From: Escherichia phage ElsieAttenhofer_Bas105 | DNA: 39,718 bases | Sequence record: PQ850601.1 | Strand: one strand, 5' to 3' | In this document: piece after piece, positions 1 to 39,718 of the stretch | Position numbering within the stretch: the first letter of the stretch is position 1 | Layout of the letters: every line of letters starts with the position of its first letter | Notes under the pieces: model-generated | The model's input: only the letters and a program-made list of their open reading frames with translations | The model's database searches: none | Told to the model about the DNA's origin: nothing | Position numbers and translations under genes: made by a program

Positions 1-195
1 ATGATTGAGTTAGACTTCAAGAATGAGGCCCTTAAAGCCTCTCCTATCGTCGGGACCGCTGCGGCTGATGGTGCCAGTCGGTTCTTCTTCGGACTTACAC
101 TGAACGAATGGTTCTACGTTGCAGCTATAGCGTACACCGTTGTCCAGATTGGTGTGCTAGTCTACAAAACGATTAAAGGAGGTGGTAAAACATGA
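1..195 (+). CDS. Class II holin (T7 gene 17.5 homolog)
   Basis: 64-aa ORF with hydrophobic helices; core FFGLTLNEWFYVAAIAYTVVQIG closely matches remembered T7 gp17.5; GGAGG at 39709-39713 would serve as RBS if the sequence is circular. Confidence 0.85.
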   Translation: MIELDFKNEALKASPIVGTAAADGASRFFFGLTLNEWFYVAAIAYTVVQIGVLVYKTIKGGGKT

Positions 196-455
196 CGCAG
201 ATGGACTTAGAGAAGTTCCTCTTGATGCTAGATACTGAACGTGCTCGACTCATGCTGCAAGACCTGCGGGACGATTCTAAGCGTTCGCCTCAGCTTTACA
301 ACGCCATTGAGAAGCTGCTGGCTCGTCACAACTTTGTGTTAAGCAAGGTGTCTGTGGACGAGAAGACGCTGGCTGATATGGAGGCCCTGAACGCAGAGTA
401 CGATAAGGTGCTCTCCGCTACGGAAGATAATGACACTGGATATGGAGTACAGTAA
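192..455 (+). CDS. Terminase small subunit / DNA maturation protein A (T7 gene 18 homolog)
   Basis: 87-aa ORF; motif LxMLDT...RSPQLYNAIxKLLxRH matches remembered T7 gp18; ATGA overlap with holin stop; position between holin and Rz. Confidence 0.85.
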   Translation: MTQMDLEKFLLMLDTERARLMLQDLRDDSKRSPQLYNAIEKLLARHNFVLSKVSVDEKTLADMEALNAEYDKVLSATEDNDTGYGVQ

Positions 456-459
456 GCGT

Positions 460-512
460 TAGACTCAAGGTCATTACTATATGTAGTGGCCTTTATGGTT
501 AACACTAACTAG
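460..512 (+). promoter_or_regulatory. RNase III-type processing stem-loop (R18.5-like), copy 1 of a conserved element
   Basis: Stem AAGGTCATTAC (467-477) / GTAGTGGCCTT (483-493) with loop TATAT and two G-U pairs; conserved flanks TAGACTCAAGG and TTATGGTTAAC; same element recurs at 9843-9896 and 16779-16825 with compensatory changes. Confidence 0.5.
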
Positions 513-556
513 TGGAGGAGACTCTACGTGAAATCTGATAAACCGGGAGGGCAGCT

Positions 557-1009
557 ATGCTCGAATTTTTAAAGAGAGCGGCTCCGTGGTTACTTGCAGC
601 AGTGATGTTTGCTGGTGGCTACCACACCGCTAACAATAAGTGGGAGGCTAAGGTCAATGAAGAATACACCTCGAACCTTAAGGCATCGGAGGATACAAGG
701 CTTGCTGTCCAAGCTGAAGTCAACAAAGTGTCCAAACGGTTTCAGGACGAAATGTCCTCGCTGGAAGGTAGCACTGATAGGATTATTGCTGACCTTCAGT
801 CTGACAATAAGCGGTTGCGCATCCGAGTCAAACCAACGAGTGGAACCACGCAAAGTGACGGTCGATGCGTCATTGATGGTTACGCCGAACTTGACGAACG
901 AGATGCTAAACGTCTTATCTCCATCGGACTGAAAGGGGACGCTTGGATTAAAGCACTACAGGATACTATTCGCGAACTTAAACAAGACAAGGAGAAAGAC
1001 AATGGGTAA
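557..1009 (+). CDS. Rz-like i-spanin (T7 gene 18.5 homolog)
   Basis: 150-aa ORF; N-terminal TM segment then charged coiled-coil; start MLEFLKR and C-terminal DRDAKRL...KGDAWIKALQDTIRELK match remembered T7 gp18.5. Confidence 0.85.
   Translation: MLEFLKRAAPWLLAAVMFAGGYHTANNKWEAKVNEEYTSNLKASEDTRLAVQAEVNKVSKRFQDEMSSLEGSTDRIIADLQSDNKRLRIRVKPTSGTTQSDGRCVIDGYAELDERDAKRLISIGLKGDAWIKALQDTIRELKQDKEKDNG
657..932 (+). CDS. Rz1-like o-spanin lipoprotein embedded in +1 frame of the i-spanin gene (start uncertain)
   Basis: Alternate-frame ORF inside gene 18.5 encodes hydrophobic stretch KVALIGLLLTFSLTISGC with lipobox ISGC; in-frame ATG at 657 has GGGAGG 9 nt upstream; TTG at 702 (GGAGGA upstream) is an alternative start. 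Confidence 0.5.
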   Translation: MKNTPRTLRHRRIQGLLSKLKSTKCPNGFRTKCPRWKVALIGLLLTFSLTISGCASESNQRVEPRKVTVDASLMVTPNLTNEMLNVLSPSD

Positions 1010-1424
1010 TATTATTACTTTGAAAACTGACGTAGTTTGGCATTTTGCTACTGGCGCACCATCTGGACTGAAGAACGCATCCGGTCACTTGTTATCTGGT
1101 ACAATATATGTGAAGGTCCCAGCTAAAGAGGGACTCAGTGGTGTAAACTTCGTCGTTCGGTTCGCTGGTGAGTTCCCTACAGCCTCAGCTCATAAGTGGC
1201 GAGTGCAGCTTCGTAGACCCGATAACACTACCCTATCTTCCGTGACAGACACAGATGACCAGCAGTCATTCACCATTCGTGAGGCAGCCATCCATAGCTA
1301 CATAGCTAATACAGACGACCCGTTCGTTACTACTGGCATCACGCTTGGCATTGCAGTTACCGGGTCTGAGGACCTTACTCTGTCCTCCCTGACTGTTCGC
1401 GTTGACCGAATCTTTAACTCTTAA
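1002..1424 (+). CDS. Hypothetical protein, accessory ORF between spanins and large terminase (no T7 counterpart)
   Basis: 140-aa ORF with AAGGAG 11 nt upstream; overlaps gene 18.5 stop; same strand; no recognisable motif. Confidence 0.5.
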   Translation: MGNIITLKTDVVWHFATGAPSGLKNASGHLLSGTIYVKVPAKEGLSGVNFVVRFAGEFPTASAHKWRVQLRRPDNTTLSSVTDTDDQQSFTIREAAIHSYIANTDDPFVTTGITLGIAVTGSEDLTLSSLTVRVDRIFNS

Positions 1425-1436
1425 GAGGGGGAAGTA

Positions 1437-1607
1437 ATGATTAGAGTTAAATGCTTAAAGTCGGACTCAAATGGGATTCTTGAGGTGGGTTCAGTCTACT
1501 GGGTGGACTCGCTTGAAGACATTGACTCCTATGTGCATATTAGAGGAGGGCGATACATTGGTATGTTCCCCTCTAAGTGGTTTGAACCTAAGGAGGTGAA
1601 GCATTGA
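1437..1607 (+). CDS. Small hypothetical protein (56 aa)
   Basis: Own translation [56 protein letters not shown]; strong RBS AAGAGGGGGAAG upstream; stop overlaps the terminase start. Confidence 0.3.
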
Positions 1608-3367
1608 GTAAAGACTTAGTGGCGCGTCAGGCGCTAATGACTGCACGTATGAAGGCAGACTTCGTGTTCTTCCTGTTCGTCCTGTGGAAAGCTCTGTCAC
1701 TCCCAGTCCCGACTCGCTGTCAGATTGACATGGCGAAGAAACTATCGGCTGGGGACAACAGGCGCTTCATCCTACAGGCGTTCCGTGGTATAGGGAAGTC
1801 CTTTATTACGTGTGCCTTCGTTGTCTGGAAGCTATGGAACAACCCAGACTTGAAGTTCATGATTGTGTCGGCCTCAAAGGAACGAGCTGATGCTAACTCC
1901 ATCTTCATCAAGCGAATCATCGACCTCATGCCTCAGCTTCAGGAACTCAAACCTAAGCAGGGACAGCGAGATGCGGTTATCAGCTTCGACGTCGGACCAG
2001 CCAAGCCAGACCACTCACCTTCGGTTAAGTCCGTTGGTATCACTGGTCAGTTGACTGGTAGTCGTGCTGACATCCTGATTGCCGATGACGTGGAGGTTCC
2101 GAACAACTCAGCGACTCAGGCTGCCCGAGACCGTCTGTCAGAGCTTGTGAAGGAGTTCGACGCTATCCTGAAGCCGGGAGGTACAATCATCTATCTGGGT
2201 ACTCCTCAGAACGAGATGACCTTGTATCGTGAGCTGGAAGGCCGTGGGTACACCACTACTATCTGGCCTGCTCGTTATCCACGCGACAGGAAGGACTGGC
2301 AGTCTTACGGAGACCGTCTGGCTCCCATGCTTCAGGCAGAGCTTGAAGAGGACCCTGAGGCCTTCTATTGGCGTCCGACCGATGAAGTTCGATTCGACGA
2401 TACTGACCTGAAGGAACGTGAGCTGTCCTACGGTAAAGCTGGCTTCGCTCTACAGTTCATGCTTAACCCGAACCTAAGTGATGCTGAGAAGTACCCTCTG
2501 AAGCTCCGTGACCTTATCGTAGCCGACTTGGACCCAGCGTCCAGCCCAATGGTCTACCAATGGTTGCCTAACCCTCAGAACAAGCGTGAGGACGTTCCTA
2601 ACGTTGGACTCATGGGTGACTCATACCACACGTATCAAACTGTAGGTTCTGCCTTCAGTTCGTACACCCAGAAGATTTTGGTCATTGACCCTAGTGGTCG
2701 TGGTAAGGATGAAACTGGCTATGCGGTACTGTACCAGCTCAACGGCTACATCTTCGCTATGGAAGTTGGTGGTATGCGTGGTGGTTATGAAGACTCTACG
2801 CTGGAAGTACTAGCTAAGATTGGTCGTAAGTGGAAGGTCAACGAATACGTCATTGAGGGTAACTTCGGTGATGGTATGTACCTTGAGCTATTCAAGCCTG
2901 TAGCGGCCCGTATCCATCCTGCGGCTGTAACTGAAGTGAAGAGTAAGGGTCAGAAAGAACTCCGAATCTGTGACGTTCTGGAGCCTATCATGGGGTCTCA
3001 CCGACTTATCGTTAACGCTGCTGCTATCGTCCAAGACTACCAGTCGGCCTCTGATAAGGATGGTGTTCGTAACCCTATCTACTCTCTCTTCTACCAGATG
3101 ACACGTATCTCTCGTGAACGTGGAGCCTTGGCACACGATGACCGACTTGACGCGCTGGCTATAGGTGTACAGTTCTTCGTTGAGTCTATGGCTAAGGATG
3201 CCAACAAGGGCGAACGTGAAGTCACTGAGGAGTGGCTGGAGGAACAGATGGAGAACCCACGGAAAGGCTTCGAGTCCATCCACACTGAGTTCTGGGACAA
3301 TGGGGTCCGGGTAACTCACGATACGGACGACGAGCTGGGACTAGGGTCATACGTTACGTTCCACTAG
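1604..3367 (+). CDS. Terminase large subunit (T7 gene 19 homolog), TTG start
   Basis: 587-aa ORF colinear with remembered T7 gp19 ([19 protein letters not shown] Walker A-like, [24 protein letters not shown] nuclease); N-terminal alignment and TAAGGAGG 7 nt upstream support the TTG start at 1604. Confidence 0.95.
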
Positions 3368-3461
3368 CTGAATGAATAATTATAGGTGAAAGCTGCATGA
3401 ATACGCGGTTAGTAACCTATAGTTACTACCAGTCTAACCTACTGTTTTACAAGGAGTTTTG

Positions 3462-3484
3462 ACTTAACTATCACTATAGGGAAG
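3462..3484 (+). promoter_or_regulatory. Phage RNAP promoter (phiOR-like, near right genome end)
   Basis: TTAACTATCACTATAGGGAAG matches the 12-copy promoter consensus; predicted +1 G at 3479. Confidence 0.7.
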
Positions 3485-3664
3485 ACCCCCGGTTACTTAT
3501 AGTATTACTGTAGTGAATATACATATGCAGACTTTATGCAAGACCTTAGGAGGCAGACTCCGAGTTCTTACCTAAGGCTTGCACCGATGGAAGGAGGGTG
3601 ATATTAATCATAATCCCTCCAATACAGATAGTCACCGACCATAGATACAGGAGGTATGTAGCAT

Positions 3665-3823
3665 ATGGCAAAGACCAAAGCTGTACTTAAAGCTCTGGCG
3701 ACCAATCGAGCTACATACAGGTTTCTTGCTGCTGTTCTACTTGCTGCTGGCGTTACTGCTGGAAGTCAGTGGGTCGGGTGGGTCGAGACTCTCGTATGTT
3801 CTCTGGTCTCTCAGTGTAATTAA
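3665..3823 (+). CDS. Small hydrophobic ORF (52 aa), possible gene 19.5-like
   Basis: ATG with GGAGG 10 nt upstream, downstream of the phiOR-like promoter; translation MAKTKAVLKALATNRATYRFLAAVLLAAGVTAGSQWVGWVETLVCSLVSQCN; position only. Confidence 0.25.
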   Translation: MAKTKAVLKALATNRATYRFLAAVLLAAGVTAGSQWVGWVETLVCSLVSQCN

Positions 3824-3982
3824 CGCAATCATGGTAACAATCAACGAAAGTAAGACCTAAGGTCAGTTCATAGCTGACGCTACTCTACTGACCTTAGCTA
3901 CTGTAGTCAAGGACTTTAGGTAACACCTTAAGAGAAACTCACTTAGGGTCATCCTACTTATTGGTCTATCCTAGTGTCGCCT

Positions 3983-4022
3983 GACCTACGGTCCTTGACC
4001 TACAGTGGCTGTGACCTACAGT
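3983..4022. repeat. Three direct copies of TGACCTACRGT in the genome-end region
   Basis: TGACCTACGGT at 3983-3993, TGACCTACAGT at 3996-4006 and 4012-4022; related CTACCTACAGT copies near 4285-4318. Confidence 0.6.
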
Positions 4023-4108
4023 AGTGACGATGAGTTTTGGACCAAAAGTTTGAGACCACATCTCACAGTTCAAGAACCTCAAGTCTCCCCATAGGCCCTC
4101 TTTTAGTC

Positions 4109-4250
4109 CAGACCAATAGTCCCTACCCATAGACCTTTGGTCTACACCTCTAGTCTATCATAAGGTTGGACCGGTTGTCAAGACTTCAGGTCAACTATAG
4201 GTCTAGGCTATGGCTGGAGGTTGGGACGATAGGTAGGGACTATTGGTCTG
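4109..4250. repeat. Perfect 19-bp inverted repeat pair flanking a 104-bp spacer
   Basis: CAGACCAATAGTCCCTACC at 4109-4127; exact reverse complement GGTAGGGACTATTGGTCTG at 4232-4250. Confidence 0.7.
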
Positions 4251-4375
4251 CCTCTGAGTCCCTATCTGTATCAGACCATAAGTCACTACCGAGCTACCTA
4301 CAGTCTAACTACCTACAGTCATCGACCATCGGTAATGCCGCTACCTACTGTATAAATTACCATGATAAACAGTTG

Positions 4376-4404
4376 TTGACAGTAGGTCTAACTTTGGTTT
4401 AATA
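4376..4404 (+). promoter_or_regulatory. Candidate sigma70 early promoter (A1-like)
   Basis: TTGACA at 4376-4381, 17-bp spacer, weak -10 TTAATA/TTTAAT around 4398-4404; first of three TTGACA elements upstream of ocr. Confidence 0.35.
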
Positions 4405-4514
4405 GCTTCCGTCAACACGACACGGCAACAACCGGATAGTGAAGACGCCGGGTCATCCCGGTTAAGTAGACAGCCTGATAAGTCATACGAACAACAGGCA
4501 GATGACAGAAGTAG

Positions 4515-4543
4515 TTGACAAGATGTAAGACTTAAAGTAGTAT
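4515..4543 (+). promoter_or_regulatory. Candidate sigma70 early promoter (A2-like)
   Basis: TTGACA 4515-4520, 17-bp spacer, -10 TAGTAT 4538-4543. Confidence 0.5.
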
Positions 4544-4669
4544 GATTCACCAAGTAGTACAGCGAGCCGGAACTGATAAACTACATCGGCTATGCGGAGT
4601 GACCAGCGCGGATATCTGGTCTACTGAGTAAGACGGTAGGTTACTACAGAGAGCGAGCTAAGAAAGTGA

Positions 4670-4698
4670 TTGACAAGATGGCTTGACTGTAGTAACTT
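4670..4698 (+). promoter_or_regulatory. Candidate sigma70 early promoter (A3-like)
   Basis: TTGACA 4670-4675, 17-bp spacer, -10 TAACTT 4693-4698; shares TTGACAAGATG with the 4515 element. Confidence 0.4.
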
Positions 4699-4898
4699 AT
4701 ACGGCAAGCAAGATTAGTGAGTCCCAACACTGAAACGGGATAGCGCGGCGACGACAGCCAATGCGAATGCTCTTTAACAATCTGGATAAACTCTTAATGT
4801 GCGCCGATAGCGACTAACTACAGGGTCTTTGAGTCTACATCTGAAGGCCCTGACTGATAGTCACTAACATACACAAACAACTTTGAGAGGATATAATT

Positions 4899-5243
4899 AT
4901 GGAACGTAACGCTAACGCATACTATGAGCTGCTGGCTGCAACTGTTGAAGCATTTAACGAGCGCATTCAGTACGACGAAATAGCTGAAGGAGATGATTAT
5001 CACGATGCGCTGCATGAAGTCGTAGACGATATGGTCCCGCACTACTACCACGAGATCTTCACGGTGATGGCTGCTGATGGTATTGACCATGAGTTCGAAG
5101 ACTCTGGGCTGATGCCTGATACCAAGGACGTAACGCGTATACTACAGGCTCGCATTTATGAGGCACTGTATAACGATGTGTCTAATAGCTCTGAGGTGGT
5201 CTGGTTCGAGGCTGAAGAGAGCGACGAGGAGGCCTGCGAGTGA
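4899..5243 (+). CDS. ocr: Ocr-like DNA mimic anti-restriction protein (T7 gene 0.3 homolog)
   Basis: 114-aa highly acidic protein; [43 protein letters not shown] nearly identical to remembered T7 Ocr; first gene after the early promoters. Confidence 0.85.
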
Positions 5244-5399
5244 GGGTAACTTATGGTCTCTGCCAGCATCACGTCACCAACGCCCGGATTATGATCAAGA
5301 CCGGGCAGTTAACCCACGATGCGACTATGCGTCACCTGAAGGCGGTCTATGAGGGCCGCAAGCGTATCCACGACAGTTTGCACGCTGAGGACAAGTAAC

Positions 5400-5525
5400 A
5401 TGTACCAGATAACTTATAGCAGTGAACAGGAGTTCTACGATGGGTGCTACGAAATGATGAAGCGCGGGGCTTGCTACGTGGCGAATCACCATAGCCTGAC
5501 CATAACGCTGACAGGCGGGTACTGA
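5400..5525 (+). CDS. Small early hypothetical protein (41 aa)
   Basis: ATG with GAGGA upstream; own translation MYQITYSSEQEFYDGCYEMMKRGACYVANHHSLTITLTGGY; position of T7 genes 0.4-0.6. Confidence 0.3.
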   Translation: MYQITYSSEQEFYDGCYEMMKRGACYVANHHSLTITLTGGY

Positions 5526-5681
5526 GTGATAAACGAGAGGTCATCGACTGATAGGTGGCCTCAAAGATTACCACTTGCATTAATAGGGGTTAACTATGAG
5601 TGTGGGATATTGGGTATGCCTAGCGCCAGTTATCTGGATGATAGGATATGGGATATACGATTGTATTAAACGGAAATCACT

Positions 5682-5879
5682 ATGAGTATATTACTATTGA
5701 TAGCCATAGGCTATGGACTTATCGCCTACGTGCTGATGAGAGACCTTAACAAGGCGCGTAAAGTCTACAAATTCAACTATGTACGTCCGGGCCGCTGGAC
5801 TGTACGTCAACCTAACGGACGATTCATGCGCAACTTAGCGAACGTCTGGGATATAGCAACACTTGGGAGCAAACTGTAA
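5682..5879 (+). CDS. Small early membrane protein (65 aa)
   Basis: N-terminal hydrophobic helix ILLLIAIGYGLIAYVLM followed by basic tail; same strand, tightly packed. Confidence 0.45.
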   Translation: MSILLLIAIGYGLIAYVLMRDLNKARKVYKFNYVRPGRWTVRQPNGRFMRNLANVWDIATLGSKL

Positions 5880-6271
5880 TGACTATGTCAAATCTGGTAC
5901 ACGCAATGGACTCAATCATATCTCTTCGCACATTCACTGATAAGAACGGCGTAGAGTGGAAGTACGTCGGCACGGACTCTCGCGGTCGCAACTACTGGGA
6001 GAAGACCGGGAACAAGACCGCTTATGTGCATCGACACTCTTCACACTCCGCACGTCAACAGCAGGAGCGGTACCGGGTACTGCAAGCAAGACTCCGGGCA
6101 GAGGGCCATAAGTCGGAGCTGATGTGTCTGGCGTATGGTGGACGACCAATCACCGACGATGGTAAACTTTTGGTCTCAGGCTGGAAGGCGATAGACCAAC
6201 GGTCAACCATCAAGCACACGACTCATGGTGACTTCAGTCATCTTCACGCTAATCCACTGATATGCAAGTGA
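5879..6271 (+). CDS. Early hypothetical protein (130 aa) at the position of T7 gene 0.7
   Basis: ORF immediately upstream of gene 1, TAATG overlap with the previous ORF; no kinase motifs; unknown function. Confidence 0.5.
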   Translation: MTMSNLVHAMDSIISLRTFTDKNGVEWKYVGTDSRGRNYWEKTGNKTAYVHRHSSHSARQQQERYRVLQARLRAEGHKSELMCLAYGGRPITDDGKLLVSGWKAIDQRSTIKHTTHGDFSHLHANPLICK

Positions 6272-6276
6272 TTCAG

Positions 6277-6299
6277 ACTTAACTATCACTATAGGACTC
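6277..6299 (+). promoter_or_regulatory. Phage RNAP promoter upstream of gene 1
   Basis: TTAACTATCACTATAGGACTC; predicted +1 at 6294. Confidence 0.65.
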
Positions 6300-6368
6300 A
6301 AGGTCTAAGACTCCAAGTGAAAGATCAAAGAGACTTTAAGTGAAAGACTAATAACAAGGACTTTAAGT

Positions 6369-9050
6369 ATGAGCGTCATCTCTATTGACAAACACGACTT
6401 CTCTGATGTGTCAAACGCCATTGAGCCGTTTAACCTGCTGGCCGACCACTACGGGCAAGACCTTGCAGTCAAACAGCTTCAGCTTGAGCATGAGGCATAC
6501 ACTGAAGGCGAGCGACGTTTCATCAAGAACCTTGAGCGCCAGACCGAGCGCGGGGAACTGGCAGACAATCAGGTCGCCAAGCCTTTGATGCAGACTCTGG
6601 TTCCTAAGATTGCGCAAGCCGTCAAGGAGTGGCACGAAGGTCCAGACGGGAAGCTGTCAACCTCTCGTCCTAGCGTAGCGTTCACCATGTTGAGTACTGA
6701 AGAGAAGGCCGTCAAGGATCGCTCTCTGCGTATCTCTTGCGAGTCTGCTGCGGTCATCATACTGAAGGTCATCCTCTCCAAGCTGGTCAAGCCTGAAGGG
6801 ATACCGATTACACCGATGGCCTCCGCGATAGGTCGCACACTTGAGGATGAAATCCGATTCGGTCGCATTCGTGACAAGGAGAAGGATCACTTCAAGAAGG
6901 CGATAGCAGATAACCTGAACAAGAGAGCCGGGGCATCATACAAGAAAGCCTACATGCAAGCGGTTGAGACCTCCATGTTGGAGCAAGGTCAACTGGAAGA
7001 TGCGTGGGGGACTTGGAGTCCGACCGAGGCTGTCCACGTTGGAATCAAGATGCTTGAGATTGTCATCCAGTCTACACAACTGGTCGAGCTTAAGCGTTAC
7101 GGTGCTGGCAATGCAGCGGCTGACGTTGAGATGGTCCACCTGTCAGACTTCTGGGTCAAGAAGATGGCACAACGCGGCTTCAGCCTTGCGGGTATCGCTC
7201 CAGTCTACCAACCTTGCGTCGTTCCGCCTAAGCCGTGGACTGGTGTCGTAGGCGGTGGGTACTGGGCCAAAGGTCGCAGACCACTCCCACTGATTCGCTT
7301 AGGGTCTAAGTCAGCGGTGGCACGTTACGAAGACGTGTACATGCCTGAAGTCTATGACGCTGTGAATATCATCCAGAATACGCCTTGGAAAGTTAACAAG
7401 AAGGTTCTGGAAGTGGTGAACATGGTCGAGAAGCTGAACAACACGCCTATTGATGACATACCTCAGATGGAACCGCTGAAGCCTGAGGACTATGCGGGTG
7501 AGACTGAAGAGGAACTCAAGGCATGGAAGAAGGCTGCTGCTGGTATCTACCGCCGAGAGAAGGCCAGGCAGTCACGTAGATTGTCACTGAGCTTTATCGT
7601 TAACCAAGCGAACAAGTTCTCTCAGTTCAAGGCCATCTGGTTCCCGTACAACATGGACTGGCGCGGTCGCGTCTACGCTGTGCCGATGTTCAACCCTCAG
7701 GGTAATGACATGCAAAAGGGTCTCCTGACTCTGGCAGTAGGTAAGCCTATTGGTGCTGATGGTTTCAAATGGCTGAAGGTCCACGGTGCAAACTGTGCGG
7801 GTATTGATAAAGTAACCTTCGAGGAGCGCATCAAGTGGGTGGAAGATAACCACGACAACATCATGGCTACCGCTAAGGCACCGATGGACAGCATTGAGTG
7901 GTGGGGCAAGTTAGACTCTCCGTTCTGCTTCCTAGCGTTCTGCTTCGAGTATGCTGGCGTAATGCATCACGGATTGTCTTACTCCTGCTCGCTGCCGATA
8001 GCATTCGATGGGTCCTGCTCTGGGATTCAGCACTTTAGCGCGATGCTTCGTGATCACATCGGTGGACATGCAGTAAACCTGACGCCTTCCGGTAAGGTAC
8101 AAGACATCTACCGCATCGTGTCTGACCGCATTGAGGAAGAGCTTAAAGTCCTGCTGGTTAACGGCACGGACAACGAGATGGTAACTCACGAGGACAAGAA
8201 AACTGGTGAGATTACCGAGCGTCTCAAACTGGGGACACGAGAACTGGCCCGTCAGTGGCTGACTTACGGTATGTCACGTAAGGTCACTAAGCGTTCAGTC
8301 ATGACTCTGGCCTACGGGTCGAAAGAGTACGGCTTCGCAGACCAAGTATACGAGGACATCGTGATGCCTGCGATTGACTCAGGGTCTGGCGCTATGTTCA
8401 CCGAACCAAGCCAAGCGTCCCGCTTCATGGCTAAGATGATTTGGGAAGCTGTGAGCGTGACCGTAGTTGCTGCGGTTGACGCGATGAAGTGGCTTCAAGG
8501 TGCTGCCAAGCTGCTGGCTGCTGAAGTGAAAGACAAGAAGACTGGAGAAATCCTGAAGCCTTGCCTTCCAGTACACTGGGTAACACCTGATGGGTTCCCG
8601 GTCTGGCAGGAATACCGCAAGAAGGATACCACTCGTCTGAACCTGATGTTCTTAGGGTCATTCAACCTTCAGCCTACCGTCAACAAAGGCACTAAGAAAG
8701 AGCTGGATAAGCACAAGCAGGAGTCAGGCATTAGCCCGAACTTCGTCCACTCACAAGATGGTAGCCACCTCCGCAAGACTGTAGTCCACACTCACCGCAA
8801 GTATGGCGTAATGTCATTCGCAGTGATTCACGATAGCTTCGGGACCATCCCGGCTGACGCTGAGTATCTGTTCCGTGGTGTCCGTGAGACGATGGTCGAG
8901 ACCTACCGCGACAACGATGTGCTGCTGGACTTCTACGAGCAGTTTGAATACCAGCTTCATGAGAGCCAGCGCGATAAGTTGCCAGAGCTTCCGAAGAAAG
9001 GTAAACTGAATATCGAAGACATCTTGTCTTCAGACTTTGCATTCGCTTAA
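6369..9050 (+). CDS. Single-subunit DNA-directed RNA polymerase (T7 gene 1 homolog)
   Basis: 893-aa ORF colinear with remembered T7 RNAP (FNPQGNDMxKGLLTLA, motif C VIHDSFGT, C-terminal SDFAFA); specificity-loop region reads GSFNLQPTVNKGTKKELDKHKQ. Confidence 0.97.
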   Translation: MSVISIDKHDFSDVSNAIEPFNLLADHYGQDLAVKQLQLEHEAYTEGERRFIKNLERQTERGELADNQVAKPLMQTLVPKIAQAVKEWHEGPDGKLSTSRPSVAFTMLSTEEKAVKDRSLRISCESAAVIILKVILSKLVKPEGIPITPMASAIGRTLEDEIRFGRIRDKEKDHFKKAIADNLNKRAGASYKKAYMQAVETSMLEQGQLEDAWGTWSPTEAVHVGIKMLEIVIQSTQLVELKRYGAGNAAADVEMVHLSDFWVKKMAQRGFSLAGIAPVYQPCVVPPKPWTGVVGGGYWAKGRRPLPLIRLGSKSAVARYEDVYMPEVYDAVNIIQNTPWKVNKKVLEVVNMVEKLNNTPIDDIPQMEPLKPEDYAGETEEELKAWKKAAAGIYRREKARQSRRLSLSFIVNQANKFSQFKAIWFPYNMDWRGRVYAVPMFNPQGNDMQKGLLTLAVGKPIGADGFKWLKVHGANCAGIDKVTFEERIKWVEDNHDNIMATAKAPMDSIEWWGKLDSPFCFLAFCFEYAGVMHHGLSYSCSLPIAFDGSCSGIQHFSAMLRDHIGGHAVNLTPSGKVQDIYRIVSDRIEEELKVLLVNGTDNEMVTHEDKKTGEITERLKLGTRELARQWLTYGMSRKVTKRSVMTLAYGSKEYGFADQVYEDIVMPAIDSGSGAMFTEPSQASRFMAKMIWEAVSVTVVAAVDAMKWLQGAAKLLAAEVKDKKTGEILKPCLPVHWVTPDGFPVWQEYRKKDTTRLNLMFLGSFNLQPTVNKGTKKELDKHKQESGISPNFVHSQDGSHLRKTVVHTHRKYGVMSFAVIHDSFGTIPADAEYLFRGVRETMVETYRDNDVLLDFYEQFEYQLHESQRDKLPELPKKGKLNIEDILSSDFAFA

Positions 9051-9062
9051 CAGGAGATAGTT

Positions 9063-9278
9063 ATGAAATTTGCACACAAGCAGACAGGCGTTAAGGGTGG
9101 GACTCAAATCGTGACCGTAACAGAACACAACGGCAAGGGTCTGGTGAAGACCACTATCATCCCAACTGAGATGTCCAAGCAGCTTAACATCCCGTTCAAG
9201 ACTCTTGTATATCTGGTCGAGTCCAGCCACGAGAAGTACCTGAAGGACGCAGTGTCCAAGCTGGAGCAGACAAAATGA
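9063..9278 (+). CDS. Hypothetical protein (71 aa)
   Basis: ORF with RBS AGGAGA upstream, directly after gene 1; no recognised motif. Confidence 0.45.
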   Translation: MKFAHKQTGVKGGTQIVTVTEHNGKGLVKTTIIPTEMSKQLNIPFKTLVYLVESSHEKYLKDAVSKLEQTK

Positions 9279-9356
9279 CAGACCTACAGTTACTGGCCCT
9301 GTGGCTTGGAGCACTCGCAATATTCACTTTAATCCAACGCAGAAGAGGTTAACCAT

Positions 9357-9827
9357 ATGTTCGGTAAGTCAAAACTTAAAGCACAAATCAAAGAGTTGAG
9401 CATGAAGGTGGCATACTTGGAGCGAGCCTTAACGGTACGGGATAAGGACAACGAGAGACTGAAGGTTAAACTTGCTGAATCAGAGCGTAAGCGCCTAACG
9501 CCTCCACCGGCTGTAACTGTCAAGCGTATGGTAGGCATCAAGTTCAAGGCACTGTTCAACGGTATGTACCAACCGACTGAGTTCAAGACCGGGCCGGGTA
9601 GCTGTGGGAAGAACGTTAAGCACTTCACCGTATCGAAGACTGAACGTACCATTACCATCCACCAGCACCACGTAGACGGGTCTCAGAAAGACTTTGAGTA
9701 CAGACTGAGCGCCATAGACGGACGCATCCAGTATGACTACGAGCGGGTTAAGGTCTACGGAGAAGAGGCCGAACGTGAGCGATATATTCAGGCATTCATG
9801 CGGGTAAGGCCGCGCATCATCTTCTAA
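9357..9827 (+). CDS. Hypothetical protein (156 aa) with N-terminal coiled-coil
   Basis: ORF between gene 1 and the phi1.1-like promoter; N-terminal heptad-rich charged segment; function unknown. Confidence 0.5.
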   Translation: MFGKSKLKAQIKELSMKVAYLERALTVRDKDNERLKVKLAESERKRLTPPPAVTVKRMVGIKFKALFNGMYQPTEFKTGPGSCGKNVKHFTVSKTERTITIHQHHVDGSQKDFEYRLSAIDGRIQYDYERVKVYGEEAERERYIQAFMRVRPRIIF

Positions 9828-9845
9828 ACTATCACTATAGGATTA
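9823..9845 (+). promoter_or_regulatory. Phage RNAP promoter (phi1.1-like)
   Basis: CTAAACTATCACTATAGGATT; predicted +1 at 9840. Confidence 0.7.
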
Positions 9846-9896
9846 GACTCAAGGTCATGACTCAAAGTCGTGGCCTTCATGATTAACCCTAACTCA
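9843..9896 (+). promoter_or_regulatory. RNase III-type processing stem-loop (R1.1-like), copy 2
   Basis: Stem AGGTCATGAC (9852-9861) / GTCGTGGCCT (9867-9876), loop TCAAA, two G-U pairs; conserved flanks as in copy 1. Confidence 0.5.
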
Positions 9897-9915
9897 TTCA
9901 ATCAGGAGCTACACC

Positions 9916-10095
9916 ATGTATCAGAACACTATCAACTTCGAGCGCATCAGTGAACGTCAGCAGACTGAAGGTTACATTCCTAAGGGCCGCAAGCTGAACA
10001 AGACCAAGCGTGGCGGTGGTGTCAAAGGCGCTTTCCGTAATGCTGAAGGTAAAGACTCTATGGTCAACCAAGAGAAATACTTCGTAGGAGTGTAA
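9916..10095 (+). CDS. Small basic protein (T7 gene 1.1 homolog)
   Basis: 59-aa ORF not in the supplied track; motif KGRKLNKTKR matches remembered T7 gp1.1; RBS AGGAGC upstream. Confidence 0.6.
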   Translation: MYQNTINFERISERQQTEGYIPKGRKLNKTKRGGGVKGAFRNAEGKDSMVNQEKYFVGV

Positions 10096-10098
10096 GTC

Positions 10099-10350
10099 AT
10101 GAGTAAACGATGGTTATTCGACGCATCCCCTAGCCAGTGGTCAGTGTTAGGCCGAACTCACCGCGAGATGAGTGAGGCAGGACTTGATGTCCTAATGGAT
10201 GACTCGCCGTGCTCCGGAAAAACTCTGGTCAGAGTAATTGAAGCAGACGGTGGGAGGCTTCTGGTCTCAAGAGAATTTACCGAAGATGAAATCTTTAGCT
10301 GTGAGCAATGGTGCTTACAACAATTGAACGCTTATAGGAGCTGGAAATAA
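10099..10350 (+). CDS. Gene 1.2-like protein (dGTPase inhibitor family, by position and C-terminal similarity)
   Basis: 83 aa versus 85 aa in T7; C-terminus EQWCLQQLNAYRSWK resembles remembered T7 gp1.2 TDWLNHMYDQLKDWK. Confidence 0.55.
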   Translation: MSKRWLFDASPSQWSVLGRTHREMSEAGLDVLMDDSPCSGKTLVRVIEADGGRLLVSREFTEDEIFSCEQWCLQQLNAYRSWK

Positions 10351-11465
10351 TGACAACTATTAAAACTAACCCGCACCGCGCTGTAGATTACTCTGAGTCT
10401 GGCATTAAGAAAGCACTGGCTGCTGCCGGGTCTCTCGAAGCTGAAGTGAAGTATGATGGTGTCCGGTTGAACCTCCCAGTCTTCCCGACAGGCGAGACCC
10501 AGTGGTTGAGCCGAGAGTCCAAGCCTCTTCCAGCCCTTGAATGGCTATCGGTCCTGACCAGCCTCGATAATATCGTGGAAGACCAGCAGCGCGCTAGCGA
10601 CTGGCGGTGGTTCCTGAAGCAAGCTGGCTATGAGGGGACTGGCCTGATGATTGATGGTGAGGTCATGGTGAAAGGGGTAGACTTCAACACGTCTTCGGGC
10701 CTCATTCGCACGAAGTATGTCAAGTCTAAAAACTGCGCCCTCCACGATGGTGATTGGGACCTCAAGTCCAAGACTACTCAGTTCCGGCTGGACCGAGACC
10801 GTATCAAGGTGGTAGTCTATGGCATCATCGACCTTAACGTCATCCTCGACCCGAAAGCCGAAGGTCCTATCCATAGCGTCACACGCCTGAAGGCCGAAGC
10901 TATCGTCCCTCTACTCCAGAAATACTTCCCGGAAATCGACTGGGTTCTGTCTGAGTCACACACGGTCTATGACCTTGAGTCGCTCAACTCCCTGTACGAA
11001 GAGAAGCGTCTGGAAGGACACGAGGGTCTGGTAGTCAAGGACCCACTTGGCAAATACAAGCGCGGAAAGAAGTCAGGCATGTGGAAAATGAAGCCTGAGG
11101 ATACCATTGATGGTATTGTGGTCGGACTGAATTGGGGGAATGAAGGTCTCGCAAACGAAGGTAAAGTGATTGGGTTCGACGTACTGCTTGAGAACGGTAT
11201 GGTAGTTGCTGCTAACAATATCTCTCAGGCTCTGATGGATGAGTTCACAGAAGCGGTTAAAGCTGAACGCGCCTATATTTGGAATGACTGCATGACTGAT
11301 ATTGAGCGGGAAGAATGTGGTGAGGAATGTCTTGAGGATGTGAACCCCTACAAAGGACATCAATGCGAAGTCTCCTACATGGAGATGACTCCGGATGGTT
11401 CCTTACGTCACCCTAGCTTCAAGTGCTGGCGCGGGACGGAAGATAACCCGACCATTAAGAGCTAA
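10350..11465 (+). CDS. ATP-dependent DNA ligase (T7 gene 1.3 homolog)
   Basis: 371 aa; adenylation motif KYDGVR; extended similarity to remembered T7 ligase (EGHEGLVVKDP, KRGKKSGMWKMKPE, DGSLRHPSF). Confidence 0.93.
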   Translation: MTTIKTNPHRAVDYSESGIKKALAAAGSLEAEVKYDGVRLNLPVFPTGETQWLSRESKPLPALEWLSVLTSLDNIVEDQQRASDWRWFLKQAGYEGTGLMIDGEVMVKGVDFNTSSGLIRTKYVKSKNCALHDGDWDLKSKTTQFRLDRDRIKVVVYGIIDLNVILDPKAEGPIHSVTRLKAEAIVPLLQKYFPEIDWVLSESHTVYDLESLNSLYEEKRLEGHEGLVVKDPLGKYKRGKKSGMWKMKPEDTIDGIVVGLNWGNEGLANEGKVIGFDVLLENGMVVAANNISQALMDEFTEAVKAERAYIWNDCMTDIEREECGEECLEDVNPYKGHQCEVSYMEMTPDGSLRHPSFKCWRGTEDNPTIKS

Positions 11466-11474
11466 CTAAATGTC

Positions 11475-11508
11475 AACCCAGTGGTCTTAGGACTTCTGGG
11501 TTTCTTTG
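11475..11508 (+). terminator. Candidate early terminator (TE-like) after the ligase gene
   Basis: Hairpin CCCAGTGGTC-TTAG-GACTTCTGGG followed by TTTCTTTG; T7 TE lies in the same position. Confidence 0.4.
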
Positions 11509-11529
11509 CGTCTGGGCCACCAGCTAGAC

Positions 11530-11552
11530 CCTAAGCTATCACTATAGGACTA
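11530..11552 (+). promoter_or_regulatory. Phage RNAP promoter
   Basis: CCTAAGCTATCACTATAGGACTA; one mismatch to consensus; +1 at 11547. Confidence 0.6.
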
Positions 11553-11575
11553 CAACCAACAACCAAGGAGACTCT

Positions 11576-11836
11576 ATGTCTAAGAATTTAATGTTCAACC
11601 GTTATTCCAATACCTTCCACCTGTCCAACAACCCGTTCGCTTGCACTAAGCGCAACGAGAAGCTGGGCTACTTCGGGAAGGTAGTTAAGCTGGCACCTAC
11701 AGTCTACGCTCTGATTACTCCGGGCAAAGCTGAAGAGGCTCGCCAGAAGCGTGAGACCAATGTACCCGTGGTCTACACCAAGTGGCCCCGCGTTCGTCTG
11801 TTCGTTGAGTTCGTCAAGGAGGTGGTAAATGGCTAA
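11576..11836 (+). CDS. Hypothetical protein (86 aa), gene 1.5/1.6 position
   Basis: ORF with RBS AAGGAGA upstream; no recognised motif. Confidence 0.45.
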   Translation: MSKNLMFNRYSNTFHLSNNPFACTKRNEKLGYFGKVVKLAPTVYALITPGKAEEARQKRETNVPVVYTKWPRVRLFVEFVKEVVNG

Positions 11837-12164
11837 GCACGAGGAGTGGTGCCGCTCGGTCAATAGCTTCGGTTCGTGCGACTGCGGTGCTGTTACCAGC
11901 ATCATCGCCGCGTGTAGTAAAGATGACGGGGTTCGCAAGCCATCTCACTATCAGGTCTTTGACGGCGTGGAATCCATTGAGATTATCGCACGGTCAATGA
12001 CTGTGAGTGAGTTCCGTGGGTTCTGCATGGGTAACGTCCTGAAGTATCGACTCCGGGCTGGTAAGAAGTCCGAGCTGGCTACTATGGAGAAGGACCTGAA
12101 CAAAGCAGCCTTCTATCAGGAGCTGTTCGACCTGCATAAAGGTAAGTGCTATGCTGCCAAGTGA
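11829..12164 (+). CDS. DUF3310-like small protein at the gene 1.7 position
   Basis: 111 aa; motifs PSHYQ, ESIEII, GNVLKYRLRAGKK recalled as typical of the phage DUF3310 family (from memory, unverified). Confidence 0.45.
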   Translation: MAKHEEWCRSVNSFGSCDCGAVTSIIAACSKDDGVRKPSHYQVFDGVESIEIIARSMTVSEFRGFCMGNVLKYRLRAGKKSELATMEKDLNKAAFYQELFDLHKGKCYAAK

Positions 12165-12242
12165 GTGGTGCCGGGAGATGTATGAGAAGACTCTCAACCC
12201 GGACTACATTACGTTATACAACCAATGGAAGGAGCGCGGTTT

Positions 12243-12401
12243 ATGACTAAGGTTGAGAAGAAATACATCGTGGAGCTTGAGGGTCGCGTTCAGTCCTTCG
12301 AGGTTCCGGTATACGCAAAGTCTCTTGAAGAGGCTACCCTGAAGTCCCAAGAGTATGAGGATGCAGGGTTTGTGGTCGGACGGATTCGTCCTGAGACCTA
12401 A
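12243..12401 (+). CDS. Host RNA polymerase inhibitor (T7 gene 2 homolog)
   Basis: 52-aa ORF not in the supplied track; [52 protein letters not shown] shares SFEVP(I/V)YA...L(D/E)EA...AGF(E/V)V.R(I/V)RP with remembered T7 gp2. Confidence 0.7.
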
Positions 12402-12419
12402 ACTATCACTGTAGGACAG
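12397..12419 (+). promoter_or_regulatory. Phage RNAP promoter (phi2.5-like, variant)
   Basis: CTAAACTATCACTGTAGGACAG; one substitution in the TATA element; +1 at 12414. Confidence 0.55.
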
Positions 12420-12458
12420 ACGTCCAGTTCGTAACTTTAAATTAGGAGATTTACACCG

Positions 12459-13157
12459 ATGGCTAAAGAGCAACTGAAGACTTTCACCACTCCGGTAGCT
12501 GGTATCGTTGAGCCTTACGCATGGCTGAACAAAGCAGACACCAAGTTTAATGAGCGTGGTGAGCATAAGGTTAACCTGACTTTCAGTCTGGATGACCCGA
12601 AGGTCCGTAAGATGATTGATGTCTTACAGAAGATTCACGACGATGCGTATGCGAAAGCACTCGCAGACCACGAGAAGAACCCACCTCAGGTTCAGCGTGG
12701 CAAGAAGCCTATCGAGCCGCGTGAAGGCGATATGCCGTGGATTGAGAATGGGGACGGTACTGTTACCCTGAAGTTTAAATGCTTTGCGTCTTACCTTAAA
12801 GACGGCAAGTCCGAGCCTATCGTATTACGGTTCTACGACACCGATGCTAAACTCATCCGTGACGTCCCGAATATTGGCGCTGGGTCTAAGCTGAAGGTCA
12901 AGTTTAAAGTCCTGCCGTTCAAGTGGAACGCTGCGACTGGTGCAAGCGTTAAGCTCCAGCTTGAGTCCTGCCTTCTGGTAGAACTGAAGGAGTGGAAAGG
13001 TGATGGTTCTGGTGGCGATGGTGGATGGGGTGACGATGAAGACCTCGGCACTGGCTACAAAGCGTCAACCGATGGTGACTTCGGGTCTGATGACTTCGGT
13101 GACGATGGTTCCGAGGGTGGTGACGACTCCGGCTCTGGTGGCGATTACGACTTCTAA
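12459..13157 (+). CDS. Single-stranded DNA-binding protein (T7 gene 2.5 homolog)
   Basis: 232 aa; NPPxVxRGKKP, EGDMP, GSKLKVK, ASVKLQLES match remembered T7 gp2.5; acidic Gly/Asp-rich tail ending in DF. Confidence 0.93.
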   Translation: MAKEQLKTFTTPVAGIVEPYAWLNKADTKFNERGEHKVNLTFSLDDPKVRKMIDVLQKIHDDAYAKALADHEKNPPQVQRGKKPIEPREGDMPWIENGDGTVTLKFKCFASYLKDGKSEPIVLRFYDTDAKLIRDVPNIGAGSKLKVKFKVLPFKWNAATGASVKLQLESCLLVELKEWKGDGSGGDGGWGDDEDLGTGYKASTDGDFGSDDFGDDGSEGGDDSGSGGDYDF

Positions 13158-13612
13158 TGGTCCAATGGTCTGCAAAACGGGGGCACTCTGTGGGTGCCTA
13201 CCGCTCTGGACTTGAAGCCAAGAACCAGCAGTGGCTGGAACAGAACGGCGTCAAAGCGGAGTACGAAAGCCATTATATCAACTATGTGATTCCGGCTTCC
13301 GACCACAAGTACACACCAGACTTTATCCTTCCAAACGGTATCATCGTGGAGACTAAAGGTATCTTCGACAGTGATGACCGTAAGAAGCACCTTCTGGTAC
13401 GAGAACAGCACCCAGAGTTAGACATCCGGTTCGTGTTCTCAAGTTCCCGCTCCAAGTTATACAAAGGGTCTCCGACCACGTATGGCGCATGGTGCGAAAA
13501 GAACGGCTATAAGTATGCCGATAAGTTCATCCCGGTTGAGTGGCTGCGAGAGGCGACTGTACGTCTGCCCTCAGGTATACTCATTCCCAAGAAGAAAGGA
13601 GTTAAGAAATGA
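13157..13612 (+). CDS. Endonuclease I, Holliday junction resolvase (T7 gene 3 homolog)
   Basis: 151 aa; YVIPAS, YTPDF, PNGIIVETKG, DSDDRKKHLLVREQHPELDIRFVFSSSRSKLYKGSPTTYG match remembered T7 gp3. Confidence 0.93.
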   Translation: MVQWSAKRGHSVGAYRSGLEAKNQQWLEQNGVKAEYESHYINYVIPASDHKYTPDFILPNGIIVETKGIFDSDDRKKHLLVREQHPELDIRFVFSSSRSKLYKGSPTTYGAWCEKNGYKYADKFIPVEWLREATVRLPSGILIPKKKGVKK

Positions 13613-14100
13613 GCAAGAAGTTTAAACTGTTAAAAGATGTGTTTGGCTGGCCTCGTGGGACTATCGTTACCGAGTGTGAGAAAGACCCCGCACCAACGTC
13701 AGGAATGACCCTAGTTGAGTGCCAGACTCCAGGAGAATACAAACATGGGTCTAAAGGCCACAATACTCAGCCTGAGGGTATGTGGGGAGCATGGGTCGTT
13801 GATTACAAACTTCAGGAAATCAAGCCGGAAGAGAAACTCACTGGTGTACAGACCACTCAAGTCCTGCCAGCTTCTAGCGTACCACCTGTGACTGTGAAGC
13901 GTGAAGTCCTGACCATCGACAAGATTGGTGTAGGCCAGACGTTCATCGTCCACGGTAAACCTGAGGAAGTGTACGTTAAGATTAGTAACTCACACGTCTT
14001 CAACCATAAGCGCCTCCAGATGCACACCACGGATGCACAGCGCTTCACCCAGCACCTGAATCTGGTGGTCGTAGAATTGGTGGTGTACAATGGTAAGTAA
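13609..14100 (+). CDS. Hypothetical protein (163 aa) inserted between endonuclease I and lysozyme
   Basis: ORF with AAAGGAG RBS, ATGA overlap with gene 3 stop; T7 has no gene here; no recognised motif. Confidence 0.55.
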   Translation: MSKKFKLLKDVFGWPRGTIVTECEKDPAPTSGMTLVECQTPGEYKHGSKGHNTQPEGMWGAWVVDYKLQEIKPEEKLTGVQTTQVLPASSVPPVTVKREVLTIDKIGVGQTFIVHGKPEEVYVKISNSHVFNHKRLQMHTTDAQRFTQHLNLVVVELVVYNGK

Positions 14101-14548
14101 GGTACAGTTCAACCCACGGTCCCGTACTGACGCTATCTTCGTTCACTGTTCGGCTACCAAGCCAGAGATGGACATCGGGGTAGAGACCATCCGTATGTGG
14201 CACAAGCAGCAAGGCTGGCTAGACGTAGGCTACCACTTTATCATCAAGCGCGATGGTACTGTGGAAGAGGGTCGCCCGGTCAATGTCGTAGGGTCACACG
14301 TTAAGGACTGGAACTCACGGTCTGTAGGCGTCTGCCTTGTAGGTGGAATTGACGCTAAGGGTAAGTTTGAAGCTAACTTCACTCCGGCCCAGATGAACTC
14401 CCTGCGCAACAAGCTTGCCGACCTGAAGTCCCTGTATCCTCAGGCAGAAATCAAAGCACACCATGACGTAGCGCCAAAGGCGTGTCCAAGTTTCGACTTA
14501 CAGCGCTGGCTGTCTACCAACGAGCGGGTCACTTCCGACCACGGTTAA
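14090..14548 (+). CDS. N-acetylmuramoyl-L-alanine amidase / T7 lysozyme (gene 3.5 homolog)
   Basis: 152 aa; near-identical blocks TDAIFVHCSATKP, WLDVGYHFIIKRDGTVEEGR, VGVCLVGGID, AHHDVAPKACPSFDL relative to remembered T7 gp3.5. Confidence 0.95.
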   Translation: MVSKVQFNPRSRTDAIFVHCSATKPEMDIGVETIRMWHKQQGWLDVGYHFIIKRDGTVEEGRPVNVVGSHVKDWNSRSVGVCLVGGIDAKGKFEANFTPAQMNSLRNKLADLKSLYPQAEIKAHHDVAPKACPSFDLQRWLSTNERVTSDHG

Positions 14549-14571
14549 TAAACTCCAAAGGAGAACACTAA

Positions 14572-14787
14572 ATGATTAAACTTATCGAATTTCTTGGTCG
14601 TCTGGTGGTGCGTGGTTATCGTCGTGCTGCGGTTATGGAACGAAAGGTAGCAGAGAAGACTGCTGACGGTGCGGCTGATGCTGCTTCTCTGGCTGACAAG
14701 CTGACCATCGCGTCACTGGAAGCTGGCATGAAGGCACGTCAGGCTGACACCAAAGCTGACCAGTTGGCCCAGTTCTTCAAAGCCTAA
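14572..14787 (+). CDS. Hypothetical small protein (71 aa)
   Basis: ORF between lysozyme and primase/helicase; Ala-rich helical sequence; function unknown. Confidence 0.45.
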   Translation: MIKLIEFLGRLVVRGYRRAAVMERKVAEKTADGAADAASLADKLTIASLEAGMKARQADTKADQLAQFFKA

Positions 14788-14805
14788 ACTATCACCTTAG
14801 GGATG
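14783..14805 (+). promoter_or_regulatory. Candidate phage RNAP promoter upstream of gene 4 (divergent variant)
   Basis: CTAAACTATCACCTTAGGGATG; two mismatches in the -4/-2 region; +1 at 14800. Confidence 0.4.
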
Positions 14806-14852
14806 GGACCACGAGTCCTGTCCCTTTGTTCGCATTTGTGATTAAGGAGTGA

Positions 14853-16598
<1,746 letters not shown>

Positions 16599-16599
<1 letters not shown>

Positions 16600-16763
16600 T
16601 GTTAAATAAACTTAAAGCTCGATACCATCGGTTCATGTACAAATGGTGGAGCGATGAAGCAACCTACCTGTCGAACATTCTGGGAGACCAGCGGTTCAAC
16701 TCTGAGGCATGGAAGAAAGCTAACCGGAAGTTCATATATCACTTCTTGCGTACAGACTACTAA
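16599..16763 (+). CDS. Small hypothetical protein (54 aa, GTG start)
   Basis: GTG with GGAGG 8 nt upstream; translation VLNKLKARYHRFMYKWWSDEATYLSNILGDQRFNSEAWKKANRKFIYHFLRTDY; lies between gene 4 and the next promoter. Confidence 0.35.
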
Positions 16764-16781
16764 GCTATCACTGTAGGATAG
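16759..16781 (+). promoter_or_regulatory. Phage RNAP promoter (variant)
   Basis: ACTAAGCTATCACTGTAGGATAG; +1 at 16776. Confidence 0.5.
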
Positions 16782-16825
16782 ACTCAAGGTCATTCATTTC
16801 GAGTGGCCTTTATGATTAGACTATA
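16779..16825 (+). promoter_or_regulatory. RNase III-type processing stem-loop, copy 3
   Basis: Stem AAGGTCATTC (16786-16795) / GAGTGGCCTT (16801-16810), loop ATTTC; conserved flank TAGACTCAAGG. Confidence 0.5.
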
Positions 16826-16834
16826 GGAGACATT

Positions 16835-17236
16835 ATGATTGACTGTAGTGAGTGGACCGGGTGCCGAGATAAGTTCGGCTATGGCATGCGCAGGGTCAAT
16901 GGGAAAGTCCGTAGGCTACATCTCATAGCATATGAGGAAGCTAATGGTCCAATACCAAAGGGACTGGTTGTCCGTCATAAGTGTGACAACCCGTCATGTT
17001 ATAACCCTGATCACCTAGAGCTTGGGACACGAGCTGATAACGTTAAGGACCGGGATGTCCGTGGACGTATAGCAAAGGGTGTAAAAGTTGGATGTGCCAA
17101 GTTGACACCTGAAATTGTAGCAGAGGCTAAGAGATTGTACGCTTCTGGTGGATGGACTCACCGCTCTCTGGGGGAGAAATACGGCGTAGGGCATAGGACA
17201 ATAGCCAGAGCGATTGGAGGTGCTACATGGATTTAA
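16835..17236 (+). CDS. HNH homing endonuclease
   Basis: 133 aa; HNH core RHKCDNPSCYNPDHLELGTRADN with Cys-rich zinc ligands; free-standing between the gene 4 and gene 5 modules; 3' end overlaps the gene 5 start. Confidence 0.85.
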   Translation: MIDCSEWTGCRDKFGYGMRRVNGKVRRLHLIAYEEANGPIPKGLVVRHKCDNPSCYNPDHLELGTRADNVKDRDVRGRIAKGVKVGCAKLTPEIVAEAKRLYASGGWTHRSLGEKYGVGHRTIARAIGGATWI

Positions 17237-19395
17237 GTAACGTTTATGGCTCCGACATCGAGACCAACGGTCTCCTTGACACCGTGTCCCAGTTCCATTG
17301 TGGGGTCCTGATTAAGGCCGAGTCGAATGAGACCCTTAAGTATGGGGTAGCGCCGATGGTCGGTATCGTCGGTGGCTTCAAAGAGTATGTACAGAAGGTG
17401 GAAGAAATTGCTGCAACGCCTACGGGTATGCTGGTCTTCCATAACGGTATCAACTATGACGTCCCGGCTATAGACAAGCTGAAGCGTTTGTACTTTGGGA
17501 AACGATTTAACTTCCCGAAACACAAGATGATTGATACCTTGGTGCTGGGCCGCTTGATGTATCCCAACATTAAGTTCTCAGACATGGGCGCGGTGAAAGC
17601 TGGTCGTCTGCCACCTAAGATGATGGGACGCCAGTCTCTTGAGGCTTGGGGCTATCGTCTCGGTGAGATGAAGGGTGAGTACAAACACGATTACGTTGCC
17701 AAGTGCAAGGCCGAAGGTATCGAATATAAGTCTGGGGACGAATGGTTGTTCCCGTCTCAGGAGATGCTGGACTATAACGTTCAGGATGTTGTGGTTACAC
17801 TGGCATTGTTCAAGAAATTCCTGACTGACAAGTATTACTTCCAGTCTGAACAGTTTGCTTTCGAACAGATTTATGCGCTGCGTCTGGAACATGATGCTGC
17901 GTGGACCTGTGCGAAGATGGAACGTAACGGCTATCCGATGAACACCGAGATGGTCGAAGGCTTATATCGTGAACTCACTGTCAAACGTGCGGAGTTGCTG
18001 GACAAGCTGCGCTCGACTTTCGGTAGCTGGTATGCACCGAAGGGAGGCAAGGAGTTCTTCAAGCACCCAAGGACAGGTAAGGACCTTCCGAAGTATCCGC
18101 GAGTCGTGTATCCTAAGGTCGGTGGCATCTTTAAGAAGCCGAAGAACAAAGCTCAACGCTTAGGTCTTGAGCCTTGTGAACTCGATACGCGAGACACGAT
18201 GGAGGGAGCACCATTCACGCCAATCACTTACGTTGAGTTTAATCCGGGAAGCGGAGACCACTTAGCGAAAGTCCTGATGGAGCGTGGCTGGGAGCCTGTG
18301 GACTTCACTGACACCGGGAAACCTGTAGTCGATGACGAGACGTTGGAACACGTTAAGTTACCAGACGCAGAGGCTCAGGCTTGCGTAGAGCTGGTCCGTG
18401 AGTATCTGGTGGTCCAGAAGCGCATCGGTCAGGCGGCTGAAGGTAAGAACGCATGGTTGAAACTTGTGGGTCCAGACGGACGTATGCACGGTTCAATCAA
18501 CCCTTGTGGAGCAGTAACCGGACGTGCGACCCATAGTTCACCAAATATGGCTCAGGTCCCGGCTAACGGTGCTCCGTATGGTGAGACTTGCCGTGGTGCT
18601 TTCGGTGCAGCGTGGAACAAGAAGGACGGTAAGCCAGACCCTTGGATTCAAGTGGGCGTGGATGCTTCAGGTCTTGAGCTTCGTTGTCTGGGGAACCGAG
18701 CGACTCCGTTTGATGGTGGTGAATACGCCAAGACTGTGGTCGAAGGTGACATCCACTGGGCCAACGCAGTCAACGCTGGGCTAGCACCTAACGTCCCACG
18801 CGACAAGTCGAGCCACGACCACGATGCTTTCCGTGATAACGCTAAGACGTTCATCTATGCGTTCCTGTATGGTGCAGGGGCCGCGAAGATTGGACTGATA
18901 GTTGGCGGTGGTAAGAAGGAAGGTGCTGCCCTGATGAAGAAATTCATTGAGGGTACACCAGCTATCAAGGATCTGCGAGAGGCTGTGCAGAACACGCTCA
19001 TCTCAGAGTCGAAGTGGGTAGATGGTGAGAACATCGTGAAGTGGAAACGGCGCTGGCTGAAAGGTCTGGATGGTCGTCGCATTCACATCCGGTCTCCACA
19101 CTCAGCACTGAACGCATTACTTCAGGGTGATGGTGCGGTTGTCTGTAAGCACTGGATTGTCGAGACCGAGCGTATGCTCGAAGAGGCCGGGTATGTCCAC
19201 GGCTGGGAAGGAGACTTTGCGTACATGGCATGGGTTCACGACGAATTGCAGATTGCGTGTCGTACTCAGGAGATTGCCGAAGAAGTCGTCAAGATTGCTC
19301 AACTTGCTATGCGTAAGGTGGGTGAGTTCTATAACTTTAAATGTGTCCTTGATACCGAAGGTAAGATTGGACCAACGTGGAAGGAGTGTCACTAA
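17227..19395 (+). CDS. DNA polymerase (T7 gene 5 homolog, family A)
   Basis: 722 aa; exonuclease motif DIETNGL, FHNG..YDVP, palm motifs RDNAKTFIYAFLYGAG and VHDELQ, colinear with remembered T7 gp5. Confidence 0.97.
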   Translation: MDLSNVYGSDIETNGLLDTVSQFHCGVLIKAESNETLKYGVAPMVGIVGGFKEYVQKVEEIAATPTGMLVFHNGINYDVPAIDKLKRLYFGKRFNFPKHKMIDTLVLGRLMYPNIKFSDMGAVKAGRLPPKMMGRQSLEAWGYRLGEMKGEYKHDYVAKCKAEGIEYKSGDEWLFPSQEMLDYNVQDVVVTLALFKKFLTDKYYFQSEQFAFEQIYALRLEHDAAWTCAKMERNGYPMNTEMVEGLYRELTVKRAELLDKLRSTFGSWYAPKGGKEFFKHPRTGKDLPKYPRVVYPKVGGIFKKPKNKAQRLGLEPCELDTRDTMEGAPFTPITYVEFNPGSGDHLAKVLMERGWEPVDFTDTGKPVVDDETLEHVKLPDAEAQACVELVREYLVVQKRIGQAAEGKNAWLKLVGPDGRMHGSINPCGAVTGRATHSSPNMAQVPANGAPYGETCRGAFGAAWNKKDGKPDPWIQVGVDASGLELRCLGNRATPFDGGEYAKTVVEGDIHWANAVNAGLAPNVPRDKSSHDHDAFRDNAKTFIYAFLYGAGAAKIGLIVGGGKKEGAALMKKFIEGTPAIKDLREAVQNTLISESKWVDGENIVKWKRRWLKGLDGRRIHIRSPHSALNALLQGDGAVVCKHWIVETERMLEEAGYVHGWEGDFAYMAWVHDELQIACRTQEIAEEVVKIAQLAMRKVGEFYNFKCVLDTEGKIGPTWKECH

Positions 19396-19685
19396 TGGCT
19401 ATTACTAAACGTATGCGAGTTTCGTTCTCGCTGGGTACTGTGTCGTCAACTGAAGACGTGGAGAACTTCAAGAAGACTCTATGTGAGCTGAGCCGTAAGG
19501 TCCTCAACGGAGAGAAGACCACTGGTTTTGAACGTAAGATGGTAGAGGTTGGTGTGACTGAAGGTCTGGAAGCTGTAGTCGAATTGGTCTTCAAGAAAGG
19601 TATCGTCGATGGGCTGAAAGAAGACCTGAGCAGTTACTCTGACATGCCGAGCTTTGGTAACTTCCGGGTGGAGTTCGAACGATGA
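19395..19685 (+). CDS. Gene 5.5-like protein (T7 gp5.5 binds host H-NS)
   Basis: Start MAITKRMRVSF resembles remembered T7 gp5.5 MAMTKRFKVSF; TAATG overlap with gene 5 stop; the track ORF starts earlier at 19377 but the internal ATG fits better. Confidence 0.65.
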   Translation: MAITKRMRVSFSLGTVSSTEDVENFKKTLCELSRKVLNGEKTTGFERKMVEVGVTEGLEAVVELVFKKGIVDGLKEDLSSYSDMPSFGNFRVEFER

Positions 19686-19891
19686 GTGAATACTTACGGG
19701 TCCTAGCGGCCCTTAAGTCCTGCCCGAAGACCTTCCAGTCAAACTATGTGCGCAACAACGCTGCACTTGTGGCTGAGGCTGCGAGTCGTGGACATCTAAG
19801 CTGCCTGTCTATGGACGGGCGTAACAACGGTGCGTGGGAGATTACCGCTGCTGGCACCAAGTTCCTGAACCAACACGGAGGCTGTCTATGA
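19682..19891 (+). CDS. Gene 5.7 homolog
   Basis: 69 aa; LKSCPKTFQSNYVRNNAALVAEAASRGHLSCL...GAWEITAAGTKFL nearly identical to remembered T7 gp5.7. Confidence 0.85.
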   Translation: MSEYLRVLAALKSCPKTFQSNYVRNNAALVAEAASRGHLSCLSMDGRNNGAWEITAAGTKFLNQHGGCL

Positions 19892-20220
19892 GCTTACTTG
19901 AAACTTTACAATCACTGCTGCGAGAGAACCCTTGGTCAGACGATCTGCCAGACGAGTGGGAAATCCTTGAGGATGGAGACTGGCGTGACAACCATAAGTC
20001 AGAAGCTAAAGAGGACATCGTTAAGCATCTGCCTTCAGGTAAAATCTTCCGGGCGTCTCTGGGTCGAACTGGTGACTACTGGCAGGGCTACGAGACCGAG
20101 TTCTATGATGCTGAAGAGGTTGAGCCTTATGAAGCGGTTGTGGTTCTTTACCGTCCTGTGAAACTTCTGGATGTCACTGTCCCAGCAATGAGTAAAGCCA
20201 AGGCGGTGAGCAATGAGTGA
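19888..20220 (+). CDS. Acidic hypothetical protein (110 aa) at the gene 5.9 position
   Basis: ATGA overlap with gene 5.7 stop; very acidic N-terminal half (DDLPDEWEILEDGDW); twice the length of T7 gp5.9 with no clear sequence match. Confidence 0.5.
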   Translation: MSLLETLQSLLRENPWSDDLPDEWEILEDGDWRDNHKSEAKEDIVKHLPSGKIFRASLGRTGDYWQGYETEFYDAEEVEPYEAVVVLYRPVKLLDVTVPAMSKAKAVSNE

Positions 20221-21079
20221 GAAGAAGATAGCTCTGGTTCTGGATGGCGACTATCTGGTATTCTCTTCTATGGCTGCTGCCGAGGACGAGACTGACTGGG
20301 GTGATGACATCTGGACCCTTATCTGCGACCACGAGAAGGCTCGTCGTATCCTTGAGAACACCATCGCTGAAATCGTTAAGAAGCGAAAGGCGTGGAAAGA
20401 CGCTAAGATTGTGATGTGCTTCACTGATGATTATAACTGGCGCAAGGACGTCCTGCCTACCTATAAGGCCAACCGTAAAGGTTCTCGCAAGCCTGTAGGA
20501 TACAAGAAGTTCGTAGCCGAAGTGATGGCCGACCCACGGTTCAACAGCTTCCTACGTCCTACGCTTGAGGGTGATGACTGTATGGGTATCATCGGGACAC
20601 GACCTCAGATTGTAGGCTGTGACCATGCTGTTCTGGTGTCCTGCGATAAGGACTTCAAGACCATCCCGAACTGTGAGTTCTTCTGGTTAACCACTGGTGA
20701 AATCCTGAGTCATACGACTGCTGAGGCAGACTACTGGCACATGGAGCAAACCATCAAGGGTGACAGTACAGATGGCTATGGTGGCATTCCGGGGATGGGT
20801 GAGGACACCACTCGTGCGTTCCTTGACGAGCCGTACTACTTCGTGCAGGAGAGCCGTGAGCTTAAGACTGGCAAGAACAAAGGCCAGATTAAGACCGAGT
20901 GGAAGAAGTATCCTAAGCGTGAAGACATGACGCTTTGGGACTGCATGGTGACTCTGGCTGCTAAAGCTGGGACGACCGAGGAGGAACTTCTGGTCCAAGC
21001 TCAGGTCGCTCGTATTTGTCGAGCCTCTGACTACGACCCTAAGTCCAAGGAGGTCATCCTATGGACACCATCCATGTAA
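20213..21079 (+). CDS. 5'-3' exonuclease (T7 gene 6 homolog)
   Basis: 288 aa; FEN-like N-terminus LVLDGDYLVF, acidic clusters, GIPGMG; position and size match T7 gp6. Confidence 0.9.
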   Translation: MSEKKIALVLDGDYLVFSSMAAAEDETDWGDDIWTLICDHEKARRILENTIAEIVKKRKAWKDAKIVMCFTDDYNWRKDVLPTYKANRKGSRKPVGYKKFVAEVMADPRFNSFLRPTLEGDDCMGIIGTRPQIVGCDHAVLVSCDKDFKTIPNCEFFWLTTGEILSHTTAEADYWHMEQTIKGDSTDGYGGIPGMGEDTTRAFLDEPYYFVQESRELKTGKNKGQIKTEWKKYPKREDMTLWDCMVTLAAKAGTTEEELLVQAQVARICRASDYDPKSKEVILWTPSM

Positions 21080-21153
21080 TCTACTGGGCCGGACTTCTGG
21101 CCATTTACTGCATGTACAAGTGGTTCGGGTCGAACAACCGTCCTAAACACTGA
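21061..21153 (+). CDS. Small membrane peptide (30 aa), gene 6.3-like
   Basis: Own translation MDTIHVIYWAGLLAIYCMYKWFGSNNRPKH overlapping the gene 6 stop; single TM helix; position only. Confidence 0.3.
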   Translation: MDTIHVIYWAGLLAIYCMYKWFGSNNRPKH

Positions 21154-21205
21154 GTCTAACCGATAGTCATATCCTATCAATCCAACAGTCATCCATAGGT
21201 GAAAC

Positions 21206-21228
21206 ACTAAACTATCACTATAGGGACT
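21206..21228 (+). promoter_or_regulatory. Phage RNAP promoter (phi6.5-like)
   Basis: CACTAAACTATCACTATAGGGAC; +1 at 21223. Confidence 0.75.
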
Positions 21229-21289
21229 TTAGGACCTAAGATATGACTATAAGATAGACTTTAGTCTTAACTTAAAGAGGAGATTCAAG

Positions 21290-21562
21290 ATGGCGATTAA
21301 TGCTATTGAAAACGTTGTTAAGCAGTTACAGGAAGAAAGACTTGATGTCCCTAACATCTCCCAGTCTGCCATCCAATTCCTGCACGTACTGTTCAACGCA
21401 AGCTACGCTGAGAAGACGGGAGCTATAAGTCTCCTCAAGCAGCAAGGCTACAGCGATGCGTTCATTGCAGGGTTCATCAAGGGTCTCCAGTATTGTTCTG
21501 ACACTCTCGACTCTGCTATTGCTATGCGTCGTGAGCTTAAAGATACCGTTCAGTTCGATTAA
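21290..21562 (+). CDS. Gene 6.5-like hypothetical protein
   Basis: 90-aa ORF with GAGGAGA RBS, first gene after the phi6.5-like promoter; position and size match T7 gp6.5. Confidence 0.5.
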   Translation: MAINAIENVVKQLQEERLDVPNISQSAIQFLHVLFNASYAEKTGAISLLKQQGYSDAFIAGFIKGLQYCSDTLDSAIAMRRELKDTVQFD

Positions 21563-21576
21563 TTGTAGGAGGGACT

Positions 21577-21801
21577 ATGTGTTTCAGTCCAAAGATTAGC
21601 ACTCCGAAGCCTTCGGTCCAAGCACCAGAACCAGCACCTCTGAGTGAGGAAGTTGCGTCAGTTGACATCGGGGCTGAATCGGACGTGGACACCAACGAGA
21701 CCAAAGGTATCAAAGACCTTAAGGTTAAGAAGGAGTCTGCACCTAAAGATAAATCGTCAGTGAGTCGCGCTATGCGGGCATCTGGCGTAAACATGGGGTA
21801 A
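21577..21801 (+). CDS. Gene 6.7-like virion protein
   Basis: 74 aa; N-terminus MCFSPKISTPKP matches remembered T7 gp6.7 MCFSPKIKTPK; EPAPL shared. Confidence 0.8.
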   Translation: MCFSPKISTPKPSVQAPEPAPLSEEVASVDIGAESDVDTNETKGIKDLKVKKESAPKDKSSVSRAMRASGVNMG

Positions 21802-21805
21802 GACA

Positions 21806-22207
21806 ATGCTACACTACAGAAACTCAAGCGACGGTCGCCTCATGGCTGCTGAACGCCTCTGGGAAGACGGACAGTCTGACTTCACCTCTTTCTCTGAGTT
21901 CAAACAGCATACCTTCCGTATGGCTGATGAATTTGAGGGAGAGGAGTACACAATCTATGATGAGGAGTGTAAGCCTGTGGCCTACCTCTACATGCTAGCT
22001 TCATCGGCTTGGCACAGAAAGGCTCCCGGTCTTGACCTTTCCATTCTAGCTATCCGTAGTGACTCGCAGTCCTCCCGAAAGGTTCTTGAGACTGTCAGCC
22101 ACATTATTCACGGAGAGTGTAGACGATGGGGCCTGAACTGGTGGTCCCGTGTCAAGCACAATGGGCCAGTAGACATCGTTATAACCAAGGAGATTAACCG
22201 TGGGTAA
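21806..22207 (+). CDS. Gene 7-like protein
   Basis: 133 aa (same as T7 gp7); position between 6.7 and 7.3; no motif check possible. Confidence 0.55.
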   Translation: MLHYRNSSDGRLMAAERLWEDGQSDFTSFSEFKQHTFRMADEFEGEEYTIYDEECKPVAYLYMLASSAWHRKAPGLDLSILAIRSDSQSSRKVLETVSHIIHGECRRWGLNWWSRVKHNGPVDIVITKEINRG

Positions 22208-22448
22208 ATCCATTAGTAAAGCCTTTAAGAAAGTGGTGAAAAGTACGCTAGGGACCGTTGGTCTTGGCTCTGATGACGCGCCTAAGGTTGTTGAGGCTCA
22301 GACCCCAGCAGCACCAGTGGAAGTACCGAACAACCAAGTGGAAGATGTGGATACTGAAGCAACAGCATCTGACGAGAAGAAAGTGAAGCGTTCCGGTAAG
22401 CGCAGCCTTCAGGTATCTCGCACCTCTGGTGGCGGTATTTCTATTTAA
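22200..22448 (+). CDS. Gene 7.3-like tail/virion protein (GTG start)
   Basis: 82 aa; MGKSISKAFKKVVK...RSGKRSLQVSRTSGGGISI resembles remembered T7 gp7.3 (MGKKVKKAVKK...KKSLSVARSSGGGINI); AAGGAG 9 nt upstream of GTG. Confidence 0.75.
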   Translation: MGKSISKAFKKVVKSTLGTVGLGSDDAPKVVEAQTPAAPVEVPNNQVEDVDTEATASDEKKVKRSGKRSLQVSRTSGGGISI

Positions 22449-22459
22449 GGAGGTGATGA

Positions 22460-24028
22460 ATGGCTGAACGTGAAGGGTTCGCTGCTGAAGGAGCCAAAGC
22501 GGTCTATGACCGACTGAAGAACGGTAGACAGCCATATGAGACACGCGCTCAGAACTGTGCTACTGTCACTATCCCGTCACTGTTTCCTAAGGAGTCCGAC
22601 AACTCATCTACTGAGTATACCACTCCGTGGCAATCCGTAGGTGCTCGCTGCTTGAACAACTTGGCTGCAAAGCTGATGTTGGCGTTATTCCCTCAGTCAC
22701 CGTGGATGCGACTGACAGTCTCCGAATATGAGGCAAAGACCTTGAGTCAGGACTCAGAGGCGGCTGCTCGCGTTGACGAAGGGCTGGCTATGGTCGAGCG
22801 TGTGTTGATGGCCTACATGGAGACTAACAGTTTCCGTGTCCCATTGTTCGAGGCTTTGAAGCAGCTTATCGTCTCAGGTAACTGTCTGCTCTACATCCCT
22901 CCTCCAGAACAAGGAACATACAGTCCGATGCGGATGTATCGCTTAGTGTCCTACGTTGTCCAACGTGATGCGTTCGGTAACATCTTGCAGATTGTGACTC
23001 TCGACAAGGTAGCGTTTAGTGCTCTACCGGAAGACGTGAAGTCTCAACTCAACGCAGACGACTATGAGCCTGACACCGAGCTGGAAGTATATACACACAT
23101 CTACCGTCAGGACGACGAGTATCTTCGATACGAGGAAGTGGAAGGCATTGAGGTGACAGGGACCGATGGTTCCTACCCGCTGACTGCATGTCCATACATC
23201 CCGGTACGAATGGTTCGACTGGATGGTGAAGACTATGGTCGTTCTTACTGCGAGGAGTATCTGGGAGACCTGAACTCGCTGGAGACGATTACAGAAGCTA
23301 TCACCAAAATGGCTAAGGTAGCCTCCAAGGTGGTGGGCCTCGTTAACCCGAACGGCATCACGCAACCTCGACGTCTGAACAAGGCGGCTACAGGTGAGTT
23401 CGTGGCTGGTCGCGTTGAGGACATCAACTTCCTGCAACTGACGAAAGGTCAGGACTTTACGATTGCCAAGTCGGTGGCTGACGCTATAGAGCAACGTTTA
23501 GGCTGGGCCTTCCTTCTTAACAGTGCTGTTCAGCGTAATGCCGAGCGTGTCACTGCTGAAGAGATTCGTTATGTTGCTGGCGAACTGGAGGCGACCTTAG
23601 GTGGCGTGTACTCAGTGCAGTCACAAGAGCTTCAGTTACCTATCGTCCGTGTGCTGATGAACCAGCTTCAGTCTGCTGGCATGATTCCTGACCTTCCGAA
23701 AGAAGCGGTAGAGCCTACGGTCTCCACTGGTCTTGAAGCGTTAGGTCGTGGTCAAGACTTAGAGAAGCTGACTCAGGCAGTCAACATGATGACCGGGCTA
23801 CAGCCTCTGCAACAGGACCCAGACATTAACTTGCCGACCCTTAAGCTACGACTACTGAATGCCTTAGGCATTGATACCGCCGGTCTACTACTGACTCAGG
23901 ACGAGAAGCTGCAACGTATGGCTGAACAATCCGCTCAAGGAGCTGTGGTCAACGGTGCGTCTGCTGCTGGTGCTAACATGGGCGCTGCTGTAGGTCAAGG
24001 AGCTGGTGAGGACATGGCTCAAGCCTAA
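22460..24028 (+). CDS. Head-to-tail connector / portal protein (T7 gene 8 homolog)
   Basis: 522 aa; long colinear identity blocks with remembered T7 gp8 (PYETRAQNCA, IPSLFPK, YRLVSYVVQRDAFGN, RMVRLDGEDYGRSY, ERVTAEEIRYVA). Confidence 0.97.
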   Translation: MAEREGFAAEGAKAVYDRLKNGRQPYETRAQNCATVTIPSLFPKESDNSSTEYTTPWQSVGARCLNNLAAKLMLALFPQSPWMRLTVSEYEAKTLSQDSEAAARVDEGLAMVERVLMAYMETNSFRVPLFEALKQLIVSGNCLLYIPPPEQGTYSPMRMYRLVSYVVQRDAFGNILQIVTLDKVAFSALPEDVKSQLNADDYEPDTELEVYTHIYRQDDEYLRYEEVEGIEVTGTDGSYPLTACPYIPVRMVRLDGEDYGRSYCEEYLGDLNSLETITEAITKMAKVASKVVGLVNPNGITQPRRLNKAATGEFVAGRVEDINFLQLTKGQDFTIAKSVADAIEQRLGWAFLLNSAVQRNAERVTAEEIRYVAGELEATLGGVYSVQSQELQLPIVRVLMNQLQSAGMIPDLPKEAVEPTVSTGLEALGRGQDLEKLTQAVNMMTGLQPLQQDPDINLPTLKLRLLNALGIDTAGLLLTQDEKLQRMAEQSAQGAVVNGASAAGANMGAAVGQGAGEDMAQA

Positions 24029-24046
24029 ACTATCACTATAGGAACA
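24024..24046 (+). promoter_or_regulatory. Phage RNAP promoter (phi9-like)
   Basis: AGCCTAAACTATCACTATAGGAAC; +1 at 24041. Confidence 0.75.
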
Positions 24047-24143
24047 CCGAAAGTAAGAGCGACTAAGCCGACCATATGGTAGCCGTTAGTCCCACACTGC
24101 AAGTAGGTGTTTACCTATTAACGACTTAAAGGAGAACTACTCA

Positions 24144-25028
24144 ATGTCTCAATCAGTTTATGCCGAGTTTGGCGTTAGTCCTAATGCAATCACTGGTTCC
24201 GTTGAGGACCTGAACGAACACCAGAAGTCTATGCTTGAACAGGACGTAGCTGTTCGCGATGGCGATGACGCTATTACCTTCAAGCAACTGGAAGCCGAAA
24301 ACGAAGAGGCTGCCGAAGAAGACGATAACGTCGAAGAGACTGAAGGTGAAGAAGACCACGAGTACGATGACGAAGAGTCTGAGACCGATGGTGAGCAGCC
24401 TGAGTTCATCGAACTGGGTGATGCACCGAAAGAGCTTACCGAAAGTGTCACCGCGCTGGATGAAAACGAAGCTGCATTCGACGACATGGTGTCTTCTGCT
24501 GTGGAAGCTGGCAAGGTCACTGCTGATGAAATTACCGCTATCAAGGCTGAATACGCCAAGGACGGTAAGCTGTCTGACGCATCCTACGCTAAGTTGCAGG
24601 AAGCAGGTTACACCAAGCGTTTCGTAGATTCGTTTGTCCGTGGTCAGGAAGCACTGGCTGAACAGTATGCTGCTGGTGTGGTTCGCTACGCTGGTGGAGC
24701 TGAACAGTTTAATCGCATCCTGTCCCACCTTGAGTCAACCGACCCGTCAACTCGTGAAGCACTGGAAGCTGCTATCGTTCGTAAGGACATTGCGACTACC
24801 AAAGCTCTGCTGAATCTGGCAGGCAAGACTCTGGGTAAAGCTGTAGGCGTTAAACCTCAGCGTACCATCACCACTCAGGCTAAACCTGTGGGAGCACCTA
24901 AGGCTACTAAGACTGAAGCATTCAGCTCTAAGGCTGACATGATTAAGGCTATGAGTGACCCGCGATACCTGCGTGACGCTAAGTACACGATGGAAGTTCG
25001 CGCTAAGGTAGCTGCATCAAGCCTGTAG
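24144..25028 (+). CDS. Capsid assembly scaffolding protein (T7 gene 9 homolog)
   Basis: 294 aa, strongly acidic (Glu/Asp runs), helical; located between portal and major capsid genes. Confidence 0.88.
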   Translation: MSQSVYAEFGVSPNAITGSVEDLNEHQKSMLEQDVAVRDGDDAITFKQLEAENEEAAEEDDNVEETEGEEDHEYDDEESETDGEQPEFIELGDAPKELTESVTALDENEAAFDDMVSSAVEAGKVTADEITAIKAEYAKDGKLSDASYAKLQEAGYTKRFVDSFVRGQEALAEQYAAGVVRYAGGAEQFNRILSHLESTDPSTREALEAAIVRKDIATTKALLNLAGKTLGKAVGVKPQRTITTQAKPVGAPKATKTEAFSSKADMIKAMSDPRYLRDAKYTMEVRAKVAASSL

Positions 25029-25029
25029 G

Positions 25030-25052
25030 ACTAAACTATCACTATAGGGAGA
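25030..25052 (+). promoter_or_regulatory. Phage RNAP promoter (phi10-like, strongest consensus match)
   Basis: ACTAAACTATCACTATAGGGAGA; +1 at 25047; shares CACTATAGGGAGA with the T7 class III promoters. Confidence 0.85.
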
Positions 25053-25090
25053 CCAAGAGACAGACTCAAGAGACAGACTCAAGGTTTCCC
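25047..25090 (+). promoter_or_regulatory. 5' leader stem-loop of the capsid transcript with a 13-nt tandem duplication in the loop
   Basis: GGGAGACC (25047-25054) pairs with GGTTTCCC (25083-25090) as in the T7 phi10 leader; loop holds AGACAGACTCAAG twice (25058-25070, 25071-25083). Confidence 0.55.
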
Positions 25091-25167
25091 TATTACTTCA
25101 GTCCATACGGATTGGGCGTACAGTAAGTAATAAACTTTATCTTTCAATTGAATAGGAGAATTATCAT

Positions 25168-26211
25168 ATGGCAAACGTTCCGGGTCAGAAAATTGGTACA
25201 GACCAAGGTAAAGGCAAATCTAGTTCTGACGCTCTGGCGTTGTTCCTGAAGGTCTTTGCTGGTGAAGTCCTGACCGCATTCACTCGCCGCTCTGTAACGG
25301 CTGACAAGCATATTGTCCGTACCATTCAGAACGGTAAGTCTGCTCAGTTCCCGGTCATGGGTCGCACCTCTGGTGTGTATCTGGCTCCCGGTGAGCGACT
25401 GTCCGATAAGCGTAAAGGTATCAAACATACCGAGAAAGTGATTACCATTGATGGTCTGCTGACTGCCGATGTGATGATTTTCGACATTGAAGACGCGATG
25501 AACCACTATGACGTGGCTGGTGAGTATTCCAACCAGTTAGGTGAAGCGCTGGCTATCGCTGCCGATGGTGCGGTTTTAGCTGAAATGGCTATCCTGTGTA
25601 ACCTTCCGGCTGCATCCAACGAGAACATTGCTGGTCTAGGCACCGCCTCCGTACTGGAAGTGGGCAAGAAAGCTGACCTCGACACTCCGGCTAAACTGGG
25701 TGAAGCAATCATCGGTCAATTGACCATCGCTCGTGCTAAGCTGACCTCCAACTACGTTCCTGCTGGCGACCGTTATTTCTACACAACTCCGGACAACTAC
25801 TCTGCAATCCTCGCGGCTCTGATGCCGAACGCTGCTAACTATGCTGCGCTGATTGATCCAGAGACTGGTAACATCCGTAACGTAATGGGCTTCGTGGTTG
25901 TTGAAGTTCCACACTTGACTCAGGGTGGTGCTGGTGAAACTCGTGGTGATGATGGTATCACTATTGCGACTGGTCAGAAGCACGCCTTCCCAGCTACTGC
26001 TACTGGTGATGTTAAAGTTGCTCTGGACAACGTTGTGGGCCTGTTCTCTCACCGTTCTGCTGTGGGTACTGTGAAGCTTCGTGATTTGGCGCTGGAACGT
26101 GACCGCGACGTCGATGCTCAGGGCGACCTGATTGTTGGTAAGTACGCTATGGGCCACGGTGGTCTGCGTCCAGAAGCAGCAGGCGCACTGGTTTTCAGCC
26201 CAGCGGCGTAA
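25168..26211 (+). CDS. Major capsid protein 10A (T7 gene 10 homolog)
   Basis: 347 aa; extensive identity with remembered T7 gp10A (ALFLKVF, KHTEKVITIDGLLTADV, DIEDAMNHYDV, YAALIDPE, RNVMGF, AVGTVKLRDLALER, KYAMGHGGLRPEAAGA). Confidence 0.97.
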   Translation: MANVPGQKIGTDQGKGKSSSDALALFLKVFAGEVLTAFTRRSVTADKHIVRTIQNGKSAQFPVMGRTSGVYLAPGERLSDKRKGIKHTEKVITIDGLLTADVMIFDIEDAMNHYDVAGEYSNQLGEALAIAADGAVLAEMAILCNLPAASNENIAGLGTASVLEVGKKADLDTPAKLGEAIIGQLTIARAKLTSNYVPAGDRYFYTTPDNYSAILAALMPNAANYAALIDPETGNIRNVMGFVVVEVPHLTQGGAGETRGDDGITIATGQKHAFPATATGDVKVALDNVVGLFSHRSAVGTVKLRDLALERDRDVDAQGDLIVGKYAMGHGGLRPEAAGALVFSPAA

Positions 26212-26342
26212 GCACTTTTAGCCAACCTAACGTCGCTACAGTAGCGGCTGCACCTGAAGAGGAGACTCTAACTCCTCAACAGAAAGCTGCGCGTACTCGT
26301 GCTGCGAACAGGGCCGCTAAACTGGCTGAGTCCAACAACTAA
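25168..26342 (+). CDS. Minor capsid protein 10B produced by -1 frameshift (predicted)
   Basis: Joining the 10A frame up to 26196 with the -1 frame adds the C-terminal extension GFQPSGVSTFSQPNVATVAAAPEEETLTPQQKAARTRAANRAAKLAESNN. Confidence 0.5.
26190..26196 (+). other. Programmed -1 ribosomal frameshift slippery site G GTT TTC
   Basis: Heptamer GGTTTTC four codons before the 10A stop, identical to the T7 10A/10B slip site; the -1 frame stays open for a further 49 codons to TAA at 26340-26342. Confidence 0.6.
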
Positions 26343-26346
26343 TTGA

Positions 26347-26387
26347 AACCCCTTGGGTGCCTTCGGGTGCTTGAGGGGTTTTTTTTG
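26347..26387 (+). terminator. Tphi-like intrinsic terminator downstream of the capsid gene
   Basis: AACCCCTTGGGTGCC-TTCG-GGTGCTTGAGGGGTT hairpin with G-U pairs followed by an 8-T run; same architecture as T7 Tphi. Confidence 0.8.
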
Positions 26388-26407
26388 CTTAAAGTGAGAG
26401 GAGACTT

Positions 26408-26974
26408 ATGGCTCAATACATTCCACTGAATGCTAACGATGACTTAGATGCCATCAACGATATGTTAGCTGCTATCGGTGAACCAGCAGTCCTGCAGCTT
26501 GACGAAGGCAATGCTGACGTCTCGAATGCTCAACGTATCCTGCATCGTGTCAATCGTCAGGTCCAAGCTAAAGGATGGAACTTTAACATTAATGAAGCTG
26601 CTGTCCTGACACCTGATGTCAAAGACAACAGGATTCGATTCCTACCGTCATACCTTCGTGTAATGACTGCCGGGGCCACCAGCTATTATAGCAACATGGG
26701 TGGATACCTGTACGACCTATCCACTCAGTCAACCACTTTCACCGACCCCATAACGGTAGAGCTTGTTGAGATGAAACCATTCTCTGAGATGCCAGTGGTC
26801 TTCAGGGACTACATCGTTACCAAGGCTAGCCGTGAGTTCAACGCTAAGTTCTTCGGTAGCCCAGAGTCTGAACTGTACCTTCGTGAGCAGGAAGCAGAAC
26901 TCTATCAGCAGGTCATGGAATACGAGATGGATACTGGTCGCTACAACATGATGTCCGACATCGGGAGGGACTAA
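26408..26974 (+). CDS. Tail tubular protein A (T7 gene 11 homolog)
   Basis: 188 aa; INDMLAAIGEPAV, RQVQAKGWNFNI, FRDYIVTKASREFN, MEYEMDTGRYNM match remembered T7 gp11. Confidence 0.93.
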   Translation: MAQYIPLNANDDLDAINDMLAAIGEPAVLQLDEGNADVSNAQRILHRVNRQVQAKGWNFNINEAAVLTPDVKDNRIRFLPSYLRVMTAGATSYYSNMGGYLYDLSTQSTTFTDPITVELVEMKPFSEMPVVFRDYIVTKASREFNAKFFGSPESELYLREQEAELYQQVMEYEMDTGRYNMMSDIGRD

Positions 26975-27201
26975 TGGCTAGTCACAACCTGAAGATTAAC
27001 CGCCAGCACTTTGGTCCGGTACAACTAGGTCTAAAGACAGCAGAGCTGAGACTTAACGACCGGGACTTTAAGGTTGGCGACTGGCTTATCCTGAATGAGT
27101 GGGACAACGGGTATACTGGACAACAGGTAGCACGTAAGGTTGTCCACATTGCTGACGTTGGTGACATCGCTGAGGGATACGTCCTAATGAGTATGATTTA
27201 A
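26974..27201 (+). CDS. DUF3850/ASCH-like small protein inserted between tail genes 11 and 12
   Basis: 75 aa; pattern LKI...HF..V..G.KT.E.R.NDRDFKVGDWLILNEW fits my recollection of the DUF3850 (PUA/ASCH-like fold) family; T7 has no gene here. Confidence 0.55.
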   Translation: MASHNLKINRQHFGPVQLGLKTAELRLNDRDFKVGDWLILNEWDNGYTGQQVARKVVHIADVGDIAEGYVLMSMI

Positions 27202-27210
27202 GGAGGGCCT

Positions 27211-29568
27211 ATGCCACTAATTACTCAATCAATCAAGAACCTTAAAGGTGGTATTAGCCAGCAGCCAGACATACTGAGGTTCTCAGACCAAGGCGAGGCA
27301 CAGGTTAACTGCTGGTCATCAGAGAGTGATGGCCTCCAGAAGCGTCCACCTACAGTCTTCAAGCGACGTCTTAACATCGACGTTGGGAGCAACCCTAAGT
27401 TCCACCTGATTAACCGTGATGAGCAGGAGCAGTATTACATCGTGTTCAACGGGTCCAACATTCAGGTAGTTGACTTGAGTGGTAATCAATACTCAGTTTC
27501 CGGTGCGGTAGATTACGTTAAGTCGTCCAACCCGCGAGATGACATCCGTGTCGTTACCGTTGCAGACTATACGTTCATCGTGAACCGTAAGGTTGTCGTT
27601 AAAGGTGGAAGCGAGAAGTCACACTCTGGTTATAATCGGAAAGCTCGTGCTTTAATTAACCTGCGTGGTGGACAGTATGGTCGCACCCTTAAGGTAGGAA
27701 TCAACGGAGGCGTTAAGGTTGAGCATAAGCTGCCAGCAGGTAATGATGCCGAGAATGACCCTCCTAAGGTGGATGCTCAGGCCATCGGTGCAGCTCTGAG
27801 AGACCTTCTTGTTGCTGCTTACCCTACCTTCACGTTCGACCTTGGGTCTGGCTTCCTGTTAATCACTGCCCCTTCAGGGACTGACATTAACTCAGTGGAG
27901 ACGGAGGATGGCTACGCTAACCAGCTAATCAGCCCAGTACTCGACACGGTGCAGACAATCTCTAAGTTGCCTCTTGCAGCTCCAAATGGGTACATCATTA
28001 AGATTCAAGGTGAGACCAACAGTAGCGCCGATGAATATTACGTGATGTATGACTCCAACACTAAGACGTGGAAGGAGACAGTAGAGCCAGGAGTGGTCAC
28101 TGGGTTCGATAACACCACAATGCCACATGCTCTGGTTAGACAATCTGACGGCTCCTTTGAGTTCAAGACTCTGGACTGGTCTAAGCGTGGTGCTGGTAAT
28201 GATGACACAAACCCTATGCCTAGCTTCGTGGATGCCACGATTAACGATGTGTTCTTCTACAGGAATAGGCTGGGGTTCTTGTCAGGCGAGAACGTAATCA
28301 TGAGCCGTTCAGCAAGCTACTTTGCGTTCTTCCCTAAGAGTGTGGCGACACTGAGTGATGATGATCCTATTGACGTAGCTGTAAGTCACCCTAGAATCTC
28401 AATCCTTAAGTATGCCGTTCCGTTTAGCGAGCAGCTACTACTTTGGTCAGATGAGGTGCAGTTCGTGATGACAAGCTCAGGGGTCCTTACCTCGAAGTCT
28501 ATCCAGCTTGATGTAGGCTCAGAGTTTGCCTTAGGAGATAATGCCAGACCGTTCGCTGTGGGACGCTCAGTCTTCTTCTCAGCACCTCGTGGGTCATTCA
28601 CCAGTATTAAGCGATACTTCGCTGTAGCAGATGTGTCTGACGTGAAGGATGCCGATGATACCACTGGTCACGTACTGTCCTATATCCCTAACGGGGTGTT
28701 TGACATTCAAGGTACAGGGACTGAGAACTACATCTGCGTCAACTCTACAGGTGCATACAACCGAATCTACATCTACAAGTTCTTGTTTAAGGACGGCGTA
28801 CAGCTTCAAGCCTCTTGGTCGCACTGGGAGTTCCCTAAAGCTGATAAGATTCTGGCGTCTGCGTCGATTGGCTCTACCATGTTCATTGTTCGTCAGCACC
28901 AAGGTGGCGTGGACCTTGAGCACCTTAAGTTCATCAAGGAGGCAACTGACTTTCCATTAGAGCCGTATAGACTCCACGTTGACTCCAAGGTGTCTATGGT
29001 AATACCAATTGGCTCATACAACGCTGACACCTATAAGACTACGGTTGACATTGGTTCTGCTTATGGTGGAAACGCTCCGTCTCCCGGTAGGTACTATCTG
29101 ATTGACAGTCAGGGTGCCTACGTGGACCTTGGTGAATTGACCGACATCTCAACTGTGGCTGTACTCAATGGAGATTGGTCAGGACGTACAGTGTTCATCG
29201 GACGGTCTTATCTGATGTCCTACAAGTTCTCACGGTTCCTGATTAAGATTGAAGACGAGAGTGGCACTCAGTCTGAAGACACTGGACGCCTACAACTTCG
29301 TCGGGCTTGGGTAAACTACAAGGACACTGGCGCTCTTAGGCTCATTGTCAGAAACGGTGAGAGGGAGTTCGTGAACACCTTCAACGGGTACACCCTTGGC
29401 CAGCAAACCATCGGTACTACCAACATTGGGGACGGTCAGTATCGCTTCGCTATGAATGGTAACGCATTAACCACGAGTCTAACCTTAGAGTCAGATTATC
29501 CTACCCCAGTGTCCATCGTTGGCTGTGGCTGGGAGGCGTCATACGCTAAGAAAGCTCGTTCCGTCTAA
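27211..29568 (+). CDS. Tail tubular protein B (T7 gene 12 homolog)
   Basis: 785 aa; SQSIKNLKGGISQQPDILR, VTVADYTFIVNR, INDVFFYRNRLGFLSGEN, DDDPIDVAVS, LQLRRAWVNY, IVGCGWE match remembered T7 gp12. Confidence 0.95.
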   Translation: MPLITQSIKNLKGGISQQPDILRFSDQGEAQVNCWSSESDGLQKRPPTVFKRRLNIDVGSNPKFHLINRDEQEQYYIVFNGSNIQVVDLSGNQYSVSGAVDYVKSSNPRDDIRVVTVADYTFIVNRKVVVKGGSEKSHSGYNRKARALINLRGGQYGRTLKVGINGGVKVEHKLPAGNDAENDPPKVDAQAIGAALRDLLVAAYPTFTFDLGSGFLLITAPSGTDINSVETEDGYANQLISPVLDTVQTISKLPLAAPNGYIIKIQGETNSSADEYYVMYDSNTKTWKETVEPGVVTGFDNTTMPHALVRQSDGSFEFKTLDWSKRGAGNDDTNPMPSFVDATINDVFFYRNRLGFLSGENVIMSRSASYFAFFPKSVATLSDDDPIDVAVSHPRISILKYAVPFSEQLLLWSDEVQFVMTSSGVLTSKSIQLDVGSEFALGDNARPFAVGRSVFFSAPRGSFTSIKRYFAVADVSDVKDADDTTGHVLSYIPNGVFDIQGTGTENYICVNSTGAYNRIYIYKFLFKDGVQLQASWSHWEFPKADKILASASIGSTMFIVRQHQGGVDLEHLKFIKEATDFPLEPYRLHVDSKVSMVIPIGSYNADTYKTTVDIGSAYGGNAPSPGRYYLIDSQGAYVDLGELTDISTVAVLNGDWSGRTVFIGRSYLMSYKFSRFLIKIEDESGTQSEDTGRLQLRRAWVNYKDTGALRLIVRNGEREFVNTFNGYTLGQQTIGTTNIGDGQYRFAMNGNALTTSLTLESDYPTPVSIVGCGWEASYAKKARSV

Positions 29569-29575
29569 CTTATTG

Positions 29576-29625
29576 AAGGGCCTATAGATTTACCTTAACT
29601 ATCACTATAGGGACTATAGGCCCTT
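29576..29625 (+). promoter_or_regulatory. 12-bp perfect inverted repeat enclosing the phi13-like promoter (candidate R13-type RNase III site)
   Basis: AAGGGCCTATAG (29576-29587) and its reverse complement CTATAGGCCCTT (29614-29625) flank the promoter core. Confidence 0.45.
29593..29615 (+). promoter_or_regulatory. Phage RNAP promoter (phi13-like)
   Basis: CCTTAACTATCACTATAGGGACT; +1 at 29610. Confidence 0.75.
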
Positions 29626-29644
29626 AAGGTTATAAGGAGACTTT

Positions 29645-30115
29645 ATGTATATTCGCAAGGCTACGGAACCAGATGTCCACTACTTTCTGTGGCATCTTTC
29701 AGCAGATGATGTTAATGAGTGCAAAGCAAACTACGGGTCAACAGTGGGTCTCTCTGAAAGACTGCTTAAGCACCTATCTCCGTCATCTGTGGTTTTAACG
29801 AACGGTGTAGGCGAAGTGTTTGCCTATGGTGGAAACCAAGGGGATAACGTATGGTTCTTGACTTCCGGTCTGGTATATAAGCTGAGACCTAAAGAGAAGC
29901 GGGAGTTCATAAAGTGTATCTCTGAGTACAGGGACTTAATGTTAGACCAATACGGGACCATCTGGAACTACGTGTGGTCAGGCAATAAGTCTCACATTAA
30001 ATTCTTGAAGTTGCTTGGCGCTAAATTCCATGATAATTGGACTGTAAGCCCGGTAACTGGTGAGCGTTTTCAACTATTCACTATCTCTAAGGAGGACGTA
30101 TGTGCGAGCCAGTAA
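29645..30115 (+). CDS. Gene 13-position protein (T7 gp13 is needed for virion assembly and infectivity)
   Basis: 156-aa ORF between tail tube B and internal virion protein B; assignment by synteny only. Confidence 0.55.
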   Translation: MYIRKATEPDVHYFLWHLSADDVNECKANYGSTVGLSERLLKHLSPSSVVLTNGVGEVFAYGGNQGDNVWFLTSGLVYKLRPKEKREFIKCISEYRDLMLDQYGTIWNYVWSGNKSHIKFLKLLGAKFHDNWTVSPVTGERFQLFTISKEDVCASQ

Positions 30116-30687
30116 GTATCGGCATGGGTATTATGGCTGTAGCTGGTGCCGCTATGTCCGCTTCTAGTCAGGCCAAAGCTGAGGGTGCTGCTATCGACGC
30201 CCAGAACCGTCAGGCTCAGGAGATGGTTAAGCAGATGAACTACTCTGACGCCAACCTGAAGATGCAGGAGCGAGACCTGAAGGAACAGCAGATGGCTGAA
30301 CTGACAGAGACCACTCTCAACGGTATCCGCAATCAGGGTATGGTCAGAGCTGCGGTAGCTGAGTCAGGTCTGGAAGGTAACTCTATGGACAGGATTGAAC
30401 GTCAGGTCAAAGGAGATACAGTCAAGGAGCGAGCAGGGATTACCGAAAGTTACAACCGTGACTATGCGGCTATCTTCGGGAACCGTATCGCCAACATTGA
30501 GAACACCAAGTCTGCTATCCGTGGTCAAGGTAAAATCATCAAGACCAGCCCACTGGCTCATGCACTTAATGTTGCTAACGCCGGGATGCAGGGGTACATT
30601 GCTGGTGAGTCAATCTCTGGGGCATCAAGCTCTGGTGGGTCTGCGCCAATTAGTGCTGCTAAAGGCACACCTACAGGTCATAGCTAA
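30100..30687 (+). CDS. Internal virion protein B (T7 gene 14 homolog)
   Basis: 195 aa; starts MC like T7 gp14; GNSMDRIERQ, ESYNRDYAAIFG, SAAKGTPTG match remembered T7 gp14. Confidence 0.85.
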   Translation: MCEPVSIGMGIMAVAGAAMSASSQAKAEGAAIDAQNRQAQEMVKQMNYSDANLKMQERDLKEQQMAELTETTLNGIRNQGMVRAAVAESGLEGNSMDRIERQVKGDTVKERAGITESYNRDYAAIFGNRIANIENTKSAIRGQGKIIKTSPLAHALNVANAGMQGYIAGESISGASSSGGSAPISAAKGTPTGHS

Positions 30688-30698
30688 GAGGAGGACTA

Positions 30699-32981
30699 AT
30701 GGCTAGTAATATTGAATCAGCTCTGGCTAATCGGACTATGGGTCGTGGCAGAGCGCCGGGTAAAACTATCGCTGTCAACTATCAAGCAGCCAACGTACAG
30801 GCTCCTACTGGCGACTCTGGGCTGGCTCGTGCGCTAACTAACTTCGTTGAGTCTGGTACTGGATTGTACAAGCAGTTCAAGGACGAGGAGAAGACCAGAG
30901 CTGACGAGCGGTCTAACGAGATTATCCGTAAGATGACACCTCAGCAAAGACGTGAGGCTATCCAGAACGGCACACTGCTGTATCAGGACGACCCTTACGC
31001 TATGGAAGCACTTCGAGTCAAGACGGGCCGTAACGCTGCCTTTGCGGTGGATGACGAGATTAACGTTAAGATTCAGAACGGTGAGTTCCGTACACGTCAG
31101 GACATGGAAGAGTATCGCCACCAGCGACTTCAGGACGCCGCTAAGTCCTATGCTGAAGAGGCGGGAATTAACCCTACCGATGAGTTCTTCCAGCGCGGGT
31201 TCAACGATAACATCACAGACCGCAACATCGCTATCTATGGGTCTTTCAATAAGTATTTCAGCAAGCAGTCTGAAGAGACAGCAATGTTGAACACCCGTAT
31301 TGAGATGAACTCATTCCTGAACGATGGCGACCTGATGCGTTCACCTGAGTCTGGCAAGACCTTCATGGCCTACCTTCGTGATGGACTAACTACTGCTGCT
31401 ATCCCCTCGGACCAGCGAGCACGAGAGGTCATCACCCAGACGGTCCGTGACGCAATCCAGAAGTCAGGAGGCTCAAACTTCCTACAGCAAGTACGAGGCG
31501 AGCGAATCACCCTTAACGGTGTGGATGCTACAGTCGAAGAGATTGTAGGACCTGATGTCTTCAACGCTGCTATTGTTGAGGCACAAGGGACTGAGTACAA
31601 GCTGGTGGCTAAGTATCAGGAAGACTTAGCGTTAGGCGTTCAGTCTGCGATTCTTCAGGATGACCCAACCATTGGTCTTGCCCAGATTCAGAAACTCAAG
31701 GAGCAGAACAACCTACTTCAGCCGGGTGAAGAACTCACGCCTCAGCGTCAGATGCTTATTAACGCCGAAGCCAGCTTACTGGAAGCGGTCAAGCGTAAGT
31801 CTGCTGAACAGGCGAAGGAGAACACTAAGTTAATCCAGACCCAGAACAAGCAACTGGTCATCGACCAAGTGTATCAGCGACGTCTGGCTGGGGACAACGT
31901 GTCCACCAACTATGAGGACCTTCCGGTCTCAGATGCTACAGGCGAGTTCAAACGTTCGGACATGAACAACTATGCGGCTGCCAAGCTACAGCAGATTGAC
32001 CAGATGGACACCCCTGAGGCTGCTAAAGACGCTCAGAAGGTGGCATTGTTAAGAGCTGACACTAACAACGGTCCGTTCCGTAATGCCTTCCAGACGCTGA
32101 CTCAGGACGCTGCTGGTGAGTGGCAAGCTGCGGTCATCCGTGGACAGTACGACCCAGACAAGATGCAACGCTTCGAATCTCTTCGTCGTGCCTACACTCA
32201 GGACCCTTCAAGTTTTGCTGCGCTGTATCCGGACCAAGCTCAGTTGTTCTCTACGTTCGACCAGATGGACAAGATGGGTCTGGACCCTCAGACGATGATT
32301 GAAGCTGATAAGCAAGCTGCAAGTCAAAGCCGTGAGATGCGCATGGAGTCAGACAAGGCATGGCAGGAGTTGAAGAACGACTCCAAGAACACCCAGTTGT
32401 CTCGCCTCCCAACGTCTCTGGACTCAAGTGCTCGTAAGGTCTGGGACTCATGGTACTATCGTACAGGTAACGCTGACGCTGCAACGCAGCAGACTCAACG
32501 CTGGCTGAATGAGAACACCGTAACGTTCCGGTCTGAAGGTTCTGACGGTAAGTCAATAGGTATGGTGTCCAAGCACCAGCTTATGGTCGGGGATAACCCA
32601 GAGTCGTGGCAGGTGGGTCGAGACATTATCGACACCGCTCGTCAGCAGCTCATTAAGGCCAACCCTTGGGTAGTGAACTCTCAGTTGTCCGTTGTTGAAC
32701 AGAACGGCTCTATCTTCCTCCAAGACGCTACAGGGACTATTCGTATTCGATACGATAAAGAACTTGTAGGTAAACTCTACCGCGAACAACAGCAGAAGGC
32801 ACAAGATGCCGCATATGCTCAGGCAGAACGTGACGCTAACAAGCGAGCGCGTATCGTCGGGACTAAAACTGCTGGTGACAAACGTCGAGCTGACCGAGAG
32901 GCCAACATCGAGAAGCGTGGTGGGATGTACAATGACGTCTCACTGGAGGGTATCGCAAAAGTACTAATTGGTAAGGAGTAA
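30699..32981 (+). CDS. Internal virion protein C (T7 gene 15 homolog)
   Basis: 760 aa; ADERSNEIIRKMTPQQRREAIQNGTLLYQDDPYAMEALRVKTGRNAAFAVDD nearly identical to remembered T7 gp15. Confidence 0.93.
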   Translation: MASNIESALANRTMGRGRAPGKTIAVNYQAANVQAPTGDSGLARALTNFVESGTGLYKQFKDEEKTRADERSNEIIRKMTPQQRREAIQNGTLLYQDDPYAMEALRVKTGRNAAFAVDDEINVKIQNGEFRTRQDMEEYRHQRLQDAAKSYAEEAGINPTDEFFQRGFNDNITDRNIAIYGSFNKYFSKQSEETAMLNTRIEMNSFLNDGDLMRSPESGKTFMAYLRDGLTTAAIPSDQRAREVITQTVRDAIQKSGGSNFLQQVRGERITLNGVDATVEEIVGPDVFNAAIVEAQGTEYKLVAKYQEDLALGVQSAILQDDPTIGLAQIQKLKEQNNLLQPGEELTPQRQMLINAEASLLEAVKRKSAEQAKENTKLIQTQNKQLVIDQVYQRRLAGDNVSTNYEDLPVSDATGEFKRSDMNNYAAAKLQQIDQMDTPEAAKDAQKVALLRADTNNGPFRNAFQTLTQDAAGEWQAAVIRGQYDPDKMQRFESLRRAYTQDPSSFAALYPDQAQLFSTFDQMDKMGLDPQTMIEADKQAASQSREMRMESDKAWQELKNDSKNTQLSRLPTSLDSSARKVWDSWYYRTGNADAATQQTQRWLNENTVTFRSEGSDGKSIGMVSKHQLMVGDNPESWQVGRDIIDTARQQLIKANPWVVNSQLSVVEQNGSIFLQDATGTIRIRYDKELVGKLYREQQQKAQDAAYAQAERDANKRARIVGTKTAGDKRRADREANIEKRGGMYNDVSLEGIAKVLIGKE

Positions 32982-32985
32982 CATA

Positions 32986-35900
32986 ATGGCGACTCGTGGT
33001 ATTCGCAATAACAATCCGGGGAACATCCGGGTAAGTAAGGACCAATGGGAAGGAATGACTGGAGATGATGGCGCATTCGTCACCTTCGATAGTCCAGAGT
33101 CTGGCGTCCGAGCTTTAGGTAAAAACCTGCTGTCCTACGGTCGCCAAGGTTATGACTCCATCGAGAAGATTATCAACCGATGGGCCCCTCCTAACGAGAA
33201 CGACACTCAGGCTTATATTGACTCAGTGGTGGCTGCGACTGGTATCCCAGCTACCCAGAGTCTAGACCTCTCGAACCCGGACACACTGTCTTCTCTGGCG
33301 CAAGCTATCAGCTTCCATGAGACAGGCTCCCGGTACGACCCTGAAGTCTATCAGCAGGGAGTCGCAAGAGCACTCAACGGTATCAGCCCAAAGACTCCAC
33401 CAGTAAGCGCTAACGTATTTGACGCACTCACGGAAGGACTCAAGTCTAAACCTAAAGTAGCTCTGGGTGAGAAACTTCCGACCGCTGCTGGTCTGAACAT
33501 TGAGGGTCAAGCACCTGAAGCTCCCAACGAATCGTTCGGTGAGATGTTCTATAAGGCTACTGGAGAGACCATGCAGGAACGAGAGGACCGCTCTACGTGG
33601 TTCGGTTTCGGTGCGGCTACAGAAGCTGAAGTGAAGAACTCTATGGTCGGCGTGGCTATACGGGCTGGTCAGACTGAGGACTCACTGGATGTCATTGGCG
33701 ATGTGTTCAACCCAACCAGATGGAACAACCATAAGTGGACTCGTGAAGAGCTTGACCAGATTCGTAACGCTGGGGTTCTGCCTCAGTATTACGGAGTAAT
33801 TACTGGCGGTTCTCCTCAGAATCTGACAGAGCTGATAAACTTGGCGCTGGAGAACCAGAAGTTGGACCAAGAGAAGGCCAAGGCTGGGACTGGCGCTCAA
33901 CTGGCGGCTGGCGTGATTGGTGCTGGCGTGGACCCTCTGACCTACGTTCCTATTGCTGGGCAGGTAGGCAAAGGTGGGAAGCTAATCAACAAGATGTTCA
34001 CTGTGGCTGCTCAGTCTGGCGCTCTGGCTGGTGTGTCTGAGGTGGCCCGTACCTCAGTGGCTGGTGGTGATGCTCATGTGGCTGAAGCTATCCTTGGTGG
34101 TGCTCTCTTCGGTGGTGGCATGACCGCTATCGGGGACGTTATCGGCAAGGCCCTAGGCAAGTCAACCAATGAGTTCGCTGGGCCAGCAACACGTCTGGAA
34201 GCTCGTGAGACTGCACGTAATGTTGACGGTCAGGATCTGTCTCGTCTACCTATTCAGGAAGGTGAGCAGACCTTTAGTCATCAAGGTGTTAAGTTCGCAG
34301 ACGTTCCGAACGAGCCGGGTAGTGTACGACTGGAAGATGGTTCAATCCTGATTGGTGAGAACCCTCTGAACCCTAAGACACGTCAAGTCTTTGACGAAGT
34401 GATTGAGCCGGAACGTGCCGCTGCTGGTGTGAACCTTGGTGGACTTACCGAGATTGGTCTAAAGCTCCTGAGGTCTGAGAACCCTGAGATTCGAGGACTT
34501 GCAGCTGACTTGGTGCGCTCACCCACAGGTATGCAATCTGGTTCGAGCGGTAAGATTGGGACCACCTCGTCAGACGTATTCGAGCGACTTCGTGCAGTTG
34601 ACCATAGGTTCTACAACGACATTGACGATGCTGTGACTCAGGCACTGAAGGACCCATACTTCCAGACAAACTTCAACCGTGACAATAAGTCGTTCCGTCA
34701 GGACATCTACCAGCGCGTAGCTCTGGCGATTGAAGATGGAAGTGGGAACCTGAAGGCTGAGCTGACTCCGGGTGAGCTGAAGGTCTATGACCTGCTGAAG
34801 AACCAGTTCGACGCTAAGCGTGAGATGATGGAGAACCCTGCGATGTTCGGTCGAGCTGACGCTCAGTCTATCTTCCCCGGTAGCCGCTTCAAGGGAACCT
34901 ACGTTCCTCACGTTTACAGCAACCAGATGAAGCAACTGTTCATCAATGAGCTGGGAAGCCCTGAGGCTCTACAGGAGGCCATCAAGAAGTCGTGGCTAGC
35001 GAGCTATGCGTCACGACCTGAGGTTAAGGCGCGAGTGGATGCAATGTTAGCTGAGCAGCTTCAGGCTACACAGAAGGCAGCAGGTAAGACTTCAGGTCAA
35101 ACTACCAGTCAACGAGCTTCGGTTAGTGAGGCAAGTTACCAGATGAAACTGGATGATGCAGCTACTCGTGCGGCTGATAATGTTGCGGAACTGAACGATG
35201 TACTGACTAACGCTGAGAAGCGTGTGGCAGACCATGAGAAGAAGCTTCAAAACTCCAAGGATAGACTTGCGTCCCATGAGGCCAAACTTAAGGAGCTTGA
35301 GGAGCAACTGGAAGCTAAGCCTAATAGCAAGACCCTTCCTGTTAAGATTGAGAGCCGGAAGCGGATGATTGAGACACAGCAGTCTCATGTCCGTGTGAAT
35401 ACCGAGCGTCTCGACTACGCGAATGCCCAAGCTGCTAAGGTTCGAGACCGAATTGCCAAGGCTACTAGTGAGTACGAAGCAGTCGCAGCCGCAGCTAAAG
35501 GTACCAAACCAGTGGTTGATAACGATACAGCTCCAACTGGAGAGGCGACTTCCGGTGCAGAACCGAATGTAGCCCCTGAGGTAACGATGGCTATGGTTGA
35601 GAAGTACGCCAACGATAAAGCTTATGGTATATCACACTCTGACGTCTTTGAGCGCTCATCCGTAATGGAGGAAAACATCAATGGTCTCGTAGGCTTGGAG
35701 AACAATAACTTCCTTGAGGCTCGTAACCTGTTTGACAGCGATATGGAAATCGTGTTGCCTAACGGTCAGCCGTTCAGTGTTAACAGCCTCCGTGAGTGGG
35801 ATATGGACAAGATTATCCCAGCATATAACCGTCGAGTAAATGGTGATATTGCTATCATGGCTGGTACAGGTAAGACCACGAAGGAAGTGAAGGATGCCGT

Positions 35901-37374
35901 AGAGACCCTGATGAACCGCGCTGGTGATGACGGTAAGTTGAAGGATGAGGTGTCGACTCTGCGTGACACCCTTAAGATTCTGACTGGTCGCGCTCGACGT
36001 GATGGTGCTGACGATGCTGCGTTCGCTACCGTGATGCGTACCATGACTGACCTGTCCTTCTTCGCTAAGAATGCCTACATGGGTGTTCAGAACTTGACGG
36101 AGATTGGCGGTATGCTGGCCCGTGGTAACGTCCGTGCGATGTTGCATGGCATTCCAATATTCCATGACCTAGCCTTCCGTAACAAGAAGATGGGAGCCTC
36201 GGAGATTAAGGACCTGCACAATGTTATCTTCGGTAAGGAACTGGATGACTCAATCCGTCCGTCAAAACAGGATGTCATAGACCGCCTACGAGCTTACAGC
36301 GCCCTGAGCAAACCTACAGCTACGGCTTTAGGATCTGCCAAGTATTACACTGGTGAACTTGCAGTACGCTCTCCGTTCACTAAAGTCCTCAACGGTACGA
36401 CCAACTACCTGTTAGATGCTGGACGTCAAGGCTTCCTGTCTGACATCGTGGAGCATAGCCTGACTGGTAGTAAGCGTAAGTTCGATGACCGCTGGCTGAA
36501 GACCGCTGGTATCTCTGACGAGCAGTGGAAAGGCATTAAGTCCATAATCCGTGAGTCAGTGACTCGTGGTCCAGACGGGAAGTATACCATCAAGGATAAG
36601 AAGGCGTTCAGTCAGGACCCAAGGGCTATGGACCTGTGGCGTATGGGTGACACCATCGCTGACGAAACGTTACTCCGGCCTCATAAGCTGTCAAACATGG
36701 ACGCCAAGGCTTATGGCCCTCTCGCTAAGACTGTCCTTCAGTTTAAGAACTTCGTCATCAAGTCCATCAATGGGCGAACCATGCGAACCTTCTATAACGC
36801 CACGAAGAACAACCGAGCGATTGACGCTGCCCTGTCCACTGTGATGTCTATGGGTCTTGCTGGTATCTACTACATGGCTCAGGCGCACGTCAAGGCTTAC
36901 GCTATGCAGGATGGTCGAGACCGTGACTACCTCAAGCAAGCTCTGGACCCGACGATGATTGGATATGCTGCTCTATCACGTAGTTCACATCTTGGTGGAC
37001 CACTTGGGGTAGCTAACATTCTGGGTGGTATCGCTGGGTACGAGGACACTAAGATGCTCCGTTCGTCTATCCTCCCGCGTTCACCTACAGAGAAGCCTGA
37101 ACGGGCCATCGCGTATGGTGCAGCTACAAGTGACCCTGTGATGAATGTTGTTGGTAACTTCTTGGAGCAGGTTCCAGCTTTCGGATATGCTGCTAACGTT
37201 GGCGCTTCGGCTTACAACTTGGCTGGCTACCTCAAGGCTGATACTCGTGTCAACGAGCGTGACTACATGACCGGGATGTATAATACGTTCCGTGAACTGG
37301 TTCCGAACGACCCCATTACCCAGAAGCTGTTGCTTGGAACGTTTGAGGAGCAAGGCATCCACATCAAGGACTAA
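32986..37374 (+). CDS. Internal virion protein D (T7 gene 16 homolog) with non-canonical N-terminal domain and a coiled-coil insertion
   Basis: Start placed at ATG 32986 (AAGGAG RBS; the track ORF begins upstream at 32968 inside gene 15); central and C-terminal regions colinear with remembered T7 gp16 (SRPEVKARVD, VEKYANDKAYGISHSD, FLEARNLFDSD, YNRRVNGDIAIM, NGTTNYLLDA); N-terminal 140 aa lack the SLT motif; about 150 extra residues near nt 35090-35580. Confidence 0.92.
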   Translation: MATRGIRNNNPGNIRVSKDQWEGMTGDDGAFVTFDSPESGVRALGKNLLSYGRQGYDSIEKIINRWAPPNENDTQAYIDSVVAATGIPATQSLDLSNPDTLSSLAQAISFHETGSRYDPEVYQQGVARALNGISPKTPPVSANVFDALTEGLKSKPKVALGEKLPTAAGLNIEGQAPEAPNESFGEMFYKATGETMQEREDRSTWFGFGAATEAEVKNSMVGVAIRAGQTEDSLDVIGDVFNPTRWNNHKWTREELDQIRNAGVLPQYYGVITGGSPQNLTELINLALENQKLDQEKAKAGTGAQLAAGVIGAGVDPLTYVPIAGQVGKGGKLINKMFTVAAQSGALAGVSEVARTSVAGGDAHVAEAILGGALFGGGMTAIGDVIGKALGKSTNEFAGPATRLEARETARNVDGQDLSRLPIQEGEQTFSHQGVKFADVPNEPGSVRLEDGSILIGENPLNPKTRQVFDEVIEPERAAAGVNLGGLTEIGLKLLRSENPEIRGLAADLVRSPTGMQSGSSGKIGTTSSDVFERLRAVDHRFYNDIDDAVTQALKDPYFQTNFNRDNKSFRQDIYQRVALAIEDGSGNLKAELTPGELKVYDLLKNQFDAKREMMENPAMFGRADAQSIFPGSRFKGTYVPHVYSNQMKQLFINELGSPEALQEAIKKSWLASYASRPEVKARVDAMLAEQLQATQKAAGKTSGQTTSQRASVSEASYQMKLDDAATRAADNVAELNDVLTNAEKRVADHEKKLQNSKDRLASHEAKLKELEEQLEAKPNSKTLPVKIESRKRMIETQQSHVRVNTERLDYANAQAAKVRDRIAKATSEYEAVAAAAKGTKPVVDNDTAPTGEATSGAEPNVAPEVTMAMVEKYANDKAYGISHSDVFERSSVMEENINGLVGLENNNFLEARNLFDSDMEIVLPNGQPFSVNSLREWDMDKIIPAYNRRVNGDIAIMAGTGKTTKEVKDAVETLMNRAGDDGKLKDEVSTLRDTLKILTGRARRDGADDAAFATVMRTMTDLSFFAKNAYMGVQNLTEIGGMLARGNVRAMLHGIPIFHDLAFRNKKMGASEIKDLHNVIFGKELDDSIRPSKQDVIDRLRAYSALSKPTATALGSAKYYTGELAVRSPFTKVLNGTTNYLLDAGRQGFLSDIVEHSLTGSKRKFDDRWLKTAGISDEQWKGIKSIIRESVTRGPDGKYTIKDKKAFSQDPRAMDLWRMGDTIADETLLRPHKLSNMDAKAYGPLAKTVLQFKNFVIKSINGRTMRTFYNATKNNRAIDAALSTVMSMGLAGIYYMAQAHVKAYAMQDGRDRDYLKQALDPTMIGYAALSRSSHLGGPLGVANILGGIAGYEDTKMLRSSILPRSPTEKPERAIAYGAATSDPVMNVVGNFLEQVPAFGYAANVGASAYNLAGYLKADTRVNERDYMTGMYNTFRELVPNDPITQKLLLGTFEEQGIHIKD

Positions 37375-37392
37375 ACTATCACTATAGGAAAC
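37370..37392 (+). promoter_or_regulatory. Phage RNAP promoter (phi17-like)
   Basis: ACTAAACTATCACTATAGGAAAC; +1 at 37387. Confidence 0.75.
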
Positions 37393-37438
37393 TGGAGGCG
37401 CTACCATAGGTCTCCGTTTAAATCACAAAGGAGGCATA

Positions 37439-39625
37439 ATGTCCACGATTACACAATTCCCTTCAGGAAACACTCAGTACAGGATTGAGTTCGACTACCT
37501 AGCCAGAACGTTTGTTGTTGTTACGCTGGTGAATAGCTCTAACCCTACCCTGAACCGTGTAATGGAAGTTGGTCGAGATTACCGATTCCTTAATCCAACG
37601 ATGATTGAGATGTTGGTTGACCAATCAGGTTTCGACATCGTTCGTATTCACCGTCAGACTGGAACTGACTTAGTGGTAGACTTCAGGAATGGCTCAGTGT
37701 TGACAGCTAGTGACCTGACCAATGCAGAGCTTCAGGCTATCCATATTGCAGAAGAAGGTCGAGACCAAACTGTTGACTTAGCGAAGGAATATGCAGATGC
37801 TGCTGGTAGCTCTGCCGGCAACGCTAAGGATAGCGAGGACGAAGCAAGACGAATCGCTGCGAGTATCAAGGCAGCTGGTCTATTTGGATATATTACCCGT
37901 CGCTCCTTCGAGACAGGCTTCAACGTTACAGCATGGAACGAGGCCCTGCTATGGGAAGAGGATGGTGATTATTACCGCTGGGATGGTACGCTTCCAAAGA
38001 ACGTTCCTGCTGGTTCAACTCCTGAAACGTCTGGTGGCATTGGGTTAGGGGCGTGGGTCAGTGTTGGTGATGCTTCATTGAGAAGTGATTTGGCCCTAAC
38101 CACAGGCGCAGGTCGAGTTGGTACAACATCCGGCAGGACCGTACAGGCAGAGTTTGATATCCTCAAAATGGGATACAAGACGCCTGATGACTTTGGCGCA
38201 AAAGGAGATGGAAGCACAGACGACACCAATGCCATATTAGATGCCTGTTCGTGGGCCTCAACCAACGGACTGCCACTTAGAATTCCATGCAAAACATATG
38301 TTTGGAATGGCGACACTATACCATACGATAATGTGGCCATTATTGGCGATAAGCGGCCCTATGCAGATTCATGGCTAACACGTCTTCTTGATGGCAGCAT
38401 TATCGTCGGTACGCTCAGATTTAGTGGCAAAAACGTACAAATCAGCAATATTGGAGTCGATCACGGTTCGTTCCGGTTCCCATCTATAGCTGGTGATGCT
38501 CTCACCGTCTCAGCTCCTGAAAAATCAGGGCAGTATTGCGTTATAAGAAACTGCATTGGGCTGGGACGAAATCCAACCGATGCATTTCACTCTATTCTGG
38601 TGGAGGGTTATAAATATTCAATTATTGAAGATTGCATAGGCATACAGAATACATATAGCCTCGCGCACAAAAGTGGTTATTCAATCACGAATAATATAAT
38701 ATCCAGAAACTCAAACACAGGTGTTATTGTTAAATCTGATAGTGCATTTGGTGATGCCAGTTTCTCTAATATTACCAATATTACCATTGATGGAAATGAA
38801 AACTGCAATATTGGCTTGTGGGTTTTTGCGCAAGACGCTCAACTACAGAAGGTTAATGTATCGAATATTGTAACGTCTGGATGTAAATACGACATGGTGG
38901 TGCAGTCTGATACTGGCGTCATCAATGAAATTAACATTAACAATCTGGCAAGCTCTGGAGCGTCCATAGCGTCACTAGCACTGGTGGCTAATGCAGCCGA
39001 TAAAATATACACCGTAAACATATCAAATGTTTCAGCTGGCGAAGTTACTGGGCAAATTATTGATGCACAGGCGGCTAATTTGCTAAACATATCTAATGTG
39101 AACGGGCGAATTACTAGTGAATCTACCCACGTTAATGACTCTATAAAGATAGGACCATTAGTCAATGTTTCAAATCTTGTTAATATCACACCAACTTTGA
39201 ACTATGACCTTGTCTCTCAGGCTGGAGTGACTTTTAACAACGCTTTTGACAAGAACAGCATCAGTAATGTTCGCGCTGCGATATATGGAAGCGGCGCGCC
39301 GCGACCCGGGTATGCAACACAGGATGCAAGCGGTGATTCTGGAGTGCTTTCGGTAAGATACAGCCAGACAAACTCGTCATTCCTAAAGCTAACGCTTCCG
39401 TCAGGAGCAGCTGAGATAGCTACCATAAACACAACAGCCATCAATGGTTCGGTAATACCTGAAGGGTATGTTTTATGGATACAAAACGCCACCGCCGGGC
39501 AAAACCTAACGATAACGCCTTCTACTGCTGGTCATATCGTTACAACCGGGAATACTGCAAAGGTGTTAGCTGGCGGTGATAAGGTTGGGTTTATGTTTGA
39601 TGGGAGCACCTGGATTCAGATGTGA
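37439..39625 (+). CDS. Tail fiber / tailspike: T7 gp17-like N-terminal adaptor fused to a pectate-lyase-fold (beta-helix) depolymerase-like domain
   Basis: 728 aa; N-terminal 150 aa align with remembered T7 gp17 (YLARTFVVVTLV, DYRF, VDFRNGSVLTASDLTNAELQAIHIAEEGRD); central region carries the hallmark DFGAKGDGSTDDTNAI and repetitive N/S/T/V-rich beta-helix rungs. Confidence 0.9.
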   Translation: MSTITQFPSGNTQYRIEFDYLARTFVVVTLVNSSNPTLNRVMEVGRDYRFLNPTMIEMLVDQSGFDIVRIHRQTGTDLVVDFRNGSVLTASDLTNAELQAIHIAEEGRDQTVDLAKEYADAAGSSAGNAKDSEDEARRIAASIKAAGLFGYITRRSFETGFNVTAWNEALLWEEDGDYYRWDGTLPKNVPAGSTPETSGGIGLGAWVSVGDASLRSDLALTTGAGRVGTTSGRTVQAEFDILKMGYKTPDDFGAKGDGSTDDTNAILDACSWASTNGLPLRIPCKTYVWNGDTIPYDNVAIIGDKRPYADSWLTRLLDGSIIVGTLRFSGKNVQISNIGVDHGSFRFPSIAGDALTVSAPEKSGQYCVIRNCIGLGRNPTDAFHSILVEGYKYSIIEDCIGIQNTYSLAHKSGYSITNNIISRNSNTGVIVKSDSAFGDASFSNITNITIDGNENCNIGLWVFAQDAQLQKVNVSNIVTSGCKYDMVVQSDTGVINEININNLASSGASIASLALVANAADKIYTVNISNVSAGEVTGQIIDAQAANLLNISNVNGRITSESTHVNDSIKIGPLVNVSNLVNITPTLNYDLVSQAGVTFNNAFDKNSISNVRAAIYGSGAPRPGYATQDASGDSGVLSVRYSQTNSSFLKLTLPSGAAEIATINTTAINGSVIPEGYVLWIQNATAGQNLTITPSTAGHIVTTGNTAKVLAGGDKVGFMFDGSTWIQM

Positions 39626-39718
39626 TCGCAGTTTGTGGAGGTAGAGGCTAACTACACGCTGACCAACGTATGGTAACAACTTTGGGTCACGGACGACCCG
39701 CTTTAAACTGGAGGTTTT

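Follow-up and report, generated by a model that had tools for sequence, protein, structure and literature searches.

Introduction

Bacteriophage T7 encodes a series of small, non-enzymatic class I and class II proteins (gp0.3, gp0.4, gp0.6, gp1.2, gp2, gp4.5, gp5.5, gp5.7 and gp5.9), most of which bind a host protein. In the T7 genome, gene 3 (10257–10706) and gene 3.5 (10706–11161) abut, and T7 lacks the gene examined below. The Kayfunaviruses, among them K1F, LM33_P1, CLB_P1 and many Salmonella Typhi phages, serve in therapy and engineering. In the reference genomes of K1F and EcoDS1, a gene annotated as gp3.2 (YP_424930 and YP_002003755, respectively) occupies the slot between genes 3 and 3.5; the corresponding annotation in the Citrobacter phages CR8 and CR44b is gp3.01. 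Full-text searches of the literature returned no functional statement on gp3.2, no family member with an assigned function, and no report of gp3.2 protecting a phage from a defence system.

Here we examine this gene in Escherichia phage ElsieAttenhofer_Bas105 (PQ850601.1), whose 39,718-nucleotide sequence, analysed at its full length and called the window below, is the complete genome of a T7-like phage of the genus Kayfunavirus. An earlier note on this DNA correctly stated the adjacency of genes 3 and 3.5 in T7 and described a 163-aa gene inserted between their counterparts, possibly a host-interaction or anti-defence factor. We find that the protein joins a near-invariant C-terminal core to an N-terminal module that is exchanged or lost across the family. 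We found no description of this core-plus-cassette architecture, or of the contrasting selection regimes that accompany it, in the literature searched, and both are newly added here.

Results

Gene 3.2 is an internal cistron of a class II transcription unit

Gene 3.2 begins with an ATG, encodes 163 aa and ends with a TAA stop codon at 14098–14100 (Table 1). The TGA stop codon of gene 3 (13610–13612) overlaps the ATG of gene 3.2 (13609–13611) to form an ATGA tetranucleotide, and a strong Shine-Dalgarno sequence, AAAGGAG, lies 7 nt 5' of the same ATG; the translational coupling to gene 3 that the earlier note had proposed is confirmed, as is its observation that the 3' end of the gene overlaps the start of the lysozyme gene, here by 11 nt.

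Table 1. Positions of gene 3.2, its parts and its neighbors in the window.
Feature	Coordinates	Strand	Basis
Phage RNA polymerase promoter, phi2.5 equivalent	12393..12417	+	CTAAACTATCACTATAGG repeat family; EcoDS1 phi2.5 position
Endonuclease I (gene 3), upstream ORF	13157..13612		Phage_endo_I PF05367, E 1.4e-80
Gene 3 coupling: RBS AAAGGAG (13595-13601) and ATGA (13609-13612)	13595..13612	+	Sequence
Gene 3.2, conserved hypothetical protein, Kayfunavirus	13609..14100	+	ORF listing, PHROG 16385
Type A N-module, aa 1-73, predicted SH3-like beta-barrel	13609..13827	+	AlphaFold2, alignments
Linker, aa 74-93	13828..13887	+	Alignments A1, A3
Conserved core, aa 94-163, orphan domain	13888..14097	+	PHROG 15211; alignments
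Overlap of gene 3.2 end (…NGK, stop) and gene 3.5 start (ATG at 14090), 11 nt	14090..14100	+	Sequence
Amidase/T7-lysozyme homolog (gene 3.5), downstream ORF	14090..14548		Amidase_2 PF01510, E 1.1e-16

The phage promoter consensus, CTAAACTATCACTATAGG, recurs in ~12 copies in the window genome. The copy equivalent to phi2.5 lies 5' of gene 2.5 and starts the transcription unit, and the next copy (14779–14803) lies 5' of gene 4. Because no further promoter and no + strand terminator was found between these two copies, gene 3.2 lies within the class II unit 2.5-3-3.2-3.5-3.7 as an internal cistron; neither a promoter (phage or sigma-70) nor a + strand terminator was found inside the gene itself. 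Overlapped by both neighbors and placed in the phi2.5-equivalent unit, the gene is embedded in the DNA-metabolism operon, as the earlier note had stated.

The 4-nt overlap with gene 3 is also present in EcoDS1, K1F, the Providencia phage PSTRCR_120 and the divergent loci L045 and L046, and the 11-nt overlap with gene 3.5 is also present in EcoDS1, K1F, L045 and L046. PSTRCR_120 keeps the overlap with endonuclease I and has an extra ORF between its gene 3.2 homolog and the endolysin gene. The slot and both of its overlaps are retained in L045 and L046, the most divergent lineages.

Gene 3.2 is near-universal in Kayfunavirus

Over a 1.5-kb region around gene 3.2, the window is 94.5% identical to Escherichia phage vB_EcoP-101136BS1 and ~92–94% identical to EcoDS1 and K1F. 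The protein itself shares 89% identity with EcoDS1 gp3.2 and 94% with its closest metagenomic relative; it matches PHROG 16385, a family of 'unknown function', over aa 1–163 (E 2.6e-93), and PHROG 15211 over aa 94–163 (E 6e-40). Full-length similarity, the gene 3/gene 3.5 slot with its overlaps and the core motif all place it in the gp3.2 family. Compared with gp3.2 of K1F and EcoDS1, it is the same gene in the same slot with the same overlaps, and the differences are only allelic. These differences are unevenly spread, in that no GenBank copy exceeds 78.7% identity to the N-terminal module of the window, whereas several are 100% identical to the window core.

By tblastn, the core was found in 220 of 50,697 GenBank phage records, once per genome and in genomes of ~38–41 kb; these records make up nearly all of the 248 that share the gene 3.2 region. 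Their host labels span Escherichia, Salmonella, Enterobacter, Citrobacter, Klebsiella, Cronobacter, Providencia, Kosakonia, Hafnia, Pectobacterium and Dickeya. Because it is annotated as gp3.2 in reference genomes, gene 3.2 is not a new insertion in the window genome. Rather than an inserted gene, as it had been described, it is an already catalogued conserved hypothetical, near-universal in Kayfunavirus and constant in its slot. That it is a real gene, as the earlier note had assumed, is established by 254–281 homologs in public data and by purifying selection in its frame, where dN/dS runs from 0.10 in the core to 0.58 in the N-module amid many synonymous changes; its coding potential is clear on the same grounds.

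We then searched for relatives of the protein outside the family. Scans against Pfam (E up to 1), NCBIfam and PADLOC (E up to 10) gave no matches, PHROGs returned unannotated families only, and a PDB sequence search with a full-length profile and a profile of diverse cores gave no match at E up to 10. Pfam scans of 15 diverse cores and 10 proteins with alternative N-modules produced only sub-threshold noise (Imm11, MVP_shoulder and uDENN, E 0.03–0.1). An HMM search of 1.84 billion cluster representatives recovered 17 clusters, all of the gp3.2 family. A deep search with a profile of the divergent clade recovered 281 proteins, all unannotated and without Pfam domains, and the contigs that encode them, where long enough to judge, are ~39–41 kb and T7-like. 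No similarity to characterised anti-defence families (Ocr, ArdA, DUF2829/Tad2 and others) was found in Pfam, NCBIfam, the annotated PHROGs or the PDB, and the protein displays no defining feature of characterised anti-defence, defence, lysis or DNA-metabolism families. A search for remote homologs, which the earlier note had recommended, thus turned up no housekeeping protein in Pfam, NCBIfam, the PDB or the deep HMM searches.

The C-terminal core is near-invariant and occurs alone

The core has the sequence pattern …VYVKISNSHVFNH..LQMHTT..RF… and constitutes the whole protein in 74-aa relatives such as those of Dev2 and SH4. These core-only genes occupy the gene 3.2 slot in many phages, in which the endonuclease I gene is intact, with a GTG start. 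Sixteen core positions are invariant in all clades (alignments A3, A5 and A8), namely G109, F112, Y122, S126, N127, S128, H129, F131, N132, Q137, M138, H139, T140/T141, R145 and F146, and many of them are polar (S, N, S, H, N, Q, H, T, T, R). The motif Y-x3-SNSHxFN-x4-QMHTT-x3-RF spans aa 122–146 of the window protein.

On a tree of 24 type A genes, count-based dN/dS of the core is 0.10, and pairwise values are 0.01–0.1 at dS of 0.15–0.85. Because synonymous substitutions are abundant, what is conserved is the protein rather than a DNA or RNA element embedded in the gene. A DNA-level cause (an embedded promoter, an RNA element or an overlapping gene) was ruled out by the dS range and by the lack of an internal promoter or terminator. 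Sequence comparisons therefore indicate a core that is under very strong purifying selection and able to stand alone. Within the locus, the core is among the most conserved sequences.

Structure prediction, also recommended earlier, succeeded for one half of the protein: AlphaFold2 gave a confident SH3-like barrel for the N-module (described below) and no confident model for the core. Core pLDDT was <50 in a first run and 55–73 for aa 112–150 in a second run with a more diverse alignment, in which the hydrophobic C-terminal strand LNLVVVELVVY remained at <40. Because pLDDT was never confident in the two runs, we assign no fold to the core. The modelling failure would be compatible with an obligate oligomer or with a fold that depends on a partner, and equally with a shallow, low-diversity alignment.

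If the core is indeed an obligate oligomer, it might be a small enzyme or a 'sponge' that holds a ligand (a small molecule, nucleotide or metal), with the N-modules secondary. The invariance of a polar, His-containing motif in all clades fits such a protein, as does the frequency of the core-alone form. That the AlphaFold2 monomer fails on the core and succeeds on the N-module is compatible with it too, although this failure may just stem from the shallow, low-diversity alignment. No similarity to an enzyme or a known sponge family was found in Pfam, NCBIfam or the PDB, 70 residues would be small for an enzyme, and selection on the SH3-like scaffolds would be left unexplained, so we consider this reading unlikely. 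A candidate site at a subunit interface would comprise S126, N127, S128, H129, N132, Q137, H139, T141 and R145.

The core could instead serve DNA metabolism within the phage, as a partner of endonuclease I or of the replisome, with N-modules that tune the interaction. It might, for example, moderate or direct the cleavage of junctions or the breakdown of host DNA. A near-invariant core would suit a conserved phage partner, and gene 3.2 shares its transcription unit with genes 2.5, 3 and 3.5. The 4-nt overlap with gene 3 occurs in every lineage examined, including PSTRCR_120, but T7-like synteny is strong whatever the function. Likewise, the core of Kayfunavirus is basic (pI 9.5–9.7), but that of the divergent clade is not (pI 6.3). 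T7, T3 and most Studiervirinae use the same endonuclease I without gene 3.2, and swappable, hypervariable N-modules seem ill-suited to two conserved phage partners. We regard this reading as doubtful.

The N-terminal module is exchanged between cores

Across the family, the core is found alone or fused to an N-terminal module of type A (as in the window), type B (CKDLxVGTxYxF…), type C (YRVLNT…FINGM…) or several other kinds. The N-terminal parts cluster into at least 10 groups without detectable mutual sequence similarity (blastp, E < 1e-4). Comparison of type A, type B and the core with hhalign found no homology among them; the one resemblance seen, between the core and type B, covers 17 columns ('LT..DL.VG..F') and has a probability of 10%. 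Among the GenBank phage records, 55 carry type A (in at least seven labelled host genera), 27 type B and 4 type C, and in the remaining ~130 the core stands alone or carries a rarer module. Each module type tested is confined to the gene 3.2 slot and occurs once per genome.

Cores 100% identical to that of the window are joined to a type A module in ST1749 and to a type B module in Vec13 and MirsaeidiM_Esher7. Between the window and the locus L003, the N-module is the half with the higher dS (0.64, against 0.17 in the core); between L004 and L005, it is the core (0.31, against 0.02 in the N-module). Because these contrasts run in opposite directions in the two pairs, they show recombination between the modules. 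Modules are also lost, as metagenomic variants (P0122, P0123, P0131, P0132 and P0134) have a deleted, frameshifted or truncated N-module and an intact core. The linker consists of a length-variable part, KPEEKLTGVQTT, followed in most fused forms by a conserved, proline-rich QVLPASSVPPV before the core; its pLDDT is <50 and its dN/dS 0.23. Three proteins (P0095, P0114 and P0115) carry a complete type B module at the linker position, in an A+B+core tandem.

The type A module has an SH3-like predicted fold with variable loops

In two independent AlphaFold2 runs, the N-module was predicted as a five-stranded barrel with pLDDT of ~90 and ~94, and the predicted model can be superimposed on SH3 domains. 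Foldseek searches of the PDB returned PsaE and SH3 at E >0.2, an agreement at the level of fold only, and searches of BFVD returned significant matches to family members only. SH3 sequence families (Pfam SH3_1, SH3_3, SH3_5 and others) did not match the window protein or nine other N-module types at E up to 1.

In a set of 104 type A proteins, about half of the positions are invariant, and the scaffold elements GWPxGTIVTxC, LVE and QPxGMWGAW are fixed. Variation is concentrated at aa 9–11, 16, 28–33, 43, 49–51 and 64–67, each of which accommodates up to 18 different residues. Across 24 type A genes, dN/dS is 0.37 in predicted strands and 0.65 in loops; among close relatives, pairwise dN/dS of the N-module is 0.3–0.57. 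Sites under significant negative selection include G17, T18, I19, V20, T21, P27, V36, G42, K45, H46, G47, G50, G57 and A61. In a site-wise test on the 24 genes, an excess of nonsynonymous change reached nominal p<0.1 at sites 9, 43 and 64 only, and none remained significant for positive selection after correction for multiple testing. Because these three sites reach nominal p<0.1 only and overall dN/dS is <1, we do not claim positive selection. From these rates the type A loops appear near-neutral or possibly diversifying, and relaxed constraint would explain their variability equally well. Together, these data establish that the SH3-like N-module is optional, that its fold is maintained by selection while its loops are free to vary, and that it is replaced wholesale by recombination.

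Could the N-modules be functionless passengers, acquired by illegitimate recombination, with only the core mattering? The commonness of core-only genes, the damaged N-modules that sit beside intact cores in metagenomes and the near-neutral dN/dS of the loops are what one would expect of passengers. Passengers would not be expected to keep about half of their positions invariant over 104 sequences, with many sites significantly negatively selected, nor to retain a fold predicted at pLDDT ~94, nor to persist, as type A has, in 55 GenBank phages and at least seven labelled host genera. We judge the passenger reading to be quite unlikely.

The SH3-like prediction also bears on the possibility that the gene 3.2 protein modulates gp3.5, either in lysis, through an SH3b-like wall-binding module, or in the control of phage RNA polymerase by gp3.5. 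The 11-nt overlap with gene 3.5, conserved in Kayfunavirus, L045 and L046, would agree with such a partnership, but PSTRCR_120 has another ORF before its endolysin gene, and T7 lysozyme works without a partner of this kind. Pfam SH3_3, SH3_5 and other SH3b models do not match the protein, neither a signal peptide nor a transmembrane segment is evident in its sequence, and its conserved part is the core and not the SH3-like module. A role in modulating gp3.5 therefore seems very improbable.

Discussion

Gene 3.2 is an ordinary conserved hypothetical gene, annotated since the genomes of K1F and EcoDS1, and it matters mildly because it is a near-universal, function-orphan gene in phages used for therapy and engineering. 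Its combination of an invariant core with optional, recombining SH3-like modules offers a concrete and cheap experimental handle.

By analogy with the small class I and class II proteins of T7, we tentatively favor, with some way to go before even odds, a reading of gp3.2 as a class II accessory adaptor whose core engages an invariant partner and whose N-module engages a variable, probably host, partner. It is this analogy that leads us to propose binding to a host protein. The adaptor would be a cytoplasmic, accessory protein made together with the class II genes through coupling from the endonuclease I message. Its core would be the functional heart, able to act alone, and would probably fold only as an oligomer or on its partner. 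That partner, presumably invariant among the Kayfunaviruses that infect Enterobacterales, could come from the host, as a conserved protein, or from the phage, as a class II protein. The N-module would be an optional, exchangeable specificity module, with hypervariable loops that would touch the second partner; this partner would vary, and would most plausibly be a host factor that differs between strains, for instance a protein of defence or surveillance. Such contact might extend or protect the activity of the core in particular hosts.

We count in favor of the adaptor reading the position of the gene in the operon, the constraint on the core and its sufficiency, the swapping of modules, their recombination and their confinement to a single slot. 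Against it, anti-defence genes are typically patchy, which a core near-invariant throughout a genus is not; a catalytic or ligand-binding site would account for the invariant polar motif just as well; the conserved coupling to gene 3 may reflect only the strong synteny of T7-like phages; and the oligomerisation and binding surface of the core are guesses. The earlier reading of an inserted host-interaction factor is accordingly only partly supported. A fast-evolving, exchangeable N-terminal half is compatible with the idea of host interaction or anti-defence, whereas a near-invariant C-terminal half would be atypical of a dispensable anti-defence gene; that gene 3.2 might act against host defence is something that we infer.

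A bolder version of the adaptor reading, which we think doubtful, is that gp3.2 is a 'plug-and-play' platform, in which the orphan core would disable or commandeer a conserved protein, of enterobacterial or phage origin, and SH3-like cassettes would retarget or shield the core. The cassettes, of at least 10 kinds and sometimes two in tandem, might be aimed at strain-specific host factors such as defence sensors. If this is true, T7-like phages would possess in gp3.2 a modular protein of a new class, for counter-defence or takeover. Should the N-modules prove to be cassettes for host specificity or counter-defence, the choice of allele would affect host range beyond receptor binding.

How does gp3.2 compare with known systems? 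It resembles the host-takeover proteins of T7 (gp0.3 Ocr, gp1.2, gp2, gp4.5, gp5.5, gp5.7 and gp5.9) in its size, its early/middle class, its restriction to a lineage and its non-enzymatic character, although we found none of these proteins to be similar to it in sequence or structure. To our knowledge, no T7 host-takeover protein joins an invariant core to interchangeable N-terminal domains. The predicted N-module is 4–20% identical to SH3-like barrels (eukaryotic SH3, PsaE, the C-terminal domain of KorB, the N-terminal domain of Hpy99I and the SH3-like domain of Xrn1); as modelled, this resemblance is one of fold only and is silent on ligand.

A further point of comparison is provided by the receptor-binding proteins of phages, in which a constant anchor carries an exchangeable specificity domain, as in the tailspike/anchor concept (PMC11990801). 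Unlike tailspikes, gp3.2 is a small class II non-structural protein, its variable module is N-terminal and optional, and it shares no homology with them. In its architecture, gp3.2 is nonetheless like the modular receptor-binding proteins (K1F-like and other podovirus tailspikes): a constant module that keeps a set place in the system is joined to a variable module that is swapped by recombination.

N-module type, labelled host and variant gp3.2 copies

Among GenBank phage records, of whose host labels a few (Enterococcus, Staphylococcus) are implausible, the types of the exchangeable N-terminal part of gp3.2 (the N-module) are spread unevenly over labelled hosts. The type A N-module, the SH3-like form carried by the window, occurs in 38 of 86 core-bearing Escherichia phage records, as against only 1 of 59 for Salmonella. 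In most Salmonella Typhi phages the core, which is the conserved C-terminal part of gp3.2, appears to be ~79-81% identical to the window core; likewise, the core-only 74-aa forms are ~79-81% identical to it. This apparent resemblance to the core-only forms is one of core identity. The uneven distribution of N-module types by host may stem from the phylogeny of the phages and not from adaptation to their hosts.

Signs of decay of the type A N-module are seen in five metagenomic gp3.2 variants. P0122 and P0123 both retain an intact core, the N-module carrying an in-frame deletion in the former and a double frameshift in the latter; the calls for P0131, P0132 and P0134 are short and span a truncated N-module only. 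Separately, in the gp3.2 homolog of locus L031 (ERZ1090860 contig, 39,986 bp), SSSH replaces the otherwise invariant SNSH motif, and Q110A is also present in the core. These changes could stem from an error in sequencing, or the variant could be rare but tolerated.

Providencia phage PSTRCR_120 has an extra ORF after its gp3.2 homolog (see table). In the homolog P0158, whose source is a 551-bp ENA contig, the N-module fused to the core corresponds to the first ~66 residues of this ORF, and the sharing points either to a natural donor of the module or to an assembly chimera.

Coordinates of ORFs and repeats in the window and related loci
Feature	Length	Location	Strand	Remark
Extra ORF	117 aa	PSTRCR_120 locus (L026) 1659-2012		after gp3.2 homolog
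HNH-type endonuclease ORF	149 aa	related loci L004 2119-2568; L005 2119-2568; L012 2118-2567; L020 2106-2555		between genes 2.5 and 3
Alternative-frame ORF	71 aa	window 13000-13215	+	annotated 'gp2.55' in K1F; recurs in relatives
Repeat family		window 454-510; 9838-9894; 16802-16818; 25068-25085		shared sequence 'AGACTCAAGGTCA…GTGGCCTTTATGATTA'

Neighboring genes and comparison with T7

Some related loci (see table) carry an HNH-type endonuclease ORF at a position that matches that of gene 2.8 in T7. The window lacks this ORF, since gene 3 directly adjoins gene 2.5 there, at 13157. In relatives with the HNH ORF the gene 3 product has a different N-terminus, MARTISRGHQVGIYRS… in place of MAQWSAKRGHSVGAYRS…. 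The 'gp2.55' ORF overlaps the 3' end of gene 2.5 and the 5' end of gene 3, within the region encoding the acidic tail of the gene 2.5 product, and is probably not a gene.

The whole-genome Kayfunavirus reference annotation of EcoDS1 (L048), which uses T7 gene numbering, names no homolog of T7 genes 0.7, 3.8, 4.5, 4.7, 5.3 or 5.9; homologs of T7 genes 0.3 (ocr-like), 1.2, 2, 5.5 and 5.7 are listed. As pure speculation, some functions of the T7 genes without a listed homolog might fall to small genes specific to Kayfunavirus, 3.2 and 3.7 among them. Elsewhere in the window, two copies of the repeat family lie immediately downstream of phage promoters. The repeats may be similar to the hairpins that RNase III processes in T7, such as R1.1.

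Follow-up and report, generated by a model that had tools for sequence, protein, structure and literature searches.

What kind of gene lies across the start of the DNA polymerase gene of Escherichia phage ElsieAttenhofer_Bas105, and how might the polymerase be kept in use with another reading frame running into its first codons? The window analysed here, the whole 39,718-nt stretch of record PQ850601.1, is a complete, circularly permuted K1F-like genome (Kayfunavirus, T7 relatives) in which all large ORFs lie on the + strand. The nearest record is that of BDX03P1 (Kayfunavirus, unannotated), with 96.8% identity across the locus. A sequence-only reading had described a 133-aa ORF overlapping the gene 5 start by 10 nt, and it is present at 16835..17236. 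The ORF begins with ATG and ends with TAA at 17234-17236, the gene 5 ATG occupies 17227-17229, and the 10-nt overlap reads ATGGATTTAA. As a separate ORF it has a start and a stop of its own, and it lies inside neither an intron nor an intein. We propose, as the probable explanation, that it is a free-standing homing endonuclease gene carried in a mobile cassette of ~392 nt placed after the gene 5 ATG. The same reading had put the ORF between the gene 4 module and gene 5; this is correct as to position, but the ORF is not simply intergenic, as it lies precisely on the gene 5 start codon and takes the place of the polymerase's first eight codons (Table 1).

Table 1. Features of the gene 4 to gene 5 locus; positions count from the first letter of the window.
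Feature	Position	Strand	Basis or remark
Gene 4, primase/helicase, 566 aa	14856..16556		upstream of HNH ORF
gp4.2-like ORF (DUF5480)	16285..16599		upstream of HNH ORF
gp4.3-like small ORF, left neighbour of the cassette	16599..16763	+	ORF; 4.3 annotated in K1F/CLB_P1
Predicted phage-RNA-polymerase promoter ACTAAGCTATCACTGTAGGATAG	16759..16781	+	59 nt upstream of HNH ATG; predicted +1 G 16776, ATG 16835
Conserved stem-loop with GAGUGGCCUUUAUGAUU motif	16772..16826	+	just upstream of HNH/gene 5 initiation region; fold -25.4 kcal/mol, z -2.2
Shine-Dalgarno TAGGAGA of the window HNH gene	16824..16830	+	4 nt before HNH ATG; common allele has the original gene 5 Shine-Dalgarno GGAGGATTAACC there
Predicted HNH endonuclease gene, free-standing, His-Me finger, 133 aa	16835..17236	+	ORF, Pfam, PHROG, tblastn to T7 gene 7.7 region, CR44b annotation, dN/dS
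Nuclease core, aa 27-70	16913..17044	+	H48 putative general base; N69 putative metal ligand; H29/C50/C55/H60 putative Zn ligands
C-terminal three-helix helix-turn-helix DNA-binding domain, aa ~89-128	17099..17218	+	
Replacement Shine-Dalgarno GGAGGTG for gene 5, within the last HNH codons	17216..17222	+	sequence
Cassette-borne gene 5 start, ATG + 24-nt patch (codons 2-9, DLSNVYGS)	17227..17253	+	vs MFDLK[S/D]IWGS in HNH-less allele; candidate target/immunity site
Gene 5, T7-type family A DNA polymerase, 722 aa, uninterrupted	17227..19395	+	ORF; relatives' annotation; Pfam DNA_pol_A on orthologues

The assignment of the protein is the firmest part of this proposal. The clear HNH/zinc motif that had been noted is borne out by the motif RHKCDNPSCYNPDHLELGTRADN at residues 47-69 and by a match of Pfam HNH_3 (PF13392) to residues 27-70 (61.2 bits against a cut-off of 24.8, E 7e-17). 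The PHROG HNH families also match, PHROG 59 'HNH endonuclease' at E 1e-29, and these two E values place the ORF beyond chance. The zf-His_Me_endon model stays under its cut-off (20.2 bits against 27), and HTH_23 matches weakly at residues 94-127. H29, H48, K49, C50, C55, L61, N69, D72 and R78 are invariant in 53 homologues, H60 is conserved in at least 90% of them, and all are present in the window protein. The predicted catalytic histidine, H48, is therefore kept along with N69 and the Cys/His ligands. The roles given to these residues in Table 1 are those that we infer for them by analogy. It is the sole HNH-type gene in the window.

An AlphaFold2 model built on the 53-sequence alignment (mean pLDDT 88) shows a beta-beta-alpha core followed by a C-terminal three-helix bundle, the core having the beta-beta-alpha-metal fold of the His-Me finger superfamily. 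We propose that the product would be a monomeric two-domain enzyme, in which an N-terminal His-Me/HNH nuclease is joined to a C-terminal helix-turn-helix, in an I-HmuI-like build. Domain order and fold agree between the model and I-HmuI, the nicking homing endonuclease of phage SPO1 (PDB 1U3E), with a global TM-score of only 0.42 and no sequence-level match. Whereas I-HmuI is intron-encoded and 174 aa long, the window gene is free-standing and without an intron, and its nicking is putative. A sequence search of PDB chains returned no detectable match to the protein, and NCBIfam holds no family for it. Rfam gave no matches on the whole window, which thus contains no group I intron or known RNA element.

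The nearest named homologue is T7 gp7.7, with 48.5% identity over 98% of the length (tblastn); gp7.7 is encoded between genes 7.3 and 8, whereas the window gene is at gene 5. Our literature search on gp7.7, or on a Kayfunavirus HNH gene at gene 5, returned genome descriptions only and no characterisation. Orthologues in the same slot are CR44b 7.7B, EPr2_0031, CLB_P1 7.7, 101118UKE1_040 and those of ST17, CHX131, T147P5, phiYIO1-1 and BDX03P1. The first of these is already annotated '7.7B predicted homing endonuclease' and the second 'putative HNH nuclease'. The window gene resembles its slot orthologues in its 133-aa length, the ATGGAYTTAA overlap and its domains, with 80-84% amino-acid identity (97% to BDX03P1). 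The element appears to be a free-standing homing endonuclease of the ordinary, well-known sort, with examples already annotated in related phages; DNA cleavage is its predicted activity.

Is the gene a fixed part of these genomes? A search with the gene 4 to gene 5 region matched 277 phage records, 188 of them covering at least 80% of the query, and in most of the listed records the match covered only 83%, split into two pieces and lacking the HNH gene. When the HNH DNA by itself served as query, 12 records reached at least 80% coverage, all carriers having the same junction. The ORF is thus not universal but present in 12/277 related records, counts that include GenBank/RefSeq duplicates. The 12 records represent nine distinct phages (BDX03P1, CR44b, EPr2, CLB_P1, T147P5, 101118UKE1, CHX131, ST17 and phiYIO1-1), for which the recorded hosts are E. 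coli, Citrobacter, Providencia and Salmonella, several records giving none. Even a single ICTV species, Kayfunavirus LM33P1, is polymorphic: 101118UKE1 has the gene and LM33_P1 does not. In IMG/VR, the empty-site pattern occurred nine times and the filled-site junction twice. Such sporadic presence at a fixed site among otherwise syntenic close relatives is one of the features expected of a free-standing homing endonuclease gene.

Comparison of the HNH+ and HNH-less junctions, anchored on the conserved flanks, allows the cassette to be delimited. The empty site of type A (K1F, LM33_P1, Vec13, Peacock) reads GGAGGATTAACC ATG TTT GAC CTT AAG AGT ATC TGG GGT TCT GAC ATC GAG, gene 5 being MFDLKSIWGSDIE. 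At the filled site of the common allele (CR44b and others), GGAGGATTAACC ATG TTT GAT TGC leads into the HNH gene, and the right-hand junction reads GGAGGAGAAAC ATG GAC TTA AGT AAC GTA TAT GGG TCT GAC ATC GAG. The empty site of type B (Milel, L015; Bia, OX460967; TM1, L030, MT808983) reads GGAGGATTAACC ATG GAC TTA AGT AAC GTA ..., so that these HNH-less phages have the cassette-type gene 5 N-terminus MDLSNVYGS behind the original Shine-Dalgarno. From these sequences it follows that the filled allele is type B plus exactly 392 nt, placed directly 3' of the gene 5 ATG. The HNH gene of the common allele takes over the polymerase's original Shine-Dalgarno and ATG, and gene 5 receives from the 3' end of the cassette a substitute GGAGG and ATG together with eight altered codons (2-9).

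This arrangement bears directly on the earlier suggestion that the HNH gene may disturb translation initiation of gene 5. That suggestion is unsupported, since the 3' end of the cassette itself provides gene 5 with new initiation signals, namely a conserved GGAGG Shine-Dalgarno and its own ATG. Although synonymous sites are saturated and the encoded residues differ (IGGATWI / IGGETWT / LRSETWI), all three HNH lineages keep GGAGG/GAGGAG before gene 5, and the ATGGAYTTAA overlap is conserved in each of them. The third lineage, L017 (a Logan assembly, 74% amino-acid identity), keeps the ATGGATTTAA overlap and GAGGAG before the ATG with differing amino acids. We propose that gene 5, which is essential, would still be expressed because the cassette carries the replacement Shine-Dalgarno, ATG and codons 2-9, and that imprecise loss of the cassette would be lethal. 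We found no paper describing the exact slot architecture, the three deep lineages or the way in which the gene 5 initiation region is captured and replaced.

If the cassette is mobile, its history should differ from that of its flanks. A sliding-window profile shows flanks of 92-99% identity around a sharply bounded divergent block at ~16750-17253. Alignment-based identities, compared by Fisher test, show the HNH gene to be significantly more alike than its flanks in 4 pairs and far less alike in others. The HNH genes of CR44b and EPr2 are 99.2% identical on flanks of 93.3% and 95.3% (p 2e-6), those of EPr2 and 101118UKE1 98.5% on flanks of 92.9% and 95.0% (p 5e-5), and those of CHX131 and ST17 98.0% on flanks of 87.5% and 94.1% (p 6e-8), whereas the window and CR44b share only 74.0% in the HNH gene on flanks of 93.6% and 94.9% (p 1e-31). 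Discordance in both directions points to several old endonuclease lineages moving between backbones. The window allele appears to be a distinct lineage, shared only with BDX03P1. Unlike the other slot orthologues, to which it has 74% nucleotide identity, this allele uses its own Shine-Dalgarno, TAGGAGA, rather than the captured gene 5 signal, and has an extra promoter 59 nt upstream.

It is also conceivable that the gene is ancestral and has been deleted repeatedly in most Kayfunavirus lineages, without active homing, but we give this reading little chance of being correct. Three deeply diverged alleles with an identical slot and 3' overlap do suggest old residence, and the type B sites, together with a decayed copy described below, show that loss occurs. 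Vertical descent, however, cannot explain 98-99% identical HNH genes on 88-95% identical flanks. The gene 5 SNP haplotypes, of which there are two main ones, likewise argue against it: beyond the 24-nt patch (first informative variable site at +26), both occur in HNH+ and in HNH-less genomes, so that the downstream haplotype is unlinked to HNH status. The spread of the gene over nine carrier phages with such varied recorded hosts, or none, also speaks against simple loss.

Loss is nonetheless documented. L018 (Logan SRR14630139 contig, 3001-3352) carries a decayed common-type HNH gene that has lost 40 nt, with a frameshift, and has several replacements, among them C50W, which hits an invariant Cys; it retains the 3' end with the gene 5 Shine-Dalgarno and ATG; L017 and L018 are single metagenome or SRA assemblies, the decayed copy being that of one Logan contig. 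The type A, L018 and type B sites look like stages of a homing cycle, namely invaded, decaying and lost. The type B sites could be products of precise loss or, alternatively, the ancestral pre-insertion state; their pattern had no match in IMG/VR. L018 is exactly the outcome expected if the window gene were a catalytically dead relic or a pure DNA-binding protein, persisting only because its 3' end is the gene 5 initiation region, and the 3' end cannot be lost because the gene 5 Shine-Dalgarno and ATG lie inside the ORF. We nevertheless consider such a relic most improbable for the window copy, in which all invariant family residues are intact and purifying selection extends across the whole ORF, not just the 3' end.

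We favour instead an active homing endonuclease gene, and the substitution pattern is consistent with a protein in use. All full-length HNH copies are intact (10/10). Between the window and the common allele, at 74% nucleotide and 80-84% amino-acid identity, pS is 0.71 (saturated), dN is 0.12-0.15 and dN/dS is 0.04-0.07 (~0.05), against a gene 5 dS of only 0.22-0.35 for the same phage pairs. The HNH gene thus appears to be under purifying selection, and a dN/dS of ~0.05 with saturated dS in three lineages indicates that the protein has long been kept functional. Such strong, long-term purifying selection over three deeply diverged lineages fits a phage-beneficial gene equally well. The nuclease could then be domesticated, kept to exclude the markers of competitors in co-infection, to degrade host or rival DNA, or to tune polymerase expression by translational coupling. 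Conservation of the ATGGAYTTAA overlap and of the gene 5 Shine-Dalgarno in all lineages would agree with this, as would the position of the window allele behind an extra phage promoter. We regard domestication as unlikely all the same, since ~95% of close relatives replicate without the gene, the identities follow the pattern of an element that passes from one backbone to another, a decayed copy exists and the extra promoter also occurs in an HNH-less genome (L019). Marker exclusion, moreover, is mechanistically the same as homing.

Taken with the kept catalytic residues, the sporadic presence and the HNH-versus-flank discordance support the original view of a selfish homing-endonuclease element. 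Neither of the two findings that the sequence-only reading had named as refuting it, a universally present ORF with a conserved non-nuclease function or a lost catalytic His, was obtained. The accompanying view that the site is a recombination hotspot holds in part: the mosaic boundaries are sharp and another cassette (a Dcm methyltransferase) occupies the slot in GA2A, with the nuclease as a possible cause.

Where would such an enzyme cut? Within ±1.5 kb, only one polymorphism is linked to the HNH gene, the 24-nt patch at 17230-17253 (12/12 HNH+ vs 0/12 type A genomes), and for this reason the patch is the likeliest target or immunity site, although the linkage is partly trivial, as the patch physically adjoins the cassette. 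No distal HNH-linked (immunity) SNP was found within ±1.5 kb, the best uncorrected p being 0.035 among ~3,400 columns. Immunity based on sequence would thus require a target that overlaps both the insertion site and the patch, which lie immediately upstream of the codons for the polymerase exonuclease motif DIE, beginning at codon 10. We propose that, when an HNH-less relative infects the same cell, its DNA would be nicked or cut by the enzyme at or near the intact gene 5 start (the type A sequence above, from GGAGGATTAACC ATG TTT to GGT TCT). Recombinational repair on the HNH+ template would then copy the cassette into the HNH-less genome. HNH+ genomes would escape cutting because insertion splits the site and the right half is rewritten. 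The scheme is modelled on I-HmuI and on the T4 mob/seg genes (PMC2988022); in it, DNA cleavage itself, the location of the target and the choice between a nick and a double-strand break are what we infer.

Another possibility is that both alleles are cut, or that the cut falls elsewhere. In T4, free-standing endonucleases usually have their cut sites hundreds to thousands of bp from their own genes (PMC2988022), so the HNH target may likewise lie away from the insertion site; unlike the situation for those distant cutters, the only HNH-linked polymorphism here is directly at the insertion site. Should the enzyme recognise the unmodified polymerase start, then target, insertion site, immunity patch and host-gene translation signals would coincide within ~60 nt. 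We tentatively raise a further possibility, somewhat on the doubtful side, that the cassette holds gene 5 'hostage', only precise excision being viable and the selfish element being stabilised in this way, and that the rewritten N-terminal codons double as an immunity determinant against its own nuclease.

Free-standing phage homing endonuclease genes beside essential genes are a well-established concept (PMC2988022; PMC10055350). The T4 mob/seg genes are small cassettes that lie between conserved essential genes or adjoin them; they often have no promoter and are carried on existing transcripts, and are inherited by double-strand-break repair with co-conversion, or 'intronless homing' (PMC2988022). 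The window gene is like them in being a small nuclease cassette that abuts an essential gene, and unlike them in that its cassette replaces the neighbour's translation-initiation region and first eight codons. A close parallel is found in the same genus: Hafnia phage Ca (Kayfunavirus) has an HNH cassette of 397 bp, with a stop that overlaps the ATG of the terminase gene, which spontaneously deletes within a single phage stock (PMC8861465). It is near-identical in size to the window cassette and has the same overlap of the endonuclease stop with the ATG of an essential gene, but it lies at the lysis/terminase junction, upstream of the terminase large subunit, and its HNH is paralogous.

Other HNH genes of Kayfunaviruses (K1F gp5.3; those of EPr2 before gene 4 and after gene 5) are 30-36% identical paralogues. 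K1F gp5.3, one of the gp5.3-type HNH genes of T3, T7 and K1F and a 33%-identical paralogue of the same Pfam family, differs from the window gene in that it lies, as in CLB_P1, inside a split gene 5. The T3-type 5.3 enzyme reportedly cuts the polymerase gene at the intron insertion site, far downstream of the position of the window HNH gene, as Bonocora & Shub are said to have described in 2009.

The extra promoter deserves separate consideration. The pattern CTATCACNNTAGG occurs 12 times in the window, each time on the + strand, where 0.57 matches would be expected. A scan of 16400-17500 for sigma-70 promoters and intrinsic terminators found none, and the relevant promoters appear to be of the phage-RNAP type. 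The copy at 16759-16781 corresponds in position to T7 phi4.7. It is absent at this position in 15 relatives, both HNH+ and HNH-less, where the sequence is 12 nt shorter; among HNH carriers only the window allele and BDX03P1 have it. We considered whether it is a strict part of the HNH cassette and rejected this, as L019, an HNH-less genome from IMG/VR in which the upstream gene is different, has the promoter at the same place. The stem-loop that follows is near-invariant in all relatives, with or without the HNH gene, and its GAGUGGCCUUUAUGAUU motif resembles that of the T7 RNase III processing (R) sites.

These observations leave general concepts unchanged. For annotation, they make the ORF a free-standing HNH homing endonuclease of the gp7.7 family, by prediction, and place the gene 5 start at 17227. 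The K1F-type 'empty' and window-type 'filled' sites form a small, easily testable allele pair with which the specificity of the uncharacterised T7 gp7.7 family could be mapped. Kayfunaviruses of therapy cocktails carry interchangeable selfish nuclease cassettes at the starts of essential genes, and mixed infections could therefore convert the 5' end of the polymerase gene in cocktail partners. Careless deletion of the HNH ORF would take away the polymerase's Shine-Dalgarno. The 12 promoter copies provide the phage's promoter map: their cores, CTATCAC(T/C)NTAGG preceded by (c/t)TAA(a/g), lie at 3468, 6283, 9829, 11536, 12403, 14789, 16765, 21212, 24030, 25036, 29599 and 37376 (+). A 'promoter + AGACUCAAGGUC hairpin' module, for which Rfam has no family, is present in the window in at least three places; the promoters at 6283 and 9829 are likewise followed by the hairpin.

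Several further features of the slot and its surroundings were seen in relatives. In Escherichia phage GA2A (L014, 2530-3402), the slot just ahead of gene 5 contains not an HNH gene but one for a 290-aa C5 cytosine DNA methyltransferase (PF00145, E 6.5e-24), which overlaps the gene 5 start by 8 nt and has the same GGAGGATTAA ribosome-binding site. Accessory cassettes of different kinds can therefore occupy this slot. In K1F (L001, 4636-5031), CLB_P1 (L006, 5017-5412) and CHX131 (L008, 5018-5413), gene 5 is split (join) around the second HNH gene, gp5.3, which presumably encodes an intron-borne endonuclease. Paralogous HNH_3 genes abut other replication genes in EPr2 (L003, 220-585 and 5121-5402) and in L017 (748-1113), one overlapping the gene 4 start by ~25 nt and one lying just after gene 5. 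With paralogues before gene 4 and after gene 5, EPr2 thus has three HNH genes bracketing genes 4/5, in an 'HEG island' arrangement. The HNH gene of phiYIO1-1 (L010, 2520-2954) has a 33-nt tandem duplication (GEKYGVGHRTI x2) in the helix-turn-helix domain, giving a 144-aa protein. Within gene 5 of the window itself, positions 17350-17550 are 100% identical to K1F and only 85-92% identical to most other relatives, forming a local mosaic patch near the cassette.

Follow-up and report, generated by a model that had tools for sequence, protein, structure and literature searches.

The window analysed here is the whole 39,718-nucleotide stretch of DNA from Escherichia phage ElsieAttenhofer_Bas105 (sequence record PQ850601.1), in which an open reading frame (ORF) of 110 codons on the plus strand (19888-20220) lies between genes 5.7 and 6. 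The neighbours were identified by profile matches as gp5.5-like, gp5.7-like and gp6 exonuclease genes. The ATG of the ORF (19888-19890) overlaps the TGA of gene 5.7 (19889-19891) in an ATGA overlap, and its stop codon occupies 20218-20220, gene 6 starting at 20213 within the last codons of the ORF. The features of the locus, all on the plus strand, are the following.

16749-16783, plus strand: nearest upstream copy of the phage promoter, CTAAGCTATCACTGTAGGA, from direct-repeat families D1-D4; it opens the transcription unit HNH-5-5.5-5.7-ORF-6
19682-19891, plus strand: gene 5.7 homologue (phrog_1334, E 7.3e-39), its stop overlapping the ORF start
19877-19881, plus strand: Shine-Dalgarno sequence GGAGG within the end of gene 5.7, with a 6-nt spacer to the ATG, as read from the sequence
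19888-20220, plus strand: coding sequence, with its stop codon, of the 110-aa Y04K-family protein (ORF and translation, phrog_18166 match, dN/dS)
19888-19892, plus strand: left ATGAG junction of a 325-bp cassette which K1F lacks (this DNA, K1F and SFP21A in a three-way alignment)
19888-20163, plus strand: core Y04K domain, residues 1-92, with a predicted helix (3-13), predicted strands (24-28, 33-35, 38-47, 53-63 and 67-78) and then a conserved extended segment (AF2 and conservation)
20164-20217, plus strand: subgroup-specific C-terminal tail, residues 93-110, LLDVTVPAMSKAKAVSNE, with patchy occupancy in the family and pLDDT 76-80
20213-20217, plus strand: right ATGAG junction of the cassette, identical with the gene 6 start (same three-way alignment)
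20213-21079, plus strand: gene 6, 5'-3' exonuclease (phrog_107, E 2.3e-79, and PF02739), starting in the last ORF codons
21202-21226, plus strand: next phage promoter, downstream of gene 6 (direct-repeat families D1-D4), marking the end of the unit that contains the ORF

The ORF is a genuine gene. Its dN/dS against seven homologues is 0.05-0.24, homologues were found in 111 phage records, and the profile search for its family, Y04K, returned 208 clusters at 50% identity. It is a middle-class (class II) accessory gene, and close relatives differ in whether they carry it. In the three-way DNA alignment with K1F and SFP21A the insertion is an exact 325-bp indel relative to K1F, where the ORF is absent and the stop codon of gene 5.7 itself overlaps the start of gene 6, leaving the slot empty. 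T7 and T3 carry gp5.9 in this slot, while Y04K-family genes occupy it in Kayfuna-, Eluna-, Helsett-, Berlin-, Apdecima- and Chatterjeevirus phages. Homologues of gp5.9 were found in 187 records, nearly all at least 80% identical, and the gp5.9 match adjoins the exonuclease in 40 of 40 cases among the matches listed.

An earlier note on this DNA had described an acidic 110-aa protein at the gene 5.9 position, translationally coupled to gene 5.7, with no obvious similarity to gp5.9. The sequence confirms the position exactly, and the coupling, length and acidity, and BLASTP, which gave no alignment with gp5.9 at E ≤100, bears out the lack of similarity. A tblastn search of the whole window found no gp5.9 homologue (best E 0.17), and no further RecBCD inhibitor could be recognised there. 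[quoted passage not shown] The two genes share the 5.7/6 slot with translational coupling on both sides, and both products are small, acidic, dispensable accessory proteins. They differ in length (110 against 52 aa), in the helix and five-stranded sheet predicted for the ORF product as opposed to a parallel coiled-coil dimer, and in distribution, since the Y04K family is spread broadly across phage families whereas gp5.9 forms a narrow group.

The ORF product has a pI of 4.48, with 24 D+E against 12 K+R and a net charge of -12. The same note had located the acidity in the N-terminal half. The acidic stretch in question (ENPWSDDLPDEWEILEDGDWRD, residues 13-34) is present and that half carries -7, but the acidity is not confined there, the C-terminal half carrying -5 and containing another acidic cluster (residues 69-82).

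On the evidence of profile comparisons the ORF product almost certainly belongs to PF26835, Phage_T4_Y04K (phrog_18166 / phrog_2294), whose founder is T4 gp49.2. The product matched phrog_18166 at E 5.6e-33 and phrog_2294 at E 4.6e-8; its placement in PF26835 is through these phrog profiles and through homologues, one of them 96% identical, the Pfam domain being precomputed on all 23 of 23 homologues (50-96% identity). Aligned with T4 gp49.2, the family profile gave an hhalign probability of 98.2% (E 3.7e-14, 68 columns). T4 gp49.2 is listed in UniProt as Y04K, an 'uncharacterized 12.6 kDa protein in pin-nrdC intergenic region'. It has the motif W...K...R-S/T-G-S/D-Y/H-aromatic...Y...E-V in common with the ORF product, as well as similar size and acidity, and both genes are placed in variable early/middle gene stretches. 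Identity in the profile alignment is about 21%, the 18-residue C-terminal tail is missing from T4 gp49.2, and the neighbours are pin, 49.1, 49.3 and nrdC in T4 as against 5.7 and the exonuclease here. Closer orthologues in the 5.7/6 slot of other Studiervirinae genera are gp5.8 of Erwinia phage L1, '5.8' of Yersinia AP10 and the Vibrio ICP3 orf28/VP4 protein. The slot orthologues of L1, AP10, ICP3 and VP4 are 35-65% identical to the ORF product; the tail is lacking in those of L1, fPS-59 and ICP3, and an N-terminal extension is present in those of ICP3 and VP4.

The family occurs in phages of Proteobacteria, Firmicutes and Actinobacteria. A strict family motif was met at 5 loci across 185,579 GTDB species genomes, in a scan that used a 10-sequence sub-alignment and whose sensitivity is limited by the strictness of the motif. 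One of 76 family members gave a weak Nmad4 match (E 6e-4). Two long proteins with repeated matches to the family profile, P0079 and P0150, turned out to be fn3 and aRib repeat proteins and were set aside as spurious beta-hairpin matches. A 'ribonucleotide reductase' label, which stands on phrog_2294, VP4, ICP3 and RefSeq T4p082, has no domain support and was traced to the naming 'nucleotide reductase subunit C' in the nrdC neighbourhood, which is also the only functional label among the BFVD structure matches at E <1e-3; this naming looks like annotation drift. The literature search found no functional study of PF26835, Y04K, gp49.2, pin-nrdC or gp5.8. The family motifs did not occur in the supplementary files, possibly partial, of an accessory-gene screen, a sponge screen and the EVADES catalogue, and neither did the names PF26835 and Y04K in the files of the last of these. 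Pfam already defines the family, and the model phage T4 has one of its genes, yet the family is functionally uncharacterised.

The AF2 model of the ORF product, built from a 76-sequence alignment, reached pLDDT 92.4 and pTM 0.70 and predicts a compact globular domain in which an N-terminal helix packs on a five-stranded antiparallel sheet. As modelled, the product is an acidic alpha/beta domain of about 90 residues followed by an 18-residue tail restricted to the subgroup. Tail positions are occupied in only 16-56% of family members, decreasing along the tail; within the 110-aa subgroup its amino acids are kept despite synonymous changes. W32, K37, R60, G62 and V78 occur at family frequencies of 94-100%, and Y64/W65, Y68 and Y88 are further conserved aromatic positions, all of these residues being present in the ORF product. 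Lys37, Arg60, Gly62 and Trp32, together with aromatics, make up the invariant positions of the family. Among the acidic positions none is invariant, the best D/E positions being shared by 60-79% of members, while the family as a whole has a median net charge of -11 and a median pI of 4.5, with pI <5 in 96% of members. Judging from the aligned sequences, acidity is kept as a bulk property of the family and not at fixed positions. The ORF product carries no catalytic signature.

These data bear in two ways on the proposal of the earlier note that the protein may be a DNA mimic. The bulk negative charge is indeed kept, but the predicted fold is compact and globular, an outcome that the note itself had named as refuting, and invariance falls on basic, aromatic and glycine residues. 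DNA mimics known from nature, among them Ocr, ArdA, Gam and gp5.9, are folded in many different ways, and together with the family-wide negative charge this leaves room for mimicry of some kind.

The Y04K family accompanies phage recombination and replication nucleases. A gp6-like exonuclease lies within 5 kb in 20 of 53 IMG/VR loci, in 10 of which the exonuclease gene overlaps directly downstream, and PolA lies within 5 kb in 23 of the 53, nearly always upstream of the Y04K-family gene. At the other loci, those neighbours that bear a name are chiefly helicases, primases, endonuclease VII and repair exonucleases; the majority of the recurrent neighbour families bear none. Outside this set, the Y04K-family gene overlaps a FEN exonuclease gene in a Paraburkholderia T7-like element and directly follows PolA in Paenibacillus. 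In a Firmicute-type temperate lineage an SbcC/Rad50-like ATPase encoded directly upstream of RecT carries a Y04K domain as a C-terminal fusion; the domain was recognised at E 9e-22 by the family HMM built here and at 7.9e-14 by phrog_2294, and the fusion represents a single lineage, its copies being 92-95% identical. The adjacency to gene 6 is partly inherited through the rigid synteny of T7-like phages and does not count as independent evidence. The company of recombination and replication nucleases and the alternation with gp5.9 in the slot nevertheless lend some support to the idea of an anti-nuclease. This context, with its coupling to FEN exonuclease and PolA and its SbcC-like fusion by RecT, narrows a 'hypothetical protein' to a few testable roles.

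The reading we favour, at a probability of about 35%, is that the ORF product would be a non-catalytic binder in DNA-end processing that most likely blocks a host nuclease of the RecBCD class. It would probably act by stoichiometric binding where DNA ends are processed, its most likely task being to block the host end-processing nuclease, and it may be a non-homologous functional replacement of gp5.9 or Gam. The conserved Lys/Arg/aromatic patch could serve recognition on an otherwise strongly negative surface. Inhibitors of host nucleases are found in recombination modules, as in gam-bet-exo of lambda, abc of P22 and 5.9 beside 6 in T7. Lambda Gam and P22 Abc2 resemble the ORF product as small accessory proteins encoded next to phage recombination enzymes and supply a contextual analogy for a RecBCD-class target; they are non-homologous to the Y04K family and have other folds, and a corresponding role of the family is suggested by analogy. 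RecBCD is a hub of phage-host conflict, in that its inhibition protects phage DNA yet triggers the sentinels retron Ec48 and P2 OLD, and for the question of how T7-like phages cope with this trade-off it matters what fills the slot in genomes without gp5.9.

One may speculate further that the family is a new and very widespread class of proteins that inhibit the host nucleases acting at DNA ends (RecBCD, AddAB), and that they do so with a globular, acidic alpha/beta domain which has no homology to Gam, gp5.9 or Abc2. This extension is doubtful; if true, it would account for the alternation with gp5.9, the proximity to phage exonucleases and polymerases and the tether to an SbcC-like ATPase.

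Several observations speak against a RecBCD-class target. The basic, aromatic and glycine residues that are invariant would fit ligand binding or a structural core equally well, and the hosts of the family span phyla with differing nucleases (RecBCD, AddAB, AdnAB). K1F manages with an empty slot. Fusion to the phage's own SbcC-like ATPase suits a partner of phage recombination enzymes more than an inhibitor of a host enzyme.

The ORF product may, somewhat improbably in our estimate, instead serve the phage's nucleases for recombination and replication (gp6 FEN exonuclease, PolA, SbcC-like complexes) as a regulator or accessory subunit, for instance as an adaptor by which they are recruited or moderated, and have no target in the host. 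Translational coupling to gp6-type exonucleases recurs in a range of Autographiviridae-like elements, also in those with another gene upstream, the position directly downstream of PolA is found both in Paenibacillus and in large IMG/VR contigs, and the SbcC-like fusion next to RecT provides a Rosetta-stone argument for a single complex. The broad host range and the invariant polar residues of the family agree with such a partner. On the other hand, K1F and T7 have closely related genes 5 and 6 without the ORF, which is thus dispensable for the enzymes encoded by these genes, and the gene of T4 gp49.2 lies in the variable pin-nrdC stretch and not beside a FEN homologue or a polymerase. Presence or absence in the manner of a cassette is also a pattern seen more typically in accessory genes directed at the host.

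A counter-defence protein that has nothing to do with DNA ends is an unlikely alternative to a blocker of RecBCD-class nucleases, its leading version being a small oligomeric sponge that sequesters an immune signal carrying phosphate, either a cyclic nucleotide or a derivative of ADPR, through the Lys37/Arg60/aromatic cluster. Published sponges are described as short oligomers with positively charged pockets, and the invariant basic and aromatic residues, among them two invariant basic ones within an acidic protein, match this description and count in favour of a sponge. The family is likewise short (about 90 aa), phage-restricted, as the few strict-motif loci in GTDB indicate, and widespread across phage taxa; T4 encodes several sponge proteins, and the other occupants of the variable slots, T7 gp5.9 and T6 Gp49.2, are proven anti-defence genes. 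However, the Pfam search matched none of the known sponge families, and the product did not fall among Tad1, Tad2, Acb2, Sequestin or Lockin, Sequestin (PF21825) giving no match and Lockin a weak fold match only. The possibly partial sponge-screen files did not contain the family motif, and a sponge would leave the association with recombination modules and the SbcC fusion unexplained.

That the ORF product inhibits the ATPase-TOPRIM defence nuclease OLD is very improbable. The lead arose since T4 gp49.2 is a family member and 'Gp49.2' was reported in a 2026 paper to abolish P2 OLD defence. The published protein is, however, the T6 product, a 56-aa sequence that fits the M13/T15/W32 numbering of that paper, and it is unrelated to T4 gp49.2 (no BLASTP hit) and to the family profile (hhalign probability 2.4%). 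T2 and T4 carry the Y04K-type gene, yet in the 2026 study they were restricted by OLD and rescued by the T6 protein. The lead was rejected as a name collision, the T6 locus encoding an unrelated 56-aa product in the same slot. The two proteins called 49.2 have in common their slot in the T-even genome and their nature as small accessory proteins; T6 Gp49.2 is unrelated to the Y04K family and its function is not transferable to it. Two annotation traps are corrected here, the unsupported 'ribonucleotide reductase' label and the equation of the T6 anti-OLD 'Gp49.2' with T4 gp49.2.

Hardly credible at all is the reading of the ORF product as a diverged, enlarged or fused gp5.9, a coiled-coil DNA mimic on the RecB arm, for while the genomic slot, small size and low pI are shared, there is no BLASTP alignment, the confidently predicted AF2 fold differs, the Pfam family of the product is a different one, with T4 gp49.2 among its members, and the gp5.9 homologues form a tight group with no intermediates. 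The description of the protein as enlarged fails with it, the product not being a larger form of gp5.9 but an unrelated protein, and divergence or fusion, which the earlier note had also considered, gives way to a separate family (PF26835) with a different predicted fold, in which the extra length is the 18-residue tail and not a second domain. At the homology level, by these sequence comparisons, descent of the ORF product from gp5.9 is refuted.

The ORF between genes 5.7 and 6 is a real middle gene, conserved and dispensable, that belongs to the Y04K family (PF26835), and at this locus the Y04K gene alternates with the proven RecBCD inhibitor gp5.9. The window is a T7-like, circularly permuted Kayfunavirus genome, with ~93-94% nucleotide identity to K1F and relatives in the polymerase-to-connector region, and the neighbours of the ORF were confirmed as gp5.5-like, gp5.7-like and gp6. 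Phage-type promoters (CTAAACTATCACTATAGG) at ~16.76 kb and ~21.20 kb place the ORF inside the middle-gene unit HNH-5-5.5-5.7-ORF-6.

Features of the ORF locus in the window
19877-19881, + strand, GGAGG 5′ of the ORF ATG
19888-20220, + strand, the ORF, 110 codons
19888-19890, + strand, ORF ATG, overlapping the stop codon (TGA, 19889-19891) of the gene 5.7 homologue
20213, + strand, start of the gene 6 exonuclease, within the last codons of the ORF

The earlier note had described an acidic 110-aa protein coupled to gene 5.7, and this description is borne out by the coordinates, the ATG/TGA overlap, a pI of 4.48 (net charge -12) and a dN/dS of 0.05-0.24 against seven homologues, some pairs being near synonymous saturation. 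The ORF is under purifying selection. The acidic stretch quoted by the earlier note corresponds to residues 13-34, and a second acidic cluster spans residues 69-82.

Genes 5.7 and 6 adjoin directly in K1F, and a three-way alignment revealed exactly 325 extra bases relative to K1F in both the window and Shigella phage SFP21A, an insert with an ATGAG pentamer on either side (19888 and 20213). The same slot holds gp5.9 in T7 and T3, and a Y04K family gene in Kayfuna-, Eluna-, Helsett-, Berlin-, Apdecima- and Chatterjeevirus phages. In T-even phages the family is likewise found in a variable slot, filled by 49.2 and 49.3 in T4 and by two different small genes in T6. A 9-bp direct repeat (GCAATGAGT) occurs at 20185-20193 and 20210-20218, its copies 25 bp apart; the first encodes Met101-Ser102 of the ORF tail in frame, the second contains the gene 6 ATG, and the repeat may be a footprint of the joining of the cassette to gene 6.

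The ORF protein is a new member of PF26835, a family already defined but uncharacterised. It matches phrog_18166 (E 5.6e-33) and phrog_2294 (E 4.6e-8), and PF26835 (Phage_T4_Y04K) was precomputed on 23/23 homologues found in a 5.8-billion-protein collection. The full profile search returned 208 clusters (50% identity, E <=1e-3), nearly all of proteins of 85-110 aa, with the consensus E-x-V-E-x-G-x-W-x3-G-K-Y ... R-S-G-S-Y-x-S-D-Y-E-Y ... E-V-E-P. T4 gene 49.2 (UniProt Y04K, 'uncharacterized 12.6 kDa protein in pin-nrdC intergenic region') was reached stepwise via Vibrio ICP3 orf28 and Salmonella phage 7-11 gp031, and its product aligned to the family profile in hhalign with a probability of 98.2% (E 3.7e-14). 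Structure matches in BFVD agree with this assignment, being uncharacterised proteins from Vibrio, Serratia, Aeromonas and Bacillus phages at E <1e-3 and, more weakly, from Mycobacterium and Streptomyces phages (E 3.7e-3 to 3.4e-2). A sequence search of the PDB gave nothing similar, and a search of the literature on Y04K or T4 gp49.2 found no functional study. The labels 'ribonucleotide reductase' and 'nucleotide reductase subunit C' on family members were rejected, as no domain evidence supports them; they appear to have drifted from the T4 nrdC neighbourhood and are spread over hundreds of phage records (phrog_2294, T4p082, Vibrio phages VP4, ICP3 and the JSF series). Two family members have short Cys-rich extensions, N-terminal in P0024 (CxxC...CxC) and C-terminal in the RDN8.1 protein P0018 (CWGC...C), which may be zinc-binding add-ons or start/stop miscalls.

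The structure prediction called for by the earlier note gave a compact alpha/beta fold for the ORF protein (AlphaFold2, 76-sequence family alignment, pLDDT 92.4, pTM 0.70), modelled as a helix at 3-13, five antiparallel strands between residues 24-78 and then an extended C-terminal segment; a shallower alignment yielded identical topology at lower confidence. No enzymatic signature was found in the protein. In a 163-sequence alignment G62 is conserved in 100%, K37, R60 and V78 in 98% each and W32 in 94%, and positions 64, 65, 68 and 88 are aromatic in 90-99%. Judged from the strand register of the model, the near-invariant residues would gather at one end of the sheet, near hairpins 30-39 and 60-68. 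The DNA mimicry put forward earlier is weakened by this pattern, since the near-invariant positions are Lys, Arg, Gly, Val or aromatic and the acidic ones only 60-79% conserved. Mimicry may nevertheless apply, as selection clearly maintains the bulk negative charge, the family net charge having a median of -11 (5-95% range -15 to -6) and the pI being <5 in 96% of members. The tail, residues 93-110 (LLDVTVPAMSKAKAVSNE), is present only in the 110-aa subgroup, where its amino acids are kept despite synonymous changes; the supposed enlargement or fusion thus comes down to a short subgroup tail and not a second domain.

The family is consistently associated with nucleases of phage recombination and replication. 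Few bacterial genomes carry it; a search with one strict family motif gave only 5 loci among 185,579 GTDB species genomes. In a Paraburkholderia T7-like element the family gene overlaps a FEN exonuclease and has a different upstream neighbour, and in Paenibacillus prophages it directly follows PolA. Among 53 IMG/VR loci, a gp6-like exonuclease lies within 5 kb in 20, and in 10 of those, with diverse family sequences, it is immediately downstream with overlapping coordinates. PolA is within 5 kb in 23/53, nearly always upstream and in several cases directly adjacent, and one or the other is within 5 kb in 27/53. At the remaining loci most recurrent neighbour families are without a name, the named ones being mostly DnaB-like helicases, primases, endonuclease VII, repair exonucleases, thymidylate synthase and RNA ligase.

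The most telling case is a 761-772-aa fusion of an SbcC/Rad50-like ABC ATPase with a C-terminal Y04K domain, found on three prophage contigs of Firmicute-type temperate phages.

SbcC-like::Y04K fusion genes
L065, 2931-5216
L066, 2898-5216
L069, 2913-5216

The ATPase part comprises a Walker A motif, a CPTC hook within a coiled coil, and an ATPase half at the C-terminal side; it is matched best, at 46% identity, by a protein of a Clostridium perfringens phage, and homologues of this part in Listeria, Staphylococcus and Clostridium phages are without the Y04K domain. That domain is recognised with a domain E of 9e-22 (family HMM) and 7.9e-14 (phrog_2294) and is still acidic (-6 to -8). Directly downstream are RecT, a metallo-hydrolase, a DnaD-like initiator and a Holliday-junction resolvase. 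As identity among the three fusions is 92-95%, they represent one evolutionary event.

Non-homologous genes of like function often swap in situ in phage genomes, and host-nuclease inhibitors typically reside in recombination modules (lambda gam-bet-exo, P22 abc, T7 5.9-6). Because of such in-situ replacement and this precedent, and because no other recognisable RecBCD inhibitor was found in the window, the single most likely mechanism is that the ORF protein would bind at DNA-end processing and block a host RecBCD-class nuclease, with a probability of about 0.35. The SbcC-like fusion favours instead a protein that partners or regulates nucleases of the phage itself, a possible but rather doubtful role given that the gene is dispensable in K1F and T7. 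A nucleotide-signal sponge or other counter-defence protein would fit the small size and the invariant Lys/Arg/aromatic pattern, but matches no known sponge and leaves the genomic context unexplained, and we regard it as distinctly unlikely. Extension of RecBCD-class blocking to the whole Y04K family, as a new widespread class of RecBCD/AddAB inhibitors, is unlikely at present. The ORF itself is ordinary for its phage group; the family is a large one with a T4 gene among its members, and there is now a concrete hypothesis on it that can be tested cheaply.

A 2026 paper reported that 'Gp49.2' abolishes the P2 OLD defence, an ATPase-TOPRIM nuclease, and that OLD restricts T2 and T4, both of which carry a Y04K-type gene. 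Reading of the T6 locus showed that the protein tested is a 56-aa product, in which M13, T15 and W32 fit the paper's numbering, unrelated to T4 gp49.2 and to the Y04K family. T6 (L011, AP018814.1 44192-44386) and T4 (L010, NC_000866 47506-47826) thus have the gene name and slot in common but unrelated proteins, a trap for function transfer, and an anti-OLD role of the ORF protein, resting on this name collision, is highly improbable. The 'MVTIP' of T6 Gp49.2 recalls the 'LVTIP' of T7 gp5.9; BLASTP gave no alignment.

Descent from gp5.9 has the least to recommend it and can be practically dismissed, as homology is refuted. The earlier note saw no obvious similarity, and indeed T7 gp5.9 (from NC_001604) gave no BLASTP alignment with the ORF protein and no significant tblastn match in the whole window. 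Its homologues in the phage collection cluster closely (187 records, nearly all >=80% identical; the exonuclease adjoins in 40/40 of the matches listed), and no sequence there bridges this group and the ORF protein. The folds also differ, gp5.9 being a dimer formed by a parallel coiled coil, with a short N-terminal sheet as brace (Wilkinson et al.), and the ORF protein a predicted helix with five antiparallel strands. Its proposed origin as a diverged or fused gp5.9 therefore falls: the ORF shares the genomic niche of gp5.9, but its product is outside that family.

Elsewhere in the window, 4899-5243 (+) encodes a 114-aa protein (net charge -26, pI 4.05; phrog_2568 E 1.4e-54), a putative Ocr-like anti-restriction DNA mimic and the phage's clearest candidate of this kind. 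Another host-directed accessory protein is the gp1.2-like dGTPase inhibitor at 10099-10350 (+; phrog_6515 E 1.9e-38). A free-standing HNH_3 endonuclease gene (16835-17236, +) overlaps the start of the uninterrupted DNA polymerase gene (17227-19395, +), whereas the K1F annotation joins gene 5 around an internal HNH gene, 5.3, so these close relatives differ in how the homing endonuclease is arranged. K1F is known for its endosialidase tailspike. The tailspike at 37439-39625 (+) has T7 tail-fibre N-terminal, TSP1/Gp66 N-terminal, pectate-lyase-like depolymerase and depolymerase C-terminal domains and no detected sialidase domain, and the phage therefore probably has another target on the host surface than K1F. 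A 52-nt element occurs at 459-510 and 9843-9894 (85% identity), with a third, partial copy at 16802-16818, at least two of the three lying just downstream of a phage promoter; as each copy contains the inverted repeat AAGGTCAT...GTGGCCTT, these elements are probably RNase III-type processing hairpins.

Follow-up and report, generated by a model that had tools for sequence, protein, structure and literature searches.

A small DUF3850 gene between tail genes 11 and 12 of K1F-like phages: expression, history and candidate function

A 75-codon gene lying between two adjacent tail genes of a T7-like phage raises the questions of what its protein is, how the gene came to be there, and what it does for the phage. 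The locus belongs to Escherichia phage ElsieAttenhofer_Bas105 (PQ850601.1), of which a stretch of 39,718 nucleotides was analysed (hereafter, the window), and which is a member of Kayfunavirus (K1F-like phages, Studiervirinae, the T7 subfamily). A first-pass annotation had reported a 75-aa ORF between genes 11 and 12, and in the ORF list of the window this ORF was found exactly at 26974..27201 on the plus strand, encoding the 8.5-kDa protein MASHNLKINRQHFGPVQLGLKTAELRLNDRDFKVGDWLILNEWDNGYTGQQVARKVVHIADVGDIAEGYVLMSMI. It should be mentioned that the gene is already known and is an ordinary accessory gene. The exact window protein is found in a 253-member cluster at 90% identity in public assemblies, this cluster includes GenBank and UniRef entries under the names "DUF3850 domain-containing protein", "RNA-binding protein" or "hypothetical protein", and the gene is annotated in the same slot in more than 100 phage records. 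The Kayfunavirus orthologues share with the window the slot, the 75-aa length and the same TAATG coupling, and are 95-98.7% identical. The EcoDS1 copy (AS9_0040 / ACF15818.1) is named "unknown product", RefSeq uses "RNA-binding protein", and the copies of phages 6925, FFK3 and EPr2 are named "DUF3850 domain-containing protein". A single substitution (N9 for H9) separates the window copy from the commonest orthologue sequence. The gene 11-12 block shares 96-98% identity with those of EPr2, BDX03P1 and EcoDS1, and the left 25 kb of the window is about 92-95% identical to the nearest GenBank genomes.

Table 1. Coordinates of the DUF3850 gene, its neighbours and the surrounding expression signals in the window.
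Feature	Coordinates	Strand	Basis or remark
Phage RNA polymerase promoter, phi10 equivalent, nearest upstream of the ORF	25032..25048	+	Exact core TAAACTATCACTATAGG
T-phi-like intrinsic terminator after gene 10	26345..26390	+	17-bp stem, then T run
Gene 11 (tail tubular protein A / adaptor)	26408..26974	+	Pfam Tube PF17212, E=3.9e-46
Shine-Dalgarno GGGAGGG of the ORF	26963..26969	+	Gly-Arg codons GGG AGG, gene 11 end
DUF3850/ASCH gene, 75 aa	26974..27201	+	ATG overlaps gene 11 stop (TAATG)
Codons G19-L-K21-T-A-E24-L-R26-L-N28-D29-R30 (ASCH octapeptide GxKxxExR and NDR)	27028..27063	+	Conservation in 149 representatives
Gene 12 Shine-Dalgarno AAGGAGG, retained 3' of the ORF	27200..27206	+	Aligns with T7, T3, CR8 and Kc166A
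Gene 12 (tail tubular protein B / nozzle)	27211..29568	+	Pfam Phage_nozzle PF25675, 1097 bits, E=0
Phage promoter, phi13 equivalent, first downstream of the ORF	29595..29611	+	Annotated phi13 in EcoDS1

As shown in Table 1, the ORF is tightly packed between its neighbours: its ATG and the gene 11 stop share one base, and gene 12 starts 9 nt after the ORF end. Among 15 distinct orthologous DNA sequences, the median dN/dS was 0.109 (90 pairs with dS>0.05), and the most distant comparison gave a dS of about 2 with a dN of 0.24. Judged from these comparisons, the ORF is a genuine gene under selection. No compositional difference in GC or GC3 was found between the ORF (0.482 and 0.526) and genes 11 (0.483 and 0.545) and 12 (0.493 and 0.537). 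A search of the whole window against Rfam at gathering thresholds returned no RNA element, and thus none that would replace or overlap the ORF. The antisense ORFs at 26982-27167 and 27031-27147 on the minus strand, which lie within the gene, were dismissed, because all 12 phage promoters are on the plus strand and no minus-strand promoter-like site is found nearby. The ORF and gene 12 stand in one reading frame (window 26974-27213), with TAA and three codons between them. A read-through fusion of the two was rejected, given that the spacing is 239 nt in GA2A against 237 and that the stop is TAA.

The first-pass annotation had assigned the protein to DUF3850 (PF12961), with an ASCH-like fold, and the Pfam search bore this out. 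DUF3850 matched at E=1.8e-19 with 70.1 bits against a cutoff of 22.9 (residues 4-73, model positions 2-76 of 77), and ASCH (PF04266) matched at E=3.2e-5 with 25.0 bits against a cutoff of 21.2, over model positions 11-61 of 103 only. The protein also matched PHROG 986 ("RNA-binding protein") at E=1.3e-34; a search of NCBIfam with the 75-aa protein gave no match. The sole relative in the PDB found by sequence is 3IUW of Enterococcus faecalis (E=1.3e-10 with the single sequence, 2.7e-19 with a profile), a solved DUF3850 member whose fold the 75-aa protein is predicted to share. The 3IUW protein (NP_814290.1, named "activating signal cointegrator", from structural genomics) is a bacterial or prophage protein and is uninformative on substrate. 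The AlphaFold2 model is a small beta-barrel with one helix (pLDDT 84.8, pTM 0.70), in which residues 21-30, the motif loop, are the least confident part (pLDDT about 61).

A word-indexed protein search returned 31 matches, close relatives only, and it was an exhaustive profile search that showed the family, with 16,115 representative clusters (defined at 50% identity) at E<=1e-3 and 5,281 at E<=1e-10. Conservation was analysed in the 149 best representatives, with mutual identity of no more than 50%. DUF3850 was matched in all 149 and ASCH also in 115 of them. Fusion partners were few, namely DUF551 in 11 representatives and LexA/HTH or dATP/dGTP pyrophosphohydrolase in single cases, and no ParB domain was found in this set. 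Of the 21 positions that are at least 90% conserved, the window protein differs at one, by the conservative L72M, and retains 20. The conserved positions kept include H4, L6, K7, V16, G19, K21, E24, R26, N28, D29, R30, G35, D36, L38, L40, E42, T48, G49, Y69, V70 and S73. Among the 149 representatives, K21, E24, R26, D29 and R30 never vary, and the conservation of G19 and N28 is at least 96%. Residues 21-43 of the protein read K.ELRLNDRDFKVGDWLILNEW, a pattern also given as KTAELRLNDRDFKVGDWLILNEW, and the family-invariant set of DUF3850, K-x-x-E-x-R-x-N-D-R together with H4, K7, G35, D36, E42, T48, G49, Y69 and S73, is present in the protein. Moreover, G19-L-K21-T-A-E24-L-R26 (GLKTAELR) fits the ASCH signature GxKxx[E/T/S]xR, and the invariant NDR motif (N28-D29-R30) is specific to DUF3850. 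On the profile matches and the predicted model, the protein is a minimal stand-alone DUF3850 domain with a PUA-like/ASCH beta-barrel.

The expected expression of the ORF was deduced from the signals around it. The promoter core TAAACTATCACTATAGG occurs in 12 copies in the window, all on the plus strand, where 0.03 would be expected by chance. Genes 11 and 12 and the ORF are on the same strand, between the post-gene-10 terminator and the phi13 promoter; a terminator is annotated at the equivalent position in EcoDS1, T7 and T3, whose annotation shows the same layout, with genes 11 and 12 downstream of T-phi. No phage promoter was found between 25048 and 29595, and no sigma-70-like or terminator-like site in 26974-27210. 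By its position the ORF would qualify as a T7-type class III (late) gene. Since it has no transcription signals of its own and its start overlaps the gene 11 stop in TAATG, we infer late production together with the tail genes, with translation coupled to that of gene 11.

The first-pass annotation had described the gene as a moron-type insertion, and this description held in part. Like the lambdoid morons, it is an extra gene between adjacent conserved structural genes, unrelated in function to its neighbours, and is absent in many relatives, so that the variable presence at the junction stood. Unlike the lambdoid morons, it has no promoter or terminator of its own, its composition is that of its neighbours, and it would depend on translational coupling to gene 11, so that neither the transcription signals nor the compositional difference of a moron was found.

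Other features of the late region can also be observed. The region between the gene 10 stop and the terminator (window 26212-26341) corresponds to one annotated in EcoDS1 as similar to the frameshift extension gp10B, and may encode a minor capsid protein made by frameshifting. Another small ORF (75 aa) lies between genes 10 and 11 in the Kosakonia phage Kc166A (locus L005, 2645-2872), as does the 64-aa ORF38 in phage B1 (PMC12785254); the gene 10-11 gap is a second variable slot of the late operon in some K1F-like phages, and the window has no ORF there. Additionally, a direct repeat of 52 nt with 85% identity is found at window positions 459-510 and 9843-9894, the second copy immediately downstream of the phage promoter at 9825.

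The junction of genes 11 and 12 was then compared among relatives. T7 had been said to have no gene at this point, and indeed only 23 nt separate its genes 11 and 12; the spacing is 15 nt in T3 and 11 nt in CR8. Among 56 other T7-like IMG/VR loci, 53 have 8-35 nt at this junction, and the remaining three have an EndoVII/HNH endonuclease ORF rather than DUF3850. Within the phages whose gp11 is at least 80% identical to that of the window, six junction states were defined. The ORF is present in the window, Kc166A, GA2A and most others (state A). It is precisely absent, with the gene 12 ATG on the TAATG, in K1F and 24 other GenBank records (state B). In state C the junction is a plain spacer of 11-13 nt, TAATAGGAGGTGATATG. 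In state D the ORF is followed by an Endonuclease_7 gene (KM02, E=2.2e-20; Hafnia phage yong1; phage B1), state E is a deletion remnant (LI10P1), and state F is a divergent copy in the same slot, 45% identical and without the NDR motif (IMG/VR contig L028). The comparison of the gp11-gp12 junction, which the first-pass annotation had proposed as a check, thus shows a variable ORF that is absent in K1F, in K1F-like phages with a plain spacer, and in T7, T3 and CR8. As rough frequencies, 217 GenBank records have a gp11 at least 80% identical and 155 a DUF3850 protein at least 80% identical, with the fused junction that lacks the ORF in 25 records; in IMG/VR the gene is found in 13 of 23 loci, the fused junction in one and the plain spacer in nine.

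Two of the copies deserve separate mention. The copy of L028 (3567-3785) keeps K-x-x-D-x-R, has PSIPEI in place of NDRDF and reaches 26.7 bits with Pfam DUF3850; it may have changed or be losing its function. In OP272491.1 (Enterobacter phage 02_vB_Eclo_IJM) the homologue at 16546-16769 appears in two BLAST pieces with 83% identity, which suggests a frameshifted copy, either a pseudogene or a sequencing error.

The direction of change can be read from the last codons of gene 11. The sequence GGG AGR GAC TAA TG is found in 19 of 19 loci with the ORF, a remnant or a K1F-type fusion (states A, B, D, E and F), preceded by the Ile codon ATC or ATT, whereas GGT CGA GAC TAA TAG, preceded by ATC, is found in all nine K1F-like plain-spacer loci (state C). 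GGT CGA and GGG AGR encode the same amino acids, and the gp11 C-terminus is IGRD; the outgroup CR8 has AGC CGA GAG TAA TAG. Across these 29 loci the codon choice at the gp11 C-terminus (window 26963-26971) tracks the junction type perfectly. Because the short spacers of T7, T3 and CR8 contain the gene 12 ribosome-binding site that is also found in the window, we conclude from the alignments that the plain spacer is most probably ancestral and that the ORF was inserted later.

The K1F state, on the other hand, is best read as a secondary loss. K1F (L001, DQ111067), the type phage of the genus, has positions 4055-4075 where the window has 26974-27210, an exact in-frame difference of 237 bp. Although it lacks the ORF, K1F keeps the GGG AGG codons; the junction alignment shows that it has lost the gene 12 ribosome-binding site AAGGAGG-n4-ATG, which the window has in common with T7, T3, CR8 and Kc166A; and in the gp12 tree the K1F-type fused loci nest inside the ORF-bearing clade. 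For these reasons we conclude that the K1F state probably arose secondarily, when 237 bp were deleted between the imperfect repeats GGAGGGaCTaATG and GGAGGGcCT-ATG, and a simple deletion between the two is enough to explain the loss. The repeats at the K1F deletion have the general form GGAGGGnCT(A)ATG. Moreover, haplotypes with the ORF and haplotypes with the plain spacer are intermixed on the gp12 tree, which suggests that co-infecting relatives have recombined. The proposed sequence of events is that an ancestor of part of the K1F-like group would have gained the ORF after the gene 11 stop and ahead of the gene 12 ribosome-binding site, that the last Gly-Arg codons of gene 11 would have become GGG AGG, giving the ORF its Shine-Dalgarno sequence, and that the ORF would be transcribed on late transcripts reading through T-phi, with its translation coupled to gene 11.

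EndoVII/HNH-type genes, which are probable homing endonucleases, are found repeatedly at the same junction: in KM02 (L006, 1306-1746), as a remnant in LI10P1 (L033, 1668-1796), and in other T7-like contigs at about 3070-3425 (L079), about 3080-3446 (L088) and 2748-3113 (L089). In the K1F-like phages the endonuclease lies downstream of DUF3850, and in the three contigs L079, L088 and L089 it is present without DUF3850. In LI10P1 the first five DUF3850 codons (MASHN) are fused in frame to the last 38 endonuclease codons, giving a 43-codon remnant joined through a CACAACC microhomology. The first ~40 nt of gene 12 occur as two alleles with many synonymous differences, ATGCCACTAATTACTCAATCAATCAAGAAC and ATGCCGCTTATyACrCAAAGCATAAAAAAT, as seen by comparing window 27211-27250 with L001 4067-4105, L006 1722-1760 and L033 1796-1830. 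The second allele accompanies the endonuclease, its remnant and the K1F-type deletions, and it also occurs where the ORF has no endonuclease beside it (LM33_P1). This allele may represent a tract of co-conversion or a target site that resists the endonuclease. A link between the K1F loss and a homing endonuclease was considered and dropped, since LM33_P1, HC12, HC13 and T147P5 have the ORF and the K1F-like 5' end of gene 12 with no endonuclease.

With regard to function, a literature search returned no experimental study of a DUF3850 protein. The domain is described as PUA-like, phage-enriched and often fused to ParB-CTPase domains (PMC12704722); these prophage fusions carry the same phage- and prophage-enriched domain, whereas the window protein stands alone, is not located by parA and is encoded in the tail operon of a lytic T7-like phage. 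The characterised relatives are ASCH hydrolases. YqfB of E. coli is an ac4C amidohydrolase whose catalysis depends on K21, T24, R26 and E74 (PMC9599836). A preprint that is not peer reviewed (10.64898/2026.02.27.708502) reports the removal of ac4C from tRNA by 19 ASCH proteins, drawn from both the GKER and the GKTR group and with no phage protein and no PF12961 member among them, and finds the Lys and Glu essential for this removal. According to the same work, ZmASCH and TRIP4, which have the GKER motif, do not hydrolyse free ac4C. An hhalign comparison with YqfB gave a weak match (probability 20%) that ends near residue 47 and was used only for the register of the octapeptide. In this register K21, E24 and R26 of the window protein align with K21, T24 and R26 of YqfB, so that position 24 has Glu rather than the Thr of the GKTR type, as in the GKER variant. 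The proteins also differ in other respects. YqfB and the GKER-type hydrolases (TthASCH, EOLA1, TRIP4) have 103-160 aa; the window protein stops at residue 75, shows no sequence equivalent of the helical C-terminal part in which YqfB has its acid E74, and has the additional N28-D29-R30. E42 or H58 would be candidates for a spatial equivalent of that acid.

Because it retains the Lys-Glu(-Arg) octapeptide that is catalytic in the characterised ASCH enzymes, the likeliest role of the protein is to bind a modified nucleoside or RNA base, which it may also hydrolyse. By analogy, N4-acylated cytidine (ac4C in tRNA, or the free nucleoside) would be the best current candidate substrate, while the NDR motif, being specific to DUF3850, may mean a substrate different from ac4C. 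Taken as a whole, the explanation by an accessory gene that was inserted, is expressed late by coupling and acts on a modified nucleoside has, in our estimate, about an even chance of being right.

A different reading of the same fold is that of a non-catalytic reader that binds RNA or a modified base as a small late regulator or chaperone of phage or host RNA. We regard this as possible but unlikely: the invariance of K21, E24 and R26 is more in keeping with a catalytic centre than with the surface of a reader, aromatic cages are what readers of the superfamily usually rely on, and no binding of nucleic acids by YqfB-type proteins was seen in gel shifts (PMC9599836).

The pattern of gain and loss would also suit a counter-defence or host-range factor that is useful only on hosts with a matching system, for example by reversing the acetylation of tRNA or nucleotides by GNAT-type toxins or by sequestering a nucleotide signal. 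Near-identical phages differ in whether they have the gene, and the losses are precise, a pattern typical of accessory conflict genes. Elsewhere the family turns up amid small accessory genes of early or replication regions, one case being the position directly after gene A of P2-like phages. Moreover, ASCH genes accompany (PIN)-GNAT-EVE operons in prokaryotes (PMC7641849), and anti-defence roles have been suggested for prophage ParB-CTPase fusions, including those with DUF3850 (PMC12704722). However, the only PADLOC match (PDC-M07B, E=0.0074, 14 bits) is insignificant and was treated as noise, expression coupled to a tail gene would be late for such a protein, and the K1F-type loss has no obvious host link among the records listed, with K1-specific and other hosts on both sides. 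A role of this kind thus appears distinctly doubtful.

The modified-nucleoside reading has a stronger form, to which we give only a slim chance, in which the protein would be the smallest natural ASCH-type amidohydrolase and would remove N4-acetyl or related acyl groups from host tRNA or nucleotides late in infection. If this were true, ac4C34 of elongator tRNA-Met could be erased, for example, or acetylation by a host GNAT-type toxin or abortive-infection system undone, and DUF3850 would be widespread among phages as a family of enzymes that erase RNA modifications or counter defence.

From the place of its gene between those of the tail tube, the protein might be taken for a tail assembly factor or a minor virion component, but this is poorly supported and very improbable. 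K1F, which lacks the ORF, has a gp11 99.5% identical to that of the window and a gp12 98% identical over its first 200 residues, and about 20 other isolates likewise build tails without the ORF. As these natural deletion variants have near-identical tail genes, they show that the ORF is not needed for tail assembly or viability. Furthermore, there is no gene at the junction in T7, T3 and 53 of the 56 other T7-like loci, and the Z-5 matches rank far below the ASCH matches and are generic small barrels. Elsewhere the family occurs in replication modules and not in tail modules. In Kagunavirus the DUF3850 gene neighbours that of the primase, a P2-like phage has it immediately behind gene A, a T1-like phage encodes it with its early genes, and in a Listeria phage SSB and the resolvase are close by. 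The tail-operon position is therefore better regarded as a chance insertion site than as a sign of tail function. With respect to K1F-like virion proteomics, the literature offered only a band-limited mass spectrometry analysis of phage B1, which is uninformative for a protein of 8.5 kDa.

Lastly, a decaying passenger without present function, left for instance by a homing endonuclease using the same junction, would agree with the EndoVII/HNH genes repeatedly hosted there, the LI10P1 remnant, the copy in two BLAST pieces and the loss of NDR in L028, but it is equally improbable and as poorly supported, because the median dN/dS is as low as 0.11, in comparisons that reach a dS of about 2, and all family-invariant residues are retained, and also in view of the absence of an endonuclease in most genomes with the gene and of gene 11 codons adapted to supply the Shine-Dalgarno sequence of the ORF.

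Phage and prophage proteins abound in the very large DUF3850 family, and the main value of the locus is that of a clean case of a small gene fitted into a packed late operon, through translational coupling and the synonymous recoding of the upstream gene 11. The K1F-like phages can also be regarded as a natural experiment, in which near-isogenic phages have the gene, its precise deletion or the ancestral junction. Since these phages offer a tractable T7-like background on E. coli, the function of a DUF3850 protein is directly testable in them.

Follow-up and report, generated by a model that had tools for sequence, protein, structure and literature searches.

The internal virion protein gp16 of a K1F-like phage combines an Enc34-type N-terminal domain with a predicted coiled-coil insertion

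The best-described relative of the protein analyzed here is gp16 of phage T7. Residues 1 to 228 of T7 gp16, which comprise the transglycosylase domain and a "molecular tape," are the only part of gp16 located in the periplasmic tunnel, and the junction between these two segments lies at the GITPK site (PMC8954989). The gp16-C part (residues 411 to 1118) binds DNA and was assigned to a cytoplasmic toroid, a placement that comes from a composite model because high resolution after ejection was obtained for gp16-N only (PMC8954989). Mutations affecting the T7 DNA clamp, G737D, I754T, and E761K, have also been described (PMC8954989). A second reference point is the ORF39 endolysin of phage Enc34. 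The Enc34 endolysin domain has been shown experimentally to be muralytic, and the authors of its structure argued for a GH73-like N-acetylglucosaminidase and against a lytic transglycosylase, with the cleaved bond assigned from the structure (PMC8943055).

The gp16 gene described here lies in the 39,718-nt sequence of Escherichia phage ElsieAttenhofer_Bas105 (PQ850601.1; the window), and the source phage is a new Kayfunavirus (K1F-like). The gene encodes the internal virion protein D, an ejectosome component of 1,462 amino acids plus stop, at positions 32986 to 37374 on the plus strand. Its open reading frame (ORF) extends from 32968 to 37374, and mechanical ORF listing starts it at a TTG at 32968. 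However, direct reading of the sequence shows a Shine-Dalgarno AAGGAG (32973 to 32978, plus strand) 7 nt upstream of the ATG at 32986, and this ATG was therefore taken as the start. The start arrangement is identical in the gp16 genes of K1F and ST31. All genes of the window are on the plus strand. The gene order is that expected around a T7-type gp16: gp13 (PF11090, Phage_T7_Gp13), gp14 (PF24072, T7_gp14), and gp15 (760 amino acids) precede gp16, and the tailspike gene takes the tail fiber position after it. The protein matched phrog_342 (E = 0), and a phmmer search of PDB returned 7eyb and 6yt5 with E = 0 and also 7k5c and 9vvp. The homology to T7 gp16 is full length, with 53 to 55% identity outside the N terminus and the insert described below. 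A homologue that lacks the insert and is ∼94% identical has been modelled in the capsid core of phage E1004 (9VVP), which is indirect evidence for the presumed packaging of this gp16 in the capsid core and its ejection.

The N terminus differs completely from that of T7. In the alignment, T7 gp16 carries WTESRF with E37, whereas residues 1 to 160 of the window gp16 gave no match to Pfam SLT (PF01464), under conditions in which the positive controls scored 108 bits (T7 residues 1 to 160) and 106 bits (phage NC-A). Neither the E-S motif of the GH23/SLT lytic transglycosylase signature nor its catalytic Glu is present, as the initial annotation had noticed when it reported the T7-type motif to be missing. 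In place of the SLT domain, residues 1 to ∼131 (32986 to 33378, plus strand) form an Enc34-type (PHA02564) peptidoglycan hydrolase domain, as judged by homology and predicted fold. In a phmmer comparison, residues 3 to 122 matched the catalytic domain of Enc34 ORF39 (7Q47) with an E value of 1.6e-14 and an identity of about 32%. An AlphaFold model of the domain (pLDDT 89, pTM 0.80) has the all-helical, lysozyme-alpha-lobe-like fold, and Foldseek ranked 7q47 first against it (E = 2e-9, TM 0.76/0.72).

The residues expected of an Enc34-type enzyme are also in place. In the HMMER alignment to 7Q47, with the Enc34 residue identities taken from PMC8943055, the predicted catalytic glutamate E112 (codon 33319 to 33321, plus strand) corresponds to Enc34 Glu131, Y77 (33214 to 33216, plus strand) to Tyr95, and W66 (33181 to 33183, plus strand) to Trp79. 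Neither E112 nor Y77 varies among 60 homologues, and an aromatic residue is kept at the third position (W66 here and Y in Kc166A). Taken with the homology in sequence and predicted fold, these conserved residues support the earlier suggestion that the protein may have a different peptidoglycan activity from that of T7. Alternatively, the domain may no longer be an enzyme and may serve only as a peptidoglycan-binding element or as a structural "wing" of the tunnel. T7 can do without its transglycosylase activity under most conditions (PMC8954989, citing Moak and Molineux), and no measured activity of any K1F-type gp16 was found in the literature searched. However, the invariant Glu and Tyr, the retained aromatic residue, and the 96 to 100% conservation of the domain across K1F-like phages make this very unlikely.

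Homology to T7 restarts at GISPK (residues 132 to 136), which corresponds to GITPK at T7 residues 159 to 163. Since this is the junction between the T7 transglycosylase and "tape" segments, the swap is exact at the domain boundary, a clean replacement of one cell wall enzyme by another in an ejected protein. The swap is not new because the whole genus has it: the domain is "noncanonical" only in comparison with T7 and is the norm for K1F-like phages. Residues 1 to 135 are at least 80% identical in 214 records, and the Enc34-type domain occurs as an endolysin, a tape-measure module, or a structural lysin in 745 phage records (plus PHROG matches). With the SLT domain replaced, the public label "lytic exotransglycosylase" on K1F-like gp16 is unjustified. 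The full label, "peptidoglycan lytic exotransglycosylase," passed on from T7 to many K1F-like records, is probably wrong in chemistry. The literature searched contained no discussion of the Kayfunavirus gp16 N terminus.

The second difference is an insertion in gp16-C; the literature searched likewise contained no discussion of an insertion in gp16. Alignment with the gp16 proteins of K1F (1,295 amino acids), T7 (1,318 amino acids), and ST31 (1,462 amino acids) delimited a 167-residue insert, cassette A, at residues 691 to 857 (35056 to 35556, plus strand), which has no counterpart in K1F and T7 but is present in ST31. In this four-protein alignment, the insert is anchored on the left by the conserved block SRPEVKARVD (residues 676 to 685; 35011 to 35040, plus strand), in which 9 of 10 residues are invariant, and on the right by VEKYANDKAYGISHSD (residues 871 to 886; 35596 to 35643, plus strand). 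Variants of the left block occur in other gp16 proteins, such as PETKARVD in vB_Yep_9 and RID in phage A7. The initial annotation had placed an extra charged, heptad-rich segment of about 150 residues between these two blocks, close to the length found here. Charged residues make up 31% of the insert compared to 24% of the remaining gp16. A heptad scan of the whole protein, a crude one of our own design with an arbitrary threshold, picked out three regions, two of them in the insert (residues 716 to 756 and 799 to 846) and one at residues 1010 to 1040.

The predicted structure of the insert is an antiparallel coiled-coil hairpin, about 8 to 10 nm long, on flexible linkers. In the AlphaFold model, which was built from a single sequence, an N-terminal linker (residues 691 to 706; 35056 to 35103, plus strand; pLDDT about 55, with a helix break) leads into helix 1 (residues 707 to 777; 35104 to 35316, plus strand; pLDDT > 90 from about residue 716), which contains the first heptad region. 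A short tip loop, KPNSKT (residues 778 to 783; 35317 to 35334, plus strand), connects it to helix 2 (residues 784 to 838; 35335 to 35499, plus strand; pLDDT > 90), where the second heptad region begins at residue 799. The coiled-coil character proposed for this segment agrees with both the two heptad regions and the predicted helix-loop-helix. The C-terminal linker (residues 839 to 866; 35500 to 35585, plus strand; pLDDT < 50, no predicted secondary structure) runs beyond the insert proper into a short variable stretch shared with K1F. Both linkers are variable. The first differs among phages and contains many Q, T, S, G, A, and K residues, and the second is rich in P, T, G, and D. The tip motif AKPxSKT(L/I)P, on the other hand, is kept in all nine insert versions compared, including a metagenomic one that is 46% identical. 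Conservation spans core and surface heptad positions, so the constraint may be purely structural.

The hairpin model superposes on the colicin E3 R-domain (1ujw_B) over 116 columns with an rmsd of 2.5 Å and a target-normalized TM of 0.85, and all its fold matches were generic coiled coils, none with E ≤ 0.001. Pfam and NCBIfam gave only weak matches of the kind typical of coiled coils, and among the PADLOC defense and antidefense profiles only the coiled-coil arms of LmuB and JetC were matched, weakly, at 13 to 15 bits. Helices 1 and 2 showed no duplication relationship to each other. A 112-amino-acid antisense ORF (35092 to 35430, minus strand) was rejected as a gene because all genes here are on the plus strand. 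Coiled-coil coding sequence frequently leaves antisense frames open.

The position of the insert corresponds to about T7 residues 708 to 716, within gp16-C and between the two putative membrane regions, with residue 864 of the window gp16 aligned to residue 720 of T7. The insert ends 24 residues ahead of the cluster of DNA clamp mutations; the window residues equivalent to T7 G737, I754, and E761 are G881, I898, and E905, and all three are invariant in the four-protein alignment. Its linkers are predicted to be disordered, so the insert seems to be an added arm and not a lengthened stretch of the tube wall. This bears on the earlier proposal that the insertion might provide a longer trans-envelope channel, for instance, one suited to a wider periplasm or a capsule. 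A hairpin of 8 to 10 nm is on the scale of periplasmic distances, and the topology of gp16-C after ejection is a model and not a solved structure. However, the insert falls outside gp16-N (residues 1 to 228), the only gp16 part observed in the periplasmic tunnel, and inside the DNA-binding gp16-C that the model assigns to the cytoplasm. It is also attached through disordered linkers, the tube protein gp15 has the same length as that of K1F (760 amino acids), and the hosts of the carriers, which are E. coli K-12, Klebsiella, Yersinia, Shigella, and Kosakonia, have no common envelope feature. We therefore consider a lengthened or altered conduit highly improbable.

The insert is not common to all gp16 homologues. 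tblastn detected it in 19 phage records compared to 1,283 with the gp16 C-terminal part, so that ∼98% of gp16-bearing records are without it and it cannot be essential for ejection. The carriers belong to four genera and include both N-terminal types. Because the insert also occurs in gp16 proteins with an ordinary SLT N terminus, the insertion and the N-terminal swap are independent of each other.

Several observations fit a laterally exchanged module under purifying selection in at least four genera, as read from sequence comparisons. First, the insert core is 77 to 94% identical across genera, whereas the gp16 backbones are 50 to 65% identical. Second, dN/dS of the insert is 0.08 to 0.13 at dS up to 1.4, with dS between genera of 0.1 to 0.5 only. 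Third, the window and ST31 gp16 genes are 95 to 99% identical in DNA at their ends and 65 to 84% identical over codons 500 to 1000, a pattern of high ends and a low middle that points to homologous recombination in the flanks as the route of exchange. The window allele is itself distinct. Among isolate genomes, its insert protein is at most 81% identical to any other (Kc166A) and 73% identical to that of ST31, although the window and ST31 gp16 backbones are 95% identical. The gp16 of uncultured P0123 (1,461 amino acids) is 95% identical overall and has nearly the same insert allele. The 46%-identical metagenomic gp16 carries an older version of the insert at the same site. A query of protein sets with full-length gp16 recovered 23 clusters of insert-bearing gp16. 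The insert alone recovered one 176-amino-acid fragment from a set of 5.8 billion proteins, and the same fragment plus one weak coiled-coil match from a set of 1.84 billion representatives; given the 23 clusters, such short queries are uninformative on rarity. The insert-only protein searches detected no non-gp16 family with the module, and IMG/VR scans returned already known isolates only.

The sporadic distribution raises the question of whether the insert is a tolerated passenger, without a function of its own, that sits in a permissive loop and is spread by recombination, perhaps with the aid of a homing endonuclease. Some carriers and relatives suggest this. Klebsiella phage vB_VIPKPNMC04, a carrier, has an HNH endonuclease gene immediately upstream of gp16, and P0146 gp16 has the linkers alone at the site, as if a "scar" had been left. 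The protein sets, E. coli genomes, and plasmids yielded no functionally known homologue, and as to origin, no match was found elsewhere in the window, in plasmids, or in a DNA-level search of 5,426 E. coli genomes. However, dN/dS is about 0.1 at nearly saturated synonymous sites, and even at 46% identity conservation extends to the tip loop and to many surface positions. Pfam and NCBIfam showed no intein/Hint blocks, endonuclease domain, or endonuclease ORF in the insert, which is predicted to be all helical, and no phage promoter (CTAAACTATCACTATAGG), sigma-70-like promoter, or terminator-like site lies inside it. T7-like genomes are also under a tight size constraint. A passenger is thus quite unlikely.

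The same site holds other modules. Among the matches listed, from which the cassette types were sampled, a GNAT-like cassette (Pfam Acetyltransf_1, 23.4 bits against a cutoff of 20.7) occupies it in EcpYZU01, pO103, and PP74. The gp16 of Shigella phage A7 carries both the coiled-coil and the GNAT-like cassettes, and vB_Yep_9 gp16 has hybrid flanks at the site. GNAT enzymes generally use acetyl coenzyme A. If the GNAT-like cassette does so, it would work in the cytoplasm only, which fits the cytoplasmic placement of the site. The neighboring gp13 is said to have an acetyltransferase-like fold (PMC4819975), but a BLASTP comparison of gp13 with the GNAT-like cassette showed no similarity.

The comparisons above show that this is the gp16 of a K1F-like phage and that it differs from T7 gp16 by two independent module changes. 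The reading of them that we prefer, at a probability of roughly 55%, is an N-terminal domain that opens the cell wall and a hairpin that acts as an accessory arm. After ejection, the N-terminal domain would make a local opening in the wall for the gp15/gp16 tunnel to pass through, the same job as in T7. Its chemistry would probably be hydrolytic and glucosaminidase-like, without formation of 1,6-anhydro-muramic acid. The hairpin would be displayed by the cytoplasm-side part of gp16, beside the region that clamps the incoming DNA. We infer that it is a partner-binding arm, whose most likely role would be to bind a host protein, a phage protein, or DNA during genome entry and thereby modulate entry or counter a host response. 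The coiled-coil cassette would then be one among several optional cargo modules of the site. A bolder and more tentative version, which we regard as possible but doubtful, is that the loop at T7 residues 708 to 716 is a dedicated cargo display site. Preloaded effector modules would reach the cytoplasmic face of the ejectosome before the genome and might counter defenses or tune DNA entry ahead of all phage gene expression, and the coiled-coil cassette would be a new, orphan virion-delivered effector whose conserved tip binds a specific host target.

A role in the capsid was also considered. Because gp16 is tetrameric in the core before ejection (PMC8954989), four hairpins per tetramer atop the core stack might bundle or project into the DNA and so stabilize the core or organize the genome. 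Coiled-coil hairpins often self-associate, the conserved core heptad positions suit a structural function, and the capsid has to house the roughly 73 kDa that, by arithmetic, the four inserts add to a tetramer. However, the core is built without the insert in about 98% of the gp16-bearing records, the other cassette found at the site looks enzyme-like (GNAT) and not structural, and flexible linkers speak against rigid integration, so this role appears rather unlikely.

The insert points to a less appreciated feature of the cytoplasm-facing part of gp16, a recombination hotspot at which accessory modules are gained and lost in different genera while remaining under selection. Should these modules prove to be effectors that are delivered to the host, they would count among the earliest phage functions in the cell, with bearing on host range, antidefense, and engineering. 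Natural insertions of 350 residues or more are evidently accommodated by this loop, which would be an obvious spot for cargo fusions in a T7-like phage. Because the residues at which mutations abolish the T7 clamp follow 24 positions later, control of genome entry by gp16 can be tested with natural variants.

Compared with known systems, this gp16 shares with T7 gp16 (7EYB, 7K5C, and 6YT5) the gene position, 53 to 55% identity over residues 131 to 690 and 866 to 1462, the "tape" segment, both putative membrane regions, the clamp residues (G881, I898, and E905), and the C terminus. It differs in that T7 has an SLT domain with E37 where the window has an unrelated sequence family and in that T7 is without the 167 residues. 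The gp16 of K1F and Gp29 of E1004 (9VVP), both 1,295 amino acids, have the same Enc34-type N terminus (98.5% identical for K1F) and a backbone that is 94% identical, but not the insert. The gp16 proteins of ST31, ZH4, PH1061, CY1, and Kc166A (1,462 to 1,464 amino acids) and of P0123 have the same architecture, an Enc34-type N terminus plus cassette A; the window differs from the ST31-group isolates in its insert allele. The GNAT-like cassette of EcpYZU01, pO103, PP74, and A7 shares the gp16-C site, the sporadic spread across genera, and similar linker flanks, but it is an unrelated globular, enzyme-like domain and not a coiled coil. The receptor-binding hairpin of colicins E3 and E9, SMC arms, and YscO resemble the predicted shape of the insert, two long antiparallel helices with a tip loop; at 12 to 16% identity and E > 0.03 there is no sequence relationship, and the likeness is one of shape alone that implies no function. 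Finally, the Enc34 ORF39 endolysin has a homologous domain with the same predicted fold and catalytic Glu, Tyr, and Trp. That endolysin is a free enzyme of lysis, is anchored to the membrane by its C terminus, and works from inside the cell when infection ends, whereas the domain described here forms the N-terminal part of a virion protein that is ejected and would attack the wall from the outside as infection begins.

The window contained a T7-like genome with every gene on the + strand and a gene for an 893-aa RNA polymerase. Over the first 25 kb, its DNA was 92 to 95% identical to Kayfunavirus (K1F-like) phages across 88 to 93% of the length, and no record in the phage collection was closer over this region; the phage is therefore a new member of Kayfunavirus. 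The open reading frame (ORF) at 32968 to 37374 (+) has its true start at the ATG at 32986, with AAGGAG seven nt upstream, four nt past the gp15 stop, in agreement with the K1F and ST31 annotation, and encodes 1,462 aa. Because it lies between gp13 (Pfam Phage_T7_Gp13), gp14 (T7_gp14), and a 760-aa gp15 on one side and the tailspike gene on the other, and because its product also matched the solved T7 gp16 chains 7EYB, 7K5C, and 6YT5, the ORF at 32986 to 37374 is identified by homology as gp16.

Some other features of the genome were apparent. A phage-promoter-like motif, CTAAACTATCACTATAGG(G/A)A, occurred about twelve times along the genome (approximate starts, 3458, 6271, 9824, 11526, 12393, 14779, 16755, 21202, 24020, 25026, 29589, and 37366). 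No copy was inside gp16 proper, and the last (37366 to 37390) overlapped the final gp16 codons, much like the T7 promoter phi17, which comes after gene 16. A 52-nt direct repeat (459 to 510 and 9843 to 9894; 85% identical; TTAGACTCAAGGTCAT...GTGGCCTT.ATG.TTAAC.CTAACT), the core of which recurred a third time at 16802 to 16818, might serve in processing or replication; at least its second copy begins just past a phage promoter. The 728-aa tailspike (37439 to 39625, +) was mosaic. Residues 1 to ~300 resembled the N-terminal part of T7-like tail fibers, with 75 to 77% identity to Vec13 and Klebsiella phages, and residues 88 to 728 were 84% identical to a tail fiber of Escherichia phage KarinMuster_Bas82, an unrelated phage with a 58.5-kb genome. 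The receptor-binding module has apparently been swapped between phage families.

The window gp16 was aligned with those of K1F (1,295 aa), T7 (1,318 aa), and ST31 (1,462 aa). T7 gp16 opens with an SLT domain that includes WTESRF and E37. Residues 1 to ~131 of the window protein gave no meaningful alignment to this domain, and homology restarted at GISPK (132 to 136), equivalent to T7 GITPK (159 to 163). The initial annotation had noted the lack of a canonical SLT motif here, and this was borne out: Pfam SLT had no match in the gp16 of the window or of Kayfunavirus EcpYZU01, compared to 108 bits for T7 residues 1 to 160 and 106 bits for phage NC-A as positive controls. When residues 1 to 160 were searched against PDB sequences, the matches were the K1F-type gp16 of phage E1004 (9VVP) and, with an E value of 1.6e-14, 7Q47, the endolysin catalytic domain of phage Enc34, which make this an Enc34-type domain and not SLT. 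The Enc34 domain, of family PHA02564, is muralytic on permeabilized E. coli, Pseudomonas, and Hafnia cells; Glu131 was named as catalytic and Trp79 and Tyr95 as important, and the family was argued from its structural relatives GH73 and GH23 to be an N-acetylglucosaminidase (PMC8943055). By HMMER alignment, these residues correspond to E112, W66, and Y77, respectively, of the window gp16, and E112 and Y77 did not vary when 59 homologues were aligned with it. The AlphaFold model derived from this homologue alignment (pLDDT, 89; pTM, 0.80) retrieved 7Q47 first (E value of 2e-9; TM, 0.76) and 9VVP second in a fold search, with nothing significant beyond these two. The homology and the aligned residues argue for the different peptidoglycan activity that had been proposed, and an inactive domain is very unlikely given that the catalytic residues are invariant.

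In T7 gp16, the transglycosylase domain (1 to 156) is followed by a "molecular tape" (157 to 228) that holds the gp15 tunnel together (PMC8954989), and the swap boundary in the window gp16 coincides with the junction between the two. In our reading, a non-orthologous domain has taken the place of the wall-cutting module at the N terminus, and the remaining machine has stayed intact. The Enc34-type domain was present in 745 phage records: at the N terminus of K1F-like gp16, as free endolysins (Chi-like, 9g-like, and PM2), and inside tape-measure and "structural" proteins. Many public Kayfunavirus gp16 entries are labeled "peptidoglycan lytic exotransglycosylase" or "transglycosylase" though their N-terminal domain is not SLT; this label, which the domain test does not back, was apparently transferred from T7.

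The second change was an insert of 167 residues (691 to 857; nt 35056 to 35556, +), present in the window and ST31 and missing from K1F and T7. Extra residues between SRPEVKARVD (676 to 685) and VEKYANDKAYGISHSD (871 to 886) had been pointed out before and were confirmed by alignment, their number being 167 rather than about 150. The description of this segment as charged and heptad rich also held. Charged residues made up 31% of the insert compared to 24% of the rest of gp16, and two of the only three regions found by our own heptad scan of the whole protein, a crude one with an arbitrary threshold, were within it (716 to 756 and 799 to 846; the third was 1010 to 1040). Single-sequence AlphaFold modeling of residues 676 to 875 predicted a helix-loop-helix hairpin: the conserved-flank helix (678 to 699), a low-confidence linker, a long helix (707 to 777), a six-residue tip loop, KPNSKT (778 to 783), a second long helix (784 to 838), and about 35 residues without predicted structure. 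The pLDDT was >90 throughout both long helices, and at 55 to 70 residues per arm, the modeled hairpin would be 8 to 10 nm long. Structural superposition matched the model to known antiparallel helical hairpins, for example, the colicin E3 receptor-binding domain (root mean square deviation, 2.5 Å over 116 columns; TM, 0.85 normalized to target); with 12 to 16% identity and E values above 0.03, these matches describe likeness of shape only. Searches of Pfam, NCBIfam, and PADLOC gave only weak matches to SMC, Rad50, and LmuB arms, typical of coiled coils. A 112-aa antisense ORF wholly within the insert (35092 to 35430, −) was rejected as a gene and judged an artifact of coiled-coil codon composition, since every gene in the genome is on the + strand.

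The insert was not common to all gp16 homologues. With tblastn, 19 phage records, representing about 15 distinct phages, contained it, compared to 1,283 that contained the C-terminal part of gp16. The carriers included ST31, ZH4, PH1061, CY1, and Kc166A (Kayfunavirus), a Klebsiella phage (Przondovirus), Shigella phage A7 and Enterobacter phage PZJ0206 (Berlinvirus), and NC-A and vB_Yep_9 (Teseptimavirus). Because carriers outside Kayfunavirus have an ordinary SLT N terminus, the two gp16 changes are, on sequence grounds, independent of each other. The insert core (712 to 835) was 77 to 94% identical between phages whose gp16 backbones were only 50 to 65% identical, whereas the window and ST31 were 95% identical in the backbone and only 80% in the core. 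Synonymous divergence of the insert between genera was 0.1 to 0.5; for the window's allele against other carriers it was 1.2 to 1.4, except for Kc166A (0.81). In well-diverged pairs, codon analysis gave a dN/dS of 0.08 to 0.13, which speaks against the insert being a tolerated passenger, a reading that we consider quite unlikely. The gp16 DNA of the window and ST31 was 95 to 99% identical at both gene ends and 65 to 84% across codons ~500 to 1000. Among insert-bearing records, the best match to the window over the central 1.5 kb, that of Kc166A, reached only 80% identity, and relatives without the insert matched the flanks at about 88%. Taken together, the identity contrasts, dN/dS, and DNA identity profile show, at the level of sequence, a module kept by selection and moved among gp16 genes through homologous recombination in the conserved flanks. 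Klebsiella phage vB_VIPKPNMC04 has gp15 and an insert-bearing gp16 separated directly by a gene for an HNH homing endonuclease (L005:65-472); genes of this kind could favor gene conversion of the adjoining gp16 segment.

The module is older than these recent exchanges, since metagenome contig JACCDR010358458.1 (L018:499-4878) encodes a T7-like gp16 (1,459 aa; SLT N terminus) with a shorter, 46%-identical coiled-coil cassette at the same site that keeps the tip motif AAKPDSKTLP. A full-length query of a large protein collection added 23 clusters of K1F-type gp16 (1,461 to 1,465 aa), one of which, the uncultured gp16 P0123, was 95% identical to the window's, with nearly the same insert allele. 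The 167-aa insert alone as the query missed every full-length insert-bearing gp16 in such collections, where a negative from a short coiled-coil query should not be taken as absence. Searches of the rest of the window, E. coli genomes, plasmids, and proteins other than gp16 revealed no source for the module.

The same site also carried other material. The 1,644-aa gp16 of phage A7 (L006:444-5375) has the coiled coil followed by ~190 further residues that match Pfam Acetyltransf_1 (GNAT; 23.4 bits against a cutoff of 20.7; E value of 7e-5), and a copy of the motif ENFLR is present at each of the two cassette junctions. This GNAT-like cassette was found in about 14 phage records besides A7 and stood alone, without the coiled coil, in all three checked: EcpYZU01 (L019:483-4937), a Kayfunavirus with the Enc34-type N terminus, and the Berlinviruses pO103 (L020:429-4937) and PP74 (L021:423-4928). 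In vB_Yep_9, GNAT-cassette flanks surround the coiled-coil core. P0146, an uncultured K1F-type gp16 of 1,334 aa, has linker remnants of both cassettes and neither core, the GNAT-cassette left flank (EYLKEKHKDVFAKAEAEA) being joined to the coiled-coil right linker (KGKKTSVDGHATTTAGETTSGNASQAAPEV); this scar suggests a cassette lost by recombination. At least five states of one gp16 loop are thus known: unoccupied, with the coiled coil, with the GNAT-like cassette, with both cassettes, and with a scar.

The alignment pairs window residue 864 with T7 residue 720, which places the insert at about T7 708 to 716. After the tape, T7 gp16 has a first membrane region (243 to 410), a DNA-binding gp16-C (411 to 1118), which has been fitted to a toroid that tomography shows in the cytoplasm, and a second membrane region (1119 to 1290); G737D, I754T, and E761K are cited as abolishing the arrest of genome entry (PMC8954989). 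The equivalent residues G881, I898, and E905 were invariant in the alignment with ST31, K1F, and T7, and G881 is 24 residues past the insert. Located within gp16-C, the insert is therefore in a part modeled as cytoplasmic, adjoining the proposed DNA clamp and outside the periplasmic tunnel. Acetyl-CoA, the usual cosubstrate of GNAT enzymes, is a cytoplasmic metabolite, and by analogy a GNAT-like cassette at this site fits such a placement. The modeled topology speaks against the initial suggestion of a longer trans-envelope channel, and a channel-lengthening role is very unlikely.

The hairpin may instead be an optional arm that the ejectosome presents at its cytoplasmic hub, with the conserved tip and distal half of the hairpin binding a partner. 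It is unlikely that the hairpin serves structurally within the capsid core, and the idea that this loop carries cargo, in the form of effectors delivered by the virion, is a tentative one. We give a probability of roughly 55% to the whole statement, that is, the domain swap and the exchanged hairpin together with N-terminal cutting and a partner-binding arm. Its functional part (wall cutting and partner binding) is weaker than the identifications established here, namely, the domain identities, predicted hairpin, lateral exchange, purifying selection, and hotspot.

The searched papers contained no description of the insert, known from a few deposited genomes, and no treatment of the K1F-like N-terminal swap; the hotspot with its alternative cassettes also appears to be previously unnoted. 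The swap itself is no novelty at the sequence level, being seen throughout the genus, K1F included, and the Enc34-type family was already characterized in 2022. After ejection, this domain would cut the cell wall locally, as that of T7 does, probably by hydrolyzing the other glycosidic bond.

Follow-up and report, generated by a model that had tools for sequence, protein, structure and literature searches.

The tailspike gene of Escherichia phage ElsieAttenhofer (Bas105, PQ850601) is a mosaic in which an anchor conserved in the genus Kayfunavirus is joined to a receptor-binding cassette that is also carried by an unrelated siphovirus. We consider it probable that its product, Gp54, is a modular tailspike and the only receptor-binding protein of this phage, and that it combines this anchor with an exchanged cassette for the O16 O-antigen, which would be cleaved hydrolytically by a ladder of conserved polar residues. 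It was previously reported that the phage depends on the O16 O-antigen, that its tailspike is pectin-lyase-like and that this module has been exchanged horizontally (PLoS Biol 2025, PMC11990801). Neither the gene nor its receptor nor its modular origin is therefore new. With respect to the consulted parts of that paper, the nucleotide breakpoints, the GC trough with its decomposition and the candidate catalytic residues are new here.

The window, i.e., the whole stretch of DNA analysed, was 39,718 bp in length with an overall GC content of 0.502. The tailspike gene (gene 17; positions 37439..39625, + strand) is an ORF of 728 aa with an ATG start, and the published alignment row for the Bas105 tailspike opens with the same start (MSTITQFPS...RVMEVGRDYRFL). 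It follows gene 16 (internal virion protein D, an ORF of 1468 aa ending at 37374) and precedes the holin gene 17.5, which is the gene order of the Autographiviridae, and the DNA on its 3' side can be aligned to the part of the pO91 and K1F genomes that encodes holin and terminase. Between the stop codon of gene 16 (37374) and the ATG of gene 17, immediately 5' of the latter, pattern matching revealed a putative phage-RNA-polymerase promoter (AACTATCACTATAGGAAAC; 37374..37392, + strand), whose function is suggested by its T7-type CACTATAGG core. The pattern was matched nine times in the window, always on the + strand, with 0 matches expected from shuffled sequences. A ribosome-binding site (AAGGAGG; 37428..37434, + strand) was read 4 nt 5' of the ATG, and thus the gene is preceded by a predicted phage promoter of its own and by a strong ribosome-binding site. 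Matches to sigma-70 promoters around the gene were no more than expected by chance, and the terminator scan revealed none in or after it. Short antisense and out-of-frame ORFs within the gene were rejected as mechanical, since none was supported and purifying selection acts in frame +1 over the whole region.

The anchor comprises residues 1-212 and three segments. The first is a T7 gp17-like tail-attachment domain (aa 1-116; 37439..37786, + strand), recognised by PF03906, the N-terminal domain of the T7 tail fibre (aa 10-115, 58.5 bits vs. a cut-off of 25.2), and by the solved T7 gp17 (7boz), which matched aa 6-116 (E=5.7e-16) and nothing beyond; the T7 gp17 chains 8dsp and 8e4g matched the same residues. 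The first-pass annotation had assigned the N-terminal 150 aa to this domain. The homology was confirmed, but the detectable match to T7 covers about 116 aa. Neither does the adaptor end at aa 150, since the part conserved in Kayfunavirus reaches aa 212 and includes the Tail_spike_N domain (aa 151-212). The intervening Ala/Ser/Asp-rich linker (aa 117-150; 37787..37888, + strand), delimited from its sequence and conserved with the solved chain 9vvr, contained no Pfam domain, its one spurious match (LEA_4) being under the cut-off of that family. Tail_spike_N, of the TSP1/Gp66 type (37889..38074, + strand), is the last piece of the genus-conserved anchor. It was matched by PF18668 (Tail_spike_N; CBA120 TSP1/Gp66 N-terminal domain) at aa 155-211 with 71.1 bits (cut-off 25) and by the solved chains 4oj5, 5w6h, 9occ, and 6nw9. 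In DNA searches, nt 1-650 of the gene showed around 96-98% identity to about 170 Kayfunavirus genomes, and the Tail_spike_N segment was 97.7% identical to Kayfunavirus pO91 as far as 38080. A literature search on the PDB entries 9VVR and 9LNA, which are solved Kayfunavirus-type anchors, returned unrelated papers only.

Beyond nt ~650 of the gene, the sole DNA match in the phage-collection search was the siphovirus tailspike of KarinMuster_Bas82. The mosaic structure proposed from the first reading is thus real, with a Kayfunavirus anchor up to this point and a KarinMuster_Bas82-like tailspike after it. As defined by the Bas82 homology, the exchanged cassette (38075..39635, + strand) encodes aa 213-728 and runs through the stop codon to about 10 nt beyond it. 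Over 1548 nt, it was 96.1% identical to Bas82_0055 in nucleotides and likewise 96.1% in amino acids. The dS was 0.104 and the dN/dS 0.20, a ratio that indicates purifying selection on the cassette. A siphovirus contig (L009) had the same cassette edges (38063-39637, 91.6%), and in another contig (L008) the match extended up to 39632 (85.3%).

The left crossover zone (38045..38075, + strand) is a conserved DNA patch encoding LGAWVSVGDA, at which the alignment switches at the 3' end of Tail_spike_N: the window tracks pO91 and K1F up to the patch and Bas82 beyond it (alignment A1). A 66-nt query around this patch retrieved 406 phage records, with sizes between 40 kb (podoviruses) and 157 kb (Kuttervirus phages), and in the sampled records with the feature annotated, the patch was within a gene for a tail spike or a tail fibre. 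A recombination motif or hotspot that the patch fits has been described at the same place (PMC10408124). The right crossover (39626..39640, + strand; alignments A2 and A6) is located directly past the stop codon, at a microhomology of 8/9 nt (AGTTTGTGG / AGGTTGTGG), with the Bas82 homology stopping at 39638 and the Kayfunavirus homology restarting at 39618-39626. The cassette would have entered the Bas105 backbone, or left it, via recombination, with the left crossover in the ~30-nt patch at the end of Tail_spike_N, which is common to hundreds of unrelated tailspike genes, and the right one at the 9-nt microhomology just 3' of the stop codon.

Bas82 was rejected as a proven donor in view of the dS of ~0.10 and of the third backbone (L009) with the same cassette edges. 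Being 4% diverged from the cassette, it need not be the exchange partner, and the transfer may have taken place in either direction. Likewise, the acquisition that had been called recent is so in relative terms only, given that the dS of ~0.10 to the nearest known copy equals the divergence of the anchor from K1F. When 5,426 complete E. coli genomes were searched with the cassette DNA in distant mode, no match was obtained and no prophage donor was identified in them. Bacterial copies were found only twice: a P22-like prophage encodes a protein with 53% identity, and a draft assembly contains a copy with 87% identity.

The sliding-window GC profile across the gene was not flat. A trough (38500..39250, + strand; GC 0.391 vs. 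0.502 for the window) coincides with the distal half of the beta-helix, which is rich in Asn, Ile, and Ser, and the GC content falls to 0.315 at 38611-38810 and to 0.355 at 39001-39200. The trough had the lowest GC content of the window at sizes of 200, 300, 750, and 1100 nt, around 4.7-4.9 sd under the mean. The AT-rich interval originally delimited, from 38,150 to 39,250, is indeed the lowest 1100-nt window of the genome (GC 0.414, the next being 0.447), but the real trough is narrower, since positions 38100-38500 still had a GC content of 0.46-0.50. As also noted at first, the backbone composition is regained in the last 125 codons (39251-39625; GC 0.491). The trough does not mark the edges of the cassette, which starts ~425 nt before it and extends ~385 nt past its end. 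An identical internal trough was present in the homologues of Bas82 and Bas106, whose backbones have GC contents of 0.43 and 0.475, respectively. The interpretation of the trough as the footprint of the cassette was therefore discarded, as the boundaries differ and the trough accompanies the module on different backbones. Asn, Ile, and Ser together account for 35.5% of the residues in the trough (vs. 15.4%), and the GC deficit could be split into amino acid composition (43%) and synonymous codon choice (57%). It must be considered in sequence-only scans that a GC trough inside a beta-helix gene largely reflects Asn/Ile/Ser-rich rungs plus a bias inherited with the module, and is no marker of recombination boundaries.

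A right-handed parallel beta-helix was confidently predicted at about aa 246-589 (38174..39205, + strand). It opens with the DFGAKGDGSTDDTNAI cap motif (aa 251-266; nt 38189-38236), which had been correctly recognised by the first-pass annotation and falls at the beginning of the PF12708 match (aa 250-457). Structure prediction thus assigned the C-terminal part to a pectin-lyase-fold beta-helix and to no non-enzymatic fibre fold, and the beta-helix occupies the central domain, as in pectin-lyase-fold phage tailspikes. It is followed by a C-terminal beta-sandwich (about aa 590-728; 39206..39622, + strand), in which PF25692 (Phage_depo_C) matched aa 637-725 with 28.2 bits (cut-off 25). This domain was present in 41 of the 54 family members. 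AF2 with 8 sequences gave a pLDDT below 50 for the C-terminal 150 residues, while in the second model, based on the 54-sequence alignment, the beta-sandwich reached 86-97. Our models are monomers; a published AlphaFold-Multimer trimer of the Bas105 tailspike has an ipTM of 0.79 (PMC11990801, supplementary file 7), and Gp54 is probably trimeric.

The cassette family includes 289 cluster representatives at E<=1e-3 among 1.84 billion, and no solved structure was nearer to it than TM 0.48. The best structural neighbours, at 10-18% identity, were epimerases, lyases, hydrolases, and one adhesin (PfbA), and with such mixed activities the fold does not fix the chemistry. When a profile of the 54 homologues was compared with the PDB, characterised glycoside hydrolases matched almost solely at the N-terminal DFGAxGDGxTDD cap, and no profile relation across the catalytic rungs was found for GH28, GH55, GH87, GH82, or the P22-type GH90. 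Further in, the KSD rung gave one weak match (E=7e-4), with rhamnogalacturonase A. The transfer of catalytic residues from a characterised enzyme through this search was rejected, as it was the cap motif that was matched.

With respect to the receptor, the one recorded for Bas105 is the O16-type O-antigen (PMC11990801). The earlier expectation of a capsule or an O-antigen was right in pointing to a surface glycan, the O16 O-antigen, while the capsule is excluded by the published phenotype. Over 97-100% of the module, the cassette was 96% identical to that of Bas82, 54% to those of Bas106, Huey, Dewey, and Louie, and 33-34% to those of Bas70-73 and Bas77-80. This full-length homology of the receptor-binding domain places Gp54 in the O16-targeting tailspike clade of the BASEL collection (PMC11990801, Fig 11A), and O16 dependence has been described for every one of these close or intermediate relatives in the phage collection (PMC11990801, PMC12243541). 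Residues 213-728, i.e., the neck, the right-handed beta-helix and the C-terminal beta-sandwich, would therefore be those that recognise the E. coli O16 O-antigen.

PHROG and GenBank labels ("colanic acid degradation") would instead make the spike a capsule or colanic-acid depolymerase, which we regard as very improbable. The label derives from a match of aa 243-687 to phrog_8280, "tail spike protein with colanic acid degradation activity" (E=1.4e-29), the Bas106 homologue bears the same note, and the colanidase gp150 of Phi92 is a weak neighbour in both sequence and structure. However, the PHROG name is a transferred label, the gp150 match is restricted to aa 217-286, at the cap motif, and Bas105 and all phages with related modules were isolated on E. 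coli K-12 and reported to need a restored O16 O-antigen. Restoration of wbbL leaves the colanic-acid genes of the strain unchanged, and hence colanic acid cannot explain the O16 dependence.

Conservation along the beta-helix revealed a candidate active-site ladder formed by D341, D353, H384, E389, K411, and K432-S433-D434 (38459..38740, + strand). Among the 54 family members (25-97% identity), K411 was invariant, H384 was found in 53, D341 and E389 in 52 each, K432 in 50 (with Arg in the other 4) and D434 in 49. The spacing of ~22-24 aa, or double, fits the same position on successive rungs, and this periodicity suggests that the residues may share one groove. As read from the sequence, S433 and H384 of the conserved set are neighbours of Asp residues.

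Such a ladder bears on whether O16 chains are cut or only bound. A lectin-like beta-helix that binds the O16 O-antigen without cleavage, the membrane being reached by reversible binding and diffusion, seems unlikely to us, since Asp, Glu, His, and Lys are kept nearly invariant across homologues at just 25-35% identity that presumably see different glycans. This is typical of catalytic rather than binding residues and points to a site of catalysis, not of specificity. Furthermore, the podovirus beta-helix tailspikes that have been characterised (P22, Sf6, HK620, Det7, and CBA120) are nearly all known as enzymes. The O16 repeat is reportedly composed of Galf, Glc, Rha2OAc, and GlcNAc with a Glc branch and is said to lack uronic acid, which would rule out the beta-elimination performed by polysaccharide lyase tailspikes (e.g., the K5 lyase and the Klebsiella K1 lyase) and favour hydrolysis.

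A third possibility is that the spike modifies the O-antigen without cutting it, e.g., by removing the O-acetyl group from O16 rhamnose, as some tailspikes do on other glycans. O16 is O-acetylated, and in contig L008 the gene of the 87%-identical tailspike adjoins an Acyl_transf_3 gene, possibly an O-antigen acetylase, a neighbour that hints at a relevance of acetylation for the module. Nevertheless, this role is highly doubtful, as the Pfam profile search of the 728-aa protein gave no match to esterase families and the tailspike deacetylases known to us have SGNH or alpha/beta-hydrolase folds, not a beta-helix.

Under hydrolytic cleavage, which we prefer, the spike would bind O16 chains along the groove of the beta-helix and most likely cleave them as an endoglycosidase. 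The acidic residues of the D341/E389/D434 ladder would do the chemistry, with H384, K411, and K432 assisting, and by cutting the chains the virion would advance to the outer membrane and trigger DNA ejection. Gp54 would thus be a depolymerase; a word search of the BASEL paper for halo or depolymerase data gave 0 hits (PMC11990801). More tentatively, the cassette family could represent an unclassified glycoside-hydrolase family (D341/E389/D434 plus H384, K411, and K432), the O16 members of which might act on a linkage with Galf or Rha for which cleavage by a characterised tailspike is not known.

This tailspike is a clean textbook case of module movement between unrelated phages. The same O16-specific cassette occurs in a podovirus of the T7 type, a siphovirus of the 9NA type and further siphovirus contigs, and a more distant form of it in P22-like prophages. 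The mapped edges (~38075 and ~39635) are directly usable for host-range engineering in a Kayfunavirus chassis.

In comparison with known systems, the published Gp54 of ElsieAttenhofer is the same gene, with no biological difference. The closest tailspike, Bas82_0055, belongs to the Nonanavirus KarinMuster, a 58.5-kb siphovirus that is O16-dependent and that, like ElsieAttenhofer, came from Rhine water in Switzerland. It shares residues 213-728 of Bas105 (96% identity in both amino acids and nucleotides) and the same internal GC trough, but the protein has 647 aa in total, with another, shorter N-terminal anchor that fits a siphovirus tail tip, and its backbone (GC 0.43) is unrelated to that of Bas105. 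The endoglycosidase tailspikes of P22, Sf6, HK620, Det7, and 9NA are only 11-16% identical to that of Bas105 and have other glycan specificities; their relation is detectable at sequence level at the cap motif only, and their catalytic residues cannot be aligned. K1F gp17, pO91, and the solved chain 9vvr share the 212-aa anchor (96-98% nucleotide identity), and K1F gp17 and the Kayfunavirus gene-17 products also share the place between gene 16 and the holin gene 17.5. However, K1F gp17 is a beta-propeller endosialidase for the K1 capsule, whereas Bas105 has a beta-helix for the O16 O-antigen. Finally, T7 gp17 has the same N-terminal tail-attachment domain (residues 12-122, corresponding to aa 6-116 of Bas105), but it continues as a coiled-coil shaft with a small tip domain and no enzyme, while the Bas105 tailspike continues as Tail_spike_N, beta-helix, and beta-sandwich.

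The 728-aa Gp54 tailspike of Bas105 was encoded by gene 17 (37439-39625, plus strand), which started with ATG and had the ribosome-binding site AAGGAGG 4 nt upstream on the same strand. It was preceded by the T7-type phage promoter AACTATCACTATAGGAAAC (37374-37392, plus strand), one of nine phage-RNA-polymerase promoter-like sites with the core AACTATCACTATAGG in the window (at 3466, 6281, 9827, 12401, 21210, 24028, 25034, 29597, and 37374), all nine on the plus strand and with none expected by chance. The gene 16 homologue (32968-37374, 1468 aa) lay directly on the 5' side; its mechanical ORF call begins at TTG with a 14-nt overlap with the preceding gene, and the ATG seven codons further in (MATRGIRNNNPGN...) looks a more plausible start. 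Relative to the usual T7-like gene order the record is circularly permuted: it opens at position 1 with the start of the holin gene (17.5), whose usual place is after gene 17. Therefore, gene 17 comes last in the record only because of where the genome was opened. From position 1 the order was holin 17.5, small terminase, Rz-like and large terminase (window 1-700, 39626-39718).

The first-pass annotation had described gene 17 as a T7 adaptor fused to a low-GC, depolymerase-like beta-helix. Every element was present, and the observation is confirmed; its interpretation is partly supported and its boundaries are corrected here. Pfam revealed four domains above the curated cut-offs: a T7 tail-fibre N-terminal domain (aa 10-115), Tail_spike_N (aa 155-211), a pectate-lyase-like domain (aa 250-457) and a phage-depolymerase C-terminal beta-sandwich (aa 637-725). 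The pectate-lyase-type motif, DFGAKGDGSTDDTNAI, was located at aa 251-266. In the AlphaFold2 model of residues 213-728, obtained with a 54-sequence alignment (mean pLDDT 92.7, pTM 0.85), a short neck was followed by a capped right-handed beta-helix and then by the C-terminal beta-sandwich.

In megablast searches, nucleotides 1-650 of the gene were about 96-98% identical in some 170 Kayfunavirus (K1F-like) genomes, while nucleotides 532-2187 matched a single record, the "tail fiber" Bas82_0055 of the 58.5-kb siphovirus KarinMuster_Bas82. The junctions were placed by pairwise BLAST and alignments. On the left, the window followed the Kayfunavirus pO91 (97.7%) as far as 38080, and from about 38075 it followed Bas82; the switch falls within a patch of some 30 nt (38045-38075, coding LGAWVSVGDA) that is near-identical in the three sequences. 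Therefore, the conserved anchor comprises 212 aa and not the 150 first assigned to the T7 adaptor, and Tail_spike_N is part of it. The patch was present in 406 phage records, ranging from 40-kb podoviruses up to 157-kb Kuttervirus phages; wherever a sampled row had the feature annotated, the gene was one for a tail spike or tail fibre. It agrees with a conserved "motif one" that PMC10408124 put forward as a hotspot of recombination. On the right, Bas82 similarity extended 13 nt beyond the stop codon, and Kayfunavirus similarity restarted at an 8/9-nt microhomology (AGTTTGTGG vs. AGGTTGTGG). Two further contigs shared the cassette edges: L009, an environmental siphovirus contig of 44 kb (38063-39637, 91.6%), and L008, from a draft genome (85.3%). 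The dS between the cassette and Bas82 was 0.104 (dN/dS 0.20), similar to that of the anchor (0.099 vs. K1F and 0.062 vs. pO91). Therefore, the acquisition can be called recent only on the timescale over which the genus diversified, and Bas82 is not necessarily the exchange partner.

When 1.84 billion cluster representatives were searched exhaustively with HMMER, 289 cassette relatives were retrieved at E<=1e-3, 44 of them also at E<=1e-30, the majority of the relatives spanning the helix and the C-terminal domain. Among 54 relatives, the anchors identified by Pfam included Tail_spike_N, P22-type Head_binding, tail-collar and T7-type domains. The genomic contexts placed the module on at least five backbones: Kayfunavirus (the window), Nonanavirus, the 44-kb siphovirus contig (92% identical module), a siphovirus-type tail locus adjoining an Acyl_transf_3 gene (L008, 87% identical) and P22-like phages and prophages. 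The Acyl_transf_3 gene (L008 8138-9265; GCA_025157155.1, JAJRFJ010000061.1) was directly downstream of the module on the opposite strand; it possibly encodes an O-antigen acetylase (seroconversion) and may form a pair with the spike. In L009, Hom_end_hint and faint LAGLIDADG_3 Pfam matches in a SNF2-type helicase gene (8268-10733) suggest an intein. On an E. coli chromosome (L010), an IS605 OrfB/TnpB-type gene (9704-10834) lay about 1.7 kb 3' of the tailspike of a P22-like prophage, whose module was 53% identical.

The G+C content of 38500-39250 was 0.391, compared with 0.502 for the whole window. This trough held the lowest 200-, 300-, 750-, and 1100-nt windows of the entire 39.7 kb, about 4.7-4.9 sd under the mean; the next-lowest short islands were 21141-21340 (0.355), 3371-3570 (0.375, just 3' of the large terminase gene) and 6221-6420 (0.39, just 5' of the RNA polymerase gene). 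The AT-rich stretch had been drawn at 38150-39250, with the right edge correct and the left about 350 nt too early; the last 125 codons did return to about 0.49. The trough began about 425 nt past the left junction and ended about 385 nt short of the right one, and was rejected as the footprint of the cassette, since the edges do not match. It is homology, and not the trough that had been taken as its signature, that constitutes the evidence for the swap. Matching internal troughs appeared in the homologues of Bas82 (0.33-0.41, backbone 0.43) and of the 54%-identical Bas106 (0.37-0.43, backbone 0.475), and weaker ones in the genes of Bas77 and Bas70, which are 34% identical. In this module lineage the trough belongs to the distal beta-helix rungs, and a long stay in genomes of lower GC would fit it. 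When aa 355-605 were recoded with the codon usage of the backbone (coding mean 0.516), the expected G+C was 0.463 and the observed 0.392; therefore, 43% of the deficit corresponds to amino-acid composition and 57% to AT-biased synonymous codons. N+I+S content was 35.5% in these residues vs. 15.4%. Synonymous codons were AT-biased relative to the backbone throughout gene 17, in the genus-conserved anchor (37439-38074, -0.041 GC) and the cassette alike.

Regarding function, the only near-invariant polar residues across 54 homologues were D341 (52/54), H384 (53/54), E389 (52/54), K411 (54/54), K432 (50/54, plus four Arg), S433 and D434 (49/54), with D353 (45/54). Their spacing of 22-24 residues, or double, corresponds to equivalent positions on successive rungs, the arrangement expected of a catalytic cleft, and they are proposed as a candidate active site. 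O16 is not known to contain uronic acid; therefore, a lyase mechanism would be chemically unavailable and a hydrolase is predicted as the most likely chemistry. The spike would assemble as a trimer, bind O16 chains in a groove and cut them by hydrolysis. The profile search for characterised glycoside hydrolase families detected nothing past the cap motif, and PMC11990801 reports no activity assay. A spike that only binds O16 is improbable, and a deacetylase much more so. The PHROG label "colanic acid degradation" is a transferred name contradicted by the published O16 phenotype, which makes a colanic-acid or capsule depolymerase very improbable too.

All cassette relatives in the phage collection come from a single study (PMC11990801), which describes the Kayfunavirus ElsieAttenhofer (Bas105) as O16-dependent and, in its supplementary table, as PQ850601 (39,718 bp, GC 0.502, Rhine water, receptor "O16-type O-antigen"). 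Therefore, of the two receptors initially suggested, the O-antigen stands and the capsule does not. The single receptor-binding protein, its anchor-plus-cassette architecture, its beta-helix fold and the O16 dependence are observed here or published. The alignment file of that study includes a tailspike starting MSTITQFPS...NRVMEVGRDYRFL, and the study also gives an AlphaFold-Multimer model of "Gp54". What is added here are the nucleotide-level crossover points, the trough as internal to the module and moving with it, and the candidate active-site ladder. The tailspike itself, already published for Bas105, is real and ordinary for its class. Its similarity to the solved T7 gp17 is limited to aa 6-116, and it has been described as homologous to the tailspikes of O16-dependent siphoviruses, Gamaleyavirus Bas96 and Lederbergvirus Bas106 (PMC11990801).
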